Source: Escherichia phage Ayreon. Taken from it: a stretch of 44,708 nucleotides of DNA. Numbering within the stretch: position 1 is the stretch's first letter; every line of letters starts with the position of its first letter. Below the pieces are notes generated by a model. The model saw only the letters and a program-made list of their open reading frames with translations. It had not been told where the DNA came from and did not search any database. The DNA is taken from sequence record MF807953; one strand, given 5' to 3'. Positions 1 through 44,708 of the stretch are shown piece by piece. The translations under genes were made by a program, and so were the position numbers.

Positions 1-25
1 ATGTTTAAAACATTCTGGAGCGGGT

Positions 26-520
26 ATGGATCGAGAGTTAAAAAATCTGACGCTGAATATCAGTCAACTGGCGGCACTGTCAGGTGTACATCGCCAGACT
101 GCTGCGGCAAGGCTGCAAAATCTACCCGTTGCAGGGGGGCATGAAAGCAACCTCAAGCTTTATCGGGTGGTTGATATTGTGTCGGCATTTCTGGCATTAC
201 CACCGCCGGTTGCAGAAGGCGAAATGGACGCGCATGAGCGCAAAGCCTGGTATCAGTCTGAACGTGAGCGTCTTAAGTTCGAACAGGAAACGGCGCAACT
301 CATTCCGGCCAGTGATGTCAGACGGGAGTTTGCCATCTGGGCAAAAGCGGTCGTGCAGGTGCTGGAGACATTACCGGATATTCTGGAACGTGACTGCGGC
401 CTGCAGCCTGCTGCTGTGAGCCGTGTTCAGTCCATTATTGATGATCTGCGCGATCAGATAGCCCTGCGGGTGACCGAAGCAGGTGCGGATGATGAGGAGG
501 AATTACAGCAGGAGGAGTAA
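26..520 (+). CDS. Terminase small subunit (Nu1-like, DNA-binding)
   Basis: 164-aa ORF directly upstream of and overlapping the large terminase start (ATGA overlap at 520). Acidic C-terminus; position typical of lambdoid small terminase. Reading frame is open to the window edge, so the true start could lie upstream. Confidence 0.7.
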   Translation: MDRELKNLTLNISQLAALSGVHRQTAAARLQNLPVAGGHESNLKLYRVVDIVSAFLALPPPVAEGEMDAHERKAWYQSERERLKFEQETAQLIPASDVRREFAIWAKAVVQVLETLPDILERDCGLQPAAVSRVQSIIDDLRDQIALRVTEAGADDEEELQQEE

Positions 521-2622
521 TGCTGAATCAGGAAACCGCAAAGGCAGCACGAACCGATTCAGGTTATATCCTTCGCGCACCGAGACGAATGCGGGTTGCT
601 GATGCCGTTGCTCAGTATATGCGAGTGCCCATGGGGGCCGGGAACTCAGTCCCGTGGGATCCGCTGGTGGCACCGTATGTTCTTGAGCCGATGAACTGCC
701 TGGCCTCGCGTGAATACGACGCAGTGATATTTGTTGGTCCGGCACGAACCGGCAAGACTATCGGCCTGATTGACGGCTGGGTGATTTACAACGTGATTTG
801 CGATCCTGCGGATATGCTGATCATTCAGATGACGGAGGAAAAAGCCCGCGAACACTCCAAAAAACGACTTGCCAGAACGTTTCGCGTCAGCCCGGAAGTG
901 GTCAGTCGCCTGAGTCCGAACAAAAATGACAACAACGTTTATGACAGAACATTCCTTGCTGGCAACTACCTGAAAATCGGCTGGCCGTCAGTCAATATCA
1001 TGTCCTCATCAGATTATAAATGCGTGGCGCTGACGGATTATGACCGTTTTCCGGAAGATATTGATGGCGAGGGGGATGCCTTCTCTCTTGCCTCAAAACG
1101 TACCACCACATTTATGTCCAGTGGTATGACGCTGGTGGAGAGTTCCCCCGGCAGGGATGTGAAGGATGTGAAATGGCGACGGACTTCACCGCATGAGGCT
1201 CCACCAACCACGGGGATACTGTCGCTCTATAACCGTGGCGATCGCCGTCGCTGGTACTGGCCCTGTCCACACTGTGGTGAGTATTTTCAGCCCTGCGGCG
1301 ATGTGGTTGCTGGTTTCCGTGATATTGCCGATCCCGTGCTGGCAAGTGAGGCGGCTTATATTCAGTGTCCTTCCTGTTCAGGACGGATTATGCCTGAACA
1401 AAAACGTGAGCTGAACGGACGTGGGGTCTGGTTGCGGGATGGTGAATCCATCAATGCGGATGGCAGTCGTTATGGTGATCCCCGACGCTCACGTATTGCG
1501 TCATTCTGGATGGAGGGTCCGGCAGCTGCTTACCAGACACTCTCGCAACTCGTTTACAAACTGCTTACTGCAGAACAGGAATACGAGACAACCGGAAGTG
1601 AAGAAACACTCAAGACGGTTATCAATACCGACTGGGGATTACCTTATCTTCCCCGTGCCAGCATGGAGCAACGAAAAAGTGAACTGCTTGAGCAGCGGGC
1701 AGAGCCAGTTCCTTCCCGCAGTGTGCCGGATGGCGTTAATTTCCTGGTGGCGACAGTTGATGTGCAGGCGGGACGTCATCGCCGTTTTGTGGTTCAGGTA
1801 ACGGGCTATGGCAGCCGTGGCGAACGCTGGATTATTGATCGTTACAACATCACGCAGTCATTGCGCGGTGACAGCGACGGGGAGAGCCAGCGAATTGATC
1901 CGGCCAGCTATCCGGAAGACTGGGATGTCCTGCTGACGGATGTTTTTCATAAAAGCTGGCCGCTGGCCTCCGATCCTTCTCAACAAATGCGACTGATGGC
2001 AATGGCGGTGGACTCCGGCGGTGAAGACGGGGTCACTGATAATGCCTATAAATTCTGGCGTCGTTGCCGTCGTGATGGCCTTGGTAAACGTATTTACCTG
2101 TTTAAGGGTGACAGCATCCGGCGCGCAAAACTGATCACCCGTACATTCCCTGATAACACCGGACGAACGGGCCGCCGGGCGCAGGCCGCAGGTGATGTGC
2201 CGCTCTGGCTTCTTCAGACGGATGCCCTGAAAGACCGGGTGAATAACGCGTTATGGCGTGACTCGCCAGGTCCCGGCTATGTGCATTTCCCTGACTGGCT
2301 GGGGAGCTGGTTTTACGACGAACTGACGTATGAAGAGCGGAGCAGTGACGGGAAATGGAGTAAGCCGGGTCGCGGTGCCAACGAAGCTTTTGACCTGATG
2401 GTGTATGCCGAGGCTCTGGTCATTCTGCATGGATACGAAAAGATCCGCTGGCCGGATGCACCGGAGTGGGCGAGCCGGGAAACCTGGCTGGAGTGTGTCC
2501 CGGACAGTACCGAACCGTCATCCTCACCGGAACCGGTATCCACGCCTGTTAAAAAACAAAAACGGAAGAAAACAGTAACTGACGATGTTAACCCCTGGCT
2601 GACTTCCGGAGGATGGTTATGA
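520..2622 (+). CDS. Terminase large subunit (GpA family)
   Basis: 700-aa ORF with Walker A-like motif FVGPARTGKT near the N-terminus and a Cys-rich CPHCGEYF..CPSC zinc-binding-like patch; size and position match lambdoid large terminases. Confidence 0.85.
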   Translation: MLNQETAKAARTDSGYILRAPRRMRVADAVAQYMRVPMGAGNSVPWDPLVAPYVLEPMNCLASREYDAVIFVGPARTGKTIGLIDGWVIYNVICDPADMLIIQMTEEKAREHSKKRLARTFRVSPEVVSRLSPNKNDNNVYDRTFLAGNYLKIGWPSVNIMSSSDYKCVALTDYDRFPEDIDGEGDAFSLASKRTTTFMSSGMTLVESSPGRDVKDVKWRRTSPHEAPPTTGILSLYNRGDRRRWYWPCPHCGEYFQPCGDVVAGFRDIADPVLASEAAYIQCPSCSGRIMPEQKRELNGRGVWLRDGESINADGSRYGDPRRSRIASFWMEGPAAAYQTLSQLVYKLLTAEQEYETTGSEETLKTVINTDWGLPYLPRASMEQRKSELLEQRAEPVPSRSVPDGVNFLVATVDVQAGRHRRFVVQVTGYGSRGERWIIDRYNITQSLRGDSDGESQRIDPASYPEDWDVLLTDVFHKSWPLASDPSQQMRLMAMAVDSGGEDGVTDNAYKFWRRCRRDGLGKRIYLFKGDSIRRAKLITRTFPDNTGRTGRRAQAAGDVPLWLLQTDALKDRVNNALWRDSPGPGYVHFPDWLGSWFYDELTYEERSSDGKWSKPGRGANEAFDLMVYAEALVILHGYEKIRWPDAPEWASRETWLECVPDSTEPSSSPEPVSTPVKKQKRKKTVTDDVNPWLTSGGWL

Positions 2623-2831
2623 ACCAGAATGATATCGAAGCCATGATTCAGCGTTATACGGAAGCTGAAATGGCGGTGCTGGACGGAAAATCCGTCACCT
2701 TTAATGGTCAGCAGATGACCATGGAAAACTTATCTGAGATCCGGCAGGGACGGCAGGAGTGGGAGCGCCGCCTTGCGGCTCTGATTACACGACGACGGGG
2801 GCATCCCGGGTATCGGCTGGCGAGGTTCTGA
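2613..2831 (+). CDS. Head-tail connector / head completion protein (gpW-like)
   Basis: 72-aa ORF between terminase and portal, overlapping both neighbours; C-terminal RRRGHPGY resembles the lambda gpW C-terminus (from memory). Confidence 0.6.
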   Translation: MVMNQNDIEAMIQRYTEAEMAVLDGKSVTFNGQQMTMENLSEIRQGRQEWERRLAALITRRRGHPGYRLARF

Positions 2832-4339
2832 TGGCAATTCTTGATGATGTGATTGGCGTTTTTTCACCAGGATGGAAAGCGGCAAGGCTGCGTTCCCGTG
2901 CGGTGATCCAGGCTTATGAGGCCGTAAAAACGACGCGGACACACAAAGCCCGACGGGAGAACCGAACTGCCGACCAGTTAAGCCAGTACGGGGCCGTGTC
3001 GTTACGTGAGCAGGCCCGTTACCTTGATAACAACCACGATCTGGTTATTGGTGTATTTGACAAGCTGGAAGAACGGGTGGTGGGGAAAAACGGGATTATT
3101 GTCGAGCCACATCCGGTATTACGCAATGGGGCCATTGCCCGTGACCTGGCTGCGGAGATTCGCACCCGATGGAGTGAATGGTCTGTCAGCCCGGAAGTCA
3201 CCGGGCAGTTTACCCGTCCGATGCTGGAACGTCTGATGCTGCGTACCTGGCTGCGCGATGGTGAGGTGTTTGCCCAGATGGTTTCCGGGCGCATAAACAG
3301 CCTGACGCCTTCTGCCGGTGTTCATTTCTGGCTGGAGGCGCTCGAGCCGGACTTTATTCCCATGACCAGTGATGAGAGCAACAGGCTGAATCAGGGCGTG
3401 TTTGTTGATGACTGGGGGCGTCCCGAAAAATATCTGGTGTATAAAAGCCGTCCCGTATCCGGACGGCAGATGGAAACCAAAGAAGTGGATGCAGAGCGAA
3501 TGCTGCATCTTAAATTTGTTCGCCGTCTGCACCAGATGCGCGGGACGTCTTTATTGTCCGGTGTGCTGATCCGCCTCAGTGCCCTGAAAGAGTATGAAGA
3601 TTCTGAGCTGACTGCAGCAAGGATCGCCGCTGCTCTGGGGATGTACATCCGGAAAGGCGACGGGCAGAGCTATGAAGCGGATGGTAATGGCAGCAAGGAT
3701 AAGGAACGCGAGCTTACCATTCAGCCAGGCATTATTTACGACGATCTGAAACCCGGCGAAGAAATCGGAATGGTGAAGTCGGATCGCCCAAATCCTAACC
3801 TTGAAACTTTTCGTAATGGTCAGTTGCGTGCCGTGGCGGCGGGCAGTCGTCTGAGTTTTTCCAGTACAGCGCGCAACTATAACGGCACTTACAGCGCCCA
3901 GCGTCAGGAGCTGGTTGAATCCACTGATGGCTACCTGATCCTGCAGGACTGGTTTATTGGTGCCGTCACCCGTCCGATGTATCGTGCCTGGCTGAAACAG
4001 GCTGTGGCATCCGGTGTTATCAGGCTACCCCGCGATCTTGACCTTTCTTCACTGTATACCGCGGTGTATTCCGGACCGGTGATGCCGTGGATTGACCCTG
4101 TTAAGGAGGCTGAGGCCTGGAAAATCCAGATTCGTGGTGGAGCGGCGACAGAATCAGACTGGGTACGTGCTGGTGGTCGTAATCCGGATGATGTCAAACG
4201 TCGGCGCAAGGCCGAAATTGATGAAAACCGCAAGCTGGATCTGGTATTTGATACCGATCCGGCCAGTGATAAAGGAGGCAGCAGTGCCGCAACGAAACGA
4301 CAGGAGCCGCAGCACACCGACGACCAGTCCGAAGAATAA
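2831..4339 (+). CDS. Portal protein
   Basis: 502-aa ORF starting MAILDD at an ATG overlapping the gpW-like stop (TGATG); sits between terminase and prohead protease. The six-frame ORF starts at 2759, but that overlaps the upstream gene. Confidence 0.75.
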   Translation: MAILDDVIGVFSPGWKAARLRSRAVIQAYEAVKTTRTHKARRENRTADQLSQYGAVSLREQARYLDNNHDLVIGVFDKLEERVVGKNGIIVEPHPVLRNGAIARDLAAEIRTRWSEWSVSPEVTGQFTRPMLERLMLRTWLRDGEVFAQMVSGRINSLTPSAGVHFWLEALEPDFIPMTSDESNRLNQGVFVDDWGRPEKYLVYKSRPVSGRQMETKEVDAERMLHLKFVRRLHQMRGTSLLSGVLIRLSALKEYEDSELTAARIAAALGMYIRKGDGQSYEADGNGSKDKERELTIQPGIIYDDLKPGEEIGMVKSDRPNPNLETFRNGQLRAVAAGSRLSFSSTARNYNGTYSAQRQELVESTDGYLILQDWFIGAVTRPMYRAWLKQAVASGVIRLPRDLDLSSLYTAVYSGPVMPWIDPVKEAEAWKIQIRGGAATESDWVRAGGRNPDDVKRRRKAEIDENRKLDLVFDTDPASDKGGSSAATKRQEPQHTDDQSEE

Positions 4340-4352
4340 TTCCTGGTTCAGG

Positions 4353-6311
4353 ATGCAGGCTGGTCACCAGAGTGACGCGGATATTTATATTTATGACGAG
4401 ATTGGTTTCTGGGGTGTTACAGCGAAGCAGTTTATCAGTGATCTGAATGCACTGGGCGATATCACCCATATTAATCTCCATATTAATTCACCGGGTGGCG
4501 ATGTCTTTGAAGGCATCGCCATTTTTAATGCACTGAAAACACATGGTGCGTCCATTACCGTTTATGTCGACGGTGTGGCGGCGTCAATGGCGTCGGTCAT
4601 TGCGATGGTGGGAAACCCGGTCATTATGCCGGAAAACACCTTCATGATGATTCATAAACCATTTGGCTTTACGGGCGGTGATGCGGAGGACATGCGCACC
4701 TATGCCGACCTGCTCGATAAAGTTGAGGCGGTTCTGTTACCCGCTTATGCACAGAAAACCGGGAAAACCACCGATGAAATTGCTGCCATGCTGGCGGATG
4801 AGACCTGGATGTCTGGTGCCGAATGTCTGGCACATGGATTTGCTGATCAGGTAACGCCAGCCGTTAAGGCAATGGCATGTATTCAGTCAAAACGTACAGA
4901 GGAATTTAAAAAGATGCCGGAATCCATTCGAAACATGATTACTCCGCCACGCAACAGTGCTCCACGCGTACAGGATAATGAACCTGAAGCCTCCCGGACG
5001 CCAGTGCAGGCAGCAGCACCCGTGGTGGATGAAAACAGCATCCGTGCGCAGGTACTGGCAGAGCAAAAAGCGCGTGTAAACGGTATTAATGATCTGTTTG
5101 CCATGTTTGGCGGGCGTTATCAGACGCTGCAGGCTCAGTGTCTTGCCGATCCTGAATGTTCGCTGGAGCAGGCCCGCGAAAAGCTGTTGAACGAGATGGG
5201 GCGCGAGTCCACGCCATCCAATAAAAATACCCCGGCTCATATTTATGCCGGTAACGGTAATTTTGTGGGGGACGGGATCCGCCAGGCGCTGATGGCGCGT
5301 GCCGGATTTGAAAAAGCCGAACGTGATAATGTCTACAACGGGATGACCCTGCGTGAATATGCCCGTATGTCACTGACTGAACGGGGTATTGGGGTTTCCA
5401 GTTATAACCCGATGCAGATGGTCGGTGCGGCGTTCACACACAGTACGTCTGACTTCGGTAATATTCTGCTGGATGTTGCGAACAAAGCCATTCTGCAGGG
5501 CTGGGAAGATGCCCCTGAAACCTATGAACAGTGGACGCGGAAAGGTCAGTTGTCTGATTTTAAAATTGCCCATCGTGTGGGTATGGGGGGCTTCAGTGCT
5601 CTGCGTCAGGTGCGTGAAGGGGCGGAATATAAATACGTCACCACCGGAGATAAACAGGCCACTATTGCACTGGCGACCTATGGCGAGCTGTTCAGTATCA
5701 CCCGTCAGGCCATTATCAATGATGATCTGAATATGCTGACCGATGTCCCGATGAAGCTGGGCCGTGCGGCGAAATCCACTATTGCCGATCTGGTTTATGC
5801 CATTCTGACGTCTAACCCGAAAATCTCCACAGATAATGTAAGTCTGTTCGATAAAGCGAAACATGCAAACGTACTGGAGAGCGCTGCAATGGACGTGGCA
5901 TCGCTGGATAAAGCCCGCCAGTTGATGCGCGTTCAGAAAGAGGGGGAGCGTCATCTGAATATTCGTCCTGCGTTCGTACTGGTACCGACGGCGATGGAGT
6001 CTGTTGCTAACCAGGTCATTCGCTCCTCAAGTGTCAAGGGGGCTGACATTAACGCCGGTATTATTAACCCGGTGAAAGATTTTGCGACCGTTATTGCAGA
6101 GCCTCGTCTTGATGATAACAGCCAGACCACCTTCTACCTGGCTGCGTCAAAAGGCTCCGATACGATTGAAGTGGCTTATCTCAACGGTGTGGATACGCCA
6201 TATATTGATCAGATGGAGGGCTTCAGTGTGGATGGCGTGACAACGAAAGTGCGTATTGACGCCGGTGTCGCGCCAGTTGATCACCGCGGTCTGGTGAAAT
6301 GTACGGCGTAA
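4353..6311 (+). CDS. Prohead protease (ClpP/S14-like) fused to major capsid protein
   Basis: 652-aa continuous ORF; start chosen at MQAGHQ (ATG 4353) just after the portal stop. N-terminal part has ClpP-like features (GVAASMAS serine segment, MIHKP histidine segment); the C-terminal ~360 aa is capsid-like. A rho-independent terminator follows. Confidence 0.7.
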   Translation: MQAGHQSDADIYIYDEIGFWGVTAKQFISDLNALGDITHINLHINSPGGDVFEGIAIFNALKTHGASITVYVDGVAASMASVIAMVGNPVIMPENTFMMIHKPFGFTGGDAEDMRTYADLLDKVEAVLLPAYAQKTGKTTDEIAAMLADETWMSGAECLAHGFADQVTPAVKAMACIQSKRTEEFKKMPESIRNMITPPRNSAPRVQDNEPEASRTPVQAAAPVVDENSIRAQVLAEQKARVNGINDLFAMFGGRYQTLQAQCLADPECSLEQAREKLLNEMGRESTPSNKNTPAHIYAGNGNFVGDGIRQALMARAGFEKAERDNVYNGMTLREYARMSLTERGIGVSSYNPMQMVGAAFTHSTSDFGNILLDVANKAILQGWEDAPETYEQWTRKGQLSDFKIAHRVGMGGFSALRQVREGAEYKYVTTGDKQATIALATYGELFSITRQAIINDDLNMLTDVPMKLGRAAKSTIADLVYAILTSNPKISTDNVSLFDKAKHANVLESAAMDVASLDKARQLMRVQKEGERHLNIRPAFVLVPTAMESVANQVIRSSSVKGADINAGIINPVKDFATVIAEPRLDDNSQTTFYLAASKGSDTIEVAYLNGVDTPYIDQMEGFSVDGVTTKVRIDAGVAPVDHRGLVKCTA

Positions 6312-6334
6312 ACGTCGCAGACAACAACTCTGAT

Positions 6335-6355
6335 GGCCCGTAAGGGCTTTTTTTG
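6335..6355 (+). terminator. Rho-independent terminator after capsid gene
   Basis: Short GC stem (ggccc gtaa gggc) followed by a T7 run immediately after the capsid stop codon. Confidence 0.5.
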
Positions 6356-6397
6356 TACCTGAAATCAGCCCCTGAACGGGGCTGTGCGGAGACAGTT

Positions 6398-6721
6398 ATG
6401 GCAAAGAATTTTGTAGAAGAAGGAAAAACGGTGGCGATTGTTGCCAGTGCAGCCATCAGCAGCGGAGATCTGGTGCAGGTGGGTGATGTTTTTGCGGTGG
6501 CGCTGACCGATATTCCACAGGGTGAAACAGGCGACGGCATGACCGAAGGTGTGTTTATGCTGCCTAAGCTGAAAACGGATGACATGAAAACGGGTAAGAA
6601 GGTTTATCTGAAGTCCGGAAAAGTTCAGCTGACTAACAGCGGCTCTGATCCGCTGGTCGGGGTTGTCTGGGCAGATGCCGGAACCAGTGCAGAAGAAGTG
6701 CCGGTAAAACTCAATGTCTGA
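6398..6721 (+). CDS. Small head protein (DUF2190-like, possible decoration/cement or FI-like)
   Basis: 107-aa ORF with a GGAGA ribosome-binding site 7 nt upstream of ATG 6398; Gly/Val-rich small protein at the position of head accessory genes. Confidence 0.5.
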   Translation: MAKNFVEEGKTVAIVASAAISSGDLVQVGDVFAVALTDIPQGETGDGMTEGVFMLPKLKTDDMKTGKKVYLKSGKVQLTNSGSDPLVGVVWADAGTSAEEVPVKLNV

Positions 6722-6989
6722 TCCCTTTTCCCGGCTGGCAGCGCGTATGGATGCGATCACGGTCAGAAAGATGGGAAAGACAGCCTCGATTAATGATGTC
6801 GATATGACTGTGATCCCGGGAGAAACACTGGCAGAGCTGAATGCTCTGTCCGGACCTGCGGTCTCTCTGGTGGTGTTTTCTTCGGGATACCGCCCACGGC
6901 GCGGGGATCGCGTTGTTTATGACGGACAACATTGGACGGTCACACGGCATGAACGCTTTAACGGTAAGCCAATGATCTTTATTGAGTAA
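6714..6989 (+). CDS. Head-tail joining protein (FII-like)
   Basis: 91-aa ORF overlapping the previous stop, located immediately before the gpZ homologue. Confidence 0.5.
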   Translation: MSDPFSRLAARMDAITVRKMGKTASINDVDMTVIPGETLAELNALSGPAVSLVVFSSGYRPRRGDRVVYDGQHWTVTRHERFNGKPMIFIE

Positions 6990-7000
6990 AGAGGTGTGGG

Positions 7001-7579
7001 ATGAAGGGGCTTGAGAATGCCATCCGCAATCTGAACAGCCTTGATACCCGTATGGTGCCACAGGCCAGCGCATGGGCGATAAACCGTGTGGCACAGAAAG
7101 CGGTCTCGGTTGCCACCCGGCAGGTTGCCGGGAATACCGTTGCGGGAGATAACCAGGTGAAAGGGATACCCCTGAAACTGGTACGTCAGCGTGTCCGGGT
7201 GTTTAAAGCCAGTCCGTCAGGAAAAATGACGGCCAGGATCCGCGTTAACCGGGGCAATCTGCCTGCCATTAAGCTGGGGACCGTCCGGGTCAGACTGACC
7301 CGGCGTGGTGGAAAACTGCAGTACCGTGGCAGCGTGCTGAAGGTGGGTAAATATCTTTTCCGGGATGCGTTTATTCAGCAACTGGCGAATGGTCGCTGGC
7401 ATGTGATGCGGCGTATTGATGGCAAAAATCGTTACCCCATTGATGTGGTGAAAATCCCGCTGTCCGGACCGCTGACACAGGCATTTGAAGATGCCCGCGA
7501 CCGCATCATTGCTGCGGAAATGCCGAAACAGCTGGGGTATGCACTGAAACAACAACTGAGGTTATGGCTGACCCGATGA
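7001..7579 (+). CDS. Z: Minor tail protein Z
   Basis: 192-aa ORF, the same length as lambda gpZ, at the syntenic position before gpU. Confidence 0.8.
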   Translation: MKGLENAIRNLNSLDTRMVPQASAWAINRVAQKAVSVATRQVAGNTVAGDNQVKGIPLKLVRQRVRVFKASPSGKMTARIRVNRGNLPAIKLGTVRVRLTRRGGKLQYRGSVLKVGKYLFRDAFIQQLANGRWHVMRRIDGKNRYPIDVVKIPLSGPLTQAFEDARDRIIAAEMPKQLGYALKQQLRLWLTR

Positions 7580-7977
7580 ACCGACATACACAAATCCGCC
7601 AGGCCGTACTGGCACGCCTTCGGGAACAGTGTGGAGACAGCGCCACGTTTTTTGACGGGCTTCCGGCATTTATTGATGCGCAGGAACTGCCTGCCGTGGC
7701 GGTGTGGCTGAGTGATGCTCAGTACACCGGAAAAATGACGGATGAAGATGACTGGCAGGCTGTTCTGCATATTGCTGTCTTCATCCGGGCACAGGCACCG
7801 GATTCAGAGCTGGATATGTGGATGGAGAGCACCATTTTCCCGGCTCTGAATGATATACCGGCACTTTCCGGACTCATCGACACCCTGATCCCTCTCGGTT
7901 TTAACTATCAACGTGATAATGAGATGGCCACCTGGGCGATGGCGGAAATCACGTACCAGATCACGTACACGAATTAA
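7564..7977 (+). CDS. U: Tail terminator protein U
   Basis: 137-aa product with segments ATFFDG, PAVAVWL, ELHI..F, PDSELD.WMES and IPALS.LI matching my recollection of lambda gpU. Confidence 0.85.
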   Translation: MADPMNRHTQIRQAVLARLREQCGDSATFFDGLPAFIDAQELPAVAVWLSDAQYTGKMTDEDDWQAVLHIAVFIRAQAPDSELDMWMESTIFPALNDIPALSGLIDTLIPLGFNYQRDNEMATWAMAEITYQITYTN

Positions 7978-7982
7978 AGGAG

Positions 7983-8732
7983 GTGGCAATGACCACACCA
8001 AATCCACTGGCAAAAACGAAAGGTGCGGGAACGACGTTCTGGATGTACACCGGCAAGGGCGATGCGTTTGCGAACCCTTTATCGGACACTGACTGGCTGC
8101 GTCTTGCGATGGTGAAGGATCTGCAACCTGGCGAAATGACCGCTGATGCAGAAGATGACACTTATCTCGATGATGAAGATGCAGACTGGAAAACGACAAC
8201 CCAGGGGCAGAAATCCGTCGGTGATACTTCGGCGACGCTGGCCTGGCGTCCGGGTGACAGCGGACAGAAAAAACTGGTTCAGTTGTTCGACTCCGGTGAA
8301 GTCTGCGCGTTTCGTATCAAATATCCCAACGGCACTGTTGATGTTTTCCGTGGCTGGCTGAGCTCACTGGGTAAAACCATTGCCTCAAAAGACGTGATGA
8401 CCCGCACCGTGAAAATCAGCGGTGTGGGGCGTCCGTATCTGGCAGAGGAAGGCACTGAAACAGTGAGCGTTACCGGGCTGACGGTGGCACCGGCATCTGC
8501 CAGTGTAAAAGTGGGAGCAACCACCACGCTGACCTTTACAGTAAAACCTGACGGAGCCAGTGACAAAGCGATCAGTGTGCATTCGACAGATCCACAGACT
8601 GCCACGGTGACCCTGAACGGGCTTGTGGCCACGGTGAAAGGCGTGAAGCAGGGCAGTGTCAGCATTGTGGGCATGACTTCTGACGGCGATTTTGTGGCAG
8701 TGGCTGCGGTGGCTGTCAGCGCCGCAGGTTAA
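7983..8732 (+). CDS. V: Major tail protein V (with C-terminal Ig-like domain)
   Basis: 249-aa ORF after gpU; C-terminal Thr/Val/Ser-rich beta-strand region typical of the Big_2-type domain of lambda gpV. Confidence 0.85.
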   Translation: MAMTTPNPLAKTKGAGTTFWMYTGKGDAFANPLSDTDWLRLAMVKDLQPGEMTADAEDDTYLDDEDADWKTTTQGQKSVGDTSATLAWRPGDSGQKKLVQLFDSGEVCAFRIKYPNGTVDVFRGWLSSLGKTIASKDVMTRTVKISGVGRPYLAEEGTETVSVTGLTVAPASASVKVGATTTLTFTVKPDGASDKAISVHSTDPQTATVTLNGLVATVKGVKQGSVSIVGMTSDGDFVAVAAVAVSAAG

Positions 8733-8752
8733 CAGGACGCTACTCATCATTT

Positions 8753-8776
8753 GCCCCGGTTATCCGGGGCTTTTTT
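8753..8776 (+). terminator. Intrinsic terminator/attenuator between V and G
   Basis: Hairpin gccccgg-ttat-ccggggc followed by a T6 run between the V stop and the G start. Confidence 0.6.
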
Positions 8777-8789
8777 GCAGGTGGAGAAC

Positions 8790-9179
8790 ATGATGTTTCT
8801 GAAACAGGGCACGTTTAATTATGAAAAGCAGTCCGTGGTGCTCAGTGAGCTGTCCGGGCTGCAGAGAATTGAATATCTGGCGTTTGTTCAGCAGCGAACG
8901 GCAAAGTTTGATGCCGAAGAGGGAGAACTGCCGGAGGCTGAACGACAGATTGCTTTTCTGCGGATGGGGATGGATATCAATGCTTGGCTGGTTTCCCGCT
9001 CACTGTGGAATGCGGAACAGTCTCAGGATGTTGAGACGCTTTGCGCATCCGTTATTACAACATGGTCGTATGATGCCCTGGGAGCGGGGGCGGAGATGGT
9101 TCTGTCGCTGAGCGGTATGGGAGCCATTGAGAATGCCGGGGATTTGGAGCATGAGGTGCTGACGCCGGAAAAGTCCTGA
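8790..9179 (+). CDS. G: Tail assembly chaperone G
   Basis: Start MMFLKQG at 8790 with a GGAG ribosome-binding site (lambda G also begins MFLK); the gene ends just past a slippery site leading into the overlapping T frame. Confidence 0.8.
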   Translation: MMFLKQGTFNYEKQSVVLSELSGLQRIEYLAFVQQRTAKFDAEEGELPEAERQIAFLRMGMDINAWLVSRSLWNAEQSQDVETLCASVITTWSYDALGAGAEMVLSLSGMGAIENAGDLEHEVLTPEKS

Positions 9180-9187
9180 CGCGGGAA

Positions 9188-9517
9188 ATGCAGTTTGTCA
9201 TGCGGCTTGCCCGGGAGTTCCGGCGGGCAGACTGGCGGCGGATGCTGTCGGAAATGTCGGCCACTGAGCTTGGTGAGTGGGGCGATTATTTCCGGATGCA
9301 GAGCTTCAGTGATGTGTGGATGGATGCGCAGTTTGCCTCGCTGAAGGCATTGATCGTGAGAATGGTGTCCGGTAGCAGTGATGCTGCGGTGGCTGATTTC
9401 AGCCTTTTACCGGAAGAGAACGGGATACCGGAGCGAACGGACGAAGAACTGATGCATCTTGGGGAAGGTATTTCCGGAGGTGTGCGTTATGGACCAGATA
9501 GCCAACCTGGTCATTGA
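9188..9517 (+). CDS. T: Tail assembly protein T (expressed as G-T fusion via -1 frameshift)
   Basis: The -1 frame relative to G is open from 9155 and overlaps the 3' end of G; a candidate slip site GGAAAAG lies at 9167-9173. Coordinates given are from the first ATG in the T frame. Confidence 0.7.
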   Translation: MQFVMRLAREFRRADWRRMLSEMSATELGEWGDYFRMQSFSDVWMDAQFASLKALIVRMVSGSSDAAVADFSLLPEENGIPERTDEELMHLGEGISGGVRYGPDSQPGH

Positions 9518-12500
9518 TTTGGGGATTGATGCGGCAGAGTTTAAAAATGAAATTCCCCGTATCAAAAACCTTCTGAATGGTGCAGCCAGCGATGCAGAAC
9601 GGTCTTCTGCCCGTATGCAGCGTTTTATGGAGCGTCAGACTCAGGCCGCCCGGCAGACAATGCAGGCGGCTTCTTCGGCTGCAACAGCCGCATCCGTCCA
9701 TGCGCAGACGGTGGAGAAGAGCGCACAGGCTCATGAACGCATGGCCCGCGAGGTGGAGCAAACCCGCCAGCGTATGGAGGCACTGAGCCAGAAAATGCGC
9801 GAGGAACAGGCGCAGGCCATGGCTCTGGCGGAGGCTCAGGATAAAGCGGCTGCCGCGTTTTATCGTCAGATTGACAGTGTGAAACAGGCCAGTGCGGGGC
9901 TGCAGGAATTACAGCGTATTCAGCAGCAGATCCGACAGGCCAGAAACAGTGGCGGGATTGGTCAGCAGGATTATCTGGCGCTGATTTCTGAGGTTACGGC
10001 GAAAACCCGTGTTCTTACGCAGGCTGAGGCAGAGGCTACCCGACAGAAAGTGGCGTTTATCCGTCAGCTTAAAGAGCAGGCAACCCGCCAGAATCTTTCT
10101 TCTTCTGAGTTGCTTCGTGCTAAGGCTGCCCAGCTGGGGGTAAGCAGTGCTGCAGAAGTGTATATCCGCAAAATGGAGCAGGCAGGAAAAGCCACACATT
10201 CGCTGGGTCTGAAAAGTGCAGCGGCCCGCCAGGAGATAGGAGTTCTGATAGGTGAACTGGCTCGCGGCAATTTAGGTGCGCTGAGGGGATCCGGGATAAC
10301 GCTGGCTAACCGTGCCGGATGGATAGACACACTGATGTCACCGAAAGGCATGATGCTGGGCGGGGTTATTGGCGGTATTGCCGCGGCCGTCTATGGTCTG
10401 GGTAAAGCCTGGTATGATGGTCAGAAGGAGGGGGAAGAATTTAACCGCCAGTTGTCGCTGACGGGGCATTATGCCGGAGTCACTGCCGGGCAGCTGTGGA
10501 CGCTCAGTCGTGCTATTTCCGGGAATGGTATTACGCAACATGCTGCAGCCGGTGCGCTGGCTCAGGTGGTGGGGAGTGGTGCATTTCGTGGAAACGATAT
10601 CGGTATGGTGGCGAGAGCTGCCGCACAGATGGAGCGATCGGTTGGCCAGTCGGTCAGCGATACCATAAATCAGTTTAAGCGGCTGAAGGATGATCCTGTA
10701 AATGCCGCGAAGGCTCTGGACAATGAGCTGCATTTTCTTACTGCCACTCAGCTTGAGCAGATACGCGTCCTTGGGGAACAGGGGCGGTCCAGTGATGCGG
10801 CACGGATAGCCATGTCTGCACTGGCAGAGGAAACCGGTCGGCGTACTGCGGATATTGATAATAACCTCAATGCGCTGGGCAGTACGCTGAAGTATCTGTC
10901 TGATTTATGGAGTCGTTTCTGGGATGCGGCCATGAATATTGGTCGTGAAGACTCGCTGGATGAACAGATTGCCGCTTTACAGGAGAAAGTGTCGCGGGCG
11001 AAAAGACTCCCCTGGACGGCATCATCTTCTCAGGTTGAATACGATCAGCAGCGTCTTAACGATCTTCAGGAGAAAAAACGCCAGAAGGATTTGCAGGATG
11101 CAAAAGAGCAGGCAGAGCGGAATTATCAGGAGCAACAGAAACGCCGTAATGCTGAAAATGCTGCACTGAACCGGATGAATGAAACGGAAGCAGCACGACA
11201 TCAGCGTGAAATTGCGCGTATTAATGCCATGCAGTACGCCGATCAGGCTGTCAGGGATGCGGCGATACAACGTGAAAATGAACGTTACGAGAAAGCCCTG
11301 GCATCCGGTAAGAAAAAAACACGCGAACCCCGTAATGATGAGGCCACCCGGTTATTGCTGCAGTACAGTCAGCAACAGGCACAGGTGGAAGGACAGATTG
11401 CTGCTGCAAGACAGTCAGCAGGCATTGCCACTGACAGGATGACAGAAGCGCATAAACAGCTTCTGGCTCTGCAGCAGCGCATCAGCGATCTGGACGGGAA
11501 AAAACTGACGGCAGATGAAAAGAGTGTGCTGGCCCGTAAAGATGAACTGATTCAGGCACTGACGCTGCTGGATGTAAAACAGCAGGAGCTTCAGAAACAG
11601 ACGGCACTCAACGATCTGAAGAAAAAAACAATTCAGCTGACCAGTCAACTGGCTGAAGAAGAGCGCGCTCAGCGCCAGCAACATGACCTGGATATCGCCA
11701 CGGTGGGTATGGGTGATCAGCAGCGGCAGCGATATCAGGTACAACTGAGTCTTCGCCAGAAATACCAGCAACAGCTGGAGCAGTTGAGGCGGGATAGTGA
11801 GCAGAAAGGAACATATAACACGGATGACTACAGAAAGGCCGAGCAGGCGCTGACGGAGAGCCTGAACCGACAACTGAATGAGAATCGCCGTTACTGGCAA
11901 CAGCTTGAAGTTGTGCAGGGTAACTGGAAAAACGGAGTCCTGCGTGCATTTCAGGATTTTACCGTGGATGCAGATAATACGGCAGGAACAGCAGAACAGG
12001 TGTTCTCGTCAGCCTTCAGCAACATGGGAAATGGCCTGGCAACTTTTGTCACTACCGGCAAACTCAATTTCAAATCCTTCACCTCTTCGGTGCTGTCAGA
12101 TATGGCGAAAATCCTGGCGCAGGCAACCATGATGAAATCGATAAAAGGGATTGGCAGTGTACTGGGATTTGATCTCAGCAGCCTTTCCCTGAATGCCAAT
12201 GGGGGGATTTATCAGTCTGCTGATTTGAGTCGTTACAGTGGCACGGTGGTTAACCGTCCGACGTTTTTTGCTTTTGCAAAAGGCGCGGGTGTGATGGGGG
12301 AAGCGGGACCTGAAGCCATTCTGCCACTGCGTCGTGGTGCTGACGGTAAGCTGGGGGTTGTGGCGGATATTGGTGGTTCAGGTATGGCGATGTTTGCCCC
12401 GCAGTACAACATCGAGATCAATAACGATGGCACGAACGGGCAGATAGGTCCGGCTGCCCTGAAGGTGGTTTATGACCTTGGGAAAAAAGCGGCAGCGGAC

Positions 12501-12554
12501 TTTATGCAACAGCAGGCCCGTGATGGTGGTCGGTTAAGTGGAGCATATCGGTAA
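9489..12554 (+). CDS. H: Tail tape measure protein H
   Basis: About 1021 aa, coiled-coil rich (Q/A/E/R repeats) with a Gly-rich hydrophobic patch; GGAGG ribosome-binding site 8 nt before ATG 9489; located between G/T and M. Confidence 0.85.
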   Translation: MDQIANLVIDLGIDAAEFKNEIPRIKNLLNGAASDAERSSARMQRFMERQTQAARQTMQAASSAATAASVHAQTVEKSAQAHERMAREVEQTRQRMEALSQKMREEQAQAMALAEAQDKAAAAFYRQIDSVKQASAGLQELQRIQQQIRQARNSGGIGQQDYLALISEVTAKTRVLTQAEAEATRQKVAFIRQLKEQATRQNLSSSELLRAKAAQLGVSSAAEVYIRKMEQAGKATHSLGLKSAAARQEIGVLIGELARGNLGALRGSGITLANRAGWIDTLMSPKGMMLGGVIGGIAAAVYGLGKAWYDGQKEGEEFNRQLSLTGHYAGVTAGQLWTLSRAISGNGITQHAAAGALAQVVGSGAFRGNDIGMVARAAAQMERSVGQSVSDTINQFKRLKDDPVNAAKALDNELHFLTATQLEQIRVLGEQGRSSDAARIAMSALAEETGRRTADIDNNLNALGSTLKYLSDLWSRFWDAAMNIGREDSLDEQIAALQEKVSRAKRLPWTASSSQVEYDQQRLNDLQEKKRQKDLQDAKEQAERNYQEQQKRRNAENAALNRMNETEAARHQREIARINAMQYADQAVRDAAIQRENERYEKALASGKKKTREPRNDEATRLLLQYSQQQAQVEGQIAAARQSAGIATDRMTEAHKQLLALQQRISDLDGKKLTADEKSVLARKDELIQALTLLDVKQQELQKQTALNDLKKKTIQLTSQLAEEERAQRQQHDLDIATVGMGDQQRQRYQVQLSLRQKYQQQLEQLRRDSEQKGTYNTDDYRKAEQALTESLNRQLNENRRYWQQLEVVQGNWKNGVLRAFQDFTVDADNTAGTAEQVFSSAFSNMGNGLATFVTTGKLNFKSFTSSVLSDMAKILAQATMMKSIKGIGSVLGFDLSSLSLNANGGIYQSADLSRYSGTVVNRPTFFAFAKGAGVMGEAGPEAILPLRRGADGKLGVVADIGGSGMAMFAPQYNIEINNDGTNGQIGPAALKVVYDLGKKAAADFMQQQARDGGRLSGAYR

Positions 12555-12883
12555 TGGAGACGTTTCACTGGAAAGTGCGCCCGGATATGAATGTGGTATC
12601 AGAGCCGAAAGTGGTGACAGTGAAGCTGGGCGATGGTTATGAACAGCGTCGTGCGGCGGGACTGAATAACCAGTTGTCGATTTACAGCGTGACGATACGT
12701 GTTCGTAAATGTGAACACCCATCTTTAAAAGCCTTTCTGGAACGGCACGGTGGCGTCCGCGCATTTCAGTGGACGCCACCTTATGACTGGAAGCCGATCA
12801 GGGTGGTTTGTCGTAAATGGTCGGCAAGCGTGGGGGCGCTGTGGGTAACCATAACGGCAGATTTTGAACAGGTCGTGGCATAG
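12554..12883 (+). CDS. M: Minor tail protein M
   Basis: 109 aa, the same length as lambda gpM, at the syntenic position. Confidence 0.8.
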   Translation: METFHWKVRPDMNVVSEPKVVTVKLGDGYEQRRAAGLNNQLSIYSVTIRVRKCEHPSLKAFLERHGGVRAFQWTPPYDWKPIRVVCRKWSASVGALWVTITADFEQVVA

Positions 12884-12892
12884 GAGGCTCTG

Positions 12893-13591
12893 ATGCAGGA
12901 TATTCCACAGGAAACACATCATGAGACGACACGCCTCACTCAGTCAGCCCAGGTGGTGCTCTGGGAAATCGATCTGACAGAGGTCGGTGGTGAACGCTAC
13001 TTTTTCTGTAATGAGCAGAACGAAAAAGGTGAGCCGGTTACCTGGCAGGGGCGGCAGTATCAGGCATACCCCATTCAGGGGACGGGATTTGAACTGAATG
13101 GCAAGGGCAGTGTTGCCCGTCCGACACTGACGGTTTCTAACCTGCACGGCATGGTCACCGGGATGGCGGAAGACCTGCAGAGTCTGGTCGGCGGAACGGT
13201 GGTCCGGCGTAAGGTTTACGCCCGTTTTCTGGATGCGGTGAACTTCGTCAACGGAAACAGTGACGCCGATCCGGAGCAGGAGGTGATCAGCCGCTGGCGC
13301 ATCGAGCAGTGCAGCGAACTGAGCGCGGTGAGTGCCTCTTTTGTACTGTCCACGCCGACGGAAACGGACGGTGCCGTTTTTCCGGGACGTATCATGCTGG
13401 CCAACACCTGCACCTGGACCTATCGCGGTGATGAGTGCGGTTATCACGGTCCGGCGGTCGCGGATGAATATGATCAGCCGACGTCCGATATCACGAAGGA
13501 TAAATGCAGCAAATGCCTGAGCGGCTGTAAGTTTCGCAATAACGTCGGCAACTTTGGCGGCTTCCTTTCCATTAACAAACTTTCGCAGTAA
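12893..13591 (+). CDS. L: Minor tail protein L
   Basis: 232 aa, the same length as lambda gpL; C-terminal Cys cluster CTWTYRGDECGYHG..CSKCLSGC typical of the gpL iron-sulfur site. Confidence 0.85.
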   Translation: MQDIPQETHHETTRLTQSAQVVLWEIDLTEVGGERYFFCNEQNEKGEPVTWQGRQYQAYPIQGTGFELNGKGSVARPTLTVSNLHGMVTGMAEDLQSLVGGTVVRRKVYARFLDAVNFVNGNSDADPEQEVISRWRIEQCSELSAVSASFVLSTPTETDGAVFPGRIMLANTCTWTYRGDECGYHGPAVADEYDQPTSDITKDKCSKCLSGCKFRNNVGNFGGFLSINKLSQ

Positions 13592-13596
13592 ATCCC

Positions 13597-14340
13597 ATGA
13601 CAGAGACAGAATCAGCGATTCTGGCGCACGCCCGGCGATGTGCGCCAGCGGAGTCGTGCGGCTTCGTGGTGAGAACGCCGGAAGGGGAAAGATATTTTCC
13701 CTGCGTGAATATCTCCGGTGAGCCGGAGGCGTATTTCCGGATGGCTCCGGAGGACTGGCTGCGGGCAGAAATGCAGGGTGAGATTGTGGCGCTGGTCCAC
13801 AGCCACCCCGGTGGTCTGCCCTGGCTGAGTGAGGCCGACCGGCGGCTGCAGGTGCAGAGTGATTTGCCGTGGTGGCTGGTCTGCCGGGGGGCGATTCACA
13901 AGTTCCGCTGTGTGCCACATCTTACCGGGCGGCGCTTTGAGCACGGGGTGACGGACTGTTACACGCTGTTCCGGGATGCTTACCATCTGGCGGGGATTGA
14001 GATGCCGGATTTTCATCGCGAGGATGACTGGTGGCGTCACGGTCAGAATCTCTATCTGGATAATCTGGAGGCCACAGGGCTGTATCAGGTGCCGTTGTCA
14101 GCGGCGCAGCCGGGCGATGTGCTGCTGTGCTGTTTTGGTTCATCGGTGACGAATCATGCCGCCATTTACTGTGGTGACGGCGAGCTGCTGCACCATATTC
14201 CTGAACAACTGAGCAAACGAGAGAGGTATACCGACAAATGGCAGCGACGCACACACTCCCTCTGGCGTCACCGGGCATGGCACGCATCTGCCTTTACGGG
14301 GATTTACAACGATTTGGCCGCCGCATCGACCTTCGTGTGA
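13597..14340 (+). CDS. K: Tail assembly protein K (MPN/JAMM plus NlpC/P60-like domains)
   Basis: JAMM-like HSHPGG motif in the N-terminal part and a Cys/His peptidase-like signature C-terminally; syntenic between L and I. Confidence 0.8.
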   Translation: MTETESAILAHARRCAPAESCGFVVRTPEGERYFPCVNISGEPEAYFRMAPEDWLRAEMQGEIVALVHSHPGGLPWLSEADRRLQVQSDLPWWLVCRGAIHKFRCVPHLTGRRFEHGVTDCYTLFRDAYHLAGIEMPDFHREDDWWRHGQNLYLDNLEATGLYQVPLSAAQPGDVLLCCFGSSVTNHAAIYCGDGELLHHIPEQLSKRERYTDKWQRRTHSLWRHRAWHASAFTGIYNDLAAASTFV

Positions 14341-14885
14341 AAACGGGGGCTGAAGCCATCCGGGCGCTGGCCACACAGCTTCCGTCGTTTCGCCAGAAAC
14401 TGAATGAGGGCTGGTATCAGGTGCGCATTTCCGGGCGTGATGCAGGCGAAAATGAATTATCTGCCCGTCTTAATGAACCGCTGGCAAATGGTGCCGTGAT
14501 CCACGTCGTTCCGCGTCTGGCGGGTGCCAAAAGTGGCGGTGTGTTTCAGGCGGTGCTGGGTGCGGCGCTGATTGCGGTGGCATGGTGGAACCCTGTTGGC
14601 TGGCTGGGGGCCGCGGCTGTATCGGGTCTGTATGCAGCAGGGGCCAGTATGATCCTGGGTGGTGTGGCGCAGATGCTGGCACCGAAAGCCAGGACGCCCA
14701 CGGCAGCCAGTACAGATAACGGCAAACAGAACACCTATTTTTCTTCACTGGATAATATGGTTGCCCAGGGCAATGTTCTGCCGGTTCTGTACGGTGAAAT
14801 GCGCGTGGGGTCACGCGTGGTTTCTCAGGAGATCAGCACGGCAGACGAAGGGGACGGTGGTCAGGTTGTGGTGATTGGTCGCTGA
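14238..14885 (+). CDS. I: Tail assembly protein I
   Basis: N-terminus MAATHTLPLASPGMARICLYGDLQRFGRRIDLRVKTGAEAIRALATQLP and C-terminus NGKQNTYFSSLDNMVAQGNVLPVLYGEMRVGSRVVSQEISTADEGDGGQVVVIGR match lambda gpI as I recall it. Confidence 0.85.
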   Translation: MAATHTLPLASPGMARICLYGDLQRFGRRIDLRVKTGAEAIRALATQLPSFRQKLNEGWYQVRISGRDAGENELSARLNEPLANGAVIHVVPRLAGAKSGGVFQAVLGAALIAVAWWNPVGWLGAAAVSGLYAAGASMILGGVAQMLAPKARTPTAASTDNGKQNTYFSSLDNMVAQGNVLPVLYGEMRVGSRVVSQEISTADEGDGGQVVVIGR

Positions 14886-14945
14886 TGAAAAACGTTTTAT
14901 GTGAAACCGCCTCCGGGCGGTTTTATCGTTTATGGAGCATGACGA

Positions 14946-17900
14946 ATGGGTAAAGGCAGCAGTAAGGGGCATACCCCGCGCGAAGCGAAGGACAACCTGA
15001 AATCCACGCAGCTGCTGAGTGTGATTGATGCCATCAGCGAAGGGCCGGTTGAAGGTCCGGTGGATGGATTAAAAAGCGTGCTGCTGAACAGTACGCCGGT
15101 GCTGGACAGTGAGGGGAATACCAATATATCCGGCGTCACGGTGGTGTTCCGGGCAGGTGAGCAGGAGCAGTCACCGCCGGAGGGATTTGAATCCTCCGGC
15201 TCCGAGACGGTGCTGGGTACGGAAGTGAAATATGACACGCCGATCACCCGCACCATTACGTCGGCAAACATTGACCGTCTGCGCTTTACCTTCGGTGTAC
15301 AGGCACTGGTGGAAACCACCTCAAAGGGTGACAGGAATCCGTCGGAAGTCCGTCTGCTGGTTCAGATACAGCGTAATGGTGGCTGGGTGACGGAAAAAGA
15401 CATCACCATTAAGGGCAAAACCACCTCGCAGTATCTGGCCTCGGTGGTGGTGGGTAACCTGCCGCCGCGCCCGTTCAATATACGGATGCGCAGGATGACG
15501 CCGGACAGCACCACAGACCAGCTGCAGAACAAAACGCTCTGGTCGTCATACACCGAAATCATCGATGTGAAACAGTGCTACCCGAACACGGCACTGGTCG
15601 GCGTGCAGGTGGACTCGGAGCAGTTCGGCAGCCAGCAGGTGAGCCGTAATTATCATCTTCGCGGACGCATTCTGCAGGTGCCGTCGAACTATAACCCGCA
15701 GACGCGGCAATACAGCGGTATCTGGGACGGAACGTTTAAGCCAGCATACAGCAACAACATGGCCTGGTGTCTGTGGGATATGCTGACCCACCCGCGTTAC
15801 GGCATGGGTAAACGTCTTGGTGCGGCAGATGTGGATAAATGGGCGCTGTATGTCATCGGCCAGTGTTGCGACCAGTCGGTGCCGGACGGTTTTGGCGGCA
15901 CGGAGCCGCGCATCACCTGTAATGCCTGGCTGACCACACAGCGTAAGGTGTGGGATGTTCTCAGTGATTTCTGCTCGGCGATGCGCTGTATGCCGGTATG
16001 GAACGGGCAGACGCTGACGTTCGTGCAGGACCGGCCATCAGATAAGGTGTGGACCTATAACCGCAGTAATGTGGTGATGCCGGATGATGGCGCGCCGTTC
16101 CGCTACAGCTTCAGCGCCCTGAAGGACCGCCATAATGCCGTTGAGGTGAACTGGATTGACCCGGACAACGGCTGGGAGACGGCGACAGAGCTTGTGGAGG
16201 ATACGCAGGCCATTGCCCGTTACGGTCGTAACGTCACGAAGATGGATGCCTTTGGCTGTACCAGCCGGGGGCAGGCACACCGCGCCGGGCTGTGGCTGAT
16301 TAAAACGGAGCTGCTGGAAACGCAGACCGTGGACTTCAGCGTGGGTGCTGAAGGGCTTCGCCATGTACCGGGCGATGTCATTGAAATCTGCGATGATGAC
16401 TATGCCGGTATCAGCACCGGCGGGCGCGTGCTGGCGGTGAACAGCCAGACCCGGACGCTGACGCTCGACCGTGAAATCACGCTGCCATCCTCCGGTACCA
16501 CGCTGATAAGCCTGGTTGACGGAAGTGGCAATCCGGTCAGCGTGGAGGTCCAGTCCGTCACCGACGGCGTGAAGGTAAAAGTGAGCCGTGTTCCTGACGG
16601 CGTTGCCGGATACAGCGTATGGGGGCTGAAGCTGCCGACGCTGCGCCAGCGCCTGTTCCGCTGCGTGAGTATCCGTGAGAACGATGACGGCACGTATGCC
16701 ATCACCGCCGTGCAGCATGTACCGGAAAAAGAGGCCATCGTGGATAACGGGGCGCACTTTGACGGCGACCAGAGCGGCACGGTGAATGGTGTCACGCCGC
16801 CAGCAGTGCAGCATCTGACCGCCGAAGTCACCGCAGACAGCGGGGAATACCAGGTGCTGGCCCGCTGGGACACGCCGAAGGTGGTGAAGGGGGTGAGCTT
16901 TATGCTTCGCCTGACCGTGGCAGCGGATGACGGCAGTGAGCGGCTGGTCAGCACGGCCCGGACGACGGAAACCACTTACCGCTTCACACAACTGGCTCTG
17001 GGGAACTACAGGCTGACAGTCCGGGCAGTAAATGCATGGGGACAGCAGGGCGATCCGGCGTCGGTATCGTTCCGGATTGCCGCACCGGCAGCGCCGTCGC
17101 GGATTGAGCTGACGCCGGGCTATTTTCAGATAACCGCCACGCCGCATCTTGCGGTTTATGATCCGACGGTACAGTTTGAGTTCTGGTTCTCGGAAAAGCG
17201 GATTGCGGATATCAGGCAGGTTGAAACCACAGCACGCTATCTTGGTACGGCGTTGTACTGGATAGCCGCCAGTATCAATATCAAACCGGGCCATAATTAT
17301 TATTTTTACGTTCGCAGTGTGAACACCGTTGGCAAATCGGCATTCGTGGAGGCTGTTGGTCAGCCGAGTGATGACGCATCCGGCTATCTGGATTTTTTCA
17401 AAGGCGAGATAGGGAAAACCCATCTGGCTCAGGAGCTGTGGACGCAGATTGATAACGGTCAGCTTGCGCCTGACCTGGCTGAAATCAGGACATCCATTAC
17501 GGATGTCAGCAATGAAATCACACAGACCGTCAATAAGAAACTGGAAGACCAGAGTGCGGCAATTCAGCAGATACAGAAGGTTCAGGTTGATACAAATAAT
17601 AACCTGAACAGCATGTGGGCTGTGAAGCTGCAGCAGATGCAGGACGGACGCCTTTATATCGCGGGTATTGGTGCCGGTATTGAGAACACCCCTGACGGCA
17701 TGCAGAGTCAGGTGCTGCTGGCGGCAGACAGGATTGCGATGATTAATCCTGCGAATGGCAACACAAAGCCGATGTTTGTTGGTCAGGGCGATCAGATATT
17801 CATGAACGAAGTGTTCCTGAAACGCCTGACGGCTCCCACCATTACCAGCGGCGGTAATCCTCCGGTATTTTCCCTGACACCGGACGGGCGGCTGACGGCG

Positions 17901-18443
17901 AAAAATGCCGATATCAGCGGTAACGTGAATGCGAACGCCGGGACGCTCAACAATGTCACGGTAAATGAAAACTGTACGATTAAGGGCATGCTGGAGGCGA
18001 CTCAGGTCAGAGGTGACTTCGTTAAAGCTGTATCCAAATCATTCCCGAAACAGGCTGGTACGTGGGGTAACACGGAAACACCAAACGGGACGGTTACAGT
18101 CACCATCAGCGATGATCATAACTTTGACCGTCAAATCATTATTCCACCCATTATCTTTAACGGAATAGCGTATAGCGATCCGGGAAGTGGTAATAACCCG
18201 GGAGGTACAAGATACACGGGTTATGGTTTTGAAGTTCGCAAAAACGGTGTATTAATCGCATCCAGAGAAACTAAAGGGGCCATTCCCGGTAGCTACAGTG
18301 CGGTTATTGATATGCCGAGTGGCAGGGGAAGCGTCACTCTGGAGTTTAAGGTTTTCCATAAAGGCAATCAGTGGGCAGGTAATATCACCGACTGTACGGT
18401 GATTGTGACCAAAAAAGCTGCTTCCGGCATCAGTATTCGTTGA
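14946..18443 (+). CDS. J: Central tail fibre / host specificity protein J
   Basis: 1165-aa ORF (lambda J is about 1130 aa) after I; followed by an intrinsic terminator. Confidence 0.9.
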
Positions 18444-18463
18444 AGTTGTTATAACCCATATAA

Positions 18464-18489
18464 GGGCACCAGAAATGGTGCCTTTTTTA
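18464..18489 (+). terminator. Rho-independent terminator after J
   Basis: Hairpin gggcacc-agaaat-ggtgcc followed by a T6 run. Confidence 0.65.
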
Positions 18490-18512
18490 TTGCAGAAAAG
18501 CGAGAGGTAATT

Positions 18513-19112
18513 ATGCGTAAACTTTATGCCGCCATTTTGTCCGCAGCCATTTGTCTGGCCGTATCCGGTGCGCCTGCATGGGCATCTGAACATCAGTCCA
18601 CGCTGAGCGCGGGGTATCTTCATGCCCGGACCAACGTTCCCGGCAGCGATGATCTGAACGGGATTAACGTGAAATACCGTTATGAGTTTACGGACACACT
18701 GGGGCTGGTGACGTCATTCAGCTATGCAGGAGACAAGAATCGCCAGCTGACCCATTACAGCGATACCCGCTGGCATGAAGATTCCGTTCGTAACCGCTGG
18801 TTCAGCGTAATGGCGGGGCCGTCTGTGCGCGTGAATGAATGGTTCAGCGCGTATGCGATGGCGGGTATGGCTTACAGCCGTGTTTCGACTTTTTCCGGGG
18901 ATTATCTCCGCGTAACTGACAACAAGGGGAAAACGCATGATGTGCTGACCGGAAGTGATGACGGTCGCCACAGCAACACGTCTCTGGCGTGGGGGGCTGG
19001 CGTGCAGTTTAACCCGACCGAATCCGTGGCCATTGATATTGCTTATGAAGGCTCCGGCAGTGGCGACTGGCGCACTGACGGTTTCATCGTGGGGGTCGGT
19101 TATAAATTCTGA
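18513..19112 (+). CDS. lom: Outer membrane protein Lom (Ail/Lom family)
   Basis: 199 aa with a signal peptide (AICLAVSGAPAWA) and beta-barrel-like alternation, C-terminal ...GVGYKF; near-identical to my recollection of lambda Lom. Confidence 0.9.
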   Translation: MRKLYAAILSAAICLAVSGAPAWASEHQSTLSAGYLHARTNVPGSDDLNGINVKYRYEFTDTLGLVTSFSYAGDKNRQLTHYSDTRWHEDSVRNRWFSVMAGPSVRVNEWFSAYAMAGMAYSRVSTFSGDYLRVTDNKGKTHDVLTGSDDGRHSNTSLAWGAGVQFNPTESVAIDIAYEGSGSGDWRTDGFIVGVGYKF

Positions 19113-19138
19113 TTAGCCAGGTAACACAGTGTTATGAC

Positions 19139-19166
19139 AGCCCGCCGGTTCAGGCGGGCTTTTTTG
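19139..19166 (+). terminator. Rho-independent terminator after lom
   Basis: Hairpin gcccgcc-ggttcag-ggcgggc followed by a T5 run. Confidence 0.65.
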
Positions 19167-19170
19167 TGGG

Positions 19171-22100
19171 GTGAATATGGCAGTAAAGATTTCAGGTGTA
19201 CTGAAAGACGGTGCAGGTAAACCGGTACAGAACTGCACAATCCAGCTGAAAGCAAAACGTAACAGCACCACGGTGGTGGTGAACACGGTGGCATCTGAAA
19301 ATCCGGATGAAGCCGGGCGTTACAGCATGGACGTTGAGTACGGTCAGTACAGCGTTATTCTGTTGGTGGAAGGATTCCCGCCGTCACATGCCGGGACCAT
19401 CACCGTGTATGAAGATTCCCGACCCGGTACGCTGAATGATTTTCTCGGTGCCATGACGGAGGATGATGCCCGTCCGGAGGCACTGCGCCGCTTTGAACTG
19501 ATGGTGGAAGAGGTGGCGCGTAACGCGTCCGCAGTGGCGCAGAACACAGCAGCCGCGAAGAAGTCAGCCAGCGATGCCGGCACATCAGCCCGTGAGGCGG
19601 CAACCCGTGCGACTGATGCTGCAGGCTCAGCACGTGCAGCCAGCACGTCAGCCGGACAGGCCGCGTCGTCGGCTCAGTCAGCGTCTTCCAGCGCAGGAAC
19701 GGCATCAACAAAGGCCAGTGAAGCATCGAAAAGTGCTGCTGCTGCAGAGTCCTTAAAAAGCGCGGCAGCTACCAGTGCCAGTGCCGCGAAAACGTCAGAA
19801 ACGAATGCTGCAGCGTCACAAAAATCTGCAGCCACTTCTGCATCCACCGCGACCACGAAAGCGTCAGAAGCTGCCACCTCAGCCCGGGATGCGTCGGCTT
19901 CAAAAGTGGCGGCAAAATCATCAGAAACGAGCGCAGCCTCGAGCGCCGGCATTGCAGCTTCCTCGGCAACGGCAGCAGGAAATTCCGCGAAGGCCGCAAA
20001 AACGTCTGAGACGAATGCGGATAACAGCGCACAGGCGGCAGCAGACTCACAAACTGCATCGGCAAACTCCGCGACAGCAGCCAAAAAATCAGAAACCAAC
20101 GCGAAAAATAGTGAGGCAGCAGCAAAGGTCAGCGAAACCAACGCCAAAGCGTCAGAGAACAAGGCGAAAGAATATCTCGACAAGGTCGGGGGACTCGTCA
20201 GCCCGATGACGCAATACGATTGGCCCGTTGTTACTGGTAATGAGTCTTTTTACATAAAGATCGCGAAACTTTCCGATCCCGGAAGCAACAATTGCCATGT
20301 AACGCTAATGGTTACTAACGGCGGTGCCTACGGCTCCCCTTACGGAAACATTGACTTTATCGAGATCTCGGCGCGCGGTCTGCCTTCTTCGCTTACTGCT
20401 GATAATGTATCTCGTTACCTGAGTATACGTCGTTTAGGGCCAACCGGGCTAATCAATAGCATGCAAATGCGTTACGGCCTGGTTAAAGATGATGGCTTTA
20501 TTGAGGTTTGGGCCTTCCAGCGTGCATTTATCAACGGCGCAAAGGTTGCGGTACTGGCGCAGACGGCACGCACGGAATTATACATTCCAGACGGATTTGT
20601 TAAGCAAACCGCCGCGCCTTCTGGATATGTTGAAAGCCCCGTTGTAAGGATTTACGACCAGTTAAACAAGCCGACTAAAGCAGATTTGGGCCTTTCTAAT
20701 GCTATGCTTATAGGCGCTTTTGGTCTTGGCGGTAGCGGTCTTGTTTTGGATGGTAAAATGACCGATAAGGAACTACTACAAGAGCTAAGGGCGAAAGGTG
20801 GGTGTTTCTGGAGGTCAGGAAAACCAACAGGTAGCGAATCAACAATTTTCAGCCACGGTTCTGGTATATTCTCGCGGTGCGGCGATACGTGGTCAGCTAT
20901 TAATATCGATTACGAAAGCGGTAGAGTAAAGATTTACTCTAGTAACGATAATAGACTCAACAATGGTACTTTTAACATAAATGAGCTATACGGAACCAAA
21001 TACAAGCCGTCGAAATCGGATGTTGGACTTGGTAACGTAACTAACGATGCGCAGGTGAAAAAATCCGGCGACATTATGTCAGGTAATCTGTCGATCACTA
21101 AAGCAACACCTTCACTATTCCTGCGTTCAAAAAGTGGAACCGCCCATGTATGGTTCCAAAATGAGGATCAGTCGGAACGCGGCGTTATTTTTGCGCCTAC
21201 AAATACTGATACGCTTGGCGAAGTTCACATCAGGGCTAAAAACGCAAAAGGTCAATCAAGTGGTGATTTTATTGTTCGTCACGACGGGATGGTTGAAGCC
21301 CGTGATCTCACATTAGCGGGTAAAACTAAAGGCGCAAAAGCAGAATTTGCAAACACAAGCACTAGATCCGATGATACTACGGTAAGCATAAAAGGATCTC
21401 AGCATACTCCTCTGGTTTTAACGCGCAACAACACAATTAAAAATTTATCCATTGGGTTTAAGGTTGATGACGTTGACCAAAAATATCTCGGCATATACGG
21501 TGACGGTGATTTGTATTTTGGTGGTTATTCTGACCACACAAAAAACAGCAAAGTAATTACACAAGCAATACTCGATAGCGGGGTAACGGTAGGCGGCAAA
21601 ACAACATTTTCTGACCTTGCCACATTTAACGCAGGTATGTCTGGGCCTATCGAGCCGGAAGCCATTGAAGGCATGACTATCGATCTTAATGACCTTATCA
21701 TTAAGTTCACGGATAAAGGTTCAGTTAAATACTATCACTGCAAAACTGCCGGAGGCGGTTCGAATATTACCAATAAGCCTGACGGCGTAGGCGGCAACTT
21801 TTTGCTTCGTGTAGAGTCAATTCGTAAGGTTAGTGATTCAGATTATATAAACATGCAAACGCTGATTAGCGGCGACAAAGGACGCGTGCATGTTCGTTTT
21901 GTTACTAATGGTAATTGGACAGCATGGAGCGAGCATGTTGTTTCAGGATGGAATCAGGATGTGACCGTCAGGTCGTTAACCTCGACGACTCCATCAAAAT
22001 TAGGCGGCGGGCGTGTTGATGTGCTGGGGAGTACGTCAGATTACAGTAGTATGAATTGTGCTGTGCGCGGTGTTGATAGCACTGGAACCAATTCGGCGTG

Positions 22101-22935
22101 GTCAGTAGGTACATCGGAAAACACGGGAAAAATGTTGTGCCTTAAAAACCACAGAAGCAGCGCTCAAGTGCTGTTAAATGGCGATGATGGCGCGGTGCAA
22201 CTACTAAGCGGTACTGTCAACGGTGCTACAGCACAGGCGCTAACCATCAACAAAGATGAGGTTAACTCAACTGCTGATTTAGTAATTAGAAAACAGTCAG
22301 GGACTGGCAATCGTTTTGTTTTAAAGAACGCAGGTAATGCAGAACTACCGTTTAACATCAGTGTATGGGGTTCAAGTGATCGACAAAACGTTTTTGAGGT
22401 TGGAACGTCTGCTGCGTATCTGTTTTATGCGCAAAGAACGCCAGCAGGCCAGTTGTTTGATGTAAATGGCGCTATTAATTGCACAACGCTGAATCAGTCA
22501 TCAGACCGCGACCTTAAAGACGATATTCTCGTTATCAGCGACGCGACGAAAGCAATCCGCAAAATGAACGGGTACACCTACACGCTCAAGGAAAACGGCC
22601 TTCCTTATGCTGGCGTTATTGCACAGGAAGTAATGGAGGCGCTACCGGAAGCCGTAGGATCGTTTACTCGTTACGGTGAAGAATTGCAGGGTCCGACCAT
22701 TGATGGCAACGAGCTACGCGAAGAAACGCGTTACCTCAATGTTGATTATGCGGCGGTGACTGGTTTACTTGTCCAGGTCGCCCGTGAAACAGATGATCGC
22801 GTTACCGCGCTGGAAGAGGAAAACACAACGCTACGTCAAAATCTGGCAACAGCAGACACCCGGATCAGCACTCTGGAAAATCAGGTAAGCGAACTGGTTG
22901 CACTTGTCCGGCAGTTAACAGGAAGCGAACATTGA
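19171..22935 (+). CDS. stf: Side tail fibre protein, mosaic: lambda Stf-like N-terminus, Ala/Ser-rich repeats, novel distal region, C-terminal intramolecular chaperone (peptidase S74-like)
   Basis: N-terminus MAVKISGVLKDGAGKPVQNCTIQLKA... matches lambda Stf; Ala/Ser/Thr-rich KTSETNA-type repeats follow; beyond about residue 340 the sequence is different and lower in GC. The C-terminal ~150 aa carry an SDRDLK motif and a coiled-coil tail typical of auto-cleaving chaperone domains. Confidence 0.8.
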   Translation: MNMAVKISGVLKDGAGKPVQNCTIQLKAKRNSTTVVVNTVASENPDEAGRYSMDVEYGQYSVILLVEGFPPSHAGTITVYEDSRPGTLNDFLGAMTEDDARPEALRRFELMVEEVARNASAVAQNTAAAKKSASDAGTSAREAATRATDAAGSARAASTSAGQAASSAQSASSSAGTASTKASEASKSAAAAESLKSAAATSASAAKTSETNAAASQKSAATSASTATTKASEAATSARDASASKVAAKSSETSAASSAGIAASSATAAGNSAKAAKTSETNADNSAQAAADSQTASANSATAAKKSETNAKNSEAAAKVSETNAKASENKAKEYLDKVGGLVSPMTQYDWPVVTGNESFYIKIAKLSDPGSNNCHVTLMVTNGGAYGSPYGNIDFIEISARGLPSSLTADNVSRYLSIRRLGPTGLINSMQMRYGLVKDDGFIEVWAFQRAFINGAKVAVLAQTARTELYIPDGFVKQTAAPSGYVESPVVRIYDQLNKPTKADLGLSNAMLIGAFGLGGSGLVLDGKMTDKELLQELRAKGGCFWRSGKPTGSESTIFSHGSGIFSRCGDTWSAINIDYESGRVKIYSSNDNRLNNGTFNINELYGTKYKPSKSDVGLGNVTNDAQVKKSGDIMSGNLSITKATPSLFLRSKSGTAHVWFQNEDQSERGVIFAPTNTDTLGEVHIRAKNAKGQSSGDFIVRHDGMVEARDLTLAGKTKGAKAEFANTSTRSDDTTVSIKGSQHTPLVLTRNNTIKNLSIGFKVDDVDQKYLGIYGDGDLYFGGYSDHTKNSKVITQAILDSGVTVGGKTTFSDLATFNAGMSGPIEPEAIEGMTIDLNDLIIKFTDKGSVKYYHCKTAGGGSNITNKPDGVGGNFLLRVESIRKVSDSDYINMQTLISGDKGRVHVRFVTNGNWTAWSEHVVSGWNQDVTVRSLTSTTPSKLGGGRVDVLGSTSDYSSMNCAVRGVDSTGTNSAWSVGTSENTGKMLCLKNHRSSAQVLLNGDDGAVQLLSGTVNGATAQALTINKDEVNSTADLVIRKQSGTGNRFVLKNAGNAELPFNISVWGSSDRQNVFEVGTSAAYLFYAQRTPAGQLFDVNGAINCTTLNQSSDRDLKDDILVISDATKAIRKMNGYTYTLKENGLPYAGVIAQEVMEALPEAVGSFTRYGEELQGPTIDGNELREETRYLNVDYAAVTGLLVQVARETDDRVTALEEENTTLRQNLATADTRISTLENQVSELVALVRQLTGSEH

Positions 22936-22974
22936 TATCCTTCAAGCTCTGAAGGAGGCTGTTCCCGGTACGTT

Positions 22975-23118
22975 CAGACTGTTGTTGAGCTGGAGATCGC
23001 AACGGAGGAAGAAACCTCATTGCTGGAAGCCTGGAAAAAGTATCGGGTGTTGCTGAACCGTGTTGATACATCAACTGCACCTGATATTGAGTGGCCTACG
23101 AACCCTGTCAGGGAGTAA
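22975..23118 (+). pseudogene. tfa: 3' remnant of tail fibre assembly gene tfa
   Basis: In-frame translation immediately after the stf stop reads ...[45 protein letters not shown], which resembles the C-terminus of lambda-type Tfa; there is no start codon and no N-terminal part. Confidence 0.6.
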
Positions 23119-23642
23119 TCATTGGGATTATGCCGCAGCACGTCGTATGCAAGAACGTGCTGCGGTTGGATGCTATTTTTTCCCTGAAGCGGAAAACATT
23201 ACTACAGTTATGACGATGAATTACAAGGGGTTAAATGATGCCACGGCATAGCGATATTGAAATAGCCTGGCATGCTTCAATACAGTGGGAACCGAATGGC
23301 CGGAAGACCGTCACCACACAGCGGTTTGTCTAGGGACTGAGCAATGTTCACAGGTACTGGGCTATGAGAGCTGTTAATAAACTGATAAATACGGCAACAC
23401 CACTTAGGTCAGCGTAGCCGGTAAATCGAAAAGCAACTTCATCCAGGAATTTCTGTCAGTGTTGTTTGGAGATCTGATTGCCATGATGGATCAAGAGTTC
23501 TCTCTTATTGCCGGCTTGGTGTTGACTGAAAACTGGTATGATGCCGGGCGCATGTTGGCTAATCATTGGGAATACTGCCGACACTGAACCATTCGCTCTT
23601 TTGATTTGGGGCGGTGCGACATAGCATGTAGGGAGTAAATCA

Positions 23643-24146
23643 ATGACTGAATTTCTTGGAAAACTGTTCGACAGGGTTTATACGGAGAAGGATTTCGGCA
23701 TTAATGTCGCCATATTTGTCGCGGGACTTGCCGGAATGAGCTGTTATCTGATCCTTCACGACTATGTCCTGACGCTGTTCGCATTTATTATTCCATTCCC
23801 GATCGTCAAGATCATTGCCGGAGGATGGCATCAGCGTCTTCTTGCCCAGAAAGGAAAAGCTGCTTCAAGGCAGCAGTTGGCCGCACTTTATGATTCACTT
23901 ACGGACAGTGAAAAAAACGTGGTACAGCACTTTGTAGCATTCGGCGGTGCTGTGATGACATGGGGACAAATGAACCGGCTTGATGATCCGCAAACTGGTG
24001 TGGAGTCCCTGGTTCGGAAGGGATTACTGGGTACCTCCGTGTCCGTGGATGGAATGCACGAGACCTTCGAGCTGGATCTGACGCTTTTTGCCTTTGCTTA
24101 CCGTTGGCGAGCCTCTCAGAATACGGACTCTGCGGCAGAGGGTTAA
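23643..24146 (+). CDS. Small membrane protein, possible superinfection exclusion protein (SieB-like)
   Basis: 167 aa with two N-terminal hydrophobic helices (VAIFVAGLAGMSCYLIL and LTLFAFIIPFPIVKIIAGGW) and a soluble C-terminal domain; located in the accessory region between tail fibre and int; ends at a bidirectional terminator. Confidence 0.45.
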   Translation: MTEFLGKLFDRVYTEKDFGINVAIFVAGLAGMSCYLILHDYVLTLFAFIIPFPIVKIIAGGWHQRLLAQKGKAASRQQLAALYDSLTDSEKNVVQHFVAFGGAVMTWGQMNRLDDPQTGVESLVRKGLLGTSVSVDGMHETFELDLTLFAFAYRWRASQNTDSAAEG

Positions 24147-24267
24147 GGCGTACGTGAGGTATCCGGAGATGCTAAAAGCGCGGAACTCATTAATCCTCGC
24201 CCTAAGGGAAATACGTTCTTTCAGAATGGTGGTCAACTGTTCTGCCGAAAGTGTAAAAGGATGGTAA

Positions 24268-24297
24268 TAAAAAACCCGGCTTTGCCGGGTTTTTTTA
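24268..24297. terminator. Bidirectional rho-independent terminator
   Basis: Hairpin cccggc-ttt-gccggg flanked by an A-run upstream and a T7 run downstream; serves convergent genes on both strands. Confidence 0.75.
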
Positions 24298-24299
24298 CT

Positions 24300-24428
24300 T
24301 TATGCAGCTTTTCGATTCATAGCCTTTAGTTCTTGATCGATAAACGTTTGAATTTCTTTGATTTTATCAACGTTTTTGATGGCTTCTCGCAACAGCGCAA
24401 TGCGGCGTGCTTCAATTTTATTCATCAT
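24300..24428 (-). CDS. Small basic helical protein (42 aa), hypothetical
   Basis: Minus-strand ORF MMNKIEARRIALLREAIKNVDKIKEIQTFIDQELKAMNRKAA, not in the supplied ORF track; AGGAG ribosome-binding site 7 nt upstream of the ATG; its stop abuts the bidirectional terminator. Confidence 0.45.
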   Translation of the reverse strand: MMNKIEARRIALLREAIKNVDKIKEIQTFIDQELKAMNRKAA

Positions 24429-24481
24429 ATTGGCTCCTGACTTACCTAGCTAGGTAAAACTCACTTTTTAAGTTGACTAAG

Positions 24482-24844
24482 TTAAACGAATGCCATTGCT
24501 GATAAGCGGTTGGCTCCGTCTTGAATACTGTCGTTATCGCCACGCTCGATCGCTTCTGCGACTTGGCGCATTAAAAGCACTGCTTGGCGGGCATTTGCCA
24601 TAACTCTTTCATCGTCCCAAACACCGACTTGAAGCAACTTCGTAATGATATCTGCAGTGGCGTCAGAAAGATCGGCAATTTCAGCGAATGACGGGTTAAA
24701 GTCGCGTAGTTGCTCAACCGATTTTGCGTTTACATGTTTCACAAACCATGCAGAGACTTCTTGGATTTTCCAGTACAACTCTAAAGCTAAATCATTACTG
24801 TTAACATTAGCAGCACTATAAATACTAGCAACGTTTGAGTTCAT
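24482..24844 (-). CDS. Hypothetical protein (120 aa), AT-rich accessory gene
   Basis: 120-aa minus-strand ORF in visibly AT-rich DNA, directly upstream (same strand) of the 42-aa ORF; I recognise no family. Confidence 0.5.
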   Translation of the reverse strand: MNSNVASIYSAANVNSNDLALELYWKIQEVSAWFVKHVNAKSVEQLRDFNPSFAEIADLSDATADIITKLLQVGVWDDERVMANARQAVLLMRQVAEAIERGDNDSIQDGANRLSAMAFV

Positions 24845-24966
24845 TGTTTGTTCGTTTCCAGCTGGTACCCATAAATTGGGACAAATCCTAGCTTATTGGA
24901 AAATTTTTATCCACAGTATTTGGTGTTTAATGAATATGGGGCTTAAAGAACAAATTTTCAACTGCT

Positions 24967-24996
24967 TTGAGCGATTATATTGAAAGGCGGTATAAT
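24967..24996 (+). promoter_or_regulatory. Candidate sigma70 promoter (TTGAGC - 18 bp - TATAAT)
   Basis: Perfect -10 TATAAT at 24991-24996 with a -35-like TTGAGC; no CDS follows, and a 16-bp GC palindrome lies about 65 nt downstream. Confidence 0.35.
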
Positions 24997-25140
24997 TTTA
25001 TGTCAACTAGTATAGCAATAAGAAGTAAAAATTCACTTAAAGTCATAATATTTCAGTAGGGAGCCGCGGCTCCCTTGCGTATCTTTTTGTCACTTCACCG
25101 TCTGGTCGGTGTCCTGCTGAGACCTCTAACATCCTGTTTT

Positions 25141-25613
25141 TGTTTGTGTTGTACACCGCCCAATCAACAGTGTCAATAGAACAAAGATTGCTGCATGTAC
25201 AAATGTTCTTTGGCTACAAATACACCTACTGATCATGTTCTGCTATGCTCTGATACCTCCAAAATGTACAATCAGCGGCATGAATTTTTCTTTGTACATA
25301 TGATTGTACATAATCAAAGAGACAGCAATTATGACAAGCCTTTTGGCCGCAGAGGTAGCGAAAAGAAGAACCTTTGCCATTATTTCTCACCCCAATAATT
25401 AAGCCAAAATTAAAGCTCTTTTACTCTTTCAAAATCCTTTCAGTTAATTGAGGTTGAGCCATATAACTCATTTAAATACATTTAGTTATGTGGCTTCTTT
25501 AATTGAAAATTCTTTCATGTAACTTTAAATCGATCTGCTTGCTTTCATCAAAAATCTGTACATGTGCTTGTACATAATGTACAAAACAGCAGAGGTGTTT
25601 TTTTATTTGTACA
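25141..25613. promoter_or_regulatory. Array of nine TGTACA motifs upstream of int (candidate protein-binding / att arm region)
   Basis: TGTACA occurs at 25141, 25187, 25256, 25284, 25296, 25557, 25569, 25578 and 25608 within about 470 bp, including the repeated unit TTGTACATAAT, in AT-rich non-coding DNA ending at the int start. Confidence 0.5.
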
Positions 25614-25622
25614 AGGTGAGTA

Positions 25623-26840
25623 ATGGCGCTGTCTGATGCGTGGTTGCGTTCAGTCGTTGGAAAGGAACGTGATAAGGTTTTGGTTAAATCCGATCGTGAT
25701 GGTCTGTCTGTCAGAGTATCACCGAAAGGTCGCGTAGTGTTCCAATATCGTTATCAATGGGCAGGGAAAGGTGAGCGCCTTGATATCGGAACTTACCCGG
25801 CAACTGGATTAAAAGAGGCCAGAGAAGAAGTTATCCGTCTCCGTGGTGAACTCGAGTCAAACCGCAATCCACGATTAGTCAGGCAGGCTGAAAAACGAAA
25901 AGCTACTGAAGCCATGACGGTAGAGTCTGTGATCCGTGCCTGGTATGAAGCATATTGTGTAAAAAATAAAAAAGGTTCTGAACAGATACTCCGCTCGTTT
26001 GAGCTGCACCTGTTCTCTAAAATCGGGAATATCCCTCACGATGCAGCTACATTGCATGATTGGTTAGAAGTCCTGGAGCCTCTTAGCACTAAGACTCCAG
26101 CAATAGCAGACCGATTGCTAATTAACGCAAAGCAGGCCCATGTCTGGGCGTATAAGAGAAAGCTCATTGAAACTCGCCCACTGTCGGATATCACGGGTAA
26201 AGATATGGATATCCGTAAAGGTCAGAAGAAACGGTTTCTGACACATGATGAAATTAAAATCCTTTATGCTGCGATCGATGGTTCTCGAATGGTTCCTAAA
26301 TACCGGGCCTTCATTAAACTATTGCTGCATTTTGGCTGCCGTAGTTCAGAGCTAATTACCGCCAGGGTGGACGATTTTGATTTCATTAATAAAGTATGGA
26401 CTGTACCACCAGAACGACATAAGACTGGGGAGATAACAGGCGAACCGCTAAAGCGGCCCATTATTGAACCGGTTGAAGAGCTTATAAAGTACGCTATTTC
26501 TATGAACAATGGTTCCGATATGCTTTTTACTAAGGAAGGAAGCAGGGAACCCGTTGGTCGGACATCATTGCAGTCGCTGCCTTACAATTTAATGCAGTAC
26601 GCATGGCGGCGTTTGGGGTATCAATTCCCTCATTGGTCTCTTCATGATTTGAGGCGAACAGCACGAACAAACTTTTCTGATCTTACTGCGCCTCATATTG
26701 CAGAAATAATGCTAGGTCATAAACTGCCAGGGGTATGGCAGGTTTATGACAAGAGCGATTATTTAGATGAACAGCGTAAAGCTTACCAGGCATGGTGGGA
26801 GAGAGTTGAATCGATAGTTACTTGTACTTGTTCAGACTAG
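25623..26840 (+). CDS. int: Tyrosine integrase (P4-type, with N-terminal arm-binding domain)
   Basis: 405 aa; N-terminal region typical of the P4-like integrase arm-binding domain (LSDAWLRS..GLSVRVSPKG..FQYRY); catalytic-domain features RSSEL, HDLRRTART and terminal Tyr region VYDKSDY. Confidence 0.9.
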   Translation: MALSDAWLRSVVGKERDKVLVKSDRDGLSVRVSPKGRVVFQYRYQWAGKGERLDIGTYPATGLKEAREEVIRLRGELESNRNPRLVRQAEKRKATEAMTVESVIRAWYEAYCVKNKKGSEQILRSFELHLFSKIGNIPHDAATLHDWLEVLEPLSTKTPAIADRLLINAKQAHVWAYKRKLIETRPLSDITGKDMDIRKGQKKRFLTHDEIKILYAAIDGSRMVPKYRAFIKLLLHFGCRSSELITARVDDFDFINKVWTVPPERHKTGEITGEPLKRPIIEPVEELIKYAISMNNGSDMLFTKEGSREPVGRTSLQSLPYNLMQYAWRRLGYQFPHWSLHDLRRTARTNFSDLTAPHIAEIMLGHKLPGVWQVYDKSDYLDEQRKAYQAWWERVESIVTCTCSD

Positions 26841-26973
26841 AACTGACATTTTGCATAGGCAGAACGCAATTATGCATATTGCGGTATAATCCCCTTCTTA
26901 AAACTGTAAGAACTGCTTGCTAATCCTTGCAGTTTTTGATTATAACATTTTTATTTGTTTATTAGGATTTTTG

Positions 26974-29106
26974 ATGGAACTGTTACAGGAACACGGGGCG
27001 ATACTTAAAGTTGTAATCATGCCTACTACTGGGGAACAAACCATAATCCAAGGTTTCGATACTGGCCTCCTCAACCCAGAGATATCCAACATTCTTTTTT
27101 TATTGGCCAAAACACCAAAAGAAATTAGTGAGATTTTTGTCAATGAAAATGATAACTTTCAGCCTACTCTAAGCGGGCTAAATCCTATTTTTTTAATATC
27201 TAAAGAAAATCTTGAAAAAATACCAGATATTTATCAAACGCCATTTTGCTTAATTTTTTGTGCTAAAGAAGATTTTTCGTATTTTTGTGCTTTAAAAAAA
27301 CATTTTGCTATACCACCTATAATTTGTTGCAATTCTAAACGCGCTGATCTACCACTTAATAAGATTAATAGTATATACTCATTTGATAAGGTGCTCTTCT
27401 CTCGGTTGAAATTCATTGAGGATAAAATAAGAAAAAATCACAGTGAAAAGAAAATATCAACGAAGTTGAAGCGAAGAGGGGCTTTATTTAATAAATCACC
27501 TTGGAGATCGACGCTTAACAATTCAACACTACCCAATGAGTTGTTAATTGAATCACTTGGCTATATGCTATCTCCACCAAAAAGAATTAAAGATGGTAGT
27601 AGCAAAAGAGAGTTTATAGAAATAATACTTCATAGCGTTGATGCATACACCGAATGTTTAAAGGAATTAGATATACCACTTCCAACGGAAGTCTTACTTT
27701 TTGCTCCGGGTATGCACTCTTTTTTATATGATAAAAATAATGACTTTTATGAGTTAATAACGGAAAATTTATCCACAATTGAGAAAAAATTCCTTATTGA
27801 TGGAGTGTTGAGGAATCCAGGCTATTCTGGAATTAGACTTGATATAAATTCAGATAGAAAAGAACTTTTTAAAAGTCCTGCTTTCCGTTACCTCACCTCA
27901 CTAAGACGAGCTGAAATGCGATTAACAACAGCTGCGATTACTTTATTTAGCATAAATAAAAAAATCCCAGCAATAAGATTGCCAAATGCAATAAATCATT
28001 ACTCCAATTATTTGAAAAATCTTGAAGATCTTGCAACTTCTTCTGGGATAAATAGTGAAGCATTCATCACTAAATCTAAAGCATTCAATACTGTTATTCG
28101 AAGAGCCCTTGGTTGCAAGTTGAGAACATATATAAGTAAAAACTATAGCGATTTGTCCTTTGTTTGTGATGTACCATTGGATTGGATTAGGTTTAATAAC
28201 ATACCTATAATGTTCAGTCATGAGATATCAAGAATAAATGCTACGCCTGGTAACGTTCTTCTACAGAGCGCCTCTGCTTTTCCGCGCGTTTTAGTAAAAG
28301 CATCTGAGTTGAGAAAGGTTTTAGTTATACGTTCTTTTGAGCCTGATGATCACTTAAAGTTCATATTAGAGAACGCAATTGAGATATTTAAAAAACAGAT
28401 GCCAGATCTTGATTGCGAGATTATTGATGTTAGATCGAAAGCTGAGTTTATTGATGCTCTAAATCAATATCAAGGTCATATTCTTGTTATGGATTGTCAT
28501 GGAAACCATGATGGCAATGGGAGTCATGGATGGTTAATAATAGGTGAGGATAAAGTGGACACTTGGAGTTTGAGAAAAATAGCAAGAATTCCTCCTATCG
28601 TAATTCTGAGTGCATGTTTAACATCTGCCCTAAGTGGTTCTCATGCCTCTGTTGCTAATGGCTTCGTTATAAGTGGTGCATTAAGTGTCATCGGAACATT
28701 ACTGCCTGTAAATGCGATAGACTCTGCTGTTTTTGTAAGTCGGTTGATCTACCGGTTTTACGAGTTTCCTTCGACGCTATCTACAAATTTTACACATGTT
28801 AATGTAAGGCTTTTTCTTTCTGTTTTTCTTAGGATGTCCTATGCAAGCGATTTAATAAGAGGATTTTTATCTGAAGATTTGATACCGAATAATTCATGGA
28901 AGAAAGATGCAGTTGATATTAACATGTATATAAACATGCTTCACCATGATTGGTATGATTATGTAATTAACAAATTGACGATGTTAACGGGGCTCACGAA
29001 AAAAGATGTACTTGATTTTATCGATAGAAAATTATTCATAACCGAAACTATGTGCTATAGCCAAATTGGATTTCCAGATGCAATCACAATTAGTCTTAAA
29101 GATTGA
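26974..29106 (+). CDS. Large cargo protein with C-terminal CHAT/caspase-like protease domain
   Basis: 711 aa from MELLQEHG. Strikingly low GC with Asn/Lys/Ile-rich composition. The C-terminal region has a caspase-fold His/Cys dyad signature: strand plus HG in ILVMDCHGNHDG and strand plus Cys in PIVILSACLTS, followed by GFVISGALSVIGTLLPVNAIDSAVFVSRLIYRFY, typical of CHAT domains. The N-terminal ~500 aa have no features I recognise. Confidence 0.65.
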   Translation: MELLQEHGAILKVVIMPTTGEQTIIQGFDTGLLNPEISNILFLLAKTPKEISEIFVNENDNFQPTLSGLNPIFLISKENLEKIPDIYQTPFCLIFCAKEDFSYFCALKKHFAIPPIICCNSKRADLPLNKINSIYSFDKVLFSRLKFIEDKIRKNHSEKKISTKLKRRGALFNKSPWRSTLNNSTLPNELLIESLGYMLSPPKRIKDGSSKREFIEIILHSVDAYTECLKELDIPLPTEVLLFAPGMHSFLYDKNNDFYELITENLSTIEKKFLIDGVLRNPGYSGIRLDINSDRKELFKSPAFRYLTSLRRAEMRLTTAAITLFSINKKIPAIRLPNAINHYSNYLKNLEDLATSSGINSEAFITKSKAFNTVIRRALGCKLRTYISKNYSDLSFVCDVPLDWIRFNNIPIMFSHEISRINATPGNVLLQSASAFPRVLVKASELRKVLVIRSFEPDDHLKFILENAIEIFKKQMPDLDCEIIDVRSKAEFIDALNQYQGHILVMDCHGNHDGNGSHGWLIIGEDKVDTWSLRKIARIPPIVILSACLTSALSGSHASVANGFVISGALSVIGTLLPVNAIDSAVFVSRLIYRFYEFPSTLSTNFTHVNVRLFLSVFLRMSYASDLIRGFLSEDLIPNNSWKKDAVDINMYINMLHHDWYDYVINKLTMLTGLTKKDVLDFIDRKLFITETMCYSQIGFPDAITISLKD

Positions 29107-29137
29107 CAACTGTATGTAATAAATATGGCATACTTCC

Positions 29138-29178
29138 GGCACAGAGCGAATATAACAGATCAGGTTTAGCTCTGTGCC
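29138..29178. terminator. Inverted repeat/hairpin between convergent CHAT gene and xis
   Basis: Perfect 10-bp inverted repeat ggcacagagc ... gctctgtgcc with a 21-nt loop; no strong T-run. Confidence 0.35.
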
Positions 29179-29213
29179 ATAGGTGTACCAACTCTCATCT
29201 GAGCTAATGCTCG

Positions 29214-29408
29214 TTACTCAATAACTCCCGCAAATTTGTAAATCTTGCGTGATGCCCATTTATTTGGGCATGATTTAATATCAGGATCTGGAAAGTCTGG
29301 CCTGTATTTCTGGCCAGTTCTCCTGTTTACGCTGTTCCAGCGAAGAACTGTCGATACTGATACTCCACAGAAGTTGGCGACTTGTTTAGTTGTCATTAAG
29401 TTGTTCAT
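29214..29408 (-). CDS. xis: Excisionase / AlpA-like DNA-binding protein
   Basis: 64 aa with an HTH-like N-terminus (TTKQVANFCGVSVSTVLRW) and a basic C-terminus; located at the distal end of the leftward early operon near int. Confidence 0.7.
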   Translation of the reverse strand: MNNLMTTKQVANFCGVSVSTVLRWNSVNRRTGQKYRPDFPDPDIKSCPNKWASRKIYKFAGVIE

Positions 29409-30028
29409 TACTTTACCTCCTGCGGCGGCTCCGGTAGCGGCATCCAGTGGGTTACTTTCGATGCCGGTTCTTCCACATCGTCAGTAACTGCCCACCATTT
29501 GTTTCTCGACCAATCGTAATACCCTTCGAAGGTATCGCACTCAGTCCAGCCGTAAGACTTCCCCCAACACCAAACATACTGTTTATCGTTCGGCATTCGC
29601 TCACTACAGCTTATCCAACCATCCGGAGTTACCGGAGAGTTGCCCGACAGCTCGTTCAACTTGTAAGTCTGGCTTACAGGTTTGGCACCATGAAGCATGG
29701 CGGCGCGGCAGGCGTTCCAGCCTTCATCAAAGCCGACTATGCCATTATTTAAAGACGGAAGAGCATCCGGCACCACCGACACTGGCTGAGCCATATATAG
29801 CGGCTGAACATACCAGCCCTTTGATAACCAACTGTCAGCAATGTTTTTGCTCCTGGTTATTGCCGGAATACCTAAGCCATTGTCTGAATGAAGCCACGCC
29901 ACCGGCTCTGCTTCCAGTGATGCCAGAGCAATTTCATAAGCAAGGCGCTCAACATTGTCTCGCACGTCTAGGCTGCCGATTCGTTCTTTGATTTCTTTAA
30001 TCTGTTCCTTATCGGTGTAAGTGGTCAT
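29408..30028 (-). CDS. Hypothetical early protein (Trp-rich C-terminal domain, DUF551-like)
   Basis: 206 aa; Trp-rich C-terminal region ending HWMPLPEPP; overlaps neighbours in an operon arrangement. Confidence 0.5.
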   Translation of the reverse strand: MTTYTDKEQIKEIKERIGSLDVRDNVERLAYEIALASLEAEPVAWLHSDNGLGIPAITRSKNIADSWLSKGWYVQPLYMAQPVSVVPDALPSLNNGIVGFDEGWNACRAAMLHGAKPVSQTYKLNELSGNSPVTPDGWISCSERMPNDKQYVWCWGKSYGWTECDTFEGYYDWSRNKWWAVTDDVEEPASKVTHWMPLPEPPQEVK

Positions 30029-30390
30029 TATGCTCCAGCCTCCGGTGCTTTTGGCATTACTGCCCAGTGAGTGATATTAATATTTTCAAGGTCCCCGATC
30101 TGAAATGTCCACTGCCATTCTCCGGTTTCTTTTTGTCCCCAGGTGTACCAGAGAGAACGCCAGCCAATCAGCCAGCCTTCTCCGTTAGCATCAAATAACA
30201 GAACACTTTCATTTGCTGGTGGCAGTTCAACTGATACTGGTATTACTTTGTTTTCCTGTGCTGCACATTTAGCTTCAAGCGCATCGAATTTACGCTCCAG
30301 GTATTTAGCATCCGTTTCATTCACTTTCAGGTCTCGTGGTACACATCTCCCGTGAAGAAACCCTTCCATTTCGAAAACATTCATGCGCAT
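30028..30390 (-). CDS. Hypothetical early protein
   Basis: 120 aa; Trp-rich with C-terminal HWAVMP; overlaps adjacent genes. Confidence 0.5.
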   Translation of the reverse strand: MRMNVFEMEGFLHGRCVPRDLKVNETDAKYLERKFDALEAKCAAQENKVIPVSVELPPANESVLLFDANGEGWLIGWRSLWYTWGQKETGEWQWTFQIGDLENINITHWAVMPKAPEAGA

Positions 30391-30917
30391 TTGCGTAACT
30401 CCGATAACTCGTTAAAACGTTCCATAAACATCCCGTAGGCATGGCCCGGAGCCAGTGGAATAACTTTGAACATCTCTGTTGCCGGGATACCTTCCAGTAC
30501 TGGCCAGAAAGAGCCATCATCAAGCCCGAGGTCGCGGCGTTCAGTTGCCAGCATGATGAGATCGGCATATTTCACAGGCGTGCTCATAACCGGGGGTAAC
30601 CCGAATTTCTCACGGATTACGGCGTCTATTTTTTCTTCCATCCGTTTATAGTCAGGAAGAAGGCGTTTCAGTGGCGCGGGGATGTCCTGACAATACGCTT
30701 CTGTTGCATCATGCATTAACGCTTCAAAAGCAAACTCCTCCGGAACCAGTTTGCTGCAAAGCACCGCATGTTGGGCGACGCTGTAGAAGTGTGAAAGATG
30801 ACCGGCAAAGCGACAGATATTTGAAAGGGAAACTGCGATATCGTTAATCACGATGTCGTCTTTATTTATCCTGTCATAATAAAAATGCTTCCCGGAAAAA
30901 GTTTTAATAAATGACAT
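30381..30917 (-). CDS. HD-domain phosphohydrolase (YfbR/YfdR-like 5'-deoxynucleotidase)
   Basis: Start MSFIKT with a GGAG ribosome-binding site 6 nt upstream; HD motifs SVAQHAV (His) and ALMHDATEAY (His-Asp), in the order seen in the YfbR family. Confidence 0.7.
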   Translation of the reverse strand: MSFIKTFSGKHFYYDRINKDDIVINDIAVSLSNICRFAGHLSHFYSVAQHAVLCSKLVPEEFAFEALMHDATEAYCQDIPAPLKRLLPDYKRMEEKIDAVIREKFGLPPVMSTPVKYADLIMLATERRDLGLDDGSFWPVLEGIPATEMFKVIPLAPGHAYGMFMERFNELSELRKCA

Positions 30918-31045
30918 TTTGTTCTCCACTTTATATGCGCTGCACCGCGCTGAATTTTGGTTAAAGAAAACCCTCGCCATCAGGCGATTATTGAGTTAAT
31001 TACGTTTCCATAAATGCCCCCGCAGGGGCATTTGCAGTAATGAAA

Positions 31046-31870
31046 TCAGGCGGTGAAAGTACCAATAAAGGTTTCTACTTTGCTGTCTTTGAATTTTTCA
31101 ACAAGCAGATCACGAAATTCGTTAGCCATTTCTTCCTGCACTGCTTCCAGCTGAATAATGCGCAGAACCAGTACAGGGCGATCACCAGTGATAATGCTGA
31201 GGCGTAATTTAAACGGACGTTCTTTCAGGCCTTCAAACGGAACGCATTTAAACTCAAATGCTACTGGCATAATGTCTTTGGTTTTCGCTTCGACAGACTC
31301 CATCAGAGAGCGTTTGCCGCTGAAGTCATTGTCTTCAAAATCAGCGGTCTGGTTTGCTTCAATCGTGATTTTACGGACCGCCGCAGCCGCTTTTGTTGCC
31401 TGAATGGCGTCACCATTAGCATCAAAGCCCACAAGGTAGTCGGCCCAGTCTTCAATCCATTCTGCCAGTGACTTCTGGGAGTTACGCTCGCCGTTAACAG
31501 ACAACAGGGCAGAGAACGGTGCTGTCTTTTTCAGTTTGAGAGTGGCGGTGTTATCTGCGTGACCTGGTTCATCAATAGTACCCAGGTTAAGCACACTGAC
31601 GGCTCGCATATTATCAGCATCGATAAAGCAGCGGGTGCCTTCATCTGCAAGATCTTTAGAATAACGGGTAAAGTCATCGATGCTGGCAGTGGAAAGCGCA
31701 CCACGGAAACGGAAGCGATTTAAATTAAATTTTTCCAGATCATGAATGCGGAAATTCTCAGGCAATGCCACAGCATCGGCACCAATCTTACTGATAATTT
31801 CATTAACACCCTGAGCAGAAATAAGGGCATGGATTTGATTAATTGCGGTTGCGTCTAAGTTCTGAGACAT
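31046..31870 (-). CDS. Hypothetical early protein (YfdQ-like, 274 aa)
   Basis: 274-aa ORF with a GAGGA ribosome-binding site; size and neighbourhood resemble the E. coli CPS-53 yfdPQRS-type cluster (from memory). Confidence 0.5.
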
Positions 31871-31935
31871 AATAAGTCCTCACTATATAAAGATATTCAG
31901 TGATGAGATAAATAATCAGTTTATTAAAAACGATA

Positions 31936-32298
31936 TTAACGACCTGCTGCGCGGAGTTTTCCGTCAGGTTCACCGGCAAGAGTCAGTAATTGTCCCTGGT
32001 CTTCCTGCAGAATAGTCAGGCGACCACCGCGATTGACATACATCGGCGTTTCGGTGGTGTCTTCTTCGGAAATTTTCCCGCGGTTAGTCGGGCGAACATA
32101 TGAGAGTTTGTGTTTGATTTTTACACGGTTCTCATCAAACGGTTCGATTTCCAGGTTGAGCGAGACCTTACCTTTGGTTTTCGTGTTCATCACACCGGAA
32201 GCGACTTCACTGAGAACAGCGCCGATTTTGGTTTCAAATACGCCGCCGTCCAGCTCCCCGATAAATGCCTGCACATCAGTACTGCGTTCGCTAGCCAT
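31936..32298 (-). CDS. Hypothetical early protein (first gene of leftward operon)
   Basis: Start MASERS chosen because of a strong GAGGAG ribosome-binding site 6 nt upstream; the six-frame ORF extends further upstream without one. Confidence 0.55.
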   Translation of the reverse strand: MASERSTDVQAFIGELDGGVFETKIGAVLSEVASGVMNTKTKGKVSLNLEIEPFDENRVKIKHKLSYVRPTNRGKISEEDTTETPMYVNRGGRLTILQEDQGQLLTLAGEPDGKLRAAGR

Positions 32299-32345
32299 TT
32301 TGCTGCTCCTCATCATATCGACCCTGCAAGGTCGGTTGGTTTCTC

Positions 32346-32435
32346 CACAAAACAGAGAAGAACACCTGCGGTGGCAGCCGCCCGGATGGATTGGGTTATG
32401 AGCCCGTCGTCCGGTGATGCCCTTCTCTGTTTTGT
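32346..32435 (-). other. Structured leader element (14-bp perfect inverted repeats flanking about 61 nt)
   Basis: acaaaacagagaag at 32347-32360 and its exact reverse complement cttctctgttttgt at 32422-32435, immediately upstream of the first leftward gene's ribosome-binding site. Confidence 0.4.
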
Positions 32436-32898
32436 AAAAAGAGCGGTACCAGCCGGAAGCAAGTGTACAAACTGGTACCGCCAAAGCAGTGGCTGTTGTG
32501 GTGGGGTTGTCACTCAGGCGTATGGTCAACCTGACAATCCGGTGTCCTCAACGGGGAAAGAGTAACCCCGCCATACTTACCGCCGCGCCATTTCGCGGAT
32601 TACCACAACGCTGAGAGCACTTAGCCAGTTACGGCACCACACTTTGTCGCGGTTCCATAAATGCCCTCATCGTTGCACCCTGGTCTCTTCCCAGGCGTCA
32701 AACCGGATCGCCACGCTGGTTAGGCGTCTTATCAGCATCATCATTGACTTGCACATTCCGGCTACCTGGTTTGTTTGCCCGAGCAAGGAGTGGATTGTCC
32801 CCTTTAACGTCCCCAGACCGCTAACGACGCATGTGCCATACGCCGTGTTACAACCAAATTTAGTTTAATCTTGCCTGTGTTATGTTTCTTTTAGATAC

Positions 32899-32926
32899 AT
32901 TATGTATCTCAAGGGTACATTGTCAA
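32899..32926 (-). promoter_or_regulatory. Candidate pL-like early leftward promoter with overlapping palindromic operator
   Basis: Minus strand reads TTGACA - 16 bp - CATAAT directly downstream of the cI terminator; the 17-bp palindrome agatacattatgtatct (32893-32909) overlaps the -10. Confidence 0.5.
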
Positions 32927-32929
32927 GTA

Positions 32930-32953
32930 TAAAAAAACCTGCCGAAGCAGGTT
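32930..32953 (-). terminator. Rho-independent terminator after cI
   Basis: Minus strand hairpin acctgc-ttcg-gcaggt followed by a U7 run, 12 nt after the cI stop. Confidence 0.7.
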
Positions 32954-32964
32954 ATAAATATTGA

Positions 32965-33639
32965 TTAGGCCTTTATTTTGTATCTTCTTGGTTTTCCCGA
33001 GAAAATCACTGTACCAATTATAGAGCAATTACCGTTAATCTTAATGTAAGGCTCAGGCCAGTTTGGGTTTAATGCTTTGAGATAACGCTGTGTTCCATCT
33101 TCTATCAATCGCTTGAAGGTGGTTTCGCCTGTATCGTGCATCAATGCAATAACGTCGTCACCGTGGCAGGCAGGGACTTCGGGATCAACAAAAATCATGT
33201 CTCCAGGGCGGTACTCATCAATCATTGAATCACCAATCACCCGCAAGATATAAGTCATTTCGCCACAGGGTACAGGGCAGGGGTAAGTTTCTGCTGTGCT
33301 CAAATCAACCTCAGAATAGCCAACTTCTTTCCATGCTCCGGCCTGTACCCATGATATGACAGGGACTAACGTTATTTGTTTGTTAGTGATTGAAACATCA
33401 GGTTTTTTTGTGATGTTCGTGGTCTGGTGTTCTTGATCAAGCCATCCGACAGGCAGGTCGAAACATTTTTCGATGTGCCGCGCCATGCTGTCACCGATAT
33501 TTTTAGTAGCACCATCTCCCATAAACCTGCTGGTCTGGGTTGGCTCGCGATCAATCATGGTGGCAAAGGAAGAATTCCCGCCAACACCATCTCTCAGTTT
33601 TCTGGCGTTAGACCGCCGGATGTCATGGATTGTTTTCAT
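32965..33639 (-). CDS. cI: CI-like repressor (HTH plus S24 LexA-type autopeptidase domain)
   Basis: 224 aa; N-terminal HTH region, C-terminal S24 features (GDSM serine motif and a downstream Lys in FKRL); divergent from the cro-like gene. Confidence 0.85.
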   Translation of the reverse strand: MKTIHDIRRSNARKLRDGVGGNSSFATMIDREPTQTSRFMGDGATKNIGDSMARHIEKCFDLPVGWLDQEHQTTNITKKPDVSITNKQITLVPVISWVQAGAWKEVGYSEVDLSTAETYPCPVPCGEMTYILRVIGDSMIDEYRPGDMIFVDPEVPACHGDDVIALMHDTGETTFKRLIEDGTQRYLKALNPNWPEPYIKINGNCSIIGTVIFSGKPRRYKIKA

Positions 33640-33656
33640 AACGAAATTAAAACCTT

Positions 33657-33673
33657 TGTACCGATAAGGTACA
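33657..33673. promoter_or_regulatory. Candidate operator palindrome in cI-cro intergenic region
   Basis: tgtacc-gataa-ggtaca palindrome just upstream of the candidate pR -35. Confidence 0.4.
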
Positions 33674-33679
33674 AGTATC

Positions 33680-33707
33680 TTGAAGGTTCATTTCAATCAT
33701 GTAATAT
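33680..33707 (+). promoter_or_regulatory. Candidate pR early rightward promoter
   Basis: TTGAAG - 16 bp - TAATAT, about 20 nt upstream of the cro-like ribosome-binding site. Confidence 0.5.
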
Positions 33708-33729
33708 GTATATCGGAGGTACATATTGT

Positions 33730-33930
33730 ATGAAAGCGTATTGGGACTCTTTAACCAAAGAACAGCAGGGCGAGTTGGCCGGAAAAGTTGGCTCAACACC
33801 TGGCTACTTACGGCTGGTTTTCAATGGTTATAAAAAAGCCAGTTTTGTGCTGGCGAAAAAACTTGAGCAATGCACGTCAGGTGCAATTACGAAATCTGAC
33901 TTAAGACCGGATATCTATCCGAAAGATTAA
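33730..33930 (+). CDS. cro: Cro-like small HTH regulator
   Basis: 66 aa from MKAYWD with a GGAGG ribosome-binding site; HTH-like GKVGSTPGYLRLVFNG; divergent from cI. The longer six-frame ORF from 33427 would overlap cI. Confidence 0.7.
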   Translation: MKAYWDSLTKEQQGELAGKVGSTPGYLRLVFNGYKKASFVLAKKLEQCTSGAITKSDLRPDIYPKD

Positions 33931-33961
33931 CAGAACACCTTCAATTTTTAACCACAGAACG

Positions 33962-34525
33962 ATGAGGCTAACCGTGGGTAAGTATCACTGGAAAGTAGAA
34001 AAACAGCCTGAGTGGTACGTGAAAGCTGTCAGAAAAACTATCGCAGCGTTGCCGGGTGGTTACGCTGAAGCAGCTGACTGGCTGGATGTAACAGAGAACG
34101 CATTATTTAACCGCCTTCGTGCCGATGGCGATCAGATTTTCCCGCTGGGATGGGCAATGGTTTTACAGCGCGCGGCTGGCACTCACTACATTGCGGATGC
34201 TGTCGCACAGTCTGCTGGTGGGGTGTTCGTATCGCTTCCTGAAATTGAGGAAGTAGAGAACGCCGATATAAACCAGCGCCTGCTGGAAGTCATCGAACAG
34301 ATCGGGAATTACTCAAAGCAGATTCGTTCGGCAATCGAAGATGGGGTCGTGGAGCCACACGAGCAGACAGCAATTAATGATGAGTTGTATCTGTCAATTT
34401 CGAAGCTCCAGGAGCATGCAGCACTGGTCTACAAAATCTTTTGCGCTCCAGAAAAGAGTGACGCCCGCGAGTGTGCAGCTCCGGGCGTCGTGGCGTTTTG
34501 TGTCTGTGGAGAAACTAACGCATGA
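33962..34525 (+). CDS. Early regulatory protein (YdaT/CII-like)
   Basis: 187-aa ORF immediately after cro in the CII position; similarity to the YdaT family is from memory. Confidence 0.45.
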   Translation: MRLTVGKYHWKVEKQPEWYVKAVRKTIAALPGGYAEAADWLDVTENALFNRLRADGDQIFPLGWAMVLQRAAGTHYIADAVAQSAGGVFVSLPEIEEVENADINQRLLEVIEQIGNYSKQIRSAIEDGVVEPHEQTAINDELYLSISKLQEHAALVYKIFCAPEKSDARECAAPGVVAFCVCGETNA

Positions 34526-35358
34526 ACAGTTTAACGGCAAATAACCGTTTGTCGCAACAGCTGGTGGTCAGCGTCGCTGAACACCTGTTGTTACGGCATG
34601 AATGCAGATTACCAAATCACCTGGCTGTAAGTAACCACAGAGAACTTTACCTGACTGTGGGGGGCGAGTTGTGCAAGAACTTAACCGCTGGTTTCGTGAC
34701 GGAAGAGGGCTTTATGTCCATGTTATTCGTTGGGAGCCAGAAACACAGCGCGTTATCTATCTTCGCAAAGACTACCCGCATGAGTGCTTTAGTCCTTTGT
34801 GGAAATTCAGGCGTGATTTTGTTGAGTGTGAAGGACCACCAGCACATTGATTCTGCCATTCCGGGACGTTACACTGTTCAGGCACCTTATAAAGCGGGTG
34901 TCGGGATTGGCGTCCTGGAATTGCATACGGCGACAATTGGCGCGTTAGCGTCTTTTTTGTTGCTACAACTCAGCTATACCCAAATTATGGTGGGCTGGGT
35001 GGGGGCACCGAAAGGTGCGCCGGTTTCCGTATGCGCCGGTTACGCCAACCCTGCTCAGTTCACCACCAGCGAAATTGGCGTTTCCGGTGGTGGAAGTTAT
35101 CCATTGCATACGGAGGCTGCCATCATGGCTACTGTCCCAGCCCTCTCTCGTCTGAATGATGAAGACTTACATAAACTCAGTTATGTAACAACTGCACTAC
35201 GTGCTCTGCGCAAGGTAACTCTTTCGGATCCGCAGGCGCATCAGGTTTTGGTAGAAACCCTTCTTAACTTGCAGGCTGAACGTATTCGTCTGGCGGATAA
35301 GGCTAATTTTCATATTCACCGTCTCCTGAATATCAGCGGAGGGCATCGTCATGCTTAA
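34522..35358 (+). CDS. Hypothetical early protein (278 aa)
   Basis: ORF overlapping the upstream stop; no Walker motifs seen. Confidence 0.5.
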   Translation: MNSLTANNRLSQQLVVSVAEHLLLRHECRLPNHLAVSNHRELYLTVGGELCKNLTAGFVTEEGFMSMLFVGSQKHSALSIFAKTTRMSALVLCGNSGVILLSVKDHQHIDSAIPGRYTVQAPYKAGVGIGVLELHTATIGALASFLLLQLSYTQIMVGWVGAPKGAPVSVCAGYANPAQFTTSEIGVSGGGSYPLHTEAAIMATVPALSRLNDEDLHKLSYVTTALRALRKVTLSDPQAHQVLVETLLNLQAERIRLADKANFHIHRLLNISGGHRHA

Positions 35359-35587
35359 TCCGTTGATCCTCAATATTTGCCGTTTGCTTCAGCGTAAAAA
35401 AACATCAATTCCTACAGTTGGGCAGTGGTACACCACACCTGCAGGGCATGTTCTACGTGTTAGCCTGGTTGACCGTGAATGCCAGAAGGTGATTTGTGAA
35501 CCGCTGGGCCGTAATTACCGCGTCAGTATGCCGCTTATAGCCTTTCGCTCCGGAAAAAACATGAAGCATCTCGGAGGTGCAGCATGA
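35351..35587 (+). CDS. Hypothetical small protein (78 aa)
   Basis: Operon-embedded ORF with overlapping start/stop junctions on both sides. Confidence 0.4.
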   Translation: MLNPLILNICRLLQRKKTSIPTVGQWYTTPAGHVLRVSLVDRECQKVICEPLGRNYRVSMPLIAFRSGKNMKHLGGAA

Positions 35588-36402
35588 GTATGGAGCTGAT
35601 GGTTAAAGCGATGAAAATTCGAGTGGGTAATCCATTGCGAAAACTGGTTCTGATCAAGCTGGCTGATAATGCCAGCGATCAGGGTGAGTGCTGGCCCAGC
35701 TACCAGCATATTGCTGACCAGTGTGAGATTAGCAAACGTTCTGTGATGAATCATATTGCGGCCCTTTGTGAGTCCGGGCTGGTAAAAAAAGTCACCCGGA
35801 AAGGTGAAAAAGGTAACTCAAGTAATATCTATCTCCTTCATCTGGATGGTGCAGGAGATTCACTAGGGGGTAGTGCAAATAATTCACTATCTGGTGCAGC
35901 AAATTCACTAGGTAGTGCAGGAGTTGCACCAGGGGGTAGTGCAGGAGATTCACCCAGAACCAGTCACTCTTTTGAACCAGTCAAAGAATCAGTCAATGAA
36001 CCAATAGCTGTTGGTGCATCAGTTGATGAGTCCGTGCGAGTTCGTTCAAACCGACCGGAATACTCTCCGGAGTTTGAGCAGGCATGGCTGGCATATCCCA
36101 AACGTGCTGGTGGCAATTCAAAATCTGCAGCCTTCAAAGCCTGGAAAGCCCGTTTGAATGAGGGGGTAAACCCCGAAACCATGCTGGAAGGTGTGAAACG
36201 CTACGCGGGCTGGGTATCTGCGATGGGTAACAGCGGCACACAATTTGTGAAACAGGCTGTCACGTTCTTTGGTCCGGATCGTCATTTCGAAGAATCCTGG
36301 GAAGTTCCTGCGGTATCTGCAGCTAGACGTGAGGACCCGTACTTCAAAGCCAGTTACGACAACGTGGACTACAGCCAGATCCCGGCAGGATTCAGGGGGT
36401 GA
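35584..36402 (+). CDS. Putative replication initiation protein (N-terminal winged-helix/HTH domain)
   Basis: 272 aa; N-terminal region (LRKLVLIKLADNASDQGECWPSYQHIADQCEISKRSVMNHIAALCESGLVKK) typical of phage replication-initiator HTH domains; C-terminal AYPKRAGGNSKSAAFKAWKAR segment. Confidence 0.55.
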   Translation: MSMELMVKAMKIRVGNPLRKLVLIKLADNASDQGECWPSYQHIADQCEISKRSVMNHIAALCESGLVKKVTRKGEKGNSSNIYLLHLDGAGDSLGGSANNSLSGAANSLGSAGVAPGGSAGDSPRTSHSFEPVKESVNEPIAVGASVDESVRVRSNRPEYSPEFEQAWLAYPKRAGGNSKSAAFKAWKARLNEGVNPETMLEGVKRYAGWVSAMGNSGTQFVKQAVTFFGPDRHFEESWEVPAVSAARREDPYFKASYDNVDYSQIPAGFRG

Positions 36403-36893
36403 TCATGAGTCTTTTGAATGAAGTTCAGAAATTCATTGAAGCCCATCCGGGGTGTACTTCCGGAGACATTGCGGATGCTTTTGCAGGTTACTCACGGCAG
36501 CGCGTTCTGCAGTCAGCAAGCAAGTTACGTCAGAGTGGGCGTGTGGCTCACCGTTGTGAAGGAGATACACGCAGACATTTCCCACGCCTGACTGAGAGAG
36601 CGCAGGAGCCGGAACCACAACCAGTTCGTGAAACCAGACCTGTGCGCAATTTCTATGTCGGCACTAACGATCCCCGGGTGATTTTGTGCCTGACCCGCCA
36701 GGCGGAAGAACTGGAGTCCAGGGGCTTATACCGTCGTGCTGCAACGGTGTGGATGGCGGCATTCCGTGAAAGCTACTCCCAGCCAGAACGAAACAATTTT
36801 CTGGCGCGTCGTGAACGGTGTTTACGGAAAAGCAGTAAGCGGGCTGCATCAGGTGAAGAGTGGTATCTGTCAGGGAATTACGTGGGGGCTTAA
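36399..36893 (+). CDS. Hypothetical early protein (164 aa)
   Basis: ORF whose stop overlaps the next start (TAATG). Confidence 0.45.
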   Translation: MIMSLLNEVQKFIEAHPGCTSGDIADAFAGYSRQRVLQSASKLRQSGRVAHRCEGDTRRHFPRLTERAQEPEPQPVRETRPVRNFYVGTNDPRVILCLTRQAEELESRGLYRRAATVWMAAFRESYSQPERNNFLARRERCLRKSSKRAASGEEWYLSGNYVGA

Positions 36894-37219
36894 TGACGAC
36901 GTTAACTCAATGCCAGCAGCAGGTGCTGGATATGCTGATTTCTTACCAGAAAGAACGTGGCTTCCCGCCAACCAATCAGGAGGTGGCAACCATGCTGGGA
37001 TACCGTTCGGTGAATGCAGCGGTGGAGCATCTTCGCGCACTGGAGAAAAAAGGCGTCATCACGATAAAGCGTGGCGTGGCCCGGGGGATAACGCTTCATA
37101 CCGCGGTGAAGGACGACGACAGCGAGGCTGTCGGGATTATCCGCTCACTGCTTGCCGGTGAGGAAAACGCAAGGCTGCGTGCAACCCACTGGCTACATGA
37201 GAGAGGCCTGAAAGTATGA
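36893..37219 (+). CDS. LexA N-terminal DNA-binding-domain-like protein (no peptidase domain)
   Basis: 108 aa from MTTLTQ; alignment by eye to the LexA winged-helix region (LexA [68 protein letters not shown] versus here MTTLTQCQQQVLDMLISYQKERGFPPTNQEVATMLGYRSVNAAVEHLRALEKKGVITIKRGVARGITL); no S24 domain follows. Confidence 0.65.
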   Translation: MTTLTQCQQQVLDMLISYQKERGFPPTNQEVATMLGYRSVNAAVEHLRALEKKGVITIKRGVARGITLHTAVKDDDSEAVGIIRSLLAGEENARLRATHWLHERGLKV

Positions 37220-37605
37220 AACTGATCCTGCCTTTCCCGCCCAGCGTGAATACGTACTGGCGACACCCTAACAAAGGGGCGTTTGCTGGTAAAAGCCTGA
37301 TAAGCACGGCGGGGCGCAAATTCCAGAGCGCGGCGTGCGCAGCAATAGTTGAGCAGTTACGTCGTCTGCCGAAACCAACGTCGGCACCTGCTTCAGTGGA
37401 GATCGTGTTGTTTCCTCCGGATAACCGGATCCGCGATCTGGACAACTATAACAAGGCACTGTTTGACGCCCTGACCCACGCGGGTGTGTGGGAAGACGAC
37501 AGTCAGGTGAAAAGAATGCTGGTGGAGTGGGGACCGGTTATCCCGGAAGGGAAGGTCGAGATCACTATCAGTAAGTACGAGAAAACGGCGGGTGCAGCCG
37601 CCTGA
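37216..37605 (+). CDS. rusA: Holliday junction resolvase RusA
   Basis: 129 aa; segments LPFPPSVNTYWRH, DLDNYNKALFDALTHAGVWEDDSQV and VEITISKYE match RusA-family hallmarks. Confidence 0.85.
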   Translation: MKLILPFPPSVNTYWRHPNKGAFAGKSLISTAGRKFQSAACAAIVEQLRRLPKPTSAPASVEIVLFPPDNRIRDLDNYNKALFDALTHAGVWEDDSQVKRMLVEWGPVIPEGKVEITISKYEKTAGAAA

Positions 37606-37624
37606 TTAAGAGGAGAAACGAAGT

Positions 37625-38434
37625 ATGAATAATCTGATGGTCATTGATGGTATTGAAGTTCGTCGTGATGCTTATGGACGTTATAGCCTGAACGATCTGC
37701 ATCGCGCAGCAGTAGCATCTGGTGCAAATGCCAGAACCAAGGAGCCAGGAAAGTTTCTTTCCAGCCAACAAACTGTTGAGCTTGTTCATGAATTGACCAA
37801 CACCCAGAATTTGGGTGTTGACCCGGTGAGTGTGATTCATGGGGGAAATGAACGGGGAACGTATGTCTGTAAGGAACTGGTGTATGCCTATGCAATGTGG
37901 ATCAGCCCGTCATTCCATCTGAAGGTGATCCGTACTTTCGATATGGTAACCAGCGCACCGGAAAAATTATCCGGGCAGGCTGCTGACAAGATGCAGGCTG
38001 GAGTGATTCTGCTGGACTTTATGCGCAGGGAGTTAAACCTGTCTAACTCATCTGTGCTTGGGGCCTGTCAGAAACTCCAGGAGGCTGTTGGCTTACCGAA
38101 TCTGGCACCGCGTTATGCCATTGATGCTCCTGCTGACGCGCCTGATGGCTCAAGCCGCCCCACGCTGTCACTGAGTGCACTGCTGAAGCAGTATGGTATC
38201 CGCCTGACGGCTAATCAGGCATATCACCAGATGGCGAAGCTGGGGATCGTCGAACAGCGCGAACGATACAGCCGTACAGCGATTAACAACATCAAAAAAT
38301 TCTGGTCGCTGACAGCGAAAGGCTGCATGTTCGGCAAGAACATCACCAGTCCCGCAAATCCGCGCGAGACGCAGCCGCATTTCTTCGAATCCCGATTCCC
38401 TGAGCTGTTAAAGCTGCTCGATACCGTTCATTGA
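37625..38434 (+). CDS. KilA-N domain protein (antirepressor-like)
   Basis: 269 aa; N-terminal IDGIEVRRDAYGRYSLNDLHRAA... typical of the KilA-N DNA-binding domain. Confidence 0.6.
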   Translation: MNNLMVIDGIEVRRDAYGRYSLNDLHRAAVASGANARTKEPGKFLSSQQTVELVHELTNTQNLGVDPVSVIHGGNERGTYVCKELVYAYAMWISPSFHLKVIRTFDMVTSAPEKLSGQAADKMQAGVILLDFMRRELNLSNSSVLGACQKLQEAVGLPNLAPRYAIDAPADAPDGSSRPTLSLSALLKQYGIRLTANQAYHQMAKLGIVEQRERYSRTAINNIKKFWSLTAKGCMFGKNITSPANPRETQPHFFESRFPELLKLLDTVH

Positions 38435-38435
38435 G

Positions 38436-39431
38436 GTGACCGTGAGAGCACTACTGACCCCTGAAATTGCCCCGCGTATGGGGATCGTATTGTTCAGGCC
38501 AGGTTCAGAGCTGATGCCCCTGTTTATGCAGGGGCGTGTCCTGCTGGAGCCTGAGCCGGAACGTTATTCATCTTTCGCCAGTGGTGCCGTTCCGGCGGCA
38601 TCACAACCGCTGGCGGATGATCCTGCCGTTCGGGCCGTGTTCCGCAATGAGGCAGTGATCCGTCGTGCTGGTGGCGTGGAATGTCTTGAAAGCTGGTTAC
38701 TTCGTGAAAAAGGCTGCCAGTGGCCTCATTCCGACTGGCACAGCGAGAACATGACCACAATGCGACACGCGCCGGGCGCAATCCGTCTGTGCTGGCACTG
38801 CGATAACCAGCTGCGCGATCAGTTCACGGAACGGCTGGAATCAATGGCAACGGATAACTGTGCCCGCTGGGTGTTGTCTGTTGTGCGTCGGGATCTCGGT
38901 TTTGATGACAGTCACGTTGTGACAATGCCGGAACTGTGCTGGTGGCTGATTCGTAATGACCTGGCGGATGCCTTACCGGAAAGTGCAGCCCGTAAGGCAC
39001 TGAGATTACCAAAGCCTGTTGTGCCGTCTGTCACCCGGGAAAGTGACCTTGTGCCTTCGGTTCCTGCCACCAGCATCATCCAGGATAAAGCGAAAAAGGT
39101 GCTGGCGCTGAAAGTGGATCCGGAGTCGCCGGAGTCTTTTATGTTACGCCCAAAACGTCGCCGCTGGGTTAATGAAAAGTACACGCGCTGGGTTAAGACA
39201 CAGCCGTGTGCATGTTGTGGAAAGCCCGCTGATGATCCCCACCACCTGATAGGTCACGGTCAGGGTGGAATGGGAACAAAAGCGCATGACCTCTTTGTGT
39301 TGCCTTTGTGCAGAAAGCATCACGACGAGCTGCATGCGGATACCGTGGCATTTGAAGAGAAGTATGGCTCTCAGCTGGAGCTGATATTTCGTTTTATCGA
39401 TCGTGCGCTGGCAATTGGCGTATTGGCGTAA
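38436..39431 (+). CDS. DUF968-like protein with C-terminal Cys/His zinc-binding HNH-like motif
   Basis: 331 aa; C-terminal CACCGKPADDPHHLIGHGQGGMGTKAHDLFVLPLCRKHHDELH motif; position in the nin-like region before Q. Confidence 0.6.
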   Translation: MTVRALLTPEIAPRMGIVLFRPGSELMPLFMQGRVLLEPEPERYSSFASGAVPAASQPLADDPAVRAVFRNEAVIRRAGGVECLESWLLREKGCQWPHSDWHSENMTTMRHAPGAIRLCWHCDNQLRDQFTERLESMATDNCARWVLSVVRRDLGFDDSHVVTMPELCWWLIRNDLADALPESAARKALRLPKPVVPSVTRESDLVPSVPATSIIQDKAKKVLALKVDPESPESFMLRPKRRRWVNEKYTRWVKTQPCACCGKPADDPHHLIGHGQGGMGTKAHDLFVLPLCRKHHDELHADTVAFEEKYGSQLELIFRFIDRALAIGVLA

Positions 39432-39444
39432 GTGGAGAACGAGC

Positions 39445-40197
39445 ATGAACCTTGAAGCCTTACCAAAATATTACTCCCCAAAATCTCCAAAATTGAGCGA
39501 TGACGCACCGGCGACAGGCTCAGGTGGTTTAACGATTACGGATGTGATGGCTGCGCAGGGGATGGTGCAGTCGAAAGCACCGCTTGGGTTTGCCTTATTC
39601 CTGGCAAAAGTTGGTGTTCAGGATCCTCAATTTGCGATTGAAGGTCTGCTCAATTACGCGATGGCACTGGATAACCCGACATTGAACAAATTGAGTGAAG
39701 AAACCCGGTTACAGATCATCCCTTACCTTGTGAATTTTGCCTTTGCTGATTATTCCAGGTCTGCGGCAAGTAAGGCTCGCTGTGAGCATTGTGCTGGTAC
39801 TGGATTTCATAATGTATTGCGCGAAGTGGTGAAACACTCCAGAAGCGGGGAATCTGTTATCAAGGAAGAGTGGGTGAAGGAACTATGTCAGCATTGTCAT
39901 GGTAAGGGAGAAGTCAGCACAGCGTGCAGAGGGTGTAAGGGTAAAGGTATTGTCCTGGATGAAAAAAGGACCCGGCTTCATGGCACGCCTGTTTATAAGA
40001 TTTGTGGGCGTTGCAATGGAAACCGGTTTAGCCGTTTACCAACCACACTGGCGCGGCATCATGTCCAGAAGCTGGTACCAGACCTGACGGATTATCAGTG
40101 GTACAAAGGATATGCAGATGTCATTGATAAACTGGTTACAAAGTGCTGGCAGGAAGAAGCATATGCAGAGATACAATTGAGAAATGTGACAAGATAA
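39445..40197 (+). CDS. Q: Late gene antiterminator Q
   Basis: 250 aa from MNLEAL with a GGAG ribosome-binding site; Cys-rich zinc-binding region CEHCAGTG...CQHCHGKGEVSTACRGCKGKG...CGRCNG; followed by a candidate pR' and tR' terminator. Confidence 0.75.
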   Translation: MNLEALPKYYSPKSPKLSDDAPATGSGGLTITDVMAAQGMVQSKAPLGFALFLAKVGVQDPQFAIEGLLNYAMALDNPTLNKLSEETRLQIIPYLVNFAFADYSRSAASKARCEHCAGTGFHNVLREVVKHSRSGESVIKEEWVKELCQHCHGKGEVSTACRGCKGKGIVLDEKRTRLHGTPVYKICGRCNGNRFSRLPTTLARHHVQKLVPDLTDYQWYKGYADVIDKLVTKCWQEEAYAEIQLRNVTR

Positions 40198-40228
40198 ATG
40201 GTTTTCGCCGAAGATGACGACATGATGC

Positions 40229-40257
40229 TTGCATTTTTCAAAAAATATGGATAAGAT
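40229..40257 (+). promoter_or_regulatory. Candidate late promoter pR' (Q-utilisation region)
   Basis: TTGCAT - 17 bp - TAAGAT between the Q stop and a strong terminator. Confidence 0.4.
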
Positions 40258-40304
40258 TTTCCCAACGATGGGCTTTGTATGTCTACCGTTGATAAGATTT
40301 AAGA

Positions 40305-40329
40305 ACCCGCCACTGAGCGGGTTTTTTTG
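40305..40329 (+). terminator. tR'-like rho-independent terminator
   Basis: Hairpin acccgc-cactga-gcgggt followed by a T7 run. Confidence 0.8.
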
Positions 40330-40486
40330 TGCCAGATGTCTCATGAAACTATGAAATGGATTGGTGCGTTAAACATTTTTTCTTATTATCTTTTAGATTT
40401 TGGAGAGATGGTTAACGTCTGTATTCCAGAAACTCGATGATTATTTAATAAATTAGTTTCAATGATGCTTCTAGGTTATGACTGTA

Positions 40487-40903
40487 ATGAAAAAGGTATT
40501 AATAGCAGCGATAGGTTTTTGTTTAGTTGGTTGTGCAGGTATGAAATTACCTGAGTATTCGCAAGTTAAAGCAAGTCCGTATTATACAGATTGCCGTGCG
40601 TTTGCCATGGATGTTTATAAAAATGATGGATACAGCAAAATTGCGAAAACTACTATCCTTAGCATGGATGATGTGAAGGCTAGATATATTGTGACAGGGT
40701 GTGTAGTTGCTATGGGGAAAAACACTGTAGAGGAAATCAAAGCTGATCTCTCTGCTAAAGGGAGTTCTTTTGGGCTTATCAGTGGAGCTTGTTCTAGTGC
40801 GGCATGTCGGGTTGATGTAGAGCAGCAAATGAACGCTTATGTACTTGGTAGTTATTATGCTGCAAATAAAAAATTCCCGGATAAAATGAAAGCAGAGTTT
40901 TAA
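40487..40903 (+). CDS. Lipoprotein (moron cargo)
   Basis: 139 aa from MKKVLIAAIGFCLVGCAG: signal peptide with lipobox LVGC; AT-rich codon usage unlike the flanking phage genes; bracketed by two copies of the same terminator hairpin. Confidence 0.7.
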   Translation: MKKVLIAAIGFCLVGCAGMKLPEYSQVKASPYYTDCRAFAMDVYKNDGYSKIAKTTILSMDDVKARYIVTGCVVAMGKNTVEEIKADLSAKGSSFGLISGACSSAACRVDVEQQMNAYVLGSYYAANKKFPDKMKAEF

Positions 40904-40980
40904 GTAAACCTTGTTTTCGATTATATGTCGAAGATAAATGTTAGTAACGGCATAATAAGTAAATATATAGCTGTGATAGC

Positions 40981-41005
40981 AACCCGCCACTGAGCGGGTT
41001 TTTTG
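40981..41005 (+). terminator. Second copy of tR'-like terminator
   Basis: About 27 bp near-identical to 40305-40329 (aacccgccactgagcgggttttttgt). Confidence 0.8.
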
Positions 41006-41102
41006 TACCTGTAAACTTGGTGCAGTACAGTAAACACGCTGGTGGTCGTGAATACTGACTTTTTATCTTGCTGGCTTTTTAGACAAGAGTTATTGGTATG
41101 TC

Positions 41103-41330
41103 ATGTTAACCAGAAGGGAAAAAGACATGCTAAAACAGCAAGATATGACAGAAACCGCCGCCGCAGTCCTTCATTTCTTACCTGCTGACAAGTGGGTAAC
41201 GCCACGCATGATGACGAGAACTACCGGAGTAAGCGAAGCCCGGTGCCAGTTAATACTGACTCAGTTAGTTCTGGCGGGTCTGGCGAAGGATAACGGCGGG
41301 TACGGGAATAAATTCAGACGCTGCCAGTAA
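41103..41330 (+). CDS. Hypothetical small protein (75 aa)
   Basis: ORF with a GAAGGG/AAAGA-type ribosome-binding region upstream, positioned ahead of the methyltransferase. Confidence 0.4.
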   Translation: MLTRREKDMLKQQDMTETAAAVLHFLPADKWVTPRMMTRTTGVSEARCQLILTQLVLAGLAKDNGGYGNKFRRCQ

Positions 41331-41480
41331 TGGCGGTTTCCTGCTGTGAAAATGGGCGGCTGGTGGGTGTTGGTAGCACCTGCCAGCCATTCGCTCATGC
41401 TTACTGGTCACAAGCGAACCATGGCCCACTGCTTTAGCGCAAAAGCAGAGTGAGCCTACCAGAGTTACGCTTACTGATCC

Positions 41481-42533
41481 ATGAAAAATACTGTAAAAAT
41501 AAACAGTGTTGATTTAATCAACGCTGATTGCCTGCATTTTATTCAGTCCCTGCCTGATGATTCCATTGACCTGATTGTTACCGATCCGCCGTACTTCAAG
41601 GTGAAACCCAACGGCTGGGACAATCAGTGGAAAGGGGACGAAGATTACCTTAAGTGGCTGGACCACTGTCTGGCCCAGTTCTGGCGGGTGTTAAAACCTG
41701 CCGGAAGCCTTTACCTGTTCTGTGGGCATCGCCTGGCATCTGATATTGAGATCATGATGCGTGAACGTTTCAACGTGCTTAACCATATCATCTGGGCGAA
41801 GCCGTCCGGACGTTGGAATGGGTGTAATAAAGAAAGTCTGCGCGCATATTTTCCTGCCACAGAGCGCGTTCTGTTTGCTGAACATTACCAGGGGCCATAT
41901 CGCGGCAAAAGTGACGGCTATGCAGCAAAAGAAAGGGAACTCAAACAGCACATAATGGCACCGCTGATATCGTATTTCAGGGATGCTCGTGCCGAACTGG
42001 GTATAACGGCAAAACAAATTGCCGAAGCCACAGGTAAGAAAAATATGGTTTCCCACTGGTTTGGTGCCAGTCAGTGGCAGTTGCCGAATGAGGCTGACTA
42101 TCGGAAGTTACAGGCACTGTTTTCCCGTATAGCGGCAGAGAAGTTTCAGGAACAACAACTGGAACAACCACACCACCAGCTGGTGGCATCTTATGATTCA
42201 CTGAATCGTAAATATTCTGAATTGCTGGATGAGTTTAAATCTCTCCGGCGCTATTTCTCCGTATCAGTCTCCGTGCCTTATACCGATGTCTGGATGCATA
42301 AACCCGTTCAGTTCTACCCGGGGAAACATCCGTGTGAGAAACCGGCGGATATGCTCAGGCAAATAATCAATGCCAGTAGTCGACCTGGTGATCTGGTTGC
42401 TGATTTTTTTATGGGATCCGGTTCCACAATAAAAGCAGCAATGGCGCTGGGGCGTCGGGCCTTAGGTGTTGAGCTTGAGTCAGAGCGGTTTAACCAGACA
42501 GTGAAAGAGATAAACGAGCTGGTGGGGAAATAA
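41481..42533 (+). CDS. DNA methyltransferase (N6-adenine/N4-cytosine amino-MTase, orphan)
   Basis: 350 aa; catalytic motif IVTDPPYF near the N-terminus and AdoMet-binding motif DFFMGSGST near the C-terminus; no restriction endonuclease partner nearby. Confidence 0.85.
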
Positions 42534-42600
42534 TCTGGTGGCCACGTCAGGTGGCCTTTTTATTTCCATTACACAGCACCCGCATCTGCGAGGTGGGGTT

Positions 42601-42816
42601 ATGAAATCCATGGATAAGTTAACAACGGGTGTCGCCTATGGCACCTCAGCAGGTAGTGCCGGGTACTGGTTTTTACAGTTGCTCGATAAAGTCACGCCCT
42701 CACAGTGGGCGGCAATAGGTGTGCTGGGTAGTCTGGTATTTGGCCTGCTGACGTACCTGACAAACCTTTATTTCAAGATTAAAGAAGATAAGCGCAAGGC
42801 TGCGAGAGGTGAATAA
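42601..42816 (+). CDS. S: Holin (phage 21 S21-type pinholin)
   Basis: 71 aa from MKSMDK (dual-start motif); sequence [62 protein letters not shown] matches my recollection of the phage 21 holin. Confidence 0.85.
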
Positions 42817-43313
42817 TGCCTCCATCATTACGAAAAGCAGTTGCTGCTGCTATTGGTGGCGGAGCAATTGCTATAGCATCAGTGTTAATCACTGGCCCAA
42901 GTGGTGACGATGGCCTGGAAGGTGTCAGCTACATACCATACAAAGATATCGTTGGCGTATGGACTGTATGTCACGGACACACCGGAAAAGACATCATGCT
43001 CGGTAAAACGTATACCGAAGCAGAATGCAAAGCCCTCCTGAATAAAGACCTTGCCACGGTTGCCAGACAAATTAACCCGTACATCAAAGTCGATATACCG
43101 GAAACAACGCGCGGCGCTCTTTACTCGTTCGTCTACAACGTGGGTGCTGGCAATTTCAGAACATCGACGCTTCTTCGCAAAATAAACCAGGGCGATATCA
43201 AAGGCGCATGTGACCAGCTACGTCGCTGGATATACGCTGGCGGTAAGCAATGGAAAGGCCTGATGACTCGTCGTGAGATTGAGCGTGAAGTCTGTTTGTG
43301 GGGGCAACAATGA
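42816..43313 (+). CDS. R: SAR endolysin (lysozyme with N-terminal signal-anchor-release domain)
   Basis: 165 aa; Gly/Ala-rich N-terminal hydrophobic SAR segment [20 protein letters not shown] followed by a lysozyme-like domain. Confidence 0.85.
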
Positions 43314-43777
43314 GCAGAGTAACCGCGATTATCTCCGCTCTGGTTATCTGCATCATCGTCTGCCTGTCGTGGGCGGTCAATCATTACCGTGATAACGCCA
43401 TCGCCTACAAAGAACAGCGAGATAAAAAAGTCAGTGAGCTGAAGCAGGCGACCGCCACCATTACTGACATGCAGCAGCGCCAGCGTTCTGCTGATGCACT
43501 CGATGCTAAATACACGAAGGAGTTAGCTGATGCGAAAGCTGAAAATGATGCTCTTCGGCGCAAGCTTGATAATGGTGGTCGGGTGTTCGTCAAAGGAAAA
43601 TGCCCTGTGCCATCCTCAGCCGAAACCTCCAGCGCCTCCGGCATGGGCAATGATGCCACCGTCGAACTCTCTCCAGTTGCTGGACGAAACGTTCTCGGTA
43701 TCCGGGACGGAATTATCCGCGACCAAACAGCACTGAGAACGCTTCAGGAATACATCAGGACGCAATGCCTTCGATGA
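43310..43777 (+). CDS. Rz: i-spanin Rz
   Basis: Start [30 protein letters not shown] matches lambda Rz; ATGA overlap with the endolysin stop. Confidence 0.85.
43530..43736 (+). CDS. Rz1: o-spanin Rz1 (lipoprotein embedded in +1 frame of Rz)
   Basis: MRKLKMML start, lipobox VVGCSS and a Pro-rich segment [11 protein letters not shown], entirely inside Rz in another frame. Confidence 0.75.
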
Positions 43778-44406
43778 TAGCGATAATTTTACTCATCATC
43801 CTTCACATCTGGCTCTGTAGACAGGATGGTGATCACTTCTGGAGTGAATCCAGATTAAACATCTCATTGCTGATGCTTGATATTGAGCATCTTGCGCGCG
43901 GTAAGGGGCTGCGTTGAGATAAGGGCCAGTCATTACAAATACCAGGATTTAGCCTCGCATTCGCGGGGCTTTTTATTGCCATTACAAAAGCCACTCCCTA
44001 CAGAGTGGCTTTGATAATGGTTTATACCCTACACGGGATAGCTTAACTGATATCCCTTTTAACGGATAAAGGTATTCAAGCCTGACACATCATGCGCTGT
44101 ATCGTCGCCGTATTCCCGTATTAACAGAGACCGTAGCCCGACGGGGAACTCCTTCTGCGCGAGTGTGCGGGAATAATCAAAAACGATGCACACCGGGTTT
44201 TTACCGCGTTTATGGTTCGCGGGTTTGTCCCTCATGCTCGCCAGTCCTGTGCGGGGGTGGAAGAAACAGGACACTTACACAGATTCTTGTGGGCACGATG
44301 CTATGCCTTTCTGGATTATCCCGATGCCATTCATGCAAGGCGTTGTATCAGACGTTCGTCAGAGCTGTCAGGCTGACGGGTCCTCCCGGTGGGGTGGCCT
44401 GCCACG

Positions 44407-44494
44407 GGGTGAAGGAACTATGTCAGCATTGTCATGGTAAGGGAGAAGTCAGCACAGCGTGCAGAGGGTGTAAGGGTAAAGGTATTGTGCTGGA
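44407..44494 (+). repeat. Displaced copy of an internal Q-gene segment
   Basis: 88 bp identical except for one mismatch to 39872-39959 (inside Q, encoding ELCQHCHGKGEVSTACRGCKGKGIVL). Confidence 0.9.
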
Positions 44495-44558
44495 GACATT
44501 ACCGGATATTCTGGAACGTGACTGCGGCCTGCAGCCTGCTGCTGTGAGCCGTGTTCAG
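44487..44558 (+). repeat. Displaced copy of an internal small-terminase gene segment
   Basis: 72 bp identical to 359-430 (inside the Nu1-like gene, encoding LETLPDILERDCGLQPAAVSRVQ); overlaps the Q copy by an 8-bp microhomology gtgctgga. Confidence 0.9.
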
Positions 44559-44604
44559 CCGTGGAAAAAGGCTAGTTTTTGAAATTTCATTCGTCATCAC
44601 CACT

Positions 44605-44640
44605 ACTGTAATGTATTGATATTACAGTGATTTTATTTTT
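44605..44640 (+). terminator. Terminal inverted repeat followed by T-rich tract
   Basis: actgtaat-gtattgat-attacagt followed by gattttattttt, in an AT-rich non-coding tail 70-100 bp before the window end. Confidence 0.3.
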
Positions 44641-44708
44641 ATGGTGTCGATTTTGATTGTTTTTTGTTCACCACTAACACCGTTTGCCTAAAGTTGTTCG
44701 CAAGATGC

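Follow-up and report, generated by a model that had tools for sequence, protein, structure and literature searches.

The side tail fibre locus

The DNA analysed here is a 44,708-nucleotide stretch of Escherichia phage Ayreon (sequence record MF807953), hereafter the window, which carries a full lambdoid gene set from terminase through integrase. Its side tail fibre gene, stf, lies 3' of J and lom, and this J-lom-stf order is the location of a lambda-type Stf (Table 1). We number residues from the GTG at 19171, which gives a protein of 1254 residues ending at the TGA at 22933-22935. The true start is likely the ATG at 19177 (1252 residues), preferred because it yields the N-terminus MAVKISG, which lambda Stf, PDB 9e7m and the PGAP annotation also have, and because a GGGG Shine-Dalgarno-like run stands just 5' of it. 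About 10 nt upstream of stf is a hairpin resembling an intrinsic terminator (AGCCCGCC...GGCGGGCT followed by TTTTTT); a terminator is annotated at the equivalent position in phage mEp460, and late transcripts are presumably antiterminated past the hairpin as in lambda.

The gene is an ordinary lambdoid side tail fibre of a kind already known from annotated public genomes. In PGAP annotation the S74 fibre already has a name, as has the tfa pseudogene, and NCBI lists such fibres as 'prophage tail fiber N-terminal domain and S74 family endopeptidase-containing protein' and 'pyocin knob domain-containing S74 family peptidase'.

Table 1. Features of the stf-tfa region, in positions of the window
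Feature	Position	Strand	Residues	Basis
Hairpin, intrinsic-terminator-like	19139..19160	+		after lom; stem followed by TTTTTT
stf, side tail fibre gene	19171..22935	+	1-1254	GTG start; TGA stop
Stf N-terminal domain, lambda-type	19177..19578	+	3-136	Pfam phage_tail_N; PDB 9e7m tail fibre chain; Ur-lambda anatomy (PMC12617516)
Ala/Ser-rich heptad-repeat shaft	19471..20190	+	~101-340	period-7 self-identity; six KxSE[TN]xA motifs
Left recombination patch, ~105 bp	19912..20018	+		base-level alignment; homologous in lambda-type stf and T5-type ltf
T5 pb1 (L-shaped tail fibre)-type shaft	20019..22032	+	~284-954	BLASTP, blastn, tblastn, GC3
Distal tip, presumed receptor-binding region	22033..22500	+	955-1110	tips of relatives; invariant columns in homologue alignment
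Intramolecular chaperone/Peptidase_S74 domain	22501..22932	+	1111-1254 (last 144)	Pfam; MAFFT; alignment with S16 gp37 (6f45); AF2
Spacer, 36 nt, between stf stop and tfa homology	22936..22971	+		junction-locus comparison
tfa 3' remnant, last 48 codons and stop of a lambda-type tfa	22972..23118	+		Caudo_TAP; tblastn; PGAP

Modular composition of the fibre

[quoted passage not shown] A Pfam search placed phage_tail_N on residues 3-136 (E=5.4e-72; 240 bits, cut-off 26.6), the tail fibre chain of PDB 9e7m matched residues 3-96 (E=3e-51), and residues 3-286 were 84.5% identical to lambda orf-401 by BLASTP, with 86% identity to lambda DNA over nucleotides 19005-20018. Judged by these matches and by the anatomy described for Ur-lambda Stf (PMC12617516), residues 3-136 would form the collar and attach the fibre to the tail. 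All three marks of a lambda-type Stf, namely phage_tail_N, a position after J and lom, and a proximal coiled coil, were found. The original prediction had extended the lambda-like portion to about residue 340; the lambda-type N-terminus stood, but BLASTP and the DNA breakpoint put its end at about residue 283-286 (nt 20018).

As predicted, an Ala/Ser-rich region with KTSETNA-type repeats is present. Motifs of the form KxSE[TN]xA occur at residues 207, 249, 277, 305, 319 and 326, every spacing being a multiple of 7, and self-identity reached 0.42, 0.44, 0.38 and 0.42 at lags 7, 14, 21 and 28 against about 0.16 at the remaining lags. Over residues 140-345 the composition is 34% Ala and 21% Ser. 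A trimeric coiled coil is predicted for this shaft; lambda Stf has a proximal coiled coil at residues 102-393 (PMC12617516). Total GC is 0.57-0.63 over 19400-20150, then 0.50, then 0.41-0.45, so that a drop near 20200, earlier taken to mark a switch of sequence, does exist. At 20190, however, the change sits at codon position 2 (0.70 to 0.43) with GC3 steady at 0.51, and since the second position shifts and the third does not, the drop mostly marks the end of the Ala/Ser heptads, that is, amino-acid composition and not a change of origin. GC3 declines only from about 20670, and is low (0.38) beyond that point; low GC3 would be the one guide to the direction of module transfer.

Downstream of the lambda-type part, the distal region had been described as unrelated to it. 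That was right with respect to the lambda distal half, but residues ~284-954 proved homologous to the shaft of T5 pb1: residues 183-954 matched pb1 residues 34-819 with 54% identity over about 770 residues by BLASTP, the LTF of Salmonella phage Tennessee was 57% identical to the shaft, and blastn gave 74% nucleotide identity to T5 over 844 bp (E=2e-149). The homology was confined to pb1 residues 34-819, with the pb1 N-terminus unmatched and the tip query (residues 955-1110) reaching a best E of 2.8 against pb1. On these alignments the protein has a T5-like shaft yet is not an orthologue of Ltf.

The tip was 75% identical to that of mEp460 and 90% to that of 640R1, and showed no similarity to the tips of T5 pb1 or lambda orf-314. 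A W1066-G1067...R1071 motif near its end (22366-22383) corresponds to the T5 'GWGSGR' (Arg1250), and this W-G...R sensor motif 5' of the cleavage site was invariant in 23 homologues. Because the tip resembles neither the lambda nor the T5 tips, it is reasonable to suppose that the receptor would differ from that of lambda. T5-type lateral fibres point by analogy to a surface glycan, O-antigen for example, as the probable receptor; the Pfam search found no enzymatic domain in the fibre.

Comparison with relatives divided the fibre region into five or more segments; the breakpoints lie near 20018, 20150, 21967, 22492 and 22972. The mosaic nature of the fibre was thus correctly recognised in the original prediction, although the number of parts was given as three.

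The C-terminal intramolecular chaperone

The C-terminal domain was identified as Peptidase_S74 (PF13884) over residues 1111-1162, matching HMM positions 1-57 of 58 with E=2.3e-12 and 47.4 bits (cut-off 22). It begins with the SDRDLK motif at residue 1111 (nt 22501), in which Ser1111 (codon 22501-22503) and Lys1116 (codon 22516-22518) have the S-x4-K spacing and align with Ser1264 and Lys1269 of T5 pb1, both by Pfam HMM position 1 and by MAFFT. The Ser, Asp and Lys of SDxxxK were invariant in the MAFFT alignment of six sequences, including the T5 and Tennessee LTFs, and across 23 homologues. An AF2 monomer model of residues 930-1254 was of low confidence (mean pLDDT 56, pTM 0.26; residues 1106-1194 below 50) and gave no Foldseek match in the PDB at E<=0.001; within it, a long helix at residues 1193-1249 (22747-22917) formed a block of pLDDT 67-90, and an a/d heptad pattern is legible in its sequence. 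The domain family, the Ser-Lys dyad and the predicted C-terminal coiled coil are all as first proposed.

In the chaperone family of K1F endoNF, T5 pb1 and GA-1 gp12, a mixed alpha-beta domain is combined with beta-hairpin 'tentacles' that embrace the tip. In T5 pb1, Ser1264 and Lys1269 are the catalytic residues, Ser1264 is at the scissile position, cleavage needs a correctly folded trimer, and a trimeric coiled coil forms the centre of the chaperone (PMC4690869). By analogy, the scissile bond here is predicted to be Ser1110|Ser1111, and we infer that the fibre trimerises and cleaves itself. Divergence of the domain from characterised chaperones (27% identity to the Tennessee LTF, and weak similarity to T5's own domain outside the motif, E=0.06) could suggest instead that it escapes cleavage and caps the mature fibre as a structural element. 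We consider this improbable, given that the Ser, Asp and Lys as well as the upstream WG...R are invariant over the 23 homologues, and that the T5 chaperone masks the receptor site, so that its uncleaved form blocks receptor binding (PMC4690869).

The tfa remnant

Beyond the TGA of stf, nucleotides 22936-23118 continue in the same frame through the spacer into the end of a tfa gene. Caudo_TAP (PF02413) matched at HMM positions 86-130 of 131 (74.3 bits, E=1.3e-20), and 39 of 48 residues (81%; tblastn 2e-24) were identical to residues 147-194 of lambda Tfa, with 90% identity to the Tfa of PhiR29_1. HMM positions 1-85 were missing, no significant Tfa similarity in any frame was detected 5' of 22972, and no ATG, GTG or TTG start was found in frame before the tfa homology. 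These results bear out the proposal that the last 48 or so codons of a lambda-type tfa remain, in frame after the stf stop and startless, and the similarity to Tfa expected of them is significant. No other tfa was found in the window.

The stub thus codes for the conserved C-terminal oligomerisation domain alone; in Tfa proteins the C-terminal domain is conserved and oligomerises while the N-terminal domain binds the fibre (PMC9608196). Because the N-terminal domain and the start codon are missing, the stub is a remnant and not a Tfa, and PGAP likewise labels it 'tail fiber assembly protein, missing N-terminus'. As read from its sequence, 22972-23118 is a pseudogene scar that also serves as the right-hand recombination patch.

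A proposed functional fibre built by recombination

We propose, with a probability of roughly 85%, that the product of stf is a functional side tail fibre, made by a temperate lambdoid phage and built by recombination of modules of different ancestry. The Pfam domains and alignments agree with the core of the original prediction, a mosaic side tail fibre in which a C-terminal intramolecular chaperone replaces a separate Tfa and leaves a tfa 3' fragment behind. A trimer would be anchored in the tail collar by the lambda-type N-terminal domain, and the Ala/Ser heptad coiled coil followed by the T5 pb1-type shaft would bear the mEp460-like distal tip. The last 144 residues would trimerise, act as a template on which the intertwined tip folds, and afterwards remove themselves through a Ser1111/Lys1116-catalysed cut between Ser1110 and Ser1111, exposing the receptor-binding end. 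Since folding help would come in cis, Tfa would not be needed. The distal cassette would have been exchanged by a left crossover in the 105-bp heptad patch common to lambda stf and T5 ltf and a right one inside the conserved tfa 3' end, which would have left the 48-codon non-coding stub.

If stf were instead a decaying gene left in a cryptic prophage, and its fibre not functional, this would explain the RefSeq 'pseudo' flags on the N-terminal part: PGAP in several genomes calls that part 'incomplete; missing C-terminus' and the rest a separate CDS. The frame, however, is open for 1254-1255 residues in the window, EBJ001 and strain 98219, which makes the split an annotation artefact, and other genomes have a single annotated CDS of 1091-1257 residues. 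Decay is also difficult to reconcile with intact S74 catalytic residues, the complete gene set of the window, and the fact that mEp460, PhiR70_1 and vB_EcoS-640R1, all of them sequenced phages, have the same architecture; we regard it as quite unlikely. Least likely of all is a stub that is still alive and supplies the fibre with the conserved oligomerising domain of Tfa (PMC9608196) by TGA readthrough or reinitiation: the stub does lie in the stf frame, and in each of the eight loci examined its 48 codons run unbroken as far as the natural stop of tfa, but it has no start codon, ribosome-binding site or fibre-binding N-domain, the spacer and stub are so alike from locus to locus that chance alone should leave the frame intact, recombination with the 90-100% similar intact tfa genes of co-resident prophages (median two tfa 3' ends per genome) can refresh it, PGAP marks it as a pseudogene, and S74 fibres, T5 pb1 among them, need no Tfa for folding (PMC4690869).

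Recombination junctions and distribution

The recombinational origin of the fibre can be followed at both ends of the distal cassette. On the left, lambda stf and T5 ltf are 82.8% identical over 116 bp; 5' of the patch the window clusters with lambda and PhiR29_1, 3' of it with T5 and Tennessee, and the crossover can be resolved base by base in the alignment. On the right, the junction is sharp at 22972/22973, intact tfa genes of thousands of genomes matching from 22973 on. It was near-identical in eight independent loci at no fewer than three integration sites, and the 36-nt spacer was near-identical in all eight junction-bearing loci examined, with 1-2 substitutions in three. The 3' ends of the stub are allele-specific among otherwise near-identical cassettes. 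The junction of S74 domain and tfa stub was present in 803 of the 5426 complete E. coli genomes, as well as in phages mEp460 and PhiR70_1, and a near-identical gene in 310 of the 5426.

Lambda recombines experimentally with prophages inside stf and inside a 95%-identical tfa patch (PMC3945230). It is tempting, if speculative, to picture a natural system of cassette exchange whose two homology arms are the 105-bp heptad patch and the 48-codon stub, crossovers being recorded at both by the base-level alignment on the left and by the allele-specific stub ends on the right. Were this so, the conserved tfa 3' end retained in the S74-type cassette would let co-resident lambdoid prophages go on swapping, by homologous recombination, distal modules that need Tfa and those with their own chaperone. 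Receptor-binding modules would also have a route between virulent and temperate phages, since the left arm is shared with the ltf of virulent T5-like phages, and the stub would be kept through repeated use and refreshing and not merely by its youth.

Comparison with known fibre systems

The closest counterparts are the fibres of mEp460 (YP_007112094.1), PhiR70_1, vB_EcoS-640R1 and E. coli prophages, all in the J-lom-stf position. They share with our fibre the N-terminal module (95% nucleotide identity to 20150), the S74 chaperone (93% amino acid identity) and a nearly identical stop-spacer-stub junction, and the 640R1 fibre is 87% identical over residues 1-1094. In contrast, mEp460 differs over residues 368-929, PhiR70_1 has a shorter and unrelated middle and tip, and the stubs of the relatives differ at the 3' end, where they carry other tfa alleles.

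Similarity to T5 pb1 (Ltf) and the T5-like LTFs, such as that of phage Tennessee, covers the shaft, an Ala/Ser heptad region included (54-57% amino acid identity over about 770-800 residues; 74-79% nucleotide identity in patches). T5 pb1, too, ends in an S74 chaperone, whose catalytic Ser and Lys lie five residues apart and which contains a C-terminal coiled coil (PMC4690869). In place of pb1 residues 1-33, which dock on the T5 p132 collar, our fibre has the lambda Stf N-domain; it has no counterpart of the bullet-shaped oligomannose-binding tip of pb1 (970-1263), and the two chaperones are only distantly related. T5 is moreover a virulent Tequintavirus, whereas the phage studied here is temperate and lambdoid.

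With Ur-lambda Stf and Tfa the fibre shares its locus, the N-terminal 283-286 residues, the coiled-coil proximal shaft and, in the stub, the last 48 residues of Tfa. The orf-314 distal half of Ur-lambda, with a T4 gp37-like OmpC-binding tip that needs the 194-residue Tfa, is absent. The chaperone of the K1F endosialidase, the founding member of Peptidase_S74, belongs to the same Pfam family as the domain here; K1F is an enzymatic tailspike (sialidase), whereas our fibre has no detected enzymatic domain. An engineered fusion of the lambda Stf N-terminus with the S74-bearing K1F fibre is functional and, as predicted for the present fibre, works without Tfa, carrying a module with its own cleavable chaperone (PMC11338833). 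Its junction lies at residue 528, while the natural chimera described here joins earlier in the shaft, at about residue 283.

Architecture of the side tail fibre

The side tail fibre (Stf) is best explained as a four-part fibre that is independent of Tfa, the tail fibre assembly protein, and carries a self-cleaving chaperone. A lambda-type collar domain comes first, then a coiled coil continued by a T5-type shaft, then a variable tip, and lastly a C-terminal S74 chaperone that would trimerise, template folding, cut itself off and expose the tip. The original prediction was correct in its overall reading of a fibre mosaic, and comparison with relatives divided the gene into at least five segments in place of the three proposed (see Table).

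Pfam phage_tail_N matched residues 3-136 (E=5.4e-72), and residues 3-96 were almost identical to the lambda fibre fragment of the solved structure 9e7m (E=3e-51). Lambda orf-401 shared 84.5% identity with residues 3-286 by BLASTP and lambda DNA was 86% identical to 19005-20018 by blastn; neither match ran further, so that the lambda similarity expected over some 340 residues covers about 286 instead. Ala/Ser-rich repeats of the KTSETNA type were present as described, with six copies of KxSE[TN]xA separated by multiples of seven residues. From about residue 101 to 340 the protein was 34% Ala and 21% Ser, with self-identities of 0.42, 0.44, 0.38 and 0.42 at lags of 7, 14, 21 and 28 and of about 0.16 elsewhere; the repeat is a heptad periodicity at the protein level. 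A tandem array in the DNA itself was rejected, as Tandem Repeats Finder reported only two doublets of 12-13 nt. The heptad region fits the proximal coiled coil described for the Stf of Ur-lambda, whose N-terminal domains make a dodecameric collar on the tail (PMC12617516). An antisense ORF of 169 aa lies inside this region and is the counterpart of one annotated in lambda as 'orf206b'; most likely it is not a gene but arises because codons rich in GCN leave the complementary strand open.

The T5-type shaft and the left crossover

The middle of the protein had been considered unrelated, but tblastn of residues 368-929 in a phage collection revealed homology over the full length to the L-shaped tail fibre (LTF) of T5 and T5-like phages. 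Residues 183-954 were 54% identical to residues 34-819 of the T5 LTF (pb1) and residues 153-954 were 57% identical to the LTF of Salmonella phage Tennessee, while at the DNA level 19909-20742 was 74% identical to T5 ltf over 844 bp (E=2e-149) and Tennessee ltf matched at 79-87% in patches. Lambda stf and T5 ltf have a 116-bp patch in common (83% identity). In a six-way DNA alignment every sequence was homologous across 19912-20018; upstream of this patch the window clustered with lambda, PhiR29_1 and mEp460, and downstream the window and mEp460 clustered with T5 and Tennessee, with lambda and PhiR29_1 diverging. Such a switch in grouping is the signature of a homologous crossover, which would have occurred within the shared patch.

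Total GC does fall near 20200 as originally reported, but its use as a marker of a foreign junction was ruled out: GC at codon position 2 falls there from 0.70 to 0.43 with GC3 steady at 0.51, and the change marks the end of the Ala/Ser-rich heptads. GC3 drops only from about 20670, to 0.38 for residues 501-930 versus 0.65 in J, a value compatible with, and only suggestive of, descent from a phage of low GC, for instance a relative of T5. Residues 508-591 (20692-20943) resemble residues 550-635 of the long tail fibre of podophage SU10 (PDB 7z47_D, E=8e-6) and are a conserved fibre element common to very different phage types.

The tip and the S74 chaperone

Similarity to T5 ended after residue 954. 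The tip that follows (residues 955-1110) matched vB_EcoS-640R1 at 90% and mEp460 at 75%. Against the tips of T5 pb1, lambda orf-314 and PhiR70_1 no similarity was detected, and the dissimilarity to the first two supports a specificity that would differ from those of lambda and T5. Our best guess for the receptor is a surface glycan, by analogy with the O-polysaccharide targeted by T5-type lateral fibres and by Gifsy-1 Stf (PMC4690869, PMC12312913).

The predicted intramolecular chaperone was recovered at the C-terminus, where Pfam Peptidase_S74 matched residues 1111-1162 (E=2.3e-12; 47.4 bits, cut-off 22 bits) within the last 144 residues of the protein. In a MAFFT alignment of the chaperone domains of the window, mEp460, PhiR70_1, Seuratvirus SLUR26, T5 and Tennessee, the S, D and K of the anticipated Ser-Lys motif were invariant, with HMM position 1 falling on Ser1111 of Stf and on Ser1264 of T5 pb1 (residue 264 of a fragment beginning at residue 1001). 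The scissile residue of T5 pb1 is Ser1264, with Lys1269 activating it; cleavage between Thr1263 and Ser1264 needs a correctly assembled trimer, which is sensed through Arg1250 of the neighbouring chain, and the uncleaved chaperone prevents receptor binding (PMC4690869). The W-G...R motif (W1066, G1067, R1071), counterpart of the T5 Arg1250 sensor region, was invariant in 23 homologues. Based on the aligned S, K and W-G...R motifs and the T5 mechanism, we predict cleavage between Ser1110 and Ser1111, which would free a 144-residue chaperone.

The C-terminal coiled coil of the original prediction appeared as a long helix (residues 1193-1249), matching the coiled coil of the T5 chaperone, in an AlphaFold2 monomer model of residues 930-1254 (23-sequence alignment) that was poor (mean pLDDT 56, pTM 0.26) and was used for secondary structure only. 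Foldseek of this model against the PDB returned no match at E<=0.001, the best being the T4 gp34 fibre (E=0.011, TM 0.18); membership of the S74 family is settled at the level of sequence. NCBIfam gave no meaningful match for Stf or for the tfa stub that follows it, and the PGAP label 'pyocin knob' was not reproduced with the libraries used.

At 93% identity the chaperone was far better conserved than the tip that it serves. In PhiR70_1 the switch point precedes the predicted cleavage site by about 42 residues, suggesting that chaperone and tfa stub travel together as one unit that serves different tips.

The tfa remnant

The stf frame runs on for 60 codons beyond the TGA at 22933-22935, and residues 13-57 of this extension matched positions 86-130 of the 131-position Caudo_TAP HMM (E=1.3e-20), confirming a leftover 3' fragment of tfa. 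The stub was identical to lambda Tfa residues 147-194 at 39 of 48 positions and 90% identical to the Tfa of PhiR29_1 (tblastn); upstream of 22972, tblastn found no Tfa resemblance in any frame. As anticipated, no start codon precedes the homology, and the window holds no other tfa, in keeping with replacement of the separate Tfa. The C-terminal domain of Tfa is conserved and oligomerising and the N-terminal domain is variable and fibre-binding (PMC9608196), so the stub represents the conserved part alone. Its PGAP label in RefSeq genomes reads 'tail fiber assembly protein, incomplete, missing N-terminus'.

The end of Stf (GSEH) recalls ASEHIAPLQ of lambda Tfa, and an alternative frame was also suggestive, which prompted the idea that tfa homology reaches into the 3' end of stf. 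This was dropped because a permissive tblastn (word size 2, E<=10) gave nothing significant upstream of 22972 and because the long C-terminal coiled coil is common to Stf and Tfa-less T5-like LTFs. Conservation of the stub's frame as a sign of function was uninformative, the eight copies being too similar.

A second scrap related to tfa has 32 codons, MMPRHSDIEIAWHASIQWEPNGRKTVTTQRFV*; it matched the N-terminal end of a chimeric, tfaX-like ORF in PhiR29_1 (L007, 7265-7570) at 75% identity, and the DNA flanking it (23205-23321) was 90.6% identical.

Distribution and annotation

Of 5426 complete E. coli genomes, 310 carried the whole stf (coverage at least 80%; identity up to 99.8%), and 803 covered at least 80% of the junction from the S74 domain to the stub (query 22800-23130). 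Several thousand further genomes matched only from query position 174 (window 22973) on; these are the 3' ends of intact tfa genes. All eight junction loci examined, among them phages mEp460 and PhiR70_1 and prophages adjoining prfC, zinT and sitABCD, agreed in the stop and the uninterrupted stub and had nearly identical spacers of 36 nt.

The final codons of the stub came in the versions TNPVRE, AVPVME, VAPIG, LEEPNTM and ANPVRE. The allele comparison covers two of these, AVPVME being that of lambda Tfa and TNPVRE lying one residue from the TNPARE of PhiR29_1 Tfa. Strain 98219 matches the window at 97.8% across the entire gene and differs from it in precisely this allele-specific tail; such near-identical genes with different stub tails imply crossovers inside the stub after it had formed. 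Published experiments point the same way: when lambda recombined with the prophages Rac and Qin, exchange took place within stf, and for Rac one third of the right-hand junctions lay in a patch of tfa with 95% identity (PMC3945230). It is a tentative and rather unlikely proposal that both conserved patches act as homology arms, keeping Tfa-type and chaperone-type cassettes interchangeable and linking temperate with virulent T5-like fibres.

At the equivalents of window 19177-22935 (L001 4007-7765, L002 3007-6768 and L012 1937-4636), RefSeq/PGAP cuts the ORF into an N-terminal piece, 'pseudo, missing C-terminus', and a separate S74 or tail-fibre CDS, in EBJ001 leaving bare about 2 kb between the pieces. 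EBJ001 and 98219 have an uninterrupted frame of 1254-1255 aa, and in other genomes a single CDS is annotated. This frequent splitting of an intact 1254-aa gene understates the number of prophages with an intact fibre.

Genomic context

The window comprises an entire lambdoid phage genome, arranged in cos order. The farthest-upstream start of stf is the GTG at 19171, from which residues are numbered here; the ATG at 19177 is more likely, since it gives MAVKISG as in lambda Stf, the 9e7m tail fibre chain and the PGAP annotation and is preceded by GGGG, and numbering would then be two residues lower. Strong hairpins after J and after lom leave lom bracketed by terminators, as is likewise annotated in mEp460.

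Up to 25392, which in E. coli EBJ001 lies within the 5' end of prfC, the window and EBJ001 are 100% identical. Because the identity ends inside prfC and an integrase then follows, it seems that the attachment site overlaps the 5' end of prfC; the window is the excised, cos-linear form of a prophage at prfC. The 729-aa ORF adjoining the integrase matched the PADLOC model BovA (E=2e-241) and a CHAT protease-like Pfam domain (5.8e-6), and is a candidate phage-borne anti-phage defence gene. Neither Pfam nor PADLOC gave a match for two ORFs between the tfa stub and the attachment site. In the same slot, to the right of stf, strain 98219 has Avs2 and strains 181.1 and 2024CK-00188 have sitABCD; the slot looks like a variable hotspot for cargo or defence genes.

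Table. Features of the stf locus and its surroundings, segments of Stf and natural fusion points
Feature	Position	Strand	Remarks
Terminase genes	from 26		
J	14946-18443		
Terminator-like hairpin, strong	18462-18485	+	immediately after J
lom	18513-19112		
Terminator-like hairpin, strong	19139-19160	+	immediately after lom; stf begins 10-17 nt later
stf	19171-22935	+	open frame, 1254 aa, directly after lom and hairpin
Antisense ORF	19674-20183	-	169 aa
tfa stub	22972-23118	+	
Second tfa scrap	23235-23333	+	32 codons
ORF	23643-24146	+	167 aa
ORF	24482-24844	-	120 aa
EBJ001-shared stretch, right edge	25331-25392		then integrase
Integrase	25623-26840	+	tyrosine integrase: Arm-DNA-bind_3, Phage_int_M, Phage_integrase domains
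Candidate defence ORF	26917-29106	+	729 aa
Segment 1	aa 1-283		common to lambda
Segment 2	to about aa 327-367		common to mEp460, PhiR70_1
Segment 3	about aa 368-929		common to 640R1 only and, more distantly, T5-like phages
Segment 4	aa 930-1068		common to mEp460
Segment 5	aa 1069-1254 + stub		common to mEp460, PhiR70_1
Fusion point	stf nt about 740-850		aa about 247-283
Fusion point	about 42 residues before cleavage site		segment boundary
Fusion point	tfa 3' end		

Relation to known systems

Tail fibre genes are the standard example of mosaicism in phages, and the use of S74 chaperones in place of Tfa is well documented. The architecture is already named by NCBI ('prophage tail fiber N-terminal domain and S74 family endopeptidase-containing protein', 'pyocin knob domain-containing S74 family peptidase'), the stub is annotated as a pseudogene and near-identical genes lie in hundreds of genomes; within the library searched, our literature search found no paper devoted to the lambdoid S74 fibre or its tfa scar. 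Given the database annotation and the general literature, we regard the system as already known; nothing in the fibre or the scar would surprise a specialist, and its importance beyond annotation tidying is little. In this gene an old exchange of sequence between a virulent (T5-like) and a temperate lineage is plain to see, and the gene's natural junctions offer ready-made fusion points for lambda-based delivery particles with Tfa-independent tips. An engineered lambda-K1F STF chimera demonstrates that the lambda Stf N-terminus can carry an S74-bearing distal module (PMC11338833), and in other coliphages Tfa and the intramolecular chaperone have been described as alternative solutions (PMC11990801).

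Follow-up and report, generated by a model that had tools for sequence, protein, structure and literature searches.

Among the described systems that come closest to the locus analysed here, RnlA-RnlB and LsoA-LsoB are toxin-first toxin-antitoxin (TA) modules that act in abortive infection (Abi) and whose antitoxin is degraded by ClpXP or Lon. The SieB proteins of lambda and P22 (Pfam PF14163; PHROG 1301) are small, prophage-borne inner-membrane proteins of 184-192 aa. Their genes belong to the immunity region, with N (gene 24 in P22) on one side and leftward early genes on the other, and lie opposite to the leftward early operon. In a lysogen, SieB aborts the lytic growth of superinfecting phages by a mechanism that is poorly understood (PMC10883804). 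For tailless Vibrio prophages a border-proximal variable locus has been reported to be enriched for defence and TA genes (PMC11630473).

The window analysed by us is a stretch of 44,708 nucleotides from Escherichia phage Ayreon (sequence record MF807953), and we concentrated on the part between the tail fibre gene, which ends at 22935, and int, which starts at 25623, where the initial annotation had correctly placed an accessory region. All three ORFs were found as they had been described, namely a gene for a 167-aa protein on the plus strand (23643-24146) and, on the minus strand, genes for a 120-aa protein (24482-24844) and a 42-aa protein (24300-24428). In an identical E. coli prophage the NCBI pipeline calls all of them hypothetical proteins, and in the literature the protein accessions of the region appear in no paper. 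In E. coli 103605 the identical region sits between a tail-fibre assembly gene and prfC, and positions 25162-25600 of the window match the attachment-site region of prfC-integrating phages. A search of phage DNA matched phage records in this attachment-site part only; in the other prfC-integrating phages among the records searched, the attachment-site end matches and both gene cassettes are absent. Taken as a whole, the region may represent the cargo ('moron') DNA that a prfC-integrating lambda-like E. coli phage carries next to its attachment site, in which two cassettes, one for SieB-type exclusion and one encoding a TA-like or Abi pair, meet at one terminator, a composite explanation that seems to us only a little short of evenly balanced.

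The point at which the two convergent units meet is a hairpin at 24269-24295, recognised by pattern scan and folding and flanked by an A-run and, on its other side, a T-run, which bears out the bidirectional intrinsic terminator proposed earlier. Its stem comprises six G-C pairs and an A-U extension (12 pairs in all) with a 3-nt loop, and it folds with -18.8 kcal/mol (z -4.2) on the plus strand and -17.7 kcal/mol (z -4.6) on the minus strand; on either strand none of 200 shuffled sequences folded as well, and Rfam gave only sub-threshold matches around it. What converges here are two independent, separately mobile cassettes. None of the 167-aa homologues from Raoultella, Edwardsiella, Cronobacter, Pantoea and Sodalis has the 120/42-aa pair as a neighbour, and no copy of the pair from Enterobacter, Pantoea, Vibrio or Photobacterium adjoins the 167-aa gene. 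Outside E. coli the cassettes never occur together in the loci examined, and they do not form one functional region. Of 5426 complete E. coli genomes, 39 carry the 167-aa cassette and 39 the pair, in each case at an identity of at least 99%, and 38 have the whole region as a single block.

The 167-aa gene is preceded by a Shine-Dalgarno sequence, AGGGAG, read from the plus strand at 23630-23635 and located 7 nt before the ATG, and an equivalent GGGAG or AAGGAG site is present at five orthologous loci. A pattern scan revealed neither a convincing promoter directly upstream of the gene nor a terminator separating it from the late tail genes, so that its expression in the lysogen is putative. The predicted layout of the protein consists of an N-terminal amphipathic helix, a two-helix membrane hairpin, a long basic linker helix and a cytoplasmic winged-helix domain. 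The two N-terminal membrane helices noticed initially correspond in the hydropathy analysis to hydrophobic segments at ~20-38 and 42-60, which are joined by a loop of only 2-3 residues, and the soluble C-terminal domain that had been postulated along with them is modelled by AlphaFold as a winged helix with a pLDDT of ~90.

The earlier suggestion of a SieB-type protein held with respect to distant homology but not with respect to Pfam membership, as the 167-aa protein reached 13.4 bits (E = 0.06) against PF14163, for which the gathering threshold is 26 bits. The same model matches 9 of 17 close relatives, all of them under the cut-off (best E = 1.4e-4). A tblastn search with the protein gave no match in the phage collection, and a PDB sequence search with its family profile returned nothing meaningful. 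This profile retrieves the representatives of 136 clusters (at 50% identity); 34 of the 87 representatives scanned match SieB at E < 0.01, and two of the 20 whose scores were read lie above the PF14163 cut-off. These two, P0061 (33.6 bits) and P0052 (26.3 bits), are more distant relatives chosen as bridges by their phmmer ranking against lambda SieB, and they are found by the profile of the 167-aa family at E = 7e-23 and E = 1e-26, respectively, which supports SieB homology transitively. Using single-sequence templates, hhalign gave E = 1.9e-4 (probability only 47%, 122 columns) against lambda SieB, in an alignment that takes in the N-terminal helix and the two membrane helices as well as the linker and some of the winged helix, and E = 1.2e-4 (probability only 55%) against P22 SieB, and the alignments are collinear. 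The order of parts predicted for the 167-aa protein is that of the two SieB proteins: a segment at the N-terminus, a pair of membrane helices, a basic linker and, in the cytoplasm, a C-terminal domain opening with L-[FY]-D-S-L-T-x-x-E, a motif that reads L-[FY]-D-S-L-T-x-x-E-[KR] in the 167-aa family and P22 SieB. Foldseek was run against viral and PDB libraries, and most fold matches of the protein are generic winged-helix regulators; among the viral models a 195-aa P22 N-operon protein, which judging by its size and description is probably SieB, ranks third (E = 0.011, TM 0.42).

In addition to the low Pfam score and the short loop between the membrane helices, the 167-aa protein differs from lambda and P22 SieB in the position of its gene, which has the tail fibre gene on one side and the attachment site on the other and is not part of the immunity region. 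No second SieB-like ORF was found in the window. In SieB genes, an internal in-frame start yields Esc, by which the phage is protected against its own SieB. An Esc-like in-frame start (ATG, GTG or TTG within the first 75 codons), looked for at the sequence level, is not conserved among six orthologues, so that no such self-protection product is evident, and the ATG at codon 32 is restricted to the E. coli and Raoultella clade and has no ribosome-binding site. From these comparisons we read the protein as a probable divergent member of the SieB superfamily in a non-canonical position, with a predicted location in the inner membrane.

Unlike SieB in phage immunity regions, the homologues of the 167-aa protein are mostly encoded by genes that stand alone within defence islands of chromosomes or plasmids, and the defence-like genes in their neighbourhood include Pycsar, HEPN-RES, AAA_15/AAA_21 with DUF4145 and a NERD/helicase giant protein. 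The likeliest role, by analogy, would be that of an abortive-infection exclusion protein. In the predicted architecture the two-helix hairpin anchors the protein in the inner membrane, with the basic helix and the winged helix facing the cytoplasm, and in analogy to P22 and lambda SieB the protein would remain idle in the lysogen until a superinfecting phage brings a trigger that the winged-helix domain can sense. Its membrane part would then stop macromolecular synthesis and thereby abort the infection. As the confidently modelled part of the protein is a classical winged helix and its Foldseek matches are mostly transcription regulators or DNA-binding proteins, it could instead be tethered to the membrane as a winged-helix regulator or adaptor, binding DNA or a partner protein there, with a role in lysogenic conversion other than exclusion. 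The fact that the mechanism of SieB itself is poorly understood (PMC10883804) also speaks for such a regulator, and so does a decayed gene upstream of the 167-aa gene with a weak ribbon-helix-helix signal, suggesting a regulatory pairing in the past. This remnant (23399-23590, plus strand) is truncated at its 5' end, has an internal deletion and a premature stop, and was detected by tblastn of L011:4369-4953 against the window (49% identity, 102 columns, E = 5e-21, with the alignment crossing stop codons). Its intact 194-aa version is found in Cronobacter just 5' of the 167-aa homologue, and the N-terminus of this protein shows a weak match to FitA-like_RHH in Pfam (E = 0.013), which is below the cut-off. 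We nevertheless regard a regulator as rather unlikely, because the SieB homology covers the membrane hairpin and the linker in addition to the winged helix, the homologues adjoin defence genes and not regulated operons, and the gene is solitary and mobile. The profile search shows that around SieB, a classic exclusion system, there is a wider family of 136 clusters at 50% identity, which share the membrane hairpin and the winged helix and are mostly located outside phage immunity regions, beside defence systems. With this family, additional sequences and a domain modelled with confidence become available for studying the way in which proteins of the SieB type detect an infection.

The operon on the minus strand begins with the gene (24482-24844) for the 120-aa protein, which is acidic (pI 4.5), is predicted to form a four-helix bundle (AlphaFold pLDDT 87, pTM 0.79) and shows the family motif G-x-W-x-x-x-R-x-x-x-N-A-x-Q-A in the alignment. 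Its exact start codon is uncertain, with the conserved core beginning near residue 21 and an upstream ATG that is out of frame in the window and in frame in Enterobacter. The small second gene (24300-24428) had been added by the initial annotation, and it is real; the pair is conserved across genera and the product is annotated as WP_001378645.1. The 42-aa protein is basic, as had been stated, with a pI of 10.0, and helical by prediction from its hydrophobic periodicity; the alignment of its family shows an invariant Ala-Ala at the C-terminus, in the form ...K-(K/Q)-A-A. The strong AGGAG ribosome-binding site that had been assigned to this gene can be read on the minus strand, where it occupies 24438-24434 and is separated from the first ATG by 5 nt. 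At this site AGTCAGGAG is conserved in Enterobacter, and other orthologues carry the purine-rich upstream sites AGGAG, AGGA, GAGGA and, less clearly, GGG. A pattern scan gave a candidate sigma-70-like promoter for the operon at 24933-24961 on the minus strand (TTGAAA, 17 nt, CATATT) with 9 of 12 matches, such sites being no commoner in the region than in shuffled sequence. In the Enterobacter loci TTGTAA-17-CATATT aligns with both hexamers, and the candidate site, a consensus match only, may drive the operon.

The family of the 120-aa protein counts 19 members from Enterobacterales and Vibrionaceae, and in the loci examined from Enterobacter, Pantoea, Vibrio and Photobacterium prophages the 120-aa homologue is followed by an ORF of 42-44 aa. 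Besides the window, the pair is present at eight loci in which the small gene has been called (L003, L004, L005, L013, L014, L017, L018 and L019); at L016, which is near-identical to L017, it was not called by the source. The two genes are adjacent, co-oriented and inherited together with their terminator, which follows directly 3' in all six sequences read, and the spacer between them measures 25-61 nt. Gene order, spacing and downstream terminator are kept despite identities of 26-33% for the small and ~30% for the large gene, and in all orthologues the net charges are complementary, ranging from -1 to -9 for the large and from +1 to +4 for the small protein. Compared with the orthologues extracted from five loci (L003, L014, L013, L017 and L018), the 42-aa gene shows a dN/dS of ~0.24 and is the sole open frame in all six sequences, and it is under purifying selection. 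For the 120-aa gene the synonymous sites are saturated and the protein is conserved. That the two genes stay together in different genera supports the view that they are functionally coupled.

The clearly decayed gene fragment immediately upstream of the 167-aa gene (23399-23590) and the ambiguous start codon of the 120-aa gene, with its upstream ATG differing in frame between the window and Enterobacter, could also be taken to mean that the small ORF, or even the full set of three, has no function any more and persists as a relic in accessory DNA undergoing decay. This we consider very improbable and disfavour, given the selection on the small gene, the conserved large protein, the retention of length, ribosome-binding site and terminator across genera and the confident AlphaFold models for the C-terminal domain of the 167-aa protein and for the 120-aa protein. 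The 42-aa gene is instead a clear case of a real 42-codon gene that is missed by ORF-length filters.

No family had been recognised initially for either protein of the pair, and this assessment still applies, as both are without a match in Pfam, NCBIfam and PADLOC. When all three proteins of the region were compared with Pfam, PHROGs, NCBIfam and PADLOC, every match stayed below the threshold, among them one of the 120-aa protein to PHROG 13858 of unknown function (E = 4.4e-4), and the family profiles of the 120-aa and 42-aa proteins found nothing meaningful among the PDB sequences. The searches detected neither a toxin fold nor the fold of a DNA-binding antitoxin in the pair, and neither protein resembles a described family of toxins, antitoxins or defence proteins. 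A HEPN toxin was considered for the 120-aa bundle and rejected, as Arg-x(4-6)-His is not conserved, R80 and N84 being invariant and H37 not being conserved in Vibrio, and an HPt domain was dropped on the same residue conservation.

The compact, uncharacterised 120/42-aa cassette would most likely act as a TA-like or defence pair whose small member is short-lived. Like RnlA-RnlB and LsoA-LsoB, the pair is an operon of two genes in which the larger protein is encoded first and the smaller one second, and it is carried as cargo of mobile elements, and as in these systems the smaller partner appears compatible with rapid proteolysis because of its basic residues and its Ala-Ala C-terminus. Unlike them, it shares no sequence or fold similarity, the 120-aa bundle is without a recognisable nuclease motif and the partner has only 42 aa. 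The K-(K/Q)-A-A end of the 42-aa protein presumably resembles the classes of C-terminal recognition motifs of ClpX. The two proteins may form a complex, in which the Ala-Ala end would make the small partner short-lived; once the expression of host genes is blocked, the 42-aa protein would be lost and the bundle protein would be freed, in the manner of a toxin-first TA or Abi pair. In its most specific version this would be a new two-protein anti-phage (Abi/TA-like) system, in which a bundle effector is restrained by a 42-aa partner that ClpXP rapidly removes via its C-terminal Ala-Ala, and which would have been exchanged across phage realms between tailed lambda-like phages and tailless Vinavirales prophages; so specific a claim we judge rather unlikely. 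The pair might also be a host-modulating or counter-defence module that is no TA or Abi system at all and binds and inhibits a host factor or a defence system, comparable to TomB-Hha, anti-adaptors and anti-defence proteins, an option that we take seriously while considering it on the unlikely side. With TomB (YbaJ)/Hha itself the pair could be associated neither by sequence nor by a specific fold. In contrast to TomB-Hha (YmoB-YmoA), the fold match is generic, with 6% identity among thousands of helical-bundle matches, there is no Pfam match, the 42-aa protein has about half the length of Hha and the cassette is confined to prophage borders.

Copies of the pair are carried by lambda-like phages, by a Pantoea prophage with a Mu gp48-like baseplate gene and by tailless Vinavirales, and in these prophages they are located at the border or one gene from it, reading inward. 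The Vibrio and Photobacterium copies occupy the same position as the accessory hot spot of the tailless Vibrio prophages, namely a prophage border flanked by a transcriptional regulator; in the excerpted account of this hot spot the 120/42-aa pair is not described and most genes there are unannotated (PMC11630473). In the Vibrio and Photobacterium elements the pair adjoins an S24/LexA-type repressor gene and is convergent with it, which could point to a function in the life cycle of the phage itself, for example in repressor stability, induction or excision, instead of host cargo. Such a function would also fit the location of the pair, which either adjoins the attachment junction or is separated from it by a single gene, so that its upstream DNA changes on integration and excision, and a ClpX-type tail would suit a timed regulator. 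On the other hand, the pair is common to unrelated phage types with different regulatory circuits, it is present in just 39 of the 5426 complete E. coli genomes, and the other prfC-integrating phages searched are without both cassettes, as is typical of dispensable cargo, so that we regard a life-cycle function as quite unlikely. The conservation of the pair near the border, from lambda-like prophages of E. coli to tailless Vibrio prophages, marks it as selected cargo.

The base composition of the window changes towards the accessory region, where the GC content drops from 0.52-0.63 across most structural genes to 0.45-0.38. The initial description of the region as AT-rich applies mainly to the minus-strand module, with 36% GC in the 42-aa gene and 44% in the 120-aa gene, but not to the 167-aa gene with 50%; the upstream spacer has 38%. 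Immediately beyond the attachment site, the window also contains Borvo (BovA), which gives the 167-aa gene a defence-like neighbourhood similar to that of its homologues.

The three open reading frames between the tail-fibre gene, which ends at 22935, and the integrase gene, which starts at 25623, were recovered in our ORF listing where the initial annotation had placed them: a 167-aa ORF at 23643–24146 on the plus strand and, on the minus strand, a 120-aa ORF at 24482–24844 and a 42-aa ORF at 24300–24428, the latter with its AGGAG site 5 nt upstream of the first ATG. The AT-richness described applies mainly to the minus-strand module: regional GC content is 0.45–0.38 against 0.52–0.63 across most structural genes (50% for the 167-aa gene, 44% for the 120-aa gene and 36% for the 42-aa gene). 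A hairpin at 24269–24295, bordered by an A-run and by a T-run, lies where the two convergent transcription units meet and has a folding energy of −18.8 kcal/mol on the plus and −17.7 kcal/mol on the minus strand, a stability equalled by 0 of 200 shuffles on either strand, which agrees with the single bidirectional terminator proposed before. The layout observed earlier is confirmed in all details. In a permissive Rfam scan, a segment overlapping the tail-fibre 3' end (22900–23075, plus strand) partially matched the small-RNA family IS009 (RF02111) with 88.6 bits (E=4e-20), the gathering score being 117; the match was not reported at the gathering threshold when a wider stretch was scanned.

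An identical stretch of 1.76 kb is found in E. coli strain 103605, where it is flanked by a tail-fibre assembly gene and the host prfC and where all three ORFs are hypothetical proteins in the NCBI annotation. Window 25162–25600 matches the attachment-site region of prfC-integrating phages, e.g. cdtI and 2H10, and also, in Stx-converting phages, the segment labelled 'duplication due to insertion'. This setting and these matches identify the region as the cargo zone of a lambda-like phage, at its attachment-site end. As the identity to the 103605 prophage junction stops at window 25392, 61 nt inside prfC, and the product of the ORF at 25304–25402 is a PrfC-like N-terminus (AAEVAKRRTFAIISHP), the phage carries a replacement 5' end of prfC, and the window, in which int comes next, has the attP arrangement of the phage. 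Each of the two cassettes, the 167-aa gene and the 120/42-aa pair, is present in 39 of 5426 complete E. coli genomes with at least 99% identity, and in 38 of those genomes the whole 1.76-kb region forms one block; the E. coli copies are one recent lineage of the region.

Some further features surround the attachment site. The best sigma-70-like promoter match of the region (24967–24996, plus strand, TTGAGC / 18 nt / TATAAT, 10/12) is directed away from the 120-aa gene, toward the attachment site and prfC, and this candidate promoter may serve prfC expression in the lysogen. A 93-nt stretch at 25060–25152, which contains a terminator-like hairpin (25065–25079), recurs with 82–86% identity in Escherichia phage LLS and Citrobacter phage phiNP, where it is non-coding. 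Just past the integrase, a very AT-rich (GC 0.31–0.37) 729-aa ORF (26917–29106, plus strand) is a full-length match to BovA of the Borvo anti-phage defence (PADLOC PDLC03831, E=2e-241), so that known defence cargo lies across the attachment site from the region.

For the 167-aa protein, two N-terminal transmembrane helices followed by a soluble C-terminal domain had been predicted, and this architecture was recovered. In the hydropathy profile two hydrophobic stretches, at about 20–38 and 42–60, adjoin with only His-Asp between them. The AlphaFold model (17 homologues, mean pLDDT 72) is of low confidence in its N-terminal and membrane parts and reaches about 90 over residues 80–150, which fold in the order helix-strand-helix-helix-strand-strand of a winged helix. 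Ahead of it, a long helix extends from the second membrane segment as far as residue 84. The protein is shown to have a membrane-anchored winged-helix architecture and to be related to SieB.

The SieB-type assignment itself was borne out as distant homology and missed the cut-off of the Pfam family. Against PF14163 (SieB) the protein reaches only 13.4 bits (E=0.06; cut-off 26 bits) and against PHROG 1301 (SieB/Esc) E=0.01, while nine of 17 close homologues match PF14163 with a best E of 1.4e-4. A family profile of 14 sequences, run against 1.84 billion cluster representatives, retrieved 136 proteins at E<=1e-3 and 79 at <=1e-10, mostly of 140–175 aa and aligned across nearly their full length. 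From 87 full-length members scanned against Pfam, 34 match SieB at E<0.01 (best 3.6e-8), and in individual scans two distant members exceed the cut-off, P0061 with 33.6 and P0052 with 26.3 bits, which the family profile recovers at E=7e-23 and 1e-26, respectively. In profile-profile comparisons the 87-sequence alignment matches lambda SieB (E=1.9e-4, probability 47%) over 122 columns, from the N-terminal helix through the two membrane helices and the basic linker into the winged helix, which is covered in part, as well as P22 SieB (E=1.2e-4, probability 55%), with which the family shares the motif L-[FY]-D-S-L-T-x-x-E-[KR] where the C-terminal domain begins. A Foldseek search of predicted viral structures gave at rank 3 a 195-aa P22 'N operon' protein (E=0.011, TM 0.42, 107 columns), which fits SieB by size and description, the remaining matches being generic winged-helix proteins. 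We conclude that the 167-aa protein belongs to the SieB superfamily as a new, divergent member of a kind already known; it falls short of Pfam's own criterion.

Its setting differs from that of the known examples. Whereas sieB of lambda and P22 is an immunity-region gene next to N (gene 24 in P22), the 167-aa gene adjoins the attachment site, and in contrast to P22 sieB with its in-frame internal start for Esc, no such start is conserved among six orthologues; a second SieB-like ORF was not found in the window. No terminator was found between the tail-fibre gene and the 167-aa ORF, and the nearest promoter-like site lies about 360 nt upstream. In other genera the homologues are solitary cassettes in variable regions beside defence-type genes: directly 3' of a Pycsar pair in Pantoea stewartii, near a HEPN-RES protein in Cronobacter, in a region with an integrase and with AAA_15/AAA_21 and DUF4145 genes nearby in Edwardsiella, and near a 1650-aa protein with NERD, kinase and helicase domains in Raoultella and relatives; in Sodalis the homologue stands alone, adjoining yicC. 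Window 23399–23590 is a decayed remnant of a gene that is intact as a 194-aa ORF immediately 5' of the Cronobacter homologue (49% identity, E=5e-21, the alignment crossing stop codons) and whose N-terminus there weakly matches a FitA-like ribbon-helix-helix. As no such partner was seen beside other homologues, the 167-aa protein presumably works alone in this phage. DNA similarity to the Raoultella loci extends from 26 nt 5' of the ATG to just short of the terminator, indicating that the gene moves as a unit. It is absent from the Enterobacter loci L003 and L004, which carry the pair, and the 167-aa gene and the pair are shown to be two independent cassettes.

P22 SieB halts macromolecular synthesis midway through superinfection (PMC10883804). 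By analogy the 167-aa protein would be a prophage-expressed abortive-infection protein, its cytoplasmic winged helix acting as the sensing and its membrane hairpin as the executing part. We consider such a role a serious possibility that falls somewhat short of probable; the same architecture might instead belong to a membrane-tethered regulator.

The absence of a recognised family for either minus-strand protein holds: searches of Pfam, NCBIfam, PADLOC and PDB sequences gave no significant match, Foldseek against viral models gave nothing below E=0.6, no paper naming the pair was found in the literature, and the sole family match is PHROG 13858 of unknown function (E=4.4e-4). The pair is in no described family. 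A single-sequence search with the 120-aa protein returned only seven close homologues, and tblastn against phage records added one 30% identical ORF from Vibrio prophage 10N.286.55.C3_PE001, a tailless element (Vinavirales) in which a 43-codon gene comes next. With this ORF included, the profile collected 19 proteins from Enterobacter, Klebsiella, Kosakonia, Pantoea, Vibrio, Salinivibrio and Photobacterium. In all loci examined an ORF of 42–44 codons follows the large gene; in the V. cholerae record L016 (near-identical to L017) it is uncalled by the source annotation. Strict co-inheritance of the pair is shown. In six sequences read the spacer measures 25–61 nt and a hairpin with T-run lies directly 3' of the pair, and in most a purine-rich ribosome-binding site can be recognised.

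Within the prophage the pair forms the outermost gene cassette, or the second where dinI comes first, and reads inward from the host junction, which is prfC in the window phage, pepN (with dinI) in Enterobacter L003, a formate/nitrite transporter gene in Pantoea and fur in Vibrio and Photobacterium; in these last two genera the pair converges with the S24 repressor gene. In the Enterobacter prophages (L003 4478–4738, L004 4472–4738) it lies between the phage dinI gene and a tail-fibre invertase (Resolvase/HTH_7). In a study on tailless Vibrio prophages, their variable accessory locus is placed at this same border-proximal, regulator-flanked position and is reportedly enriched for defence and toxin-antitoxin genes (PMC11630473). 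As prophage cargo the pair is ordinary; notable are its occurrence in both tailed and tailless prophages and the conserved tail of the small protein.

This small protein has few invariant positions, yet its C-terminus is always K-(K/Q)-A-A. Its gene has a dN/dS of 0.24 for the E. coli–Enterobacter comparison and 0.23 for two Vibrionaceae copies, the remaining comparisons being saturated at synonymous sites, and its frame is the sole one open in all six orthologues. Judged from these alignments, the small gene is shown to be under purifying selection and the 42-aa ORF, proposed as a real gene, is indeed genuine; the rival that the segment is non-functional DNA is effectively excluded by the same values. 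The 120-aa protein is a confident four-helix bundle (AlphaFold pLDDT 87, pTM 0.79), with its invariant residues concentrated in G74-x-W76-x-x-x-R80-x-x-x-N84-A85-x-Q87-A88. The net charge is +1 to +4 for the small vs −1 to −9 for the large protein. The two proteins may bind each other.

ClpX recognises C-terminal motifs such as LAA of the ssrA tag and RRKKAI of MuA. As the basic-Ala-Ala end of the 42-aa protein resembles these, the small partner might be short-lived, which would give toxin-antitoxin-like behaviour with the larger protein encoded first, as in RnlA-RnlB. We regard a toxin-antitoxin-like role as the leading but tentative reading, less likely than not; a TomB-Hha-like or counter-defence module and a regulator of the phage life cycle are its rivals.

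The N-terminal 20 or so residues of the 120-aa protein are variable and its start codon is ambiguous, some annotations placing it 22 codons later. Upstream, the ATG at 24872 begins a 15-codon ORF (24825–24872, minus strand; MGTSWKRTNNELKRC) whose frame differs from that of the 120-aa gene, the start of which it overlaps. This ATG lies in a conserved block, TAGGAT-K-TGTCCCA-W-TTTATG, and its counterpart reads in frame with the large gene in Enterobacter, giving a 123-aa product, and likewise in one metagenomic variant (129 aa).

What the first reader, a model, noticed from the sequence alone, without database searches (positions are those of the whole stretch)
24967..25090. Orphan promoter followed by a 16-bp GC-rich perfect palindrome in AT-rich DNA: candidate small RNA or binding site
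A perfect -10 (TATAAT, 24991-24996) with a plausible -35 faces a stretch with no ORF. About 65 nt downstream lies the perfect palindrome gggagccgcggctccc (25059-25074), followed a few bases later by a T-rich run (atcttttt). This could define a short non-coding transcript, or the palindrome could be a protein-binding site near the attachment region.
Basis: seen in the sequence. Interest (0 to 1): 0.35.

Follow-up and report, generated by a model that had tools for sequence, protein, structure and literature searches.

The report
Fossil tmRNA-gene attachment arm in phage
The GC-rich palindrome is the last hairpin of a decayed copy of the DNA that normally follows the bacterial tmRNA gene (ssrA), most likely left from a former ssrA attachment site in a lambda-like phage that now integrates at prfC. 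The nearby 'promoter' is no better than a chance match, so this is an evolutionary scar, not a new small-RNA gene.

Summary

The two features do not belong together. The palindrome is the left end of a 108-bp block (25059-25166). That block is 84-88% identical to the DNA directly 3' of ssrA (tmRNA) in 4192 of 5426 E. coli genomes and in 18 Enterobacterales species. It also sits beside the ssrA attP of phages LLS and phiNP.

In its native setting the block lies between the tmRNA 3' end and the first terminator.

Sibling prophages at prfC keep the full arrangement: palindrome, trailer, ssrA 3' fragment, dinI, then the prfC attP. The window has lost 433 bp (the ssrA fragment and dinI), the distal terminator and the loop of hairpin 1. 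Its only integrase belongs to the prfC-type module.

The promoter-like site is at chance level. It occurs only in 39 near-identical prophages and is absent from every relative.

Verdict: a vestigial ssrA-type attachment arm. It is ordinary phage mosaicism, with a side lead that the ssrA trailer may be an unannotated structured RNA.

The parts
24967..24996 (+). Sigma-70-like hexamers TTGAGC-18 nt-TATAAT (the 'orphan promoter'). Judged a chance-level match in an AT-rich spacer.
   Evidence: 10/12 matches, but counts equal shuffles, with P = 0.24 for at least one such site in the intergenic region; this DNA occurs only in 39 E. coli genomes, all at least 99.5% identical. It is absent from cdtI, LLS, phiNP and L148.
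24845..25058 (.). AT-rich spacer specific to this prophage lineage. It lies upstream of the minus-strand 120-aa ORF (24844..24482) and holds a minus-strand promoter-like site (24961..24933, TTGAAA-17-CATATT) back to back with the + strand one.
25059..25074 (-). 16-bp palindrome. It corresponds to hairpin H3 (family consensus GGAGCCGCGGCTCC) of the ssrA 3' trailer.
   Evidence: Searches show conservation. One search gives pair counts: GC 36 / GU 13 for pair 104-117, and CG 46 / UA 2 for pair 108-113 (the compensated variant GGAGTCGCGACTCC).
25059..25166 (-). Fossil of the ssrA (tmRNA gene) 3' trailer, the left arm of an ssrA-type attP. The sense strand is the window's minus strand.
   Evidence: 84-88% identity to DNA directly 3' of ssrA in 4192 of 5426 E. 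coli genomes. Present in 18 Enterobacterales species. Present in phages LLS and phiNP next to an ssrA fragment or attP. Degraded here: 12 deviations at columns at least 95% conserved, and 3 of 7 GGA motifs kept.
25096..25111 (-). Inner hairpin of H2 (CACCG-ACCAGA-CGGTG on the ssrA-sense strand), the most conserved core of the trailer. It is intact in the window.
   Evidence: four of its five pairs never vary in the 49 sequences; the fifth (64-79) is C-G in 43 and unpaired in 6.
25146..25159 (-). Remnant of hairpin H1. The conserved loop (A-GGAC) has been lost through a 4-nt deletion, which by accident creates a TGTACA at 25150-25155.
   Evidence: Alignments.
25166..25167 (.). Deletion junction. 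Sibling prophages carry 433 bp more here: a degenerate ssrA 3' fragment, the dinI terminator hairpin, and a dinI-like gene with a LexA box.
   Evidence: L146. (L148) shows the intact form with the full 23-nt ssrA 3' end.
25167..25620 (.). prfC-type attP module shared with phages cdtI, 2H10 and Stx1a/Stx2c phages. TGTACA repeats flank the core and are probably arm-type integrase sites.
   Evidence: 96% identity to cdtI; 9 of the window's 14 TGTACA sites lie in 25150-25613.
25331..25392 (+). Phage-borne surrogate 5' end of prfC ([21 protein letters not shown]). It becomes the start of prfC in lysogens.
   Evidence: in L001 the annotated prfC starts at the position equivalent to window 25331; alignment with the native yjjG-prfC region shows similarity confined to the coding 5' end (near-perfect around the core) and none upstream of the ATG.
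25379..25392 (.). attP core ATTATTTCTCACCC.
   Evidence: a 14-bp 'duplication due to insertion' is annotated in Stx2c phage LC727876 and maps onto the window..
25623..26840 (+). Tyrosine integrase (Arm-DNA-bind_3, Phage_int_M, Phage_integrase domains). It is the only integrase found among the ORFs scanned and is transcribed away from attP.
   Evidence: the other ORFs scanned (six of 264-350 aa, two shorter) are not integrases.

Best explanation
**What it is.** Window 25059-25166 is a vestigial left arm of an ssrA-type phage attachment site.

**How the working form operates.** In the bacterial chromosome, and in ssrA-integrating phages such as LLS and phiNP, this roughly 120-nt segment directly follows the 3' end of the tmRNA gene. 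From sequence, it is predicted to be transcribed from the ssrA promoter as a 3' trailer. It contains three hairpins (H1, H2, and H3, which is the palindrome), followed by a strong intrinsic terminator. A phage that integrates inside the 3' end of ssrA must carry its own copy of the gene's 3' end, trailer and terminator, so that the gene is rebuilt after integration.

**How the window got it.** The window's lambdoid phage has mEp460-like structural genes. I infer that it descends from such a phage but now carries a prfC-type attP and integrase to the right of the old arm. Sibling prophages still show the old site in full: terminator, palindrome, trailer, 23-nt ssrA end, dinI.

**What the window has lost.**
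- 433 bp carrying the ssrA fragment and dinI.
- The distal terminator, replaced at the palindrome's left edge by a moron spacer.
- The loop of H1.

The palindrome is therefore most likely functionless here. The TTGAGC/TATAAT pair to its left is an unrelated, chance-level match in the AT-rich upstream region of a minus-strand moron operon.

**Shown versus inferred.** Shown: homology, native position, covariation, the 433-bp difference from the siblings, and the absence of an ssrA fragment and of a second integrase among the ORFs scanned. Inferred: that the trailer is co-transcribed with ssrA, the direction of the evolutionary steps, and the lack of present function.
For: **Homology of the block**
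- 25060-25165 matches 4192 of 5426 E. coli genomes at about 84-88% identity. The promoter part matches only 39.
- In strain GN05064 the match lies 5 nt from the 3' end of the annotated ssrA.
- In K-12 it lies at the far end of the CP4-57 region, between ypjA and ypjF, next to a degenerate ssrA fragment.
- The same block abuts ssrA in 18 species of Enterobacteriaceae and Erwiniaceae.
- Phage LLS has it next to its annotated tmRNA pseudogene and attP. phiNP has it next to an ssrA 3' fragment.
- About 60 IMG/VR contigs carry it beside ssrA ends.

**Native transcription unit**
- On the ssrA strand, the first terminator-like site after the ssrA promoter comes after the palindrome.

**Structure**
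- H1 covaries: GC 24 / AU 15 at one pair, and UA 17 / AU 16 / CG 13 at another.
- H2 pair 55-83 reads UA 29 / UG 12 / CG 6.
- The palindrome pairs read GC 36 / GU 13 and CG 46 / UA 2.
- 91% of cells are paired, against 30-59% when partners are slid.
- The G-U tally favours the ssrA strand for H2 (outer stem) and H3.

**Sibling prophages**
- L146 is identical over the stretches compared on both sides of the junction and carries 433 extra bp at 25166|25167: TGATTGGTGGGCTGGCGGGAGTTGAA, the dinI terminator and dinI.
- L148 shows the intact block at a prfC prophage end.
- 432 genomes carry the trailer joined to the dinI-terminator piece.

**State of the window copy**
- No ssrA-like 23-mer, even with 3 mismatches allowed.
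- No tmRNA by ARAGORN or Rfam.
- 12 deviations at columns at least 95% conserved.
- 4 of 7 GGA motifs lost.
- Only one integrase, belonging to the cdtI-type prfC module.

**Promoter**
- Chance level and not conserved.
Against: - No expression data exist for this phage, so a real promoter at 24967-24996 cannot be excluded. It is the only site of at least 10/12 on the + strand of the whole window, and it has a perfect -10.
- H3 and the inner H2 hairpin are fully intact in the window. The palindrome is even one base pair longer than the family consensus, which could mean some function is retained.
- The intact block is kept in at least some prfC prophages (seen in L146 and L148). That is surprising for a useless fossil, though it could reflect recent common ancestry.
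- The G-U strand evidence is mixed: H1 and the inner H2 stem slightly favour the other strand.
- The sequences are related, so cell counts are not independent events.
Confidence: 0.8

Rival explanations
1. A promoter at 24967-24996 makes a short + strand non-coding RNA of about 85 nt, which ends at the palindrome hairpin and the T-run.
For: - A perfect -10, a 4/6 -35 and an 18-nt spacer.
- A hairpin followed by a T-rich stretch. The simple scan flags a 5-bp alternative stem at 25065-25079 followed by TATCTTTTT.
- No ORF of at least 60 aa downstream.
Against: - The promoter match is at chance level.
- Promoter and hairpin have different evolutionary histories.
- The predicted RNA is no more stable than shuffles (z = -1.48).
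- The T5 run starts 9 nt after the 16-bp stem.
- G-U patterns in the hairpin favour the other strand.
- No Rfam family matches, even at E <= 1.
Confidence: 0.06
2. The promoter is real and drives the rebuilt prfC gene in lysogens through a leader of about 330 nt. The hairpin and T-run would act as an attenuator or be irrelevant.
For: - The phage supplies the prfC start codon and all upstream DNA in lysogens.
- This is the only site of at least 9/12 on the + strand between the terminator at 24269-24295 and the prfC ATG.
- From general knowledge: the SXT element, which also integrates in the 5' end of prfC, is reported to supply a new promoter and a new 5' coding end.
Against: - Other prfC-integrating phages (cdtI, 2H10, Stx phages, L148) lack this stretch. 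Any phage-borne prfC promoter they share would therefore lie in the shared module, 25167-25330.
- In the long-form sibling, a dinI gene on the opposite strand and its terminator hairpin lie between the promoter and prfC.
- From general knowledge, RF3 is not essential, so a promoter is not required.
Confidence: 0.08
3. The relic still works as RNA on the minus strand. It could be part of a leader for the 120-aa/42-aa moron operon, or a protein-binding element (GGA motifs, CsrA-like binding), transcribed from minus-strand promoter-like sites near 25337 or 25407.
For: - Minus-strand promoter-like sites at 25407..25379 and 25337..25310.
- No terminator between them and the 120-aa ORF, because the relic lacks the distal terminator.
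- H2 inner stem and H3 are intact.
- The native trailer is GGA-rich and weakly resembles RsmZ.
Against: - The window copy has lost 4 of 7 GGA motifs, three of them kept in 45 of 48 relatives, and it has lost the H1 loop.
- Its GGA count equals shuffles (P = 0.69).
- The promoter-like sites are only 9/12 and at chance frequency.
Confidence: 0.05
4. The palindrome is a DNA-binding site for integrase, excisionase or a host factor acting at this phage's attP.
For: It lies about 300 bp from the attP core and is a perfect inverted repeat.
Against: - It is absent from all phages that share this attP and integrase.
- In siblings it lies 433 bp further from the core.
- The repeats that flank the core are a different motif, TGTACA.
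- The palindrome is conserved next to ssrA in genomes with no such phage.
Confidence: 0.01

Closest known systems
attP arms of phages and islands that integrate into the 3' end of tRNA/tmRNA genes (here Escherichia phage LLS, Citrobacter phage phiNP, and CP4-57-type ssrA elements)
   Same: The same conserved block is present (palindrome, H2, H1), and in the same order and orientation relative to an ssrA 3' end in LLS, phiNP, many IMG/VR prophages and sibling prfC prophages. It fits the known principle that the element carries a replacement 3' end for the target gene.
   Different: In the window the ssrA fragment (core), the distal terminator and a cognate integrase are all missing. It cannot act as an attachment site, so it is a fossil and not a working member.
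prfC 5'-end integration with a surrogate 5' end (SXT/R391 ICEs; phage cdtI; Stx1a/Stx2c phages at prfC)
   Same: The window's active attP (25167-25620) is 96% identical to that of cdtI. It carries a replacement prfC start and a core inside the first codons.
   Different: This module starts to the right of the finding. The palindrome and the promoter-like site are not part of it.
Lambda sib/tI retroregulatory hairpin beyond attP
   Same: A hairpin lying just across attP from the integrase gene. In LLS the block is downstream of int across attP.
   Different: In the window the integrase is transcribed away from attP, so no int transcript reaches the hairpin. There is no sequence similarity.
Rho-independent terminators and terminator-ended phage sRNAs
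   Same: A GC-rich perfect stem with T-rich DNA downstream.
   Different: The T-run is 9 nt from the stem. In the native locus a separate, canonical terminator (AAAGCCCGC-loop-GCGGGCTTTTTT) lies next to the palindrome on the ssrA strand.
CsrB/CsrC/RsmZ-type GGA-repeat RNAs
   Same: Native trailers have 7 GGA motifs on the ssrA strand against 1-2 on the other. One sits in the loop of a covarying hairpin. There is a weak PrrB_RsmZ hit (20.4 bits, E = 0.017).
   Different: The score is far below the gathering score of 44 bits. The enrichment is modest (P = 0.002-0.05). There is no experimental link. The window copy keeps only 3 GGA motifs.

Membership tests
ssrA-type attachment-site arm (ssrA 3' trailer block) | Sequence homology to the DNA directly 3' of the tmRNA gene | tested here: met
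   84-88% identity over about 105 nt, E = 1e-25 to 1e-30, in 4192 of 5426 E. coli genomes. The block is adjacent to ssrA in L005 and in 18 species.
ssrA-type attachment-site arm (ssrA 3' trailer block) | Hairpins H1, H2 and H3 in order | tested here: inconclusive
   The inner H2 stem and H3 are intact. The outer H2 stem has 2 of 6 pairs unpaired. The H1 loop is deleted.
ssrA-type attachment-site arm (ssrA 3' trailer block) | Adjacent ssrA 3' fragment containing the crossover core | tested here: not met
   There is no match to TGGTGGAGCTGGCGGGAGTTGAA with up to 3 mismatches, and no tmRNA hit. The fragment is present in siblings L146 and L148.
ssrA-type attachment-site arm (ssrA 3' trailer block) | Distal intrinsic terminator next to the palindrome | tested here: not met
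   Relatives have AAAAAGCCCGC-loop-GCGGGCTTTT about 10 nt from the palindrome. The window has unrelated AT-rich DNA there.
ssrA-type attachment-site arm (ssrA 3' trailer block) | Cognate (ssrA-specific) integrase in the element | tested here: not met
   The only integrase (25623-26840) belongs to the prfC module shared with cdtI. The eight other ORFs scanned are not integrases.
Sigma-70 promoter | -35 and -10 hexamers with a 16-18 nt spacer | tested here: met
   TTGAGC-18-TATAAT, 10/12.
Sigma-70 promoter | Occurrence above chance, or conservation in relatives | tested here: not met
   6 sites in the window against 6.5 in shuffles; P = 0.24 for the intergenic region. The stretch occurs only in 39 genomes, all at least 99.5% identical.
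Sigma-70 promoter | A mapped transcription start | not testable with these tools
   No expression data are available.
Rho-independent terminator (+ strand) | GC-rich stem followed within 0-2 nt by a U-tract | tested here: not met
   For the 16-bp palindrome, 9 nt (TTGCGTATC) separate the stem from T5. Only a weak 5-bp alternative stem with two G-T pairs passes the simple scan.
Lambda sib-type retroregulator | Lies downstream of int, across attP, on the int sense strand | tested here: not met
   int (25623-26840, +) is transcribed away from attP and from the palindrome.
CsrB/RsmZ-type CsrA-binding RNA | Match to the Rfam family at its gathering score | tested here: not met
   There is no hit on the window at E <= 1. 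The native copy scores 20.4 bits against the 44 needed.
CsrB/RsmZ-type CsrA-binding RNA | Multiple GGA motifs, partly in hairpin loops | tested here: inconclusive
   Native trailers have 7 GGA (P = 0.002-0.05 against shuffles), one of them in the H1 loop. The window copy has 3 (P = 0.69).
Arm-type or accessory protein site of the prfC attP | Present in the phages that share the attP-integrase module | tested here: not met
   cdtI, 2H10 and 27 Stx phages match only from about 25162 rightwards.

The most novel reading that the evidence does not exclude
The roughly 120-nt segment between the tmRNA 3' end and its terminator may be an unannotated, functional, structured RNA domain of the ssrA primary transcript in Enterobacterales. 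It contains hairpins H1, H2 and H3 (the palindrome) and about seven GGA motifs. It might act as a processing or stability signal, or as a CsrA-type protein-binding trailer. If so, that would explain why ssrA-integrating phages copy it faithfully, and might explain why the prfC prophages examined (L146, L148) still carry it. The window's palindrome would then be a remnant of a new RNA family rather than of mere spacer DNA.
Probability: 0.15. Interest if true: 0.55.

Novelty: new member of a known kind. Interest (0 to 1): 0.25.

Why it matters
For this window it removes a false lead. There is no evidence for a new phage sRNA gene or regulatory site. The feature is a datable scar showing that a lambdoid phage lineage changed its integration site from ssrA to prfC by module exchange and then lost 433 bp.

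More generally, it shows that old attachment arms can persist inside prophages next to the active site. About 430 E. coli genomes carry the trailer-ssrA fragment joined to a prophage dinI terminator. Such fossils can mislead att-site prediction. In principle they could also be substrates for ssrA-specific integrases of co-resident elements.

The side observation that the ssrA 3' trailer is conserved and covarying across two bacterial families, yet is absent from Rfam, is a testable lead about tmRNA biogenesis.

Tried and rejected
- **Rfam.** A scan of 23000-27000 at E <= 1 and of the whole window at gathering score gave nothing at the finding. The native ssrA flank gave only tmRNA itself and sub-threshold noise.
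- **Folding.** The proposed + strand transcript is not better than shuffles.
- **Small ORFs in the block.** A 34-aa ORF on the + strand, and a basic ORF starting at the ATG after CCA on the ssrA strand, were both rejected. Common variants introduce stops, and the substitutions preserve hairpins rather than codons (sequences).
- **Strand assignment from G-U pairs.** This was only partly decisive. The outer H2 stem and H3 favour the ssrA strand; H1 and the inner H2 stem slightly favour the other.
- **Literature.** Searches for the palindrome sequence, for an ssrA trailer or terminator, and for CsrA-ssrA links found nothing relevant. The 'ssrA' in the CsrA papers is the Salmonella SPI-2 kinase. 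One paper I recalled, on integration at the tmRNA gene, could not be fetched under the PMC id I recalled.
- **Neighbouring ORFs.** Pfam, PHROG and PADLOC searches on the 120-, 167- and 42-aa ORFs gave no usable annotation.
- **prfC promoter.** I looked by eye inside the shared module 25167-25330 and found only weak candidates (about 8/12). The scan at 9/12 or better lists none there.
- **Lambda sib analogy.** Rejected because the integrase is transcribed away from attP.
Full report
**Observation**

- TTGAGC (24967-24972), an 18-nt spacer and TATAAT (24991-24996) score 10/12.
- GGGAGCCGCGGCTCCC is a perfect 16-bp palindrome at 25059-25074.
- 'atcttttt' is at 25081-25088, so the five Ts begin 9 nt after the stem.
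- No ORF of at least 60 aa follows on the + strand.

Statistically the promoter-like site is unremarkable.
- The window holds 6 sites of at least 10/12 on both strands, against 6.5 +/- 2.3 in dinucleotide shuffles.
- 24% of shuffles of the 487-nt intergenic region contain at least one such site.
- A 16-bp palindrome alone is also not exceptional: 2 observed against 0.66 expected.

**Setting**

The window is a lambdoid phage genome in virion order.
- Terminase, head and tail genes are 97% identical to phage mEp460 up to about 23.1 kb.
- Next come small accessory (moron) ORFs, an attachment region, and an integrase at 25623-26840.
- Then follow a BovA-like defence gene, and the immunity, replication, Q and lysis regions.
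- 25162-25620 is 96% identical to phages cdtI and 2H10, and about 90% identical to Stx1a/Stx2c phages.
- The 14-bp insertion duplication annotated in those Stx phages maps to 25379-25392, ATTATTTCTCACCC.
- That core lies inside a short surrogate 5' end of prfC (25331-25392).
- In E. coli lysogens the annotated prfC gene begins with this phage-borne start.
- The native yjjG-prfC upstream region is unrelated to the phage sequence; similarity is confined to the coding 5' end and is near-perfect around the core.

So the active attP is of the prfC type, and the finding lies just to its left.

**What the palindrome belongs to**

Searching 24960-25165 against 5426 complete E. coli genomes split the finding in two.
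- The left part, which carries the promoter-like site, occurs in only 39 genomes.
- 25060-25165 (palindrome plus about 90 bp to its right) matches 4192 genomes at about 84-88% identity.

In strain GN05064 this match ends 5 nt from the 3' end of the annotated tmRNA gene, ssrA. In K-12 it lies at the distal end of the CP4-57 region, between ypjA and ypjF, next to a degenerate ssrA fragment.

A pattern anchored on the block's core and the ssrA end found it in 18 species of Enterobacteriaceae and Erwiniaceae. In almost all of them it has the same layout:
1. intrinsic terminator;
2. GGAGCCGCGGCTCC;
3. an H2 region;
4. CTAACTTCCTGTT;
5. hairpin H1;
6. CCAATCATGAT;
7. the ssrA 3' end.

The block also lies next to the annotated 'tmRNA pseudogene' and attP of phage LLS, and next to an ssrA 3' fragment at the end of the Citrobacter phage phiNP record. 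About 60 IMG/VR prophage contigs have it beside ssrA ends.

**Nature of the block in its native place**

On the ssrA strand, the scan of the GN05064 locus found the ssrA promoter. The first terminator-like site it found was only after the palindrome. The block is therefore predicted to be the 3' trailer of the ssrA primary transcript. This is an inference from sequence, and no expression data were available.

In an alignment of 49 distinct copies, a three-hairpin structure is 91% paired, against 30-59% when partners are slid. It shows compensatory change:
- H1 pair 14-30: GC 24 / AU 15.
- H1 pair 18-26: UA 17 / AU 16 / CG 13.
- H2 pair 55-83: UA 29 / UG 12 / CG 6.
- Palindrome pair 104-117: GC 36 / GU 13.
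- Palindrome pair 108-113: CG 46 / UA 2 (the variant GGAGTCGCGACTCC).

G-U versus A-C counts favour the ssrA strand for the palindrome (15 G-U and 4 mismatches, against 2 and 17) and for the outer H2 stem. H1 and the inner H2 stem lean slightly the other way. The sequences are related, so these counts are not independent events.

Two candidate small ORFs in the block are broken by stop codons in common variants (sequences). No Rfam family covers the block.

**Why a prfC phage has it**

Thirteen of the 39 genomes with this prophage lineage (rows at or above 98.8% identity) carry a longer version. Strain WCHEC035148 (L146) is one of them.
- The sequence is identical over the stretches compared on both sides of the junction, but 433 bp are inserted between window 25166 and 25167.
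- The extra DNA begins TGATTGGTGGGCTGGCGGGAGTTGAA. That is the rest of the trailer and a slightly degenerate last 23 nt of ssrA.
- It continues with a hairpin that terminates a minus-strand dinI-like gene, the gene itself, and its LexA box.
- It then joins the prfC attP exactly as in phage cdtI.

Another prfC prophage (L148) shows the fully intact form: terminator, palindrome, undamaged trailer, perfect 23-nt ssrA end, dinI terminator, dinI, prfC attP, prfC. The trailer-ssrA-fragment-dinI-terminator joint occurs in 432 genomes. The same joint is seen in IMG/VR contigs of ssrA-associated elements.

The order 'trailer, ssrA 3' end, crossover point, phage DNA' is what an ssrA-type attP must look like, as in LLS. 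After integration, the phage copy of the gene's 3' end, trailer and terminator replaces the host's. This follows from the established principle for elements that integrate in tRNA/tmRNA genes.

I therefore read the block as a fossil ssrA-type attP. Its integrase side was replaced by the prfC attP-integrase module. The window is a further-decayed derivative.

**State of the window copy**
- No ssrA-like fragment remains.
- The terminator that flanks the palindrome in all relatives is replaced, exactly at the palindrome's left edge, by lineage-specific AT-rich DNA.
- The H1 loop is deleted, and the outer H2 stem has 2 of 6 pairs unpaired.
- There are 12 deviations at columns that are at least 95% conserved in the other copies.
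- Only 3 of 7 GGA motifs survive; three of the lost ones are kept in 45 of 48 relatives.
- The only integrase belongs to the prfC module.

All of this fits relaxed constraint.

**The promoter-like site**

It sits in a 214-bp AT-rich spacer (24845-25058) upstream of a minus-strand pair of small ORFs: 120 aa at 24844..24482 and 42 aa at 24428..24300. These ORFs end at a strong bidirectional terminator (24269-24295). A minus-strand promoter-like site (24961..24933) lies back to back with it.

The spacer and these ORFs exist only in 39 genomes, all at least 99.5% identical, so comparative evidence is impossible.

The stretch is absent from cdtI, 2H10 and L148, which integrate at prfC, and from LLS and phiNP, which carry the ssrA block. 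If it were the prfC promoter in lysogens, the other prfC phages would lack one. In the long-form sibling, an opposing dinI gene and its terminator lie in between. I cannot exclude that it fires, but nothing supports it.

**Mechanism and rivals**

Most likely (about 0.8): the palindrome does nothing now and is a remnant of the ssrA trailer of a former attachment arm. The hexamers are a chance match or, at most, an undocumented divergent promoter of the moron region.

Rivals:
- A prfC-directed promoter (about 0.08).
- Residual minus-strand RNA function (about 0.05).
- An Int/Xis site (about 0.01).

Each has a simple experimental test, listed under next steps.

**Comparison and novelty**

The closest known things are these:
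- Phage-borne copies of tRNA/tmRNA gene ends in attP. The block is homologous to these, but it is no longer a functional member. Three of five defining features fail in the window and one more (hairpin integrity) is inconclusive.
- prfC-targeting elements that bring a surrogate 5' end (SXT/R391, cdtI). That module is adjacent to the finding, not part of it.

Module exchange of att/int cassettes among lambdoid phages is well known, so I rate this as a new member of a known kind, of low to moderate interest.

The more novel reading not excluded is that the ssrA trailer is itself a functional structured RNA, not yet in Rfam. It is GGA-rich: 7 motifs against 3.0-4.3 expected (P = 0.002-0.05). It also gives a weak RsmZ-like hit of 20.4 bits. 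I give that reading about 0.15.

One caveat applies. Phages move this block between genera; phiNP of Citrobacter carries the Erwinia/Mixta-type variant. Its wide conservation may therefore partly reflect horizontal spread rather than selection.

Noticed in passing
window 25150-25613: Nine of the window's 14 TGTACA hexamers cluster here, five to the left and four to the right of the attP core (25379-25392). They are probably arm-type binding sites of the prfC-type integrase. The one at 25150 was created by the 4-nt deletion in the fossil hairpin H1.
   Followed up: partly
window 25331-25402: The phage carries a surrogate prfC start ([21 protein letters not shown], then NN-stop in the phage form). 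In lysogens it replaces the native N-terminus ([22 protein letters not shown]) and all native upstream DNA. The promoter that drives prfC in lysogens is unknown.
   Followed up: partly
window 26917-29106 (+): The 729-aa protein next to the integrase matches the PADLOC model BovA (PDLC03831, E = 2e-241) and has a weak CHAT-domain hit. It is likely an anti-phage defence cargo gene. cdtI has a gene in the same position.
   Followed up: no
window 34882-35070 (+): Rfam gathering-level hits to isrK (34882-34958, 58.9 bits) and C4 antisense RNA (34983-35070, 80.7 bits). Both fall inside an ORF with an Ash-family domain (34522-35358). This suggests a P1/P7-like c4-type immunity module in a lambdoid phage.
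   Followed up: no
window 24442-24457: A second perfect 16-bp palindrome, TTACCTAGCTAGGTAA, lies between the minus-strand 120-aa and 42-aa ORFs. Its function is unknown.
   Followed up: no
window 24269-24295: A strong bidirectional intrinsic terminator (AAAAAACCCGGC-TTT-GCCGGGTTTTTT) lies between the + strand 167-aa ORF and the minus-strand 42-/120-aa ORFs.
   Followed up: no
window 23000-23164: Sub-threshold Rfam hits to IS009 (76.7 bits against a gathering score of 117, cut by the search start) and CssrB (28.2 bits), just after the tail-fibre gene. Neither was reported in the whole-window gathering scan.
   Followed up: no
L005 3005-3127 (minus strand) and the 48 other copies in alignment A1: The roughly 120-nt segment between the tmRNA 3' end and its terminator is conserved across Enterobacteriaceae and Erwiniaceae. 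It has covarying hairpins, about 7 GGA motifs (one in the H1 loop) and an (ARN)5-like run, AACAAAAACAGGAAG. No Rfam family covers it, and no paper was found on it.
   Followed up: partly
L146 2228-2660; L148 3390-3700: prfC prophages can carry an apparently complete ssrA-type attP (terminator, trailer, 23-nt ssrA end, dinI) in tandem with the active prfC attP. The trailer-ssrA-fragment-dinI-terminator joint is in 432 E. coli genomes. Whether ssrA-specific integrases of other elements can use it was not tested.
   Followed up: partly
L003 2500-2642 (phiNP) compared with L131, L139, L140, L142, L144: The Citrobacter rodentium phage phiNP carries the trailer variant typical of Erwinia/Mixta chromosomes (GTCCCGCTACCG...CCTGTCTAAAGTGGTGG). 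This indicates that phages move the block between genera.
   Followed up: no

What the first reader, a model, noticed from the sequence alone, without database searches (positions are those of the whole stretch)
25141..25613. Dense array of TGTACA motifs in the AT-rich region immediately upstream of int
Nine copies of the self-complementary hexamer TGTACA fall within about 470 bp, several as the extended unit TTGTACATAAT and as closely spaced pairs and triplets. In DNA of this composition one would expect well under one copy by chance. The array ends at the int ribosome-binding site. Candidate roles include integrase arm-type sites of attP, a repressor/activator binding array controlling int, or a recognition-site cluster for a DNA-modifying enzyme.
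Basis: seen in the sequence. Interest (0 to 1): 0.5.

Follow-up and report, generated by a model that had tools for sequence, protein, structure and literature searches.

The report
Integrase arm-binding sites around phage attP
The cluster of TGTACA motifs is real. It is most likely the set of accessory ("arm") sites that this phage's integrase holds while inserting the phage into, or cutting it out of, the host prfC gene, which is an ordinary kind of element whose sequence had not been described for this integrase family in the papers I could search.

Summary
Nine TGTACA lie at 25150-25613, against 0.1-0.3 expected, and only five others occur in the 44.7 kb window. Other AT-rich stretches have none.

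The array is not simply "upstream of int". It is two clusters flanking the phage attachment site:
- five sites on the left arm, then a phage-supplied substitute 5' end of prfC;
- the 20-bp core TTTGCCATTATTTCTCACCC (25373-25392), shared with E. coli prfC;
- four sites on the right arm, ending at the int ribosome-binding site.

The integrase has an N-terminal arm-DNA-binding domain. Seventeen of 20 non-redundant relatives (45-84% identity) keep the same layout: a pair of hexamers 12-13 bp apart 30-90 bp before int. Most with enough upstream DNA also have a single site 15-42 bp before int, and intact attP sites have a pair about 300 bp before int. The motif changes by lineage (TGTACA, AGTACA, GGTACA, TGGACA). 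An SXT/R391 element that also targets prfC has TGTACA pairs at the same distance from the core.

The array travels with int, not with the cI/cro immunity region.

Best reading: integrase arm-type sites (about 0.8), probably also overlapping int regulation as in prophage KplE1. This is a new member of a known kind. No binding experiment exists.

The parts
25150..25155 (+). Distal TGTACA (TTGTACAC, 7 of 8 of the extended unit). Uncertain member of the P arm.
   Evidence: It lies outside the homology with phage cdtI, which begins at 25162, and inside a 67-bp segment similar to the CP4-57 ypjA-ypjF intergenic DNA.
25195..25202 (-). P-arm site ATGTACAA (TTGTACAT on the minus strand).
   Evidence: Conserved in phage cdtI.
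25264..25271 (-). P-arm site ATGTACAA (TTGTACAT on the minus strand).
   Evidence: Conserved in phage cdtI.
25292..25311 (+). P-arm pair TTGTACAT-atga-TTGTACAT. The hexamers are 12 bp apart and lie 80 and 68 bp left of the core.
   Evidence: Intact attP sites of relatives have an equivalent pair about 300 bp before int (L097, L099, L011, L175, L176). In the SXT/R391 element R997 the pair lies 81 and 69 bp left of the core.
25331..25402 (+). Surrogate prfC 5' end (MTSLLAAEVAKRRTFAIISHPNN*). After integration it is fused in frame to host prfC.
   Evidence: In lysogen NZ_CP025916 the annotated prfC CDS starts at this phage ATG.
25373..25392 (.). att common core TTTGCCATTATTTCTCACCC, identical in attP, attB (K-12 prfC), attL and attR.
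   Evidence: Four-way alignment. A 14-bp duplication is annotated in the Stx2c prophage records.
25426..25547 (+). Second repeat class: four direct CTTTCA at 25426, 25437, 25512 and 25542, between the core and the P' TGTACA sites. These are candidate excisionase (RDF) sites.
   Evidence: 4 copies in 122 bp, against 31 on both strands in 44.7 kb. Three are conserved in Trabulsiella and Pantoea although the surrounding DNA has diverged. Their position matches the TorI sites of KplE1 attL. The assignment to Xis is an inference.
25556..25575 (+). P'-arm pair CTGTACAT-gtgc-TTGTACAT. The hexamers are 12 bp apart, at -66 and -54 from the int ATG.
   Evidence: the pair is part of a 35-nt direct repeat of the P-arm pair, 80% identical. 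The pair is invariant in five aligned sequences. An equivalent pair is present in 17 of 20 non-redundant relatives.
25577..25584 (-). P'-arm site ATGTACAA (inverted orientation), 9 bp after the pair.
   Evidence: Invariant in the alignment.
25607..25614 (.). int-proximal site TTGTACAA at -15 from the ATG, abutting the Shine-Dalgarno sequence.
   Evidence: Most relatives with enough upstream DNA have a single site at -15 to -42.
25623..26840 (+). int: tyrosine integrase with an N-terminal arm-DNA-binding domain (residues 3-90).
   Evidence: Pfam Arm-DNA-bind_3, Phage_int_M and Phage_integrase. Residues 1-80 match the solved arm-binding domain 3JTZ, E=1.4e-6. PHROG integrase.
29214..29408 (-). 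xis: HTH_17/AlpA-type excisionase (RDF).
   Evidence: PHROG 1553 excisionase, E=1.9e-35. Homologues 80-84% identical directly abut int in the Trabulsiella and Pantoea prophages.

Best explanation
The window is a lambdoid E. coli phage in its excised (attP) configuration. The TGTACA motifs are the arm-type binding sites of its heterobivalent tyrosine integrase.

Layout. The N-terminal arm-binding domain of Int (residues ~1-90) is inferred to recognise the asymmetric unit TTGTACAT, whose core is TGTACA. Sites lie on both sides of the crossover:
- left (P) arm: four or five sites at 25150(?), 25195, 25264, 25292 and 25304, including a pair 12 bp apart;
- right (P') arm: four sites at 25556, 25568, 25577 and 25607, again including a pair 12 bp apart.

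Mechanism. The core-binding and catalytic domains of Int act on the 20-bp core (25373-25392) shared with codons ~15-21 of host prfC. Int protomers bridge arm and core sites and fold attP into an intasome. DNA-bending proteins probably help. For excision, the AlpA-type Xis (29214-29408) probably binds the CTTTCA repeats between the core and the P' sites.

Consequences of integration. Integration splits the array. The P arm, with the phage's substitute prfC start, stays next to prfC (attR). The P' arm stays directly upstream of int (attL). The P' sites fill the last 70 bp before int, so Int occupancy probably also represses int, as shown for KplE1 IntS.

What is shown: the layout, the domain content of Int, the attP/attB/attL/attR relations and the conservation across relatives. 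What is inferred: which protein binds which repeat, and the autoregulation.
For: 1. Enrichment is extreme and local. Nine copies occur against 0.1-0.3 expected, and none in other AT-rich DNA.

2. The sites flank a proven crossover.
- attP, attB, attL and attR align around one 20-bp core.
- In 701 of 5,426 E. coli genomes the region matches, in lysogens as two separate places. In the best-matching records the left part ends at window 25392 next to prfC.
- prfC is annotated from the phage ATG in a lysogen.

3. Int carries an arm-DNA-binding domain (Pfam PF13356; PDB 3JTZ). It belongs to the published SXT cluster of arm-domain integrases (PMC8138268).

4. The sites are conserved in a diverged background. 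In Trabulsiella and Pantoea prophages (Int 83-84% identical) all four P' hexamers are invariant while most of the arm is unalignable.

5. The layout holds across the family.
- 17 of 20 non-redundant relatives have a hexamer pair 12-13 bp apart within 120 bp of the int ATG.
- 42.6 kb of control DNA has no such pair, and at most 1 locus shows one in 2,000 shuffles.
- Proximal sites lie at -15 to -42, and P-arm pairs at about -300.

6. The motif varies by lineage together with residues of the arm domain.
- The motifs are TGTACA, AGTACA/TGTACT, GGTACA and TGGACA(C).
- Positions 29, 37, 41 and 44 change with the motif. For example Q41 occurs with all [T/A]GTACA motifs, S with GGTACA and F with TGGACA.

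7. The motif is uncoupled from the core target. L098 targets lepA but has TGTACA.

8. An SXT/R391 element (Int 39% identical overall, arm domain 55%) has TGTACA pairs 81 and 69 bp left of the core, against 80 and 68 here. It also has pairs on the other arm.

9. The array follows int, not the immunity region.

10. The order core, then second repeat class, then arm sites, then int matches the experimentally mapped KplE1 attL (PMC2951348).
Against: - No binding or recombination experiment exists for this element, and none was found in the searchable literature.
- The excisionase co-evolves with Int and is of the same HTH_17 type in all relatives, so comparative data cannot formally separate Int from Xis as the binder.
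- The motif variants each represent roughly one clade, so the covariation with arm-domain residues rests on few independent events.
- No sigma-70 consensus promoter was found on the + strand in the P' arm, so the autoregulation part rests on analogy only.
- No exact IHF consensus lies in the att region.
- Site 25150 is not conserved in phage cdtI.
Confidence: 0.8

Rival explanations
1. The TGTACA sites are bound by the excisionase (the AlpA/HTH_17-type Xis at 29214-29408), not by Int. They would serve to bend the arms for excision and to repress int.
For: - Winged-helix RDFs bind short direct repeats spaced about one helical turn apart. In KplE1 the RDF TorI binds attL next to the int promoter and represses it (PMC2951348).
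- Xis homologues accompany Int in all relatives examined.
Against: - The sites lie on both arms with mirrored 12-bp pairs. The RDF sites mapped in KplE1 lie on one arm.
- A separate, lineage-specific repeat class occupies the position where RDF sites lie in KplE1: CTTTCA here, GTAACA in L099 and YAAGACA in L193/L220.
- The motif persists between this phage and the SXT/R391 element. Their Xis proteins show no significant similarity (E=1.8), while their Int arm domains are 55% identical.
Confidence: 0.1
2. The array is an operator set for the phage CI or Cro repressor, or a CII-type activator, controlling int.
For: The putative operators in the cI-cro region are 19-mers WTGTAY-N6-GGTACAW at 32902, 33656 and 33706. 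Their half-sites resemble TGTAC.
Against: - Double dissociation. SfV has the same cI (99.6%) and the same three 19-mers but another int, and only 3 scattered TGTACA in 37 kb. Stx1a phage LC727891 keeps int and the four P' TGTACA but has a cI only 32% identical and none of the 19-mers.
- Spacing of the TGTACA pairs (12 or 9 bp) does not fit the operator geometry of 11 bp between GTAC cores. The 12-bp pairs are not found by the operator pattern even with 3 mismatches. The 9-bp neighbours at 25568 match only with 3 mismatches.
- The same motif occurs in an SXT/R391 conjugative element.
Confidence: 0.02
3. The sites are a cluster of targets for a restriction-modification or other DNA-modifying enzyme that recognises the palindrome TGTACA.
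For: TGTACA is a 6-bp palindrome of the kind recognised by type II enzymes. This rests on general knowledge only.
Against: - Relatives carry non-palindromic AGTACA, GGTACA or TGGACAC at the same positions.
- The functional unit here is the asymmetric 8-mer TTGTACAT with defined orientations.
- Outside the att region, 5 copies occur, and the whole window has 14 against about 9 expected from shuffles. That shows neither avoidance nor enrichment.
Confidence: 0.01
4. The repeats are mainly promoter modules. A duplicated TTGTACATAAT-containing block would drive the surrogate prfC on the left arm and int on the right arm.
For: - A 35-nt direct repeat (25293-25327 and 25557-25591, 80% identical) precedes both start codons.
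- The block contains CATAAT, which is close to a -10 hexamer.
- The phi80 record annotates a 'possible' int promoter overlapping its GTAC-type pair.
Against: - The consensus scan finds no + strand promoter at either block.
- No -35-like hexamer lies at the right distance in the window (inspection).
- This reading explains neither the inverted copies (25195, 25264, 25577) nor the lineage-specific change of the hexamer core.
- It is compatible with, rather than exclusive of, arm sites that overlap promoters.
Confidence: 0.05

Closest known systems
Phage lambda attP arm-type sites (P1, P2, P'1-P'3), bound by the N-terminal domain of lambda Int
   Same: A short repeat, different from the core sequence, lies on both sides of the crossover. 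The integrase is heterobivalent and has an N-terminal arm-binding domain. An excisionase gene lies nearby.
   Different: - The motif differs. Here it is TTGTACAT with a palindromic core.
- There are eight or nine sites rather than five.
- int is transcribed away from att instead of towards it.
- The arm domain is of the Arm-DNA-bind_3/DUF4102 type.
- The target is the 5' end of a protein-coding gene, and the phage supplies a replacement 5' end.

The lambda details are from established knowledge and were not tested here.
KplE1 (and HK620/Sf6) recombination module: IntS arm-type P' sites and TorI sites in attL overlapping the intS promoter (PMC2951348)
   Same: int is transcribed away from att. 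The order is core, then RDF sites in two blocks, then arm sites, then int. The arm site nearest int lies at the promoter or leader. The RDF is an AlpA/TorI-type HTH protein encoded separately from int.
   Different: - IntS is only a distant relative (Sf6-type integrases are about 22% identical).
- The KplE1 P' motif contains TAAA, not TGTACA.
- The KplE1 target is a tRNA gene.
- Here the int promoter is not identified, and repression is untested.
SXT/R391 integrative conjugative elements: IntSXT and attP in the 5' end of prfC
   Same: - The host target is the same, and the element also supplies a new prfC 5' end.
- Both integrases belong to the same published cluster (PMC8138268).
- TGTACA(AA) pairs 12-13 bp apart lie on both arms, with the P-arm pair 81 and 69 bp from the core against 80 and 68 here.
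   Different: - Int is only 39% identical (arm domain 55%).
- xis lies between int and attP, and int points towards attP.
- The extended motif is TGTACAAA in one orientation.
- The element is conjugative, not a phage.
- I found no paper in the searchable library that maps IntSXT arm sites.
Arm-binding domains of the Yersinia HPI and HAI7 integrases (PDB 3JTZ, 3JU0)
   Same: Int residues 1-80 and 1-96 match these solved domains by sequence, with E=1.4e-6 and 6e-4.
   Different: Those integrases target tRNA genes. I did not compare their arm-site sequences.
Phages phi80, P27 and APC_JM3.2 (DUF4102 integrases 28-33% identical to this Int)
   Same: The layout is the same: a pair about 12 bp apart just upstream of int, with a GTAC-centred motif in each case. 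The motifs are GTACAC/GTACCC (phi80), NGTACA (P27) and GTACCAA (APC_JM3.2). P27 and APC_JM3.2 also have a third site nearer int.
   Different: The flanking bases, core sites and host targets differ. Their arm sites are read here from sequence only.

Membership tests
attP of a heterobivalent (arm-binding) tyrosine integrase | The integrase has an N-terminal arm-DNA-binding domain in addition to its core-binding and catalytic domains. | tested here: met
   Pfam Arm-DNA-bind_3 (residues 3-90), Phage_int_M and Phage_integrase. PDB 3JTZ match.
attP of a heterobivalent (arm-binding) tyrosine integrase | A repeated motif, distinct from the core, lies on both sides of a defined crossover. | tested here: met
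   The core 25373-25392 is defined by the attP/attB/attL/attR alignment. Five sites lie to its left and four to its right.
attP of a heterobivalent (arm-binding) tyrosine integrase | The sites are conserved with, and specific to, the integrase lineage. | tested here: met
   - The sites are invariant in relatives with 83-84% identical Int despite diverged flanks.
- 17 of 20 relatives keep the pair.
- The motif changes with the arm-domain lineage.
- The array follows int, not cI.
attP of a heterobivalent (arm-binding) tyrosine integrase | The Int N-terminal domain binds the sites directly, and the sites are required for recombination. | not testable with these tools
   This needs gel-shift or footprinting experiments and att-site mutagenesis.
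SXT cluster of the IntSXT subgroup (prfC-targeting integrases) | DUF4102-type arm domain and sequence relatedness to IntSXT and the cdtI phage Int. | tested here: met
   Int is 99% identical to the phage cdtI Int, and the cdtI integrase is placed in the SXT cluster by PMC8138268. It is 39% identical to the Int of SXT/R391 element R997.
SXT cluster of the IntSXT subgroup (prfC-targeting integrases) | Integration into the 5' end of prfC, with the element supplying a new 5' end. | tested here: met
KplE1-type self-regulated integrase gene (att arm overlapping the int promoter) | int is transcribed away from att, with arm sites directly upstream. | tested here: met
   The P' sites lie at -66, -54, -45 and -15 from the int ATG.
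KplE1-type self-regulated integrase gene (att arm overlapping the int promoter) | An identified int promoter overlaps the Int and RDF sites. | tested here: inconclusive
   No + strand sigma-70 consensus match lies in the P' arm. The promoter may be weak, activator-dependent or located upstream.
KplE1-type self-regulated integrase gene (att arm overlapping the int promoter) | Int and the RDF repress int. | not testable with these tools
   This needs reporter fusions with and without Int and Xis.
CI/Cro operator set of this phage | The sites match the operator sequence and geometry and co-occur with the cognate repressor. | tested here: not met
   - The operators are WTGTAY-N6-GGTACAW.
- The 12-bp att pairs do not match that pattern even with 3 mismatches. 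The adjacent pair at 25568 matches only with 3 mismatches.
- SfV and an Stx1a phage give a double dissociation.
Restriction-modification target cluster | Strict palindromic recognition sequence and a genome-wide signature of avoidance or enrichment. | tested here: not met
   Relatives carry non-palindromic variants at homologous positions. The count outside the att region is unremarkable.

The most novel reading that the evidence does not exclude
TGTACA pairs 12 bp apart may be a shared arm-site code for the whole SXT cluster of integrases. That cluster includes Cdt and Stx phages at prfC, SXT/R391 resistance elements at prfC, and relatives at lepA and other loci.

Two consequences would follow:
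1. Integrases of a phage and an ICE competing for the same prfC site could bind each other's arms. They could then influence each other's excision, tandem formation or replacement. An unexplained phage shift at prfC in STEC clonal complex CC119 is described in PMC10132054.
2. In lysogens, Int bound to the P arm could modulate expression of the host prfC gene. That gene is then read from phage DNA carrying these sites 20-135 bp upstream of its new start codon.
Probability: 0.2. Interest if true: 0.55.

Novelty: new member of a known kind. Interest (0 to 1): 0.3.

Why it matters
Arm-type sites are textbook elements, so the finding does not change how integrases are thought to work.

It does give a concrete, testable map of the attachment site of a phage group present in about 13% of complete E. 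coli genomes (701 of 5,426). Members of that group carry cytolethal distending toxin or Shiga toxin genes.

The same motif and geometry appear in SXT/R391 resistance elements. In the literature I could search, no arm sites had been described for them.

The map shows which bases to mutate to:
- block integration or excision;
- test cross-talk between phages and conjugative elements that share prfC;
- build orthogonal integration tools from lineages with different arm motifs (TGTACA, TGGACAC, GTACCAA).

Tried and rejected
- **tRNA target.** ARAGORN finds no tRNA in the window. The target is prfC.
- **Structured RNA.** Rfam finds nothing in 24800-25700 at E up to 1.
- **Promoter overlap.** The consensus scan gives no + strand promoter in either arm. 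Hexamers I tried by eye had no acceptable -35 partner. The promoter question is left open.
- **IHF.** No exact WATCAANNNNTTR lies in the att region. Mismatched sites were not evaluated.
- **CI/Cro operators.** I found 19-mers in the immunity region with TGTAC-like half-sites and took the idea seriously. It was rejected on geometry and on the SfV and Stx1a double dissociation.
- **Separating Int from Xis by comparing RDF families.** This was uninformative. All relatives have HTH_17-type RDFs about 30% identical to each other.
- **Native prfC regulation.** The K-12 prfC promoter region has no TGTACA, so the sites are not part of host prfC control.
- **First two viral-contig scans.** They returned only near-identical E. 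coli prophages. Putting a distant relative first in the alignment was needed to reach divergent loci.
- **Papers not held.** Asakura 2007 (phage cdtI) was looked up and is not held. The first SXT integration papers did not surface in the searches. I cannot exclude that they mention these repeats.
- **Not run.** Structure prediction and the large protein searches were skipped, because Pfam and the PDB sequence match already establish the arm domain.

Full report
**1. What is there**

The window is a lambdoid E. coli phage. The int region is 98% identical to phage cdtI and 95-96% identical to Stx1a and Stx2c prophages inserted at prfC.

TGTACA occurs 14 times in 44,708 bp. Nine copies fall at 25150-25613. 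The stretch is 34% G+C. Markov models predict 0.1-0.2 copies, and 20,000 simulated sequences gave a mean of 0.32 and never more than 4.

That test is negative: the AT-rich stretches at 26.7-28.9 kb and 40.0-40.5 kb contain no copy.

**2. Anatomy**

The nine sites form two clusters:
- left cluster: 25150, 25196, 25265, 25293 and 25305;
- right cluster: 25557, 25569, 25578 and 25608.

Between the clusters lies a short reading frame starting at 25331, MTSLLAAEVAKRRTFAIISHPNN*. It mimics the N-terminus of release factor 3.

Inside that frame is the 20-bp sequence TTTGCCATTATTTCTCACCC (25373-25392). This sequence is identical in the phage, in K-12 prfC, and at both prophage junctions.

The lysogen data agree with this:
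- In E. coli genomes the left and right halves of the region match at separate places, and in the best-matching records the left half ends at window 25392 next to prfC.
- RefSeq annotates prfC of a lysogen from the phage-supplied ATG.

So the region is attP. The left cluster is the P arm, the 20-mer is the core, and the right cluster is the P' arm. The P' arm ends 9 bp before the int start codon at 25623.

The native prfC promoter has no TGTACA.

The true repeat unit is longer than the hexamer and is asymmetric:
- All six copies of TTGTACAT/ATGTACAA in the window lie in this region. The orientations are -, -, +, + on the left arm and +, - on the right arm.
- The other three sites match 7 of 8.
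- Each arm carries a pair 12 bp apart. The two pairs belong to a 35-nt direct repeat that is 80% identical, with copies 264 bp apart.

A second repeat, CTTTCA, occurs four times in direct orientation between the core and the P' TGTACA sites.

**3. The proteins**

int (25623-26840) encodes a tyrosine integrase with three Pfam domains: Arm-DNA-bind_3 (residues 3-90), Phage_int_M and Phage_integrase. Its first 80 residues match the solved arm-binding domain of a CP4-like/HPI integrase, PDB 3JTZ, with E=1.4e-6.

The small gene at 29214-29408 on the minus strand is an excisionase (PHROG 1553, E=1.9e-35).

In Trabulsiella and Pantoea relatives the homologous xis directly abuts int. The 729-codon ORF between int and xis here is therefore an insertion. 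It is a BovA (Borvo) defence protein (PADLOC E=2e-241).

**4. Comparative evidence**

*Close relatives.* Prophages in Trabulsiella guamensis and Pantoea stewartii have an Int 84% and 83% identical to this one. All four P' hexamers are invariant, and three of the CTTTCA repeats are conserved. Most of the remaining arm can no longer be aligned.

*More distant relatives.* I collected relatives with 45-56% identical Int from species genomes, IMG/VR, phage records and plasmid records. They keep the same geometry:
- a pair of hexamers 12-13 bp apart, 30-90 bp before the int ATG;
- in most loci with enough upstream DNA, a single site 15-42 bp before the ATG;
- where attP is intact, a pair (or in two loci a single site) about 300 bp before the ATG, on the other side of the core.

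*Statistics.* Of 20 loci that are non-redundant at 90% identity, 17 have such a pair within 120 bp of int. The three exceptions have a one-base-degenerate partner or single sites. There is no such pair in 42.6 kb of int genes and downstream DNA. At most one locus shows a pair in 2,000 shuffles.

*Motif variation by lineage*:

| Motif | Lineage |
|---|---|
| TGTACA | most lineages |
| AGTACA/TGTACT | two lineages (L097, L099) |
| GGTACA | one lineage (L009) |
| TGGACA(C) | a Klebsiella/Enterobacter/Edwardsiella group that targets lepA |

*Covariation with the arm domain.* Residues at positions 29, 37, 41 and 44 change in step with the motif. These are few independent events, so this is supporting evidence only.

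*Independence from the core target.* L098 targets lepA but has TGTACA arms.

*SXT/R391.* Element R997 has an Int 39% identical overall and 55% identical in the arm domain. It has TGTACAAA pairs on both arms. The P-arm pair lies 81 and 69 bp from the core, against 80 and 68 here. An integrated copy in Proteus mirabilis confirms the pairs on the int-side arm.

*Still more distant integrases.* DUF4102 integrases 28-33% identical (phi80, P27, APC_JM3.2) show the same layout with GTAC-centred motifs.

**5. Rival explanations**

*CI/Cro operators.* The cI-cro region contains three 19-mers, WTGTAY-N6-GGTACAW, whose half-sites resemble the arm motif. I therefore tested the repressor idea.
- The immunity region is shared with SfV, which has a different integrase. 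SfV has the same cI (99.6%) and the same three 19-mers, but only three scattered TGTACA.
- Stx1a phage LC727891 has this int and the four P' TGTACA. Its cI is only 32% identical and it has none of the 19-mers.
- The array therefore follows int and not the immunity region. Its spacing also does not fit the operators.

*Restriction-modification target.* This does not fit. Relatives carry non-palindromic variants at the homologous positions, and the count outside att is ordinary.

*Excisionase sites.* This remains the main rival. Three points argue against it:
- the sites lie on both arms;
- a separate lineage-specific repeat class lies where RDF sites lie in KplE1;
- the motif persists between elements whose Xis proteins are no longer recognisably similar, while their arm domains are 55% identical.

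Comparative data cannot settle this formally, because the RDFs co-evolve with Int.

**6. Mechanism**

*Shown:* the attP structure, the arm domain of Int and the conserved geometry.

*Inferred:*
- Int protomers bridge the TTGTACAT arm sites and the core to assemble the intasome.
- Xis binds the CTTTCA repeats to direct excision.
- Int bound to the P' sites lowers int expression, because those sites fill the last 70 bp before int. This was demonstrated for IntS and TorI in KplE1, where the attL arm overlaps the intS promoter (PMC2951348).

The consensus scan found no + strand promoter in the P' arm, and no exact IHF site was found. Those details stay open.

**7. Relation to what is known, and novelty**

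Smyshlyaev et al. place the cdtI phage integrase in the SXT cluster of the arm-domain IntSXT subgroup, whose members insert at prfC (PMC8138268). Prophages at prfC are well documented in STEC (PMC10132054).

In the searchable library I found no paper that maps arm sites for this cluster or mentions TGTACA in that context. Asakura 2007 is not held, and the original SXT papers did not surface in the searches.

The finding is a new member of a well-known kind of element.

Its modest added value is a family-wide arm-site pattern, GTAC-centred pairs 12 bp apart, that extends to SXT/R391 elements.

Interest is 0.3. Confidence in the arm-site reading is 0.8.

Noticed in passing
window 26917-29106 (+): A 729-aa, low-G+C (~32%) ORF with a CHAT domain matches the PADLOC BovA (Borvo anti-phage defence) model at E=2e-241. 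It sits between int and xis. In Trabulsiella and Pantoea relatives xis directly abuts int, so it looks like an inserted defence gene.
   Followed up: partly
L011 2181-2500; L175 and L176 1200-1500; L098 200-300; L199 60-130: Relatives of this integrase (45-49% identical in those compared) target the 5' end of lepA instead of prfC. Their attP carries a surrogate lepA start (MKNIRNFSIIAHID...). The two targets are the homologous G1-motif-coding stretches of paralogous translational GTPases, so the integrase lineage appears to have moved between paralogous genes. The LepA identification is from my own knowledge of its N-terminus.
   Followed up: partly
window 25426-25547 (+): Four direct CTTTCA repeats (25426, 25437, 25512, 25542) lie between the att core and the P' TGTACA sites. 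Three are conserved in Trabulsiella and Pantoea. Other lineages have different repeats at the same place: GTAACA x6 in L099, YAAGACA about x6 in L193/L220/L222, and CCTCCGACA x2 in the lepA types. They are candidate excisionase sites.
   Followed up: partly
window 32902-32920, 33656-33674, 33706-33724: Three 19-mers, WTGTAY-N6-GGTACAW, flank cI (32965-33639, minus strand) and precede cro. The same set occurs in phage SfV, inside or next to its annotated 'putative operator region'. They are probably the OL and OR operators. Their half-site resembles the arm motif, which appears coincidental.
   Followed up: partly
window 24967-25090 (+): A promoter-like site (TTGAGC-18-TATAAT, 10 of 12) is followed about 70 nt later by a terminator-like hairpin (25065-25079). 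This could be a small transcript or a 19-codon ORF just left of the P arm. There is no Rfam match.
   Followed up: no
window 25100-25166: A 67-bp segment, absent from phage cdtI, is about 86% identical to the ypjA-ypjF intergenic region of prophage CP4-57. That region is present in most E. coli genomes. The segment contains the outlying first TGTACA.
   Followed up: partly
L179/L180 (R997 attP) and L182 4160-4420: SXT/R391-family conjugative elements carry TGTACAAA pairs 12-13 bp apart on both arms of their prfC attP. One pair lies 81 and 69 bp from the core, as in this phage. I found no published mapping of IntSXT arm sites in the searchable library.
   Followed up: yes
L265, L266, L267 (phages APC_JM3.2, P27, phi80), 100 bp upstream of int: Integrases only 28-33% identical to this one show the same layout, a pair about 12 bp apart just upstream of int, with GTAC-centred motifs. 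The motifs are GTACCAA, NGTACA and GTACAC/GTACCC. APC_JM3.2 and P27 also have a proximal site. This suggests an old, widely shared arm-site theme in DUF4102 integrases.
   Followed up: partly
window 25195-25398 (+): The 67-codon ORF annotated as orf31 in phage cdtI overlies the P arm. It is in a different frame from the surrogate prfC start and is probably not a gene.
   Followed up: no
L193, L220, L222, L249 (IMG/VR contigs), 100-450 bp upstream of int: Another group of relatives has the same TGTACA layout but sits downstream of a gene whose C-terminus reads ...GGGKPDLAQGGAP.... From memory this is alanyl-tRNA synthetase-like. It would be a third kind of target for this integrase family.
   Followed up: no

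Follow-up and report, generated by a model that had tools for sequence, protein, structure and literature searches.

We identify the gene between the integrase and excisionase genes of Escherichia phage Ayreon, with high confidence, as bovA of Borvo, a CHAT-protease anti-phage system that here forms a one-gene cassette flanked by int and xis in a lambdoid prophage inserted between prfC and yjjG. Borvo is already known: it was discovered, named and tested in 2022 from an almost identical allele, and the gene described here is no new kind of system. All positions refer to the window, the whole 44,708-nucleotide stretch of record MF807953 that was analysed.

The int-xis gene is bovA of the Borvo system

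26974-29106, plus strand: bovA coding sequence, the single protein of Borvo (open reading frame, PADLOC BovA, match to the verified construct)
26840-29408, plus strand: interval that corresponds to the verified 'Borvo' fragment of 2,569 nt (first 399 nt matched, end taken from the stated length)

The protein matches the PADLOC profile for BovA (PDLC03831) with an E-value of 2.1e-241 and 801.5 bits, residues 4-709 aligning with positions 3-715 of the 720 in the profile. Borvo appears as the verified system SG178, from E. coli 403116, in supplement file 11 of a preprint whose Borvo data stand in supplement files 5 and 11 (Millman et al., 10.1101/2022.05.11.491447). According to the supplement entries available to us, the verified construct comprises a 2,569-nt cloned fragment encoding a 710-aa 'CHAT protease', BovA (IMG gene 2646127138, contig Ga0100648_1005) (10.1101/2022.05.11.491447). 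Over the part of the published sequence that we could compare, window positions 26840-27238 agree with the first 399 nt of the verified fragment at 397 of 399 positions (2 mismatches), and the first 399 residues of the two proteins, both 710 aa long, are likewise identical at 397 of 399. Relative to the tested 403116 allele, the window copy carries the substitutions D85N and F104V within this stretch. The original prediction had guessed at a single-gene, prophage-encoded defence, and the agreement with an experimentally verified copy bears this out.

We searched 5,426 complete E. coli genomes by sensitive blastn. bovA is present in 32, always at 99% identity or more, and the window copy is 100% identical to those in several complete genomes. 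From these comparisons, E. coli appears to have essentially one bovA allele. Because a single allele, at least 99% identical, accounts for all the copies in the 5,426 genomes, residues 400-710 are probably the same as in the 403116 protein.

The two loci also share their flank. The verified fragment opens on the final base of the int stop codon (window 26840), and the stated fragment length of 2,569 nt equals 29408-26840+1 exactly, which places the end of the fragment at 29408, the boundary of the DUF551 gene. Its length suggests that the verified fragment covers the entire int-to-DUF551 interval and thus spans the 64-aa xis ORF on the opposite strand. The 'single gene' Borvo construct is therefore probably not free of xis, and strict single-gene sufficiency is not isolated in it. 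The xis ORF (29214-29408) is not called as a CDS by PGAP in sibling prophages, and IMG seems not to call it either. The int-xis prophage context that we document here is absent from the description of Borvo in the supplement entries available to us.

Start site, composition and expression signals

26965-26968, plus strand: AGGA Shine-Dalgarno sequence, 5 nt before the bovA ATG, read directly from the sequence
26885-26890, plus strand: perfect TATAAT -10 hexamer, 84 nt upstream of the ATG, with a poor -35, read by eye
29139-29179, no strand assigned: 10-bp perfect inverted repeat GGCACAGAGC...GCTCTGTGCC with a 21-nt loop, read by eye

The bovA ORF begins with an ATG at 26974, and its stop codon ends at 29106. 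The original prediction had these coordinates right; its length of 711 aa counted the stop codon, and the protein has 710 residues, the length used both by RefSeq, where the product is named 'CHAT domain-containing protein', and for the published BovA. An in-frame TTG at 26917 would give an alternative ORF of 729 aa, 19 residues longer. We favour the ATG because of the Shine-Dalgarno sequence at 26965-26968. The PHROG 34827 profile has 729 positions, of which BovA matches 20-729, which shows that the profile derives from the longer ORF call with the TTG start and takes in 26917-26973.

Compositionally, bovA stands apart from its surroundings. Its GC content is 0.340, compared with 0.501 for the window, 0.452 for int and 0.41 for xis, and its GC3 is 0.27. 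Asn, Lys and Ile together make up 23.8% of BovA residues, compared with roughly 15-16% in the integrase, the DUF551 protein and the tail fibre. The AT-rich, Asn/Lys/Ile-rich character reported for this gene, unlike the rest of the phage, is thus confirmed.

The TATAAT hexamer is a candidate native promoter element and lies within both the cassette described below and the verified construct. The inverted repeat sits between the convergent bovA and xis genes, straddles the right breakpoint of the cassette and is not followed by a T-run; a bidirectional terminator is one possible reading, a recombination scar another. Consensus scans for promoters and terminators returned no more sites than in shuffled sequence and reported neither the TATAAT nor the hairpin, and an Rfam search of the cassette gave no match.

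BovA has a CHAT/caspase-like fold with an invariant His/Cys dyad

26974-27453, plus strand: N-terminal alpha/beta domain of flavodoxin/receiver/MID type (residues ~1-160)
27467-28143, plus strand: middle region (residues ~165-390), with invariant R311, E314, R335 and P337
28435-28749, plus strand: CHAT match, catalytic core (residues 488-592, Pfam)
28498-28500, plus strand: His509 codon; the residue lies in motif DCHG immediately after strand 503-508 and is the predicted catalytic His
28615-28617, plus strand: Cys548 codon; the residue lies in motif LSAC, closes strand 542-549 and is the predicted catalytic Cys

A Pfam search, one of the checks proposed with the original prediction, finds the CHAT family (PF12770) above its cut-off, at 26.5 bits against a gathering threshold of 24; residues 488-592 align with positions 131-246 of the 289 in the profile. 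The original prediction had placed a His-Gly and a Cys at the ends of two strands, and this arrangement holds: H509-G510 follow strand 503-508, C548 ends strand 542-549, and both sites are invariant. The three motifs that it quoted begin at BovA residues 503, 541 and 563, and H509 and C548 are 39 residues apart. In two alignments, of 28 and 16 sequences, D507, H509, G510, S546 and C548 are invariant down to 26% identity. A sequence-profile search of the PDB aligns the Cys548 motif with the GAC motif of Csx29; this match is marginal (E 0.008) and confined to the Cys motif, and speaks to register, not to family. BovA shows the caspase-hemoglobinase fold of clan CD, and its closest fold matches are all active proteases. 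On the evidence of the structural model and the alignments, BovA is predicted to have a CHAT/caspase-like fold, with an invariant putative His509/Cys548 dyad at the canonical strand ends.

The region ahead of the CHAT core is specific to this family. Residues ~1-160 are its least conserved part, and residues ~165-390 give a confident model only when modelled together with the C-terminal part. The N-terminal 345 aa of BovA have matches in just 68 clusters among 1.84 billion representatives. Nearly all of these are proteins of ~700-770 aa in which the matching region keeps its place; of 10 examined, 9 have CHAT at ~480-600. Among the 68 clusters, we found none in which the N-terminal region is fused to another effector.

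Several better-known CHAT and clan CD systems invite comparison. Csx29, the TPR-CHAT protein of type III-E CRISPR (Craspase), is ~13% identical to BovA. Membership of BovA in that family was rejected, since it scores 14.7 bits with NCBIfam NF041237 against a cut-off of 300, has no TPR match in Pfam and has int and xis as neighbours. Unlike the Csx29 system, BovA has no detected TPR, no Cas7-11 partner and no nearby Csx30 substrate gene, and its activation is tied to phage DNA polymerase rather than to target RNA. Membership in the SAVED-CHAT group was likewise rejected, as BovA lacks a SAVED domain and its N-terminal region is family-specific; in contrast to the SAVED-CHAT systems of CBASS and type III CRISPR, there is no cyclase or Cas10 gene next to bovA. 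Separase, the eukaryotic cohesin protease, and the gingipains, secreted bacterial virulence proteases, also of clan CD, are 9-13% identical to BovA and have no functional relation to it.

bovA lies in a lambdoid prophage related to phage cdtI

25351-25392, no strand assigned: attP core, the overlap of the matches to both prophage ends in NZ_AP021946
25623-26840, plus strand: tyrosine integrase with a P4-type arm-binding domain, left anchor of the slot (Pfam)
29214-29408, minus strand: excisionase, 64 aa, right anchor of the slot (phrog_1553, E 1.9e-35; annotated excisionase in NC_009514)

The window is an excised lambdoid phage genome, whose prophage inserts between prfC and yjjG. A prophage in NZ_AP021946 has its prfC-side end matched by positions 25162-25392 and its yjjG-side end by 25351-44409. 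The P4-type integrase and convergent excisionase that had been predicted to flank the gene are both supported, the former by its domains (Phage_integrase, 1e-17; Arm-DNA-bind_3, 2e-16; Phage_int_M) and the latter by its phrog_1553 match. The closest phage record is phage cdtI, 99.4% identical over int-bovA-xis, where bovA is annotated 'hypothetical protein'. No other phage record with a BovA homologue was found by tblastn among 50,697.

The original cdtI record (AB285204.1) lists 'Valyl-tRNA synthetase' among the features under int-bovA-xis (27195-31045), and the RefSeq version has a hypothetical protein, integrase, excisionase and DUF551 in the same region. The tRNA synthetase label seems to be an early annotation error for one of these genes. 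Elsewhere in the window, 22936-25350 is a second variable cargo region, bounded by the tail-fibre gene (19171-22935) and attP, with ORFs of 167 aa (23643-24146, plus strand) and 120 aa (24482-24844, minus strand), neither of which has a Pfam match. The corresponding place is taken in phage cdtI by an nleH-like gene, cif, cdtABC and dinI, and in the NZ_AP021946 prophage by a 'TIR domain-containing anti-phage reverse transcriptase' and DinI. In the phage early region, Rfam places isrK (34882-34958, plus strand, 58.9 bits) adjoining C4 antisense RNA (34983-35070, plus strand, 80.7 bits).

The int-xis slot exchanges single genes

26871-29130, no strand assigned: variable cassette, without homology in two sibling Stx phages that share int and xis (blastn)

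The gene had been proposed to occupy a variable cargo slot, to be checked by comparing the slot across related prophages. In siblings with the same int and xis, the slot is indeed filled by other single genes. The window has its int and xis in common with Stx1a- and Stx2c-converting phages; in blastn comparisons with two of these siblings, homology stops within 26828-26870 on the left and resumes within 29131-29164 on the right. These breakpoints define the cassette as one gene with its own upstream region. Stx2c_EH0430 has a dGTPase defence gene in the same slot (PADLOC, E 6e-105). Most other Stx1a and Stx2c phage records have an AT-rich ORF of 517 aa with a hydrophobic N-terminus, annotated 'hypothetical protein' (in Stx2c_PV98-693, locus L003, at 2046-3599 on the minus strand). 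This ORF has no Pfam or PADLOC match and is a candidate uncharacterised defence gene.

Of the 5,426 E. coli genomes, 700 have this integrase type. The bovA, 517-aa and dGTPase cassettes are present in 32, 35 and 44 genomes, together ~111 of the 700 integrase carriers. In seven genomes sampled down the ranking (E. coli FAM21845, NU14, CT01, XH993, MB98, 13TMH22 and F1267), the slot is filled each time by a different single gene. Their products are an AIPR family protein, an 'anti-phage dCTP deaminase', a DUF6602 protein, a TPR protein of 646 aa and hypothetical proteins of 413, 331 and 239 aa. This variety marks the slot as a one-gene defence hotspot, and we give an even chance to the reading that, in such a hotspot, the uncharacterised occupants (the 517-aa ORF, the 413-, 331- and 239-aa hypothetical proteins, the DUF6602 protein and the 646-aa TPR protein) would be new single-gene anti-phage systems. 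The arrangement resembles the P2/P4 hotspots (Rousset et al. 2022) in having a fixed position in a temperate phage, interchangeable AT-rich defence genes and conserved phage flanks; it differs in belonging to a lambdoid prophage at prfC/yjjG, with the slot between int and xis. In a non-exhaustive search of the literature, we found no description of this slot.

BovA homologues and decay of the gene

Distant BovA homologues lie in the cargo of ICEs and in genomic islands, and the neighbours at three such loci are mutually unrelated. Together with a cassette that holds one ORF, this fits a single-gene system without a conserved partner. For E. coli ISC41, Table S22 of Millman et al. records a pair of BovA genes side by side (10.1101/2022.05.11.491447).

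In O121 STEC genomes (L009, 1501-3632; L010, 1501-4899), a 1-bp deletion splits bovA, leaving one ORF of 260 aa and another of 396 aa; the gene of the O121 strain GTVSS-020 is additionally interrupted by IS600. The split is a case of decay of a defence gene in one pathogenic lineage.

A model for Borvo and alternative explanations

Published experiments give an outline of how Borvo behaves. Borvo from 403116 protects E. coli when expressed from its own promoter. Cultures that carry it survive infection at low MOI and collapse at high MOI, the signature of abortive infection (Stokar-Avihail et al., 10.1101/2022.08.27.505566). The family-A DNA polymerase of SECphi4 is toxic when co-expressed with Borvo, mutant polymerases relieve this toxicity, and T5, SECphi4 and SECphi18 escape Borvo through missense mutations in the polymerase proofreading cleft (10.1101/2022.08.27.505566). 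Positions changed in SECphi4 escape-mutant polymerases are T13, E91 and D176. The second homologue tested by Millman et al., from Bacillus sp. 37MA, gave no protection (10.1101/2022.05.11.491447).

We propose a model in which BovA would be held inactive in uninfected lysogens. The trigger would be replication of a polymerase-encoding lytic phage, acting on BovA directly or by way of something that the polymerase produces. Like Csx29, SAVED-CHAT and DdvA, BovA might then use its His/Cys site to cleave a host protein, several of them or itself, and this cleavage would arrest growth before phage progeny form. Proteolysis would thus be the killing step of BovA, as the same analogies suggest. In the annotation of the NZ_AP021946 prophage (99.9% identical), we found no gene for a DNA polymerase; with no polymerase gene of its own and the host polymerase in use, the carrier phage should not trigger the Borvo that it carries. 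Borvo may therefore be self-compatible on this phage, its carrier lacking the polymerase trigger.

Could BovA defend the cell without cutting anything? On this alternative, the CHAT region would be a binding module or scaffold that might, for instance, sequester the phage polymerase or replisome or poison it, and the His and Cys would have a structural role. We found no catalytic-site mutant (H509A, C548A), substrate, cleavage product or structure of BovA in the literature available to us, up to mid-2026, and the Pfam CHAT score lies just over its cut-off, both of which such a reading would accommodate. It would leave unexplained, however, why the DCHG and SAC motifs stay invariant down to 26% identity, as expected of active clan CD enzymes, and why the closest folds are all active proteases; we regard it as unlikely. 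A separate concern is whether the window copy still works. The frameshifted O121 copies, one of them with IS600, and the two substitutions relative to the tested allele could point to an inactive, decaying allele, and yet the frame runs unbroken through 710 codons, no invariant family position is lost, the upstream TATAAT and Shine-Dalgarno sequence are retained and 100% identical copies exist in several complete genomes. D85N and F104V, moreover, both fall within the least conserved, N-terminal domain, so that decay of this copy seems very unlikely.

The position of bovA between int and xis might also suggest a gene that serves the prophage itself, in the switch between lysogeny and induction or in integration and excision. 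The closest record, cdtI, is a toxin- and effector-converting phage, which raises the thought of virulence cargo comparable to its cdt and cif. Against both, the same slot in siblings holds unrelated genes (the dGTPase, the anti-phage dCTP deaminase and the AIPR protein), and the occupant is therefore dispensable for phage functions. BovA homologues also occur in ICEs and islands outside any int-xis context, and a near-identical copy on a plasmid, outside any prophage, protects against phages. A service or virulence role thus strikes us as extremely improbable, and we retain the identification of the gene as the anti-phage gene bovA.

These results place the reference Borvo gene in a lambdoid prophage akin to phage cdtI and the Stx-converting phages. 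Mutagenesis directed at the mechanism of Borvo can draw on the invariant residues and domain limits mapped above, and the int-xis slot offers a cheap place to seek further single-gene defences in pathogenic E. coli.

Follow-up and report, generated by a model that had tools for sequence, protein, structure and literature searches.

The early-left leader of Escherichia phage Ayreon is a mosaic of conserved structured RNA modules that begins with a pseudoknotted RNA matching no Rfam 15 family

Introduction

In phage lambda, the first transcribed element of the leftward early promoter pL belongs to the nutL/N antitermination system. Lambdoid phages HK022 and HK639 lack N and carry put, a cis-encoded structured RNA situated just downstream of pL, which works without phage proteins through binding to RNA polymerase (PMC9378689). 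The HK022-type element is approximately 70 nt in length with two stem-loops, acts in cis via the beta' zinc-binding domain and suppresses both pausing and termination. The putL-like element of HK639 is 126 nt in length (NC_016158, 34187–34312, minus strand), and this phage has a put copy in its left operon only.

Structured RNAs are also found in other early regions and tRNA units. The species 1 and 2 RNAs of T4 are stable RNAs of unknown function that are co-transcribed with phage tRNAs, and C4 of P1/P7 and M3 of phi80 are phage RNAs processed by RNase P; all are structured non-coding RNAs of early or tRNA units that are freed by host RNases. In the Qin prophage of Escherichia coli K-12, the dicBF leader contains DicF, beyond which protein genes are reached by read-through. 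The ban operon of P1, a repressor-controlled early operon, includes tRNA-Asn, tRNA-Thr and tRNA-Ile together with a stretch annotated as a 'dicF-like region'.

Here, we describe the leader of the early-left operon of Escherichia phage Ayreon (MF807953; the complete 44,708 nt analysed is referred to as the window). The original prediction for this locus placed a long structured leader downstream of a pL-like promoter, found no gene for an N-like antiterminator, and considered a put-like antitermination RNA, an attenuator or a processed small RNA to be plausible.

Results

The Ayreon region is approximately 99% identical to phage cdtI and to Stx2c-converting phages, and the window represents a lambdoid prophage. 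The cI/LexA-like repressor gene (33639–32965, minus strand; PHROG family phrog_4, transcriptional repressor) is followed by its intrinsic terminator (32953–32936, minus strand), identified by a terminator scan, and lies directly upstream of a pL-like sigma-70 promoter (32926–32899, minus strand). The predicted TTGACA-16-CATAAT arrangement was present, with TTGACA at 32926–32921 and CATAAT at 32904–32899; it agrees with the consensus at 11 of 12 positions and is the top promoter-like site within 20–38 kb. The same placement of repressor gene and promoter recurs in other immunity types, and transcription is presumed to start near 32892. The palindrome said to overlap the promoter is also real: a perfect 17-bp sequence (AGATACATTATGTATCT, 32893–32909) overlaps the -10 hexamer, occurs as a single copy in the window and reaches, in imperfect form, from 32882 to 32920. 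Half-sites of the same ATGTAC/GTACAT type were read directly from the sequence of the cI–cro intergenic region, so the palindrome fits a CI operator.

The first early-left gene is YfdP-like and of unknown function (31936–32311, minus strand; phrog_204), an interval that includes the Shine-Dalgarno sequence GAGGAG at 32311–32306; its ATG is at 32298. The leader between the presumed start and this ATG spans ~595 nt, close to the ~590 nt first estimated, and holds only short, unconserved ORFs; the 'hypothetical proteins' annotated over it in some records lie on the opposite strand. When the 596-nt leader was folded, as the original prediction had suggested, it surpassed all 100 shuffled sequences (z = -4.3). 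A sensitive BLAST comparison with phage genomes split the leader into blocks common to unrelated phages, a modular homology missing from the earlier description. The leader is thus a mosaic chain of four conserved, strand-specific structured RNA modules, in the 5' to 3' order A, B, the DicF-like terminator hairpin (D) and C.

Module A (32857–32603, minus strand) is a pseudoknotted structured RNA that matches no Rfam 15 family. It comprises a core of ~170 nt and a long hairpin, P6, which together measure ~255 nt. A covariance model of the core, R1, scored 144 bits (E = 3e-45) on the window at 32857–32674 (minus strand). Four minus-strand helices make up the core: P1 (32845–32841 with 32829–32825), P2 (32821–32814 with 32769–32761), P4 (32727–32724 with 32716–32713) and P5 (32695–32691 with 32683–32679). 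Two pseudoknots are proposed on the same strand. In PK2, the P4 loop AACC (32721–32718) would pair with GGUU (32704–32701), and in other copies of A a CACC loop is matched by a downstream GGUG. In PK1, the P1 loop GCACAU (32836–32831) would pair with AUGUGC (32756–32751), which lies within a near-invariant 19-mer (GGUAGCCGGAAUGUGCAAG, 32766–32748, minus strand) found exactly in 20 of the 21 species that were reached through an independent anchor.

Across 34 diverse sequences, P1, P2, P4, P5 and PK2 were paired in 97.8% of cells, with changes on both sides at 12 pairs, and none of 500 shuffles reached the observed score. When the 3' partners were slid as a control, only 26–45% of cells were paired. 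The many G-U pairs of A indicate that the transcribed and folded strand is the minus strand of the window. PK1 is plausible and invariant, so that covariation cannot test it; the sole natural variant at this position (L133) breaks the pairing. RNAalifold offered an alternative in which GCACAU and AUGUGC form a nested helix without P1. We rejected this as the main fold because P1 covaries (pair 17:29 is AU in 17 sequences and GC in 17), and retained the GCACAU/AUGUGC pairing as the possible pseudoknot PK1.

The 3' extension P6 (32675–32603, minus strand) has a conserved basal helix, formed here by CAACGAUGAGGGCAUU (32675–32660) with AAGUGCUCUCAGCGUUG (32622–32606), and a hypervariable apex; folding of each sequence individually gave hairpins of 47–208 nt across 17 distinct variants. 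The original prediction had directed attention to a 14-bp inverted repeat near the other end of the leader. That repeat proved genuine, as described below, and the stronger element is module A, which the prediction had missed. A lies at the 5' end of the leader and is its most conserved element.

We compared the leader with known RNA families at two levels of stringency. The 4227 models of Rfam 15 were run over the whole window at their gathering scores, and none matched the leader, from promoter to first gene, in the sense of its transcription. At E <= 10, a search of 32150–33050 likewise gave no family for the leader; riboswitches and ribozymes are expected among these models, as is EAR if it is curated there. 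The same scan of 20 related loci found tRNAs and DicF only. ARAGORN detected no tRNA in the window, nor was there a match to RF00005. Text searches with the sequences of the element found no paper naming A, and preprints on the Pas sRNA and on Minerva were set aside as unrelated to it. A could be an unnamed entry in a catalogue of viral candidate RNAs, which lists 10,006 candidates, ~8,500 of them unnamed (PMC10690425).

The claim that the early region has no small Arg-rich N-like protein also held. A PHROG scan of the early genes recognized only cI, cro, cII-like, O-like and YfdP/Q/R-like proteins and no N protein; the interval from 28 to 36 kb contained no small ORF rich in Arg, and no N gene is annotated in the left operons of Stx2a_1447 and mEp460, both of which are annotated from cI to int. 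Neither a conventional N gene nor a conventional nut site was found in the leader interval. The only boxA-like string of the Ayreon leader, CGCUCUUUUUA, is the 3' shoulder of the terminator and is not conserved in SfV, and the leader has no boxB-like 15-nt hairpin.

An unrecognized N analogue, or a coding sequence among the annotated 'hypothetical proteins', could nevertheless be imagined, given that N proteins are very divergent, such that a family search could miss one, and that ORFs are annotated over the leader in some records. Those ORFs are unconserved where they are not on the opposite strand. A small ORF within A was considered and rejected for want of conservation: its ATG-initiated frame ends after 11 codons here and runs to ~40 codons in other variants. 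In the alignment, the variable hairpins of A differ irregularly in length, which fits a conserved frame poorly, and the substitution pattern of A is that of RNA helices. Together with the negative searches for N and for Arg-rich ORFs, these observations make a hidden protein the least probable of the explanations that we considered.

Downstream of A, module B (32609–32493, minus strand) is a cloverleaf-like RNA with a four-way junction closed by an 8-bp stem. Its hairpins are CCGCG/CGCGG, a variable one, and GGAUUGUCA...UGACAACCC with a conserved 19-nt loop. B is ~92% identical to an unannotated stretch directly 5' of dicF in the Qin prophage of K-12, and a homologue is also found in PPompW prophages; the third hairpin additionally matches the 'dicF-like region' of P1. 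Variants of B preserve its pairs, but both partners have changed in only four of them, weaker support than for A and C. The stretch upstream of K-12 dicF is thereby shown to be a conserved structured RNA itself.

The DicF-like remnant D (32481–32436, minus strand) has the form of an intrinsic terminator: a loop of 19 nt tops a perfect 10-bp stem (GCGGUACCAG/CUGGUACCGC), and UCUUUUU follows as the tail. The original prediction did not mention this terminator. From its sequence, D is predicted to be a strong terminator standing between pL and every early-left gene; few others of comparable strength were predicted in the rest of the left operon. The alignment of D with DicF covers the 3' two-thirds of the latter, whose 5' 20 nt have no counterpart in D, and DicF-type variants follow B directly in many prophages. 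The DicF model (Rfam RF00039) did not match anywhere in 32150–33050, even at E <= 10; the same model scores 76.7 bits in a PPompW prophage. D is therefore a divergent DicF-type hairpin and, by Rfam, not a member of DicF. As the model fails to match D, any targets of D would differ from those of DicF. Among the RNA-based elements first proposed, the processed small RNA gains from this homology of the 3' part of the leader to pre-DicF/DicF of Qin.

The sequence similarity of B and D places both with the Qin-type dicBF leader. In both Qin and Ayreon, B is followed by a DicF-type hairpin and then by protein genes reached by read-through. The two differ in the loop of the hairpin, in the absence of modules A and C from Qin, and in placement: the B–D unit lies directly behind pL in Ayreon and after ydfABC in Qin.

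Module C (32437–32345, minus strand) is a Y-shaped RNA with a three-way junction. Its closing helix, ~21 bp long, includes the perfect 14-bp inverted repeat (32347–32360 and 32422–32435). By our estimate, ~0.02 perfect 14-mer repeats within 150 nt would be expected by chance per 44.7 kb. The repeat extends to 25 nt at 80% complementarity, or to 20–21 bp if G-U pairs are allowed. It is kept in related phages through compensatory changes, so the lack of conservation that would have spoken against the original prediction was not seen; in an RNAalifold alignment of 14 variants, examples are one pair that is AU in 7 and CG in 6 and another that is GC in 8 and CG in 6. One arm of C is a variable hairpin and the other carries a conserved apical loop (GACGGGCUCAUAACCCAAUCC, 32408–32388, minus strand) on a flanking stem that covaries. 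The GGG/CCC stem and CUCAUAA loop of this arm bear what we take to be a resemblance to the anticodon arm of initiator tRNA. A copy related to the loop element is found immediately after tRNA-Asn in Klebsiella phage Chronis. The four-way junction of B and the initiator-like arm of C are tRNA resemblances only.

The helix of C, 21 bp with one bulge, has the near-continuous duplex length of at least ~20 bp that is characteristic of RNase III sites in early polycistronic transcripts, such as those of the lambda N leader and the T7 R sites. The resemblance of this duplex, just upstream of the first ribosome-binding site, to an RNase III site leads us to propose that C may be an RNase III-type processing element, or an element forming the 5' end of the first mRNA.

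To define the distribution of A, one genome per species was searched with a different anchor and filtered with the covariance model, which left 23 true matches; ~33 chance matches in unrelated phyla, produced by a genome-wide pattern scan, were eliminated by the model. Almost all of the 23 are from Enterobacterales, including Escherichia, Citrobacter, Klebsiella, Kosakonia, Phytobacter, Kluyvera, Enterobacter and Erwinia, among others. One match comes from a contig of 1.7 kb whose label, a Bacillota MAG, we take to be a misassignment. A 16-mer of the A core is present in at least 120 viral contigs, and of 5426 complete E. coli genomes, 1376, approximately a quarter, carry A, always without annotation.

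These figures bear on the notion that the leader is evolutionary debris, a collection of moron remnants and decayed tRNA genes that does nothing today. The mosaic make-up of the leader, the gain and loss of modules between close relatives and the tRNA-like fragments within it would all suit such an origin. Set against this, the helices of A and C are maintained by compensatory changes (the support from B being weaker), the 19-mer hardly changes from Erwinia to Escherichia, and A is carried by the large fraction of E. coli genomes given above. We therefore disfavour debris as an explanation and regard it as very improbable.

At most lambdoid loci, the A core begins 80–140 nt past the stop codon of a same-strand gene for a cI-like or short HTH repressor. 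These loci represent at least seven immunity types, comprising S24-peptidase cI types (218–251 aa) and short HTH types, and beyond A their leaders continue for another 355–866 nt without a gene. In Ayreon, A starts ~35 nt after the presumed pL start. The position just after the repressor gene indicates that A comes first among the elements transcribed from pL in lambdoids, in the slot occupied by nutL in lambda. On the basis of this position, we tentatively propose that A may be a put-like antiterminator RNA that acts in cis and substitutes for N, a reading that we hold as a possibility well short of conviction. In its favour, A is recurrently promoter-proximal at pL in lambdoids without N, across at least seven immunity types. 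Further support comes from a perfect rrn-type boxA (UGCUCUUUAACAA) with a hairpin, found right after A in some leaders (L085 and L042) and not in Ayreon. As boxA follows A in only 2 of 122 contexts, no general association between the two can be claimed. Sixteen boxA matches in the upstream controls were discarded as one homologous coding site.

The genome of SfV shares the immunity region, pL, the DicF-like terminator, module C and the yfdP-like gene with Ayreon, and has neither B nor the core of A. A is thus not essential to SfV, which weakens the case for cis antitermination and is what would be expected of an accessory RNA. The scarcity of predicted strong terminators other than D in the left operon of Ayreon also counts against cis antitermination.

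Outside the lambdoids, A was found in two unrelated phage groups, in both of which it directly adjoins tRNA genes. In the C1-controlled ban operon of P1-like phage-plasmids, a gap of 2 nt separates tRNA-Ile2 from A, and ban comes next. The P1 copy is 78% identical to that of Ayreon, is unannotated, and is situated 2.3 kb downstream of Pban with no terminator between it and ban. The ban operon thus holds the same kinds of module as the Ayreon leader in one repressor-controlled early operon, with the P1 hairpin of B type being the one annotated as 'dicF-like region'; the module order differs, the tRNAs of P1 are real ones, and the P1 copy of A is not promoter-proximal, which again counts against cis action at pL. 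In epsilon15-like phages (Uetakevirus), a promoter is followed by A, by tRNA-Arg(UCU) starting 4–60 nt downstream of A, by two strong terminators and then by an ORF. In a phiV10-type phage, the Shine-Dalgarno sequence of this ORF adjoins the second terminator and no promoter is predicted in between. Terminators thus stand between A and genes in two unrelated settings, Ayreon and the phiV10 type, which favours the cis proposal; equally, A, tRNA and terminators in epsilon15-like phages can be read as an ordinary stable-RNA unit, which weakens it. Overall, a terminator is predicted before the next same-strand ORF in 83 of the 122 distinct contexts of A, a count that has no matched control.

The proximity to tRNA genes raises the alternative that A is processed to a stable RNA and acts on a host target in trans, as B and the DicF-like hairpin would too. 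A would be cut from early transcripts by RNase P, E or III, as the neighbouring tRNAs are; the terminator would merely end an RNA operon, and the downstream genes would rely on leaky read-through. Several features of the neighbourhood fit. B, with the same initial GUGG as the tRNA-Arg of epsilon15-like phages, stands in the place of that tRNA in Ayreon; some P6 apices carry canonical T-arm sequences (GGUUCGAUUCC); and the invariant 19-mer might serve as a seed or bind a protein. The operon of B and DicF is processed by RNase E and RNase III, which also speaks for a processed RNA. On the other side, no trans target or partner protein has been identified, and a trans-acting RNA would not need the recurrent promoter-proximal place in at least seven immunity types. 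In every context examined, moreover, A lies upstream of protein-coding genes in the same orientation, and it is never free-standing with opposite-strand genes after it. We judge a processed stable RNA to be nearly as likely as a put-like cis antiterminator, and place it somewhat behind.

The same contexts bear on a third possibility, that A is a riboswitch-like element sensing a ligand or tRNA, or an attenuator, which decides whether the downstream terminator forms. The pseudoknotted fold, the invariant junction nucleotides, the location in a 5' leader and the terminator after A are all reminiscent of such elements, and in our alignment a conserved UGGC and an ACCA-containing loop recall the pairing of T-boxes with tRNA 3' ends. 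What follows A, however, differs completely among contexts (B, a tRNA, ban or boxA), and the class of downstream gene is inconsistent. In Ayreon, the terminator lies ~190 nt past the A core and ~120 nt past P6, so no expression platform adjoins A, and A and the terminator showed no alternative pairing with each other. A sensing element appears improbable, and we found no evidence for the attenuator of the original prediction.

Discussion

Our preferred reading remains that A may promote antitermination in cis, and the arrangement of the leader suggests how this could proceed. Upon loss of the CI-like repressor, RNA polymerase would start near 32892 and transcribe A first. The nascent A would fold, and its invariant 19-mer and loops could bind the elongation complex. 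The modified complex would then resist the terminator at 32481–32436, and probably also Rho on the 600-nt untranslated leader, so that A would fill the role of putL, or of nutL together with N. Complexes that do terminate would release an RNA of ~455 nt, from which A, B and a DicF-like small RNA might be matured. In transcripts that read through, cleavage within the 21-bp helix of C, with RNase III as the probable enzyme, could create the mature 5' end of the yfdP-like mRNA.

The closest parallel to the proposed action of A is put. As with HK022-type put, A is located downstream of an early promoter in a lambdoid without N, and A and the put elements of HK022 and HK639 are alike in being cis-encoded structured RNAs just downstream of pL; Ayreon also resembles HK639 in having its copy in the left operon only. 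It is in position alone that the put-like suggestion of the original prediction held. A differs from put in size and architecture, with a core of four helices and two proposed pseudoknots, and in occurring beside tRNAs in non-lambdoid phages. No similarity of sequence or structure to put was found by BLAST or with the covariance model, including with its filters switched off. In HK022, the 122 variants of module A gave no BLAST match within 24.0–30.1 kb and R1 gave no match within 24.0–40.7 kb at E <= 10. In HK639 (33.0–38.5 kb, R1 with filters off), nothing was found at the annotated putL and the best score elsewhere was ~5 bits or less. By eye, HK639 putL and A share only a P1-like stem, ACGGCG...CGUCG, and the string GGAAGAG. 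As R1 has no match in HK022 or at HK639 putL, A is not a member of a put family, and the lack of similarity to put, together with the lack of any Rfam 15 match in the leader, weakens the cis model. At best, A may work like put, yet it matches neither put type.

A takes the slot of lambda nutL, and Ayreon lacks both the N protein and the boxB-type hairpin of the lambda system. We saw no sequence relation between A and species 1 and 2 of T4, C4 or M3.

It is a more doubtful step to suppose that A constitutes, next to put and EAR, a third class of processive antiterminator that acts as nascent RNA and is structurally unrelated to either, one that substitutes for N and has been co-opted near tRNA genes. 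If this were so, A would reprogramme the enterobacterial RNA polymerase without any phage protein, would be the N substitute of many lambdoid prophages, including those of Stx2c, some Stx2a and cdt phages, and would drive expression through the terminators beside tRNA genes in P1-like and epsilon15-like phages.

A strongly covarying RNA of 170–255 nt, named by no annotation or Rfam family, is thus present in a quarter of complete E. coli genomes, and its carriers are as diverse as P1, epsilon15-like phages and Stx- and cdt-converting lambdoids. In lambdoids without N, A is the first product of prophage induction. Should A prove to be processed and to act in trans, the small set of phage RNAs that are released alongside tRNAs would gain a member; on either reading, an alignment, a structure and a covariance model of A are now provided. 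In Stx2c and long-tailed Stx2a phages, it is the early region that determines toxin levels (bioRxiv 10.1101/2024.03.06.583675). If A modifies RNA polymerase, it would represent a new and widespread route to early antitermination and a determinant of induction efficiency, and thereby of Shiga-toxin output, in Stx2c and long-tailed Stx2a phages.

Module B of the leader in other prophages

The conserved four-way-junction RNA of the leader, module B (32609-32493 on the minus strand), has its counterpart in the stretch 5' of dicF in the Qin prophage of Escherichia coli K-12. There, module B is found at approximately 1649250-1649380 of NC_000913, in the ydfC-dicF gap, a 340 nt interval that is apparently 'empty' and in which the element carries no annotation. 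Ahead of module B in K-12 Qin lies the 3' half of a helix (GUGCGCUUCCGGUUGUGG) that is similar to P6, the long hairpin that forms the 3' extension of the pseudoknotted module A (32857-32603, minus strand).

Phage SfV (L188, 1150-2000) shares its immunity region and pL with the window, and carries a moron, consisting of orf33 (98 aa) and a reverse ORF, in place of the module A core and module B. The 3' end of P6 is retained in SfV, as is the hairpin that lies 5' of module A in other phages, and because both flanks are kept, SfV looks like a natural module A deletion or replacement variant.

Variation and context of module A

The 5' strand of P1, the first helix of module A (CGGCGUAUGG, 32845-32836), complements the loop that is conserved in the third hairpin of module B (CCAUACGCCU, 32524-32515), and these two segments pair when the entire leader is folded to its minimum free energy. 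The predicted interaction may represent an alternative long-range pairing, or may be due to chance.

In some variants of module A (L096 and L133), the hypervariable P6 apex contains canonical tRNA T-arm sequences (GCGGUUCGAUUCCGC and GGGGUUCGAUUCCCC), which hints that the inserts enclosed by P6 are tRNA-derived or tRNA-like. The top-scoring copy of module A (185 bits) is located on a 1.7 kb contig (L183) binned to a 'Bacillota bacterium' MAG, and this contig is almost certainly a piece of an enterobacterial phage that was assigned to the wrong bin. In some lambdoid pL leaders (L085, at 3335-3375, and also L042 and L028), a perfect boxA of the rrn type (UGCUCUUUAACAA) and a small hairpin occur within about 40 nt 3' of the module A core.

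The conserved loop of module C, a Y-shaped RNA closed by a helix of ~21 bp (32437-32345, minus strand), has a copy (GAUGACGGGCUCAUAAUCCAAUCC) in Klebsiella phage Chronis (L187, about 1200-1250). Since this copy directly follows tRNA-Asn and precedes the lysis genes, module C-type elements are linked to tRNAs in settings other than pL as well.

Other RNAs of lambdoid early operons

The HK639 record (L128) annotates an 'M3-like RNA' at 37910-37969, just after cII, which is another case of a lambdoid early operon with a small structured RNA. On the plus strand of the window, Rfam identified adjacent matches (34882-35070) to an isrK-like RNA (34882-34958, 58.9 bits) and a C4 antisense RNA (34983-35070, 80.7 bits), which belong to the rightward early operon. 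Both are enclosed by a 278 aa ORF (34522-35358) reported by ORF callers, and related phages have an annotated 'antirepressor' gene of 1149-1152 nt at this position. The 5' part of the annotated ORF may be non-coding. The pair looks like a lambdoid phage's antirepressor module under RNA control, either of the immI type (c4-ant) of P1/P7 or of the isrK type of Gifsy-1.
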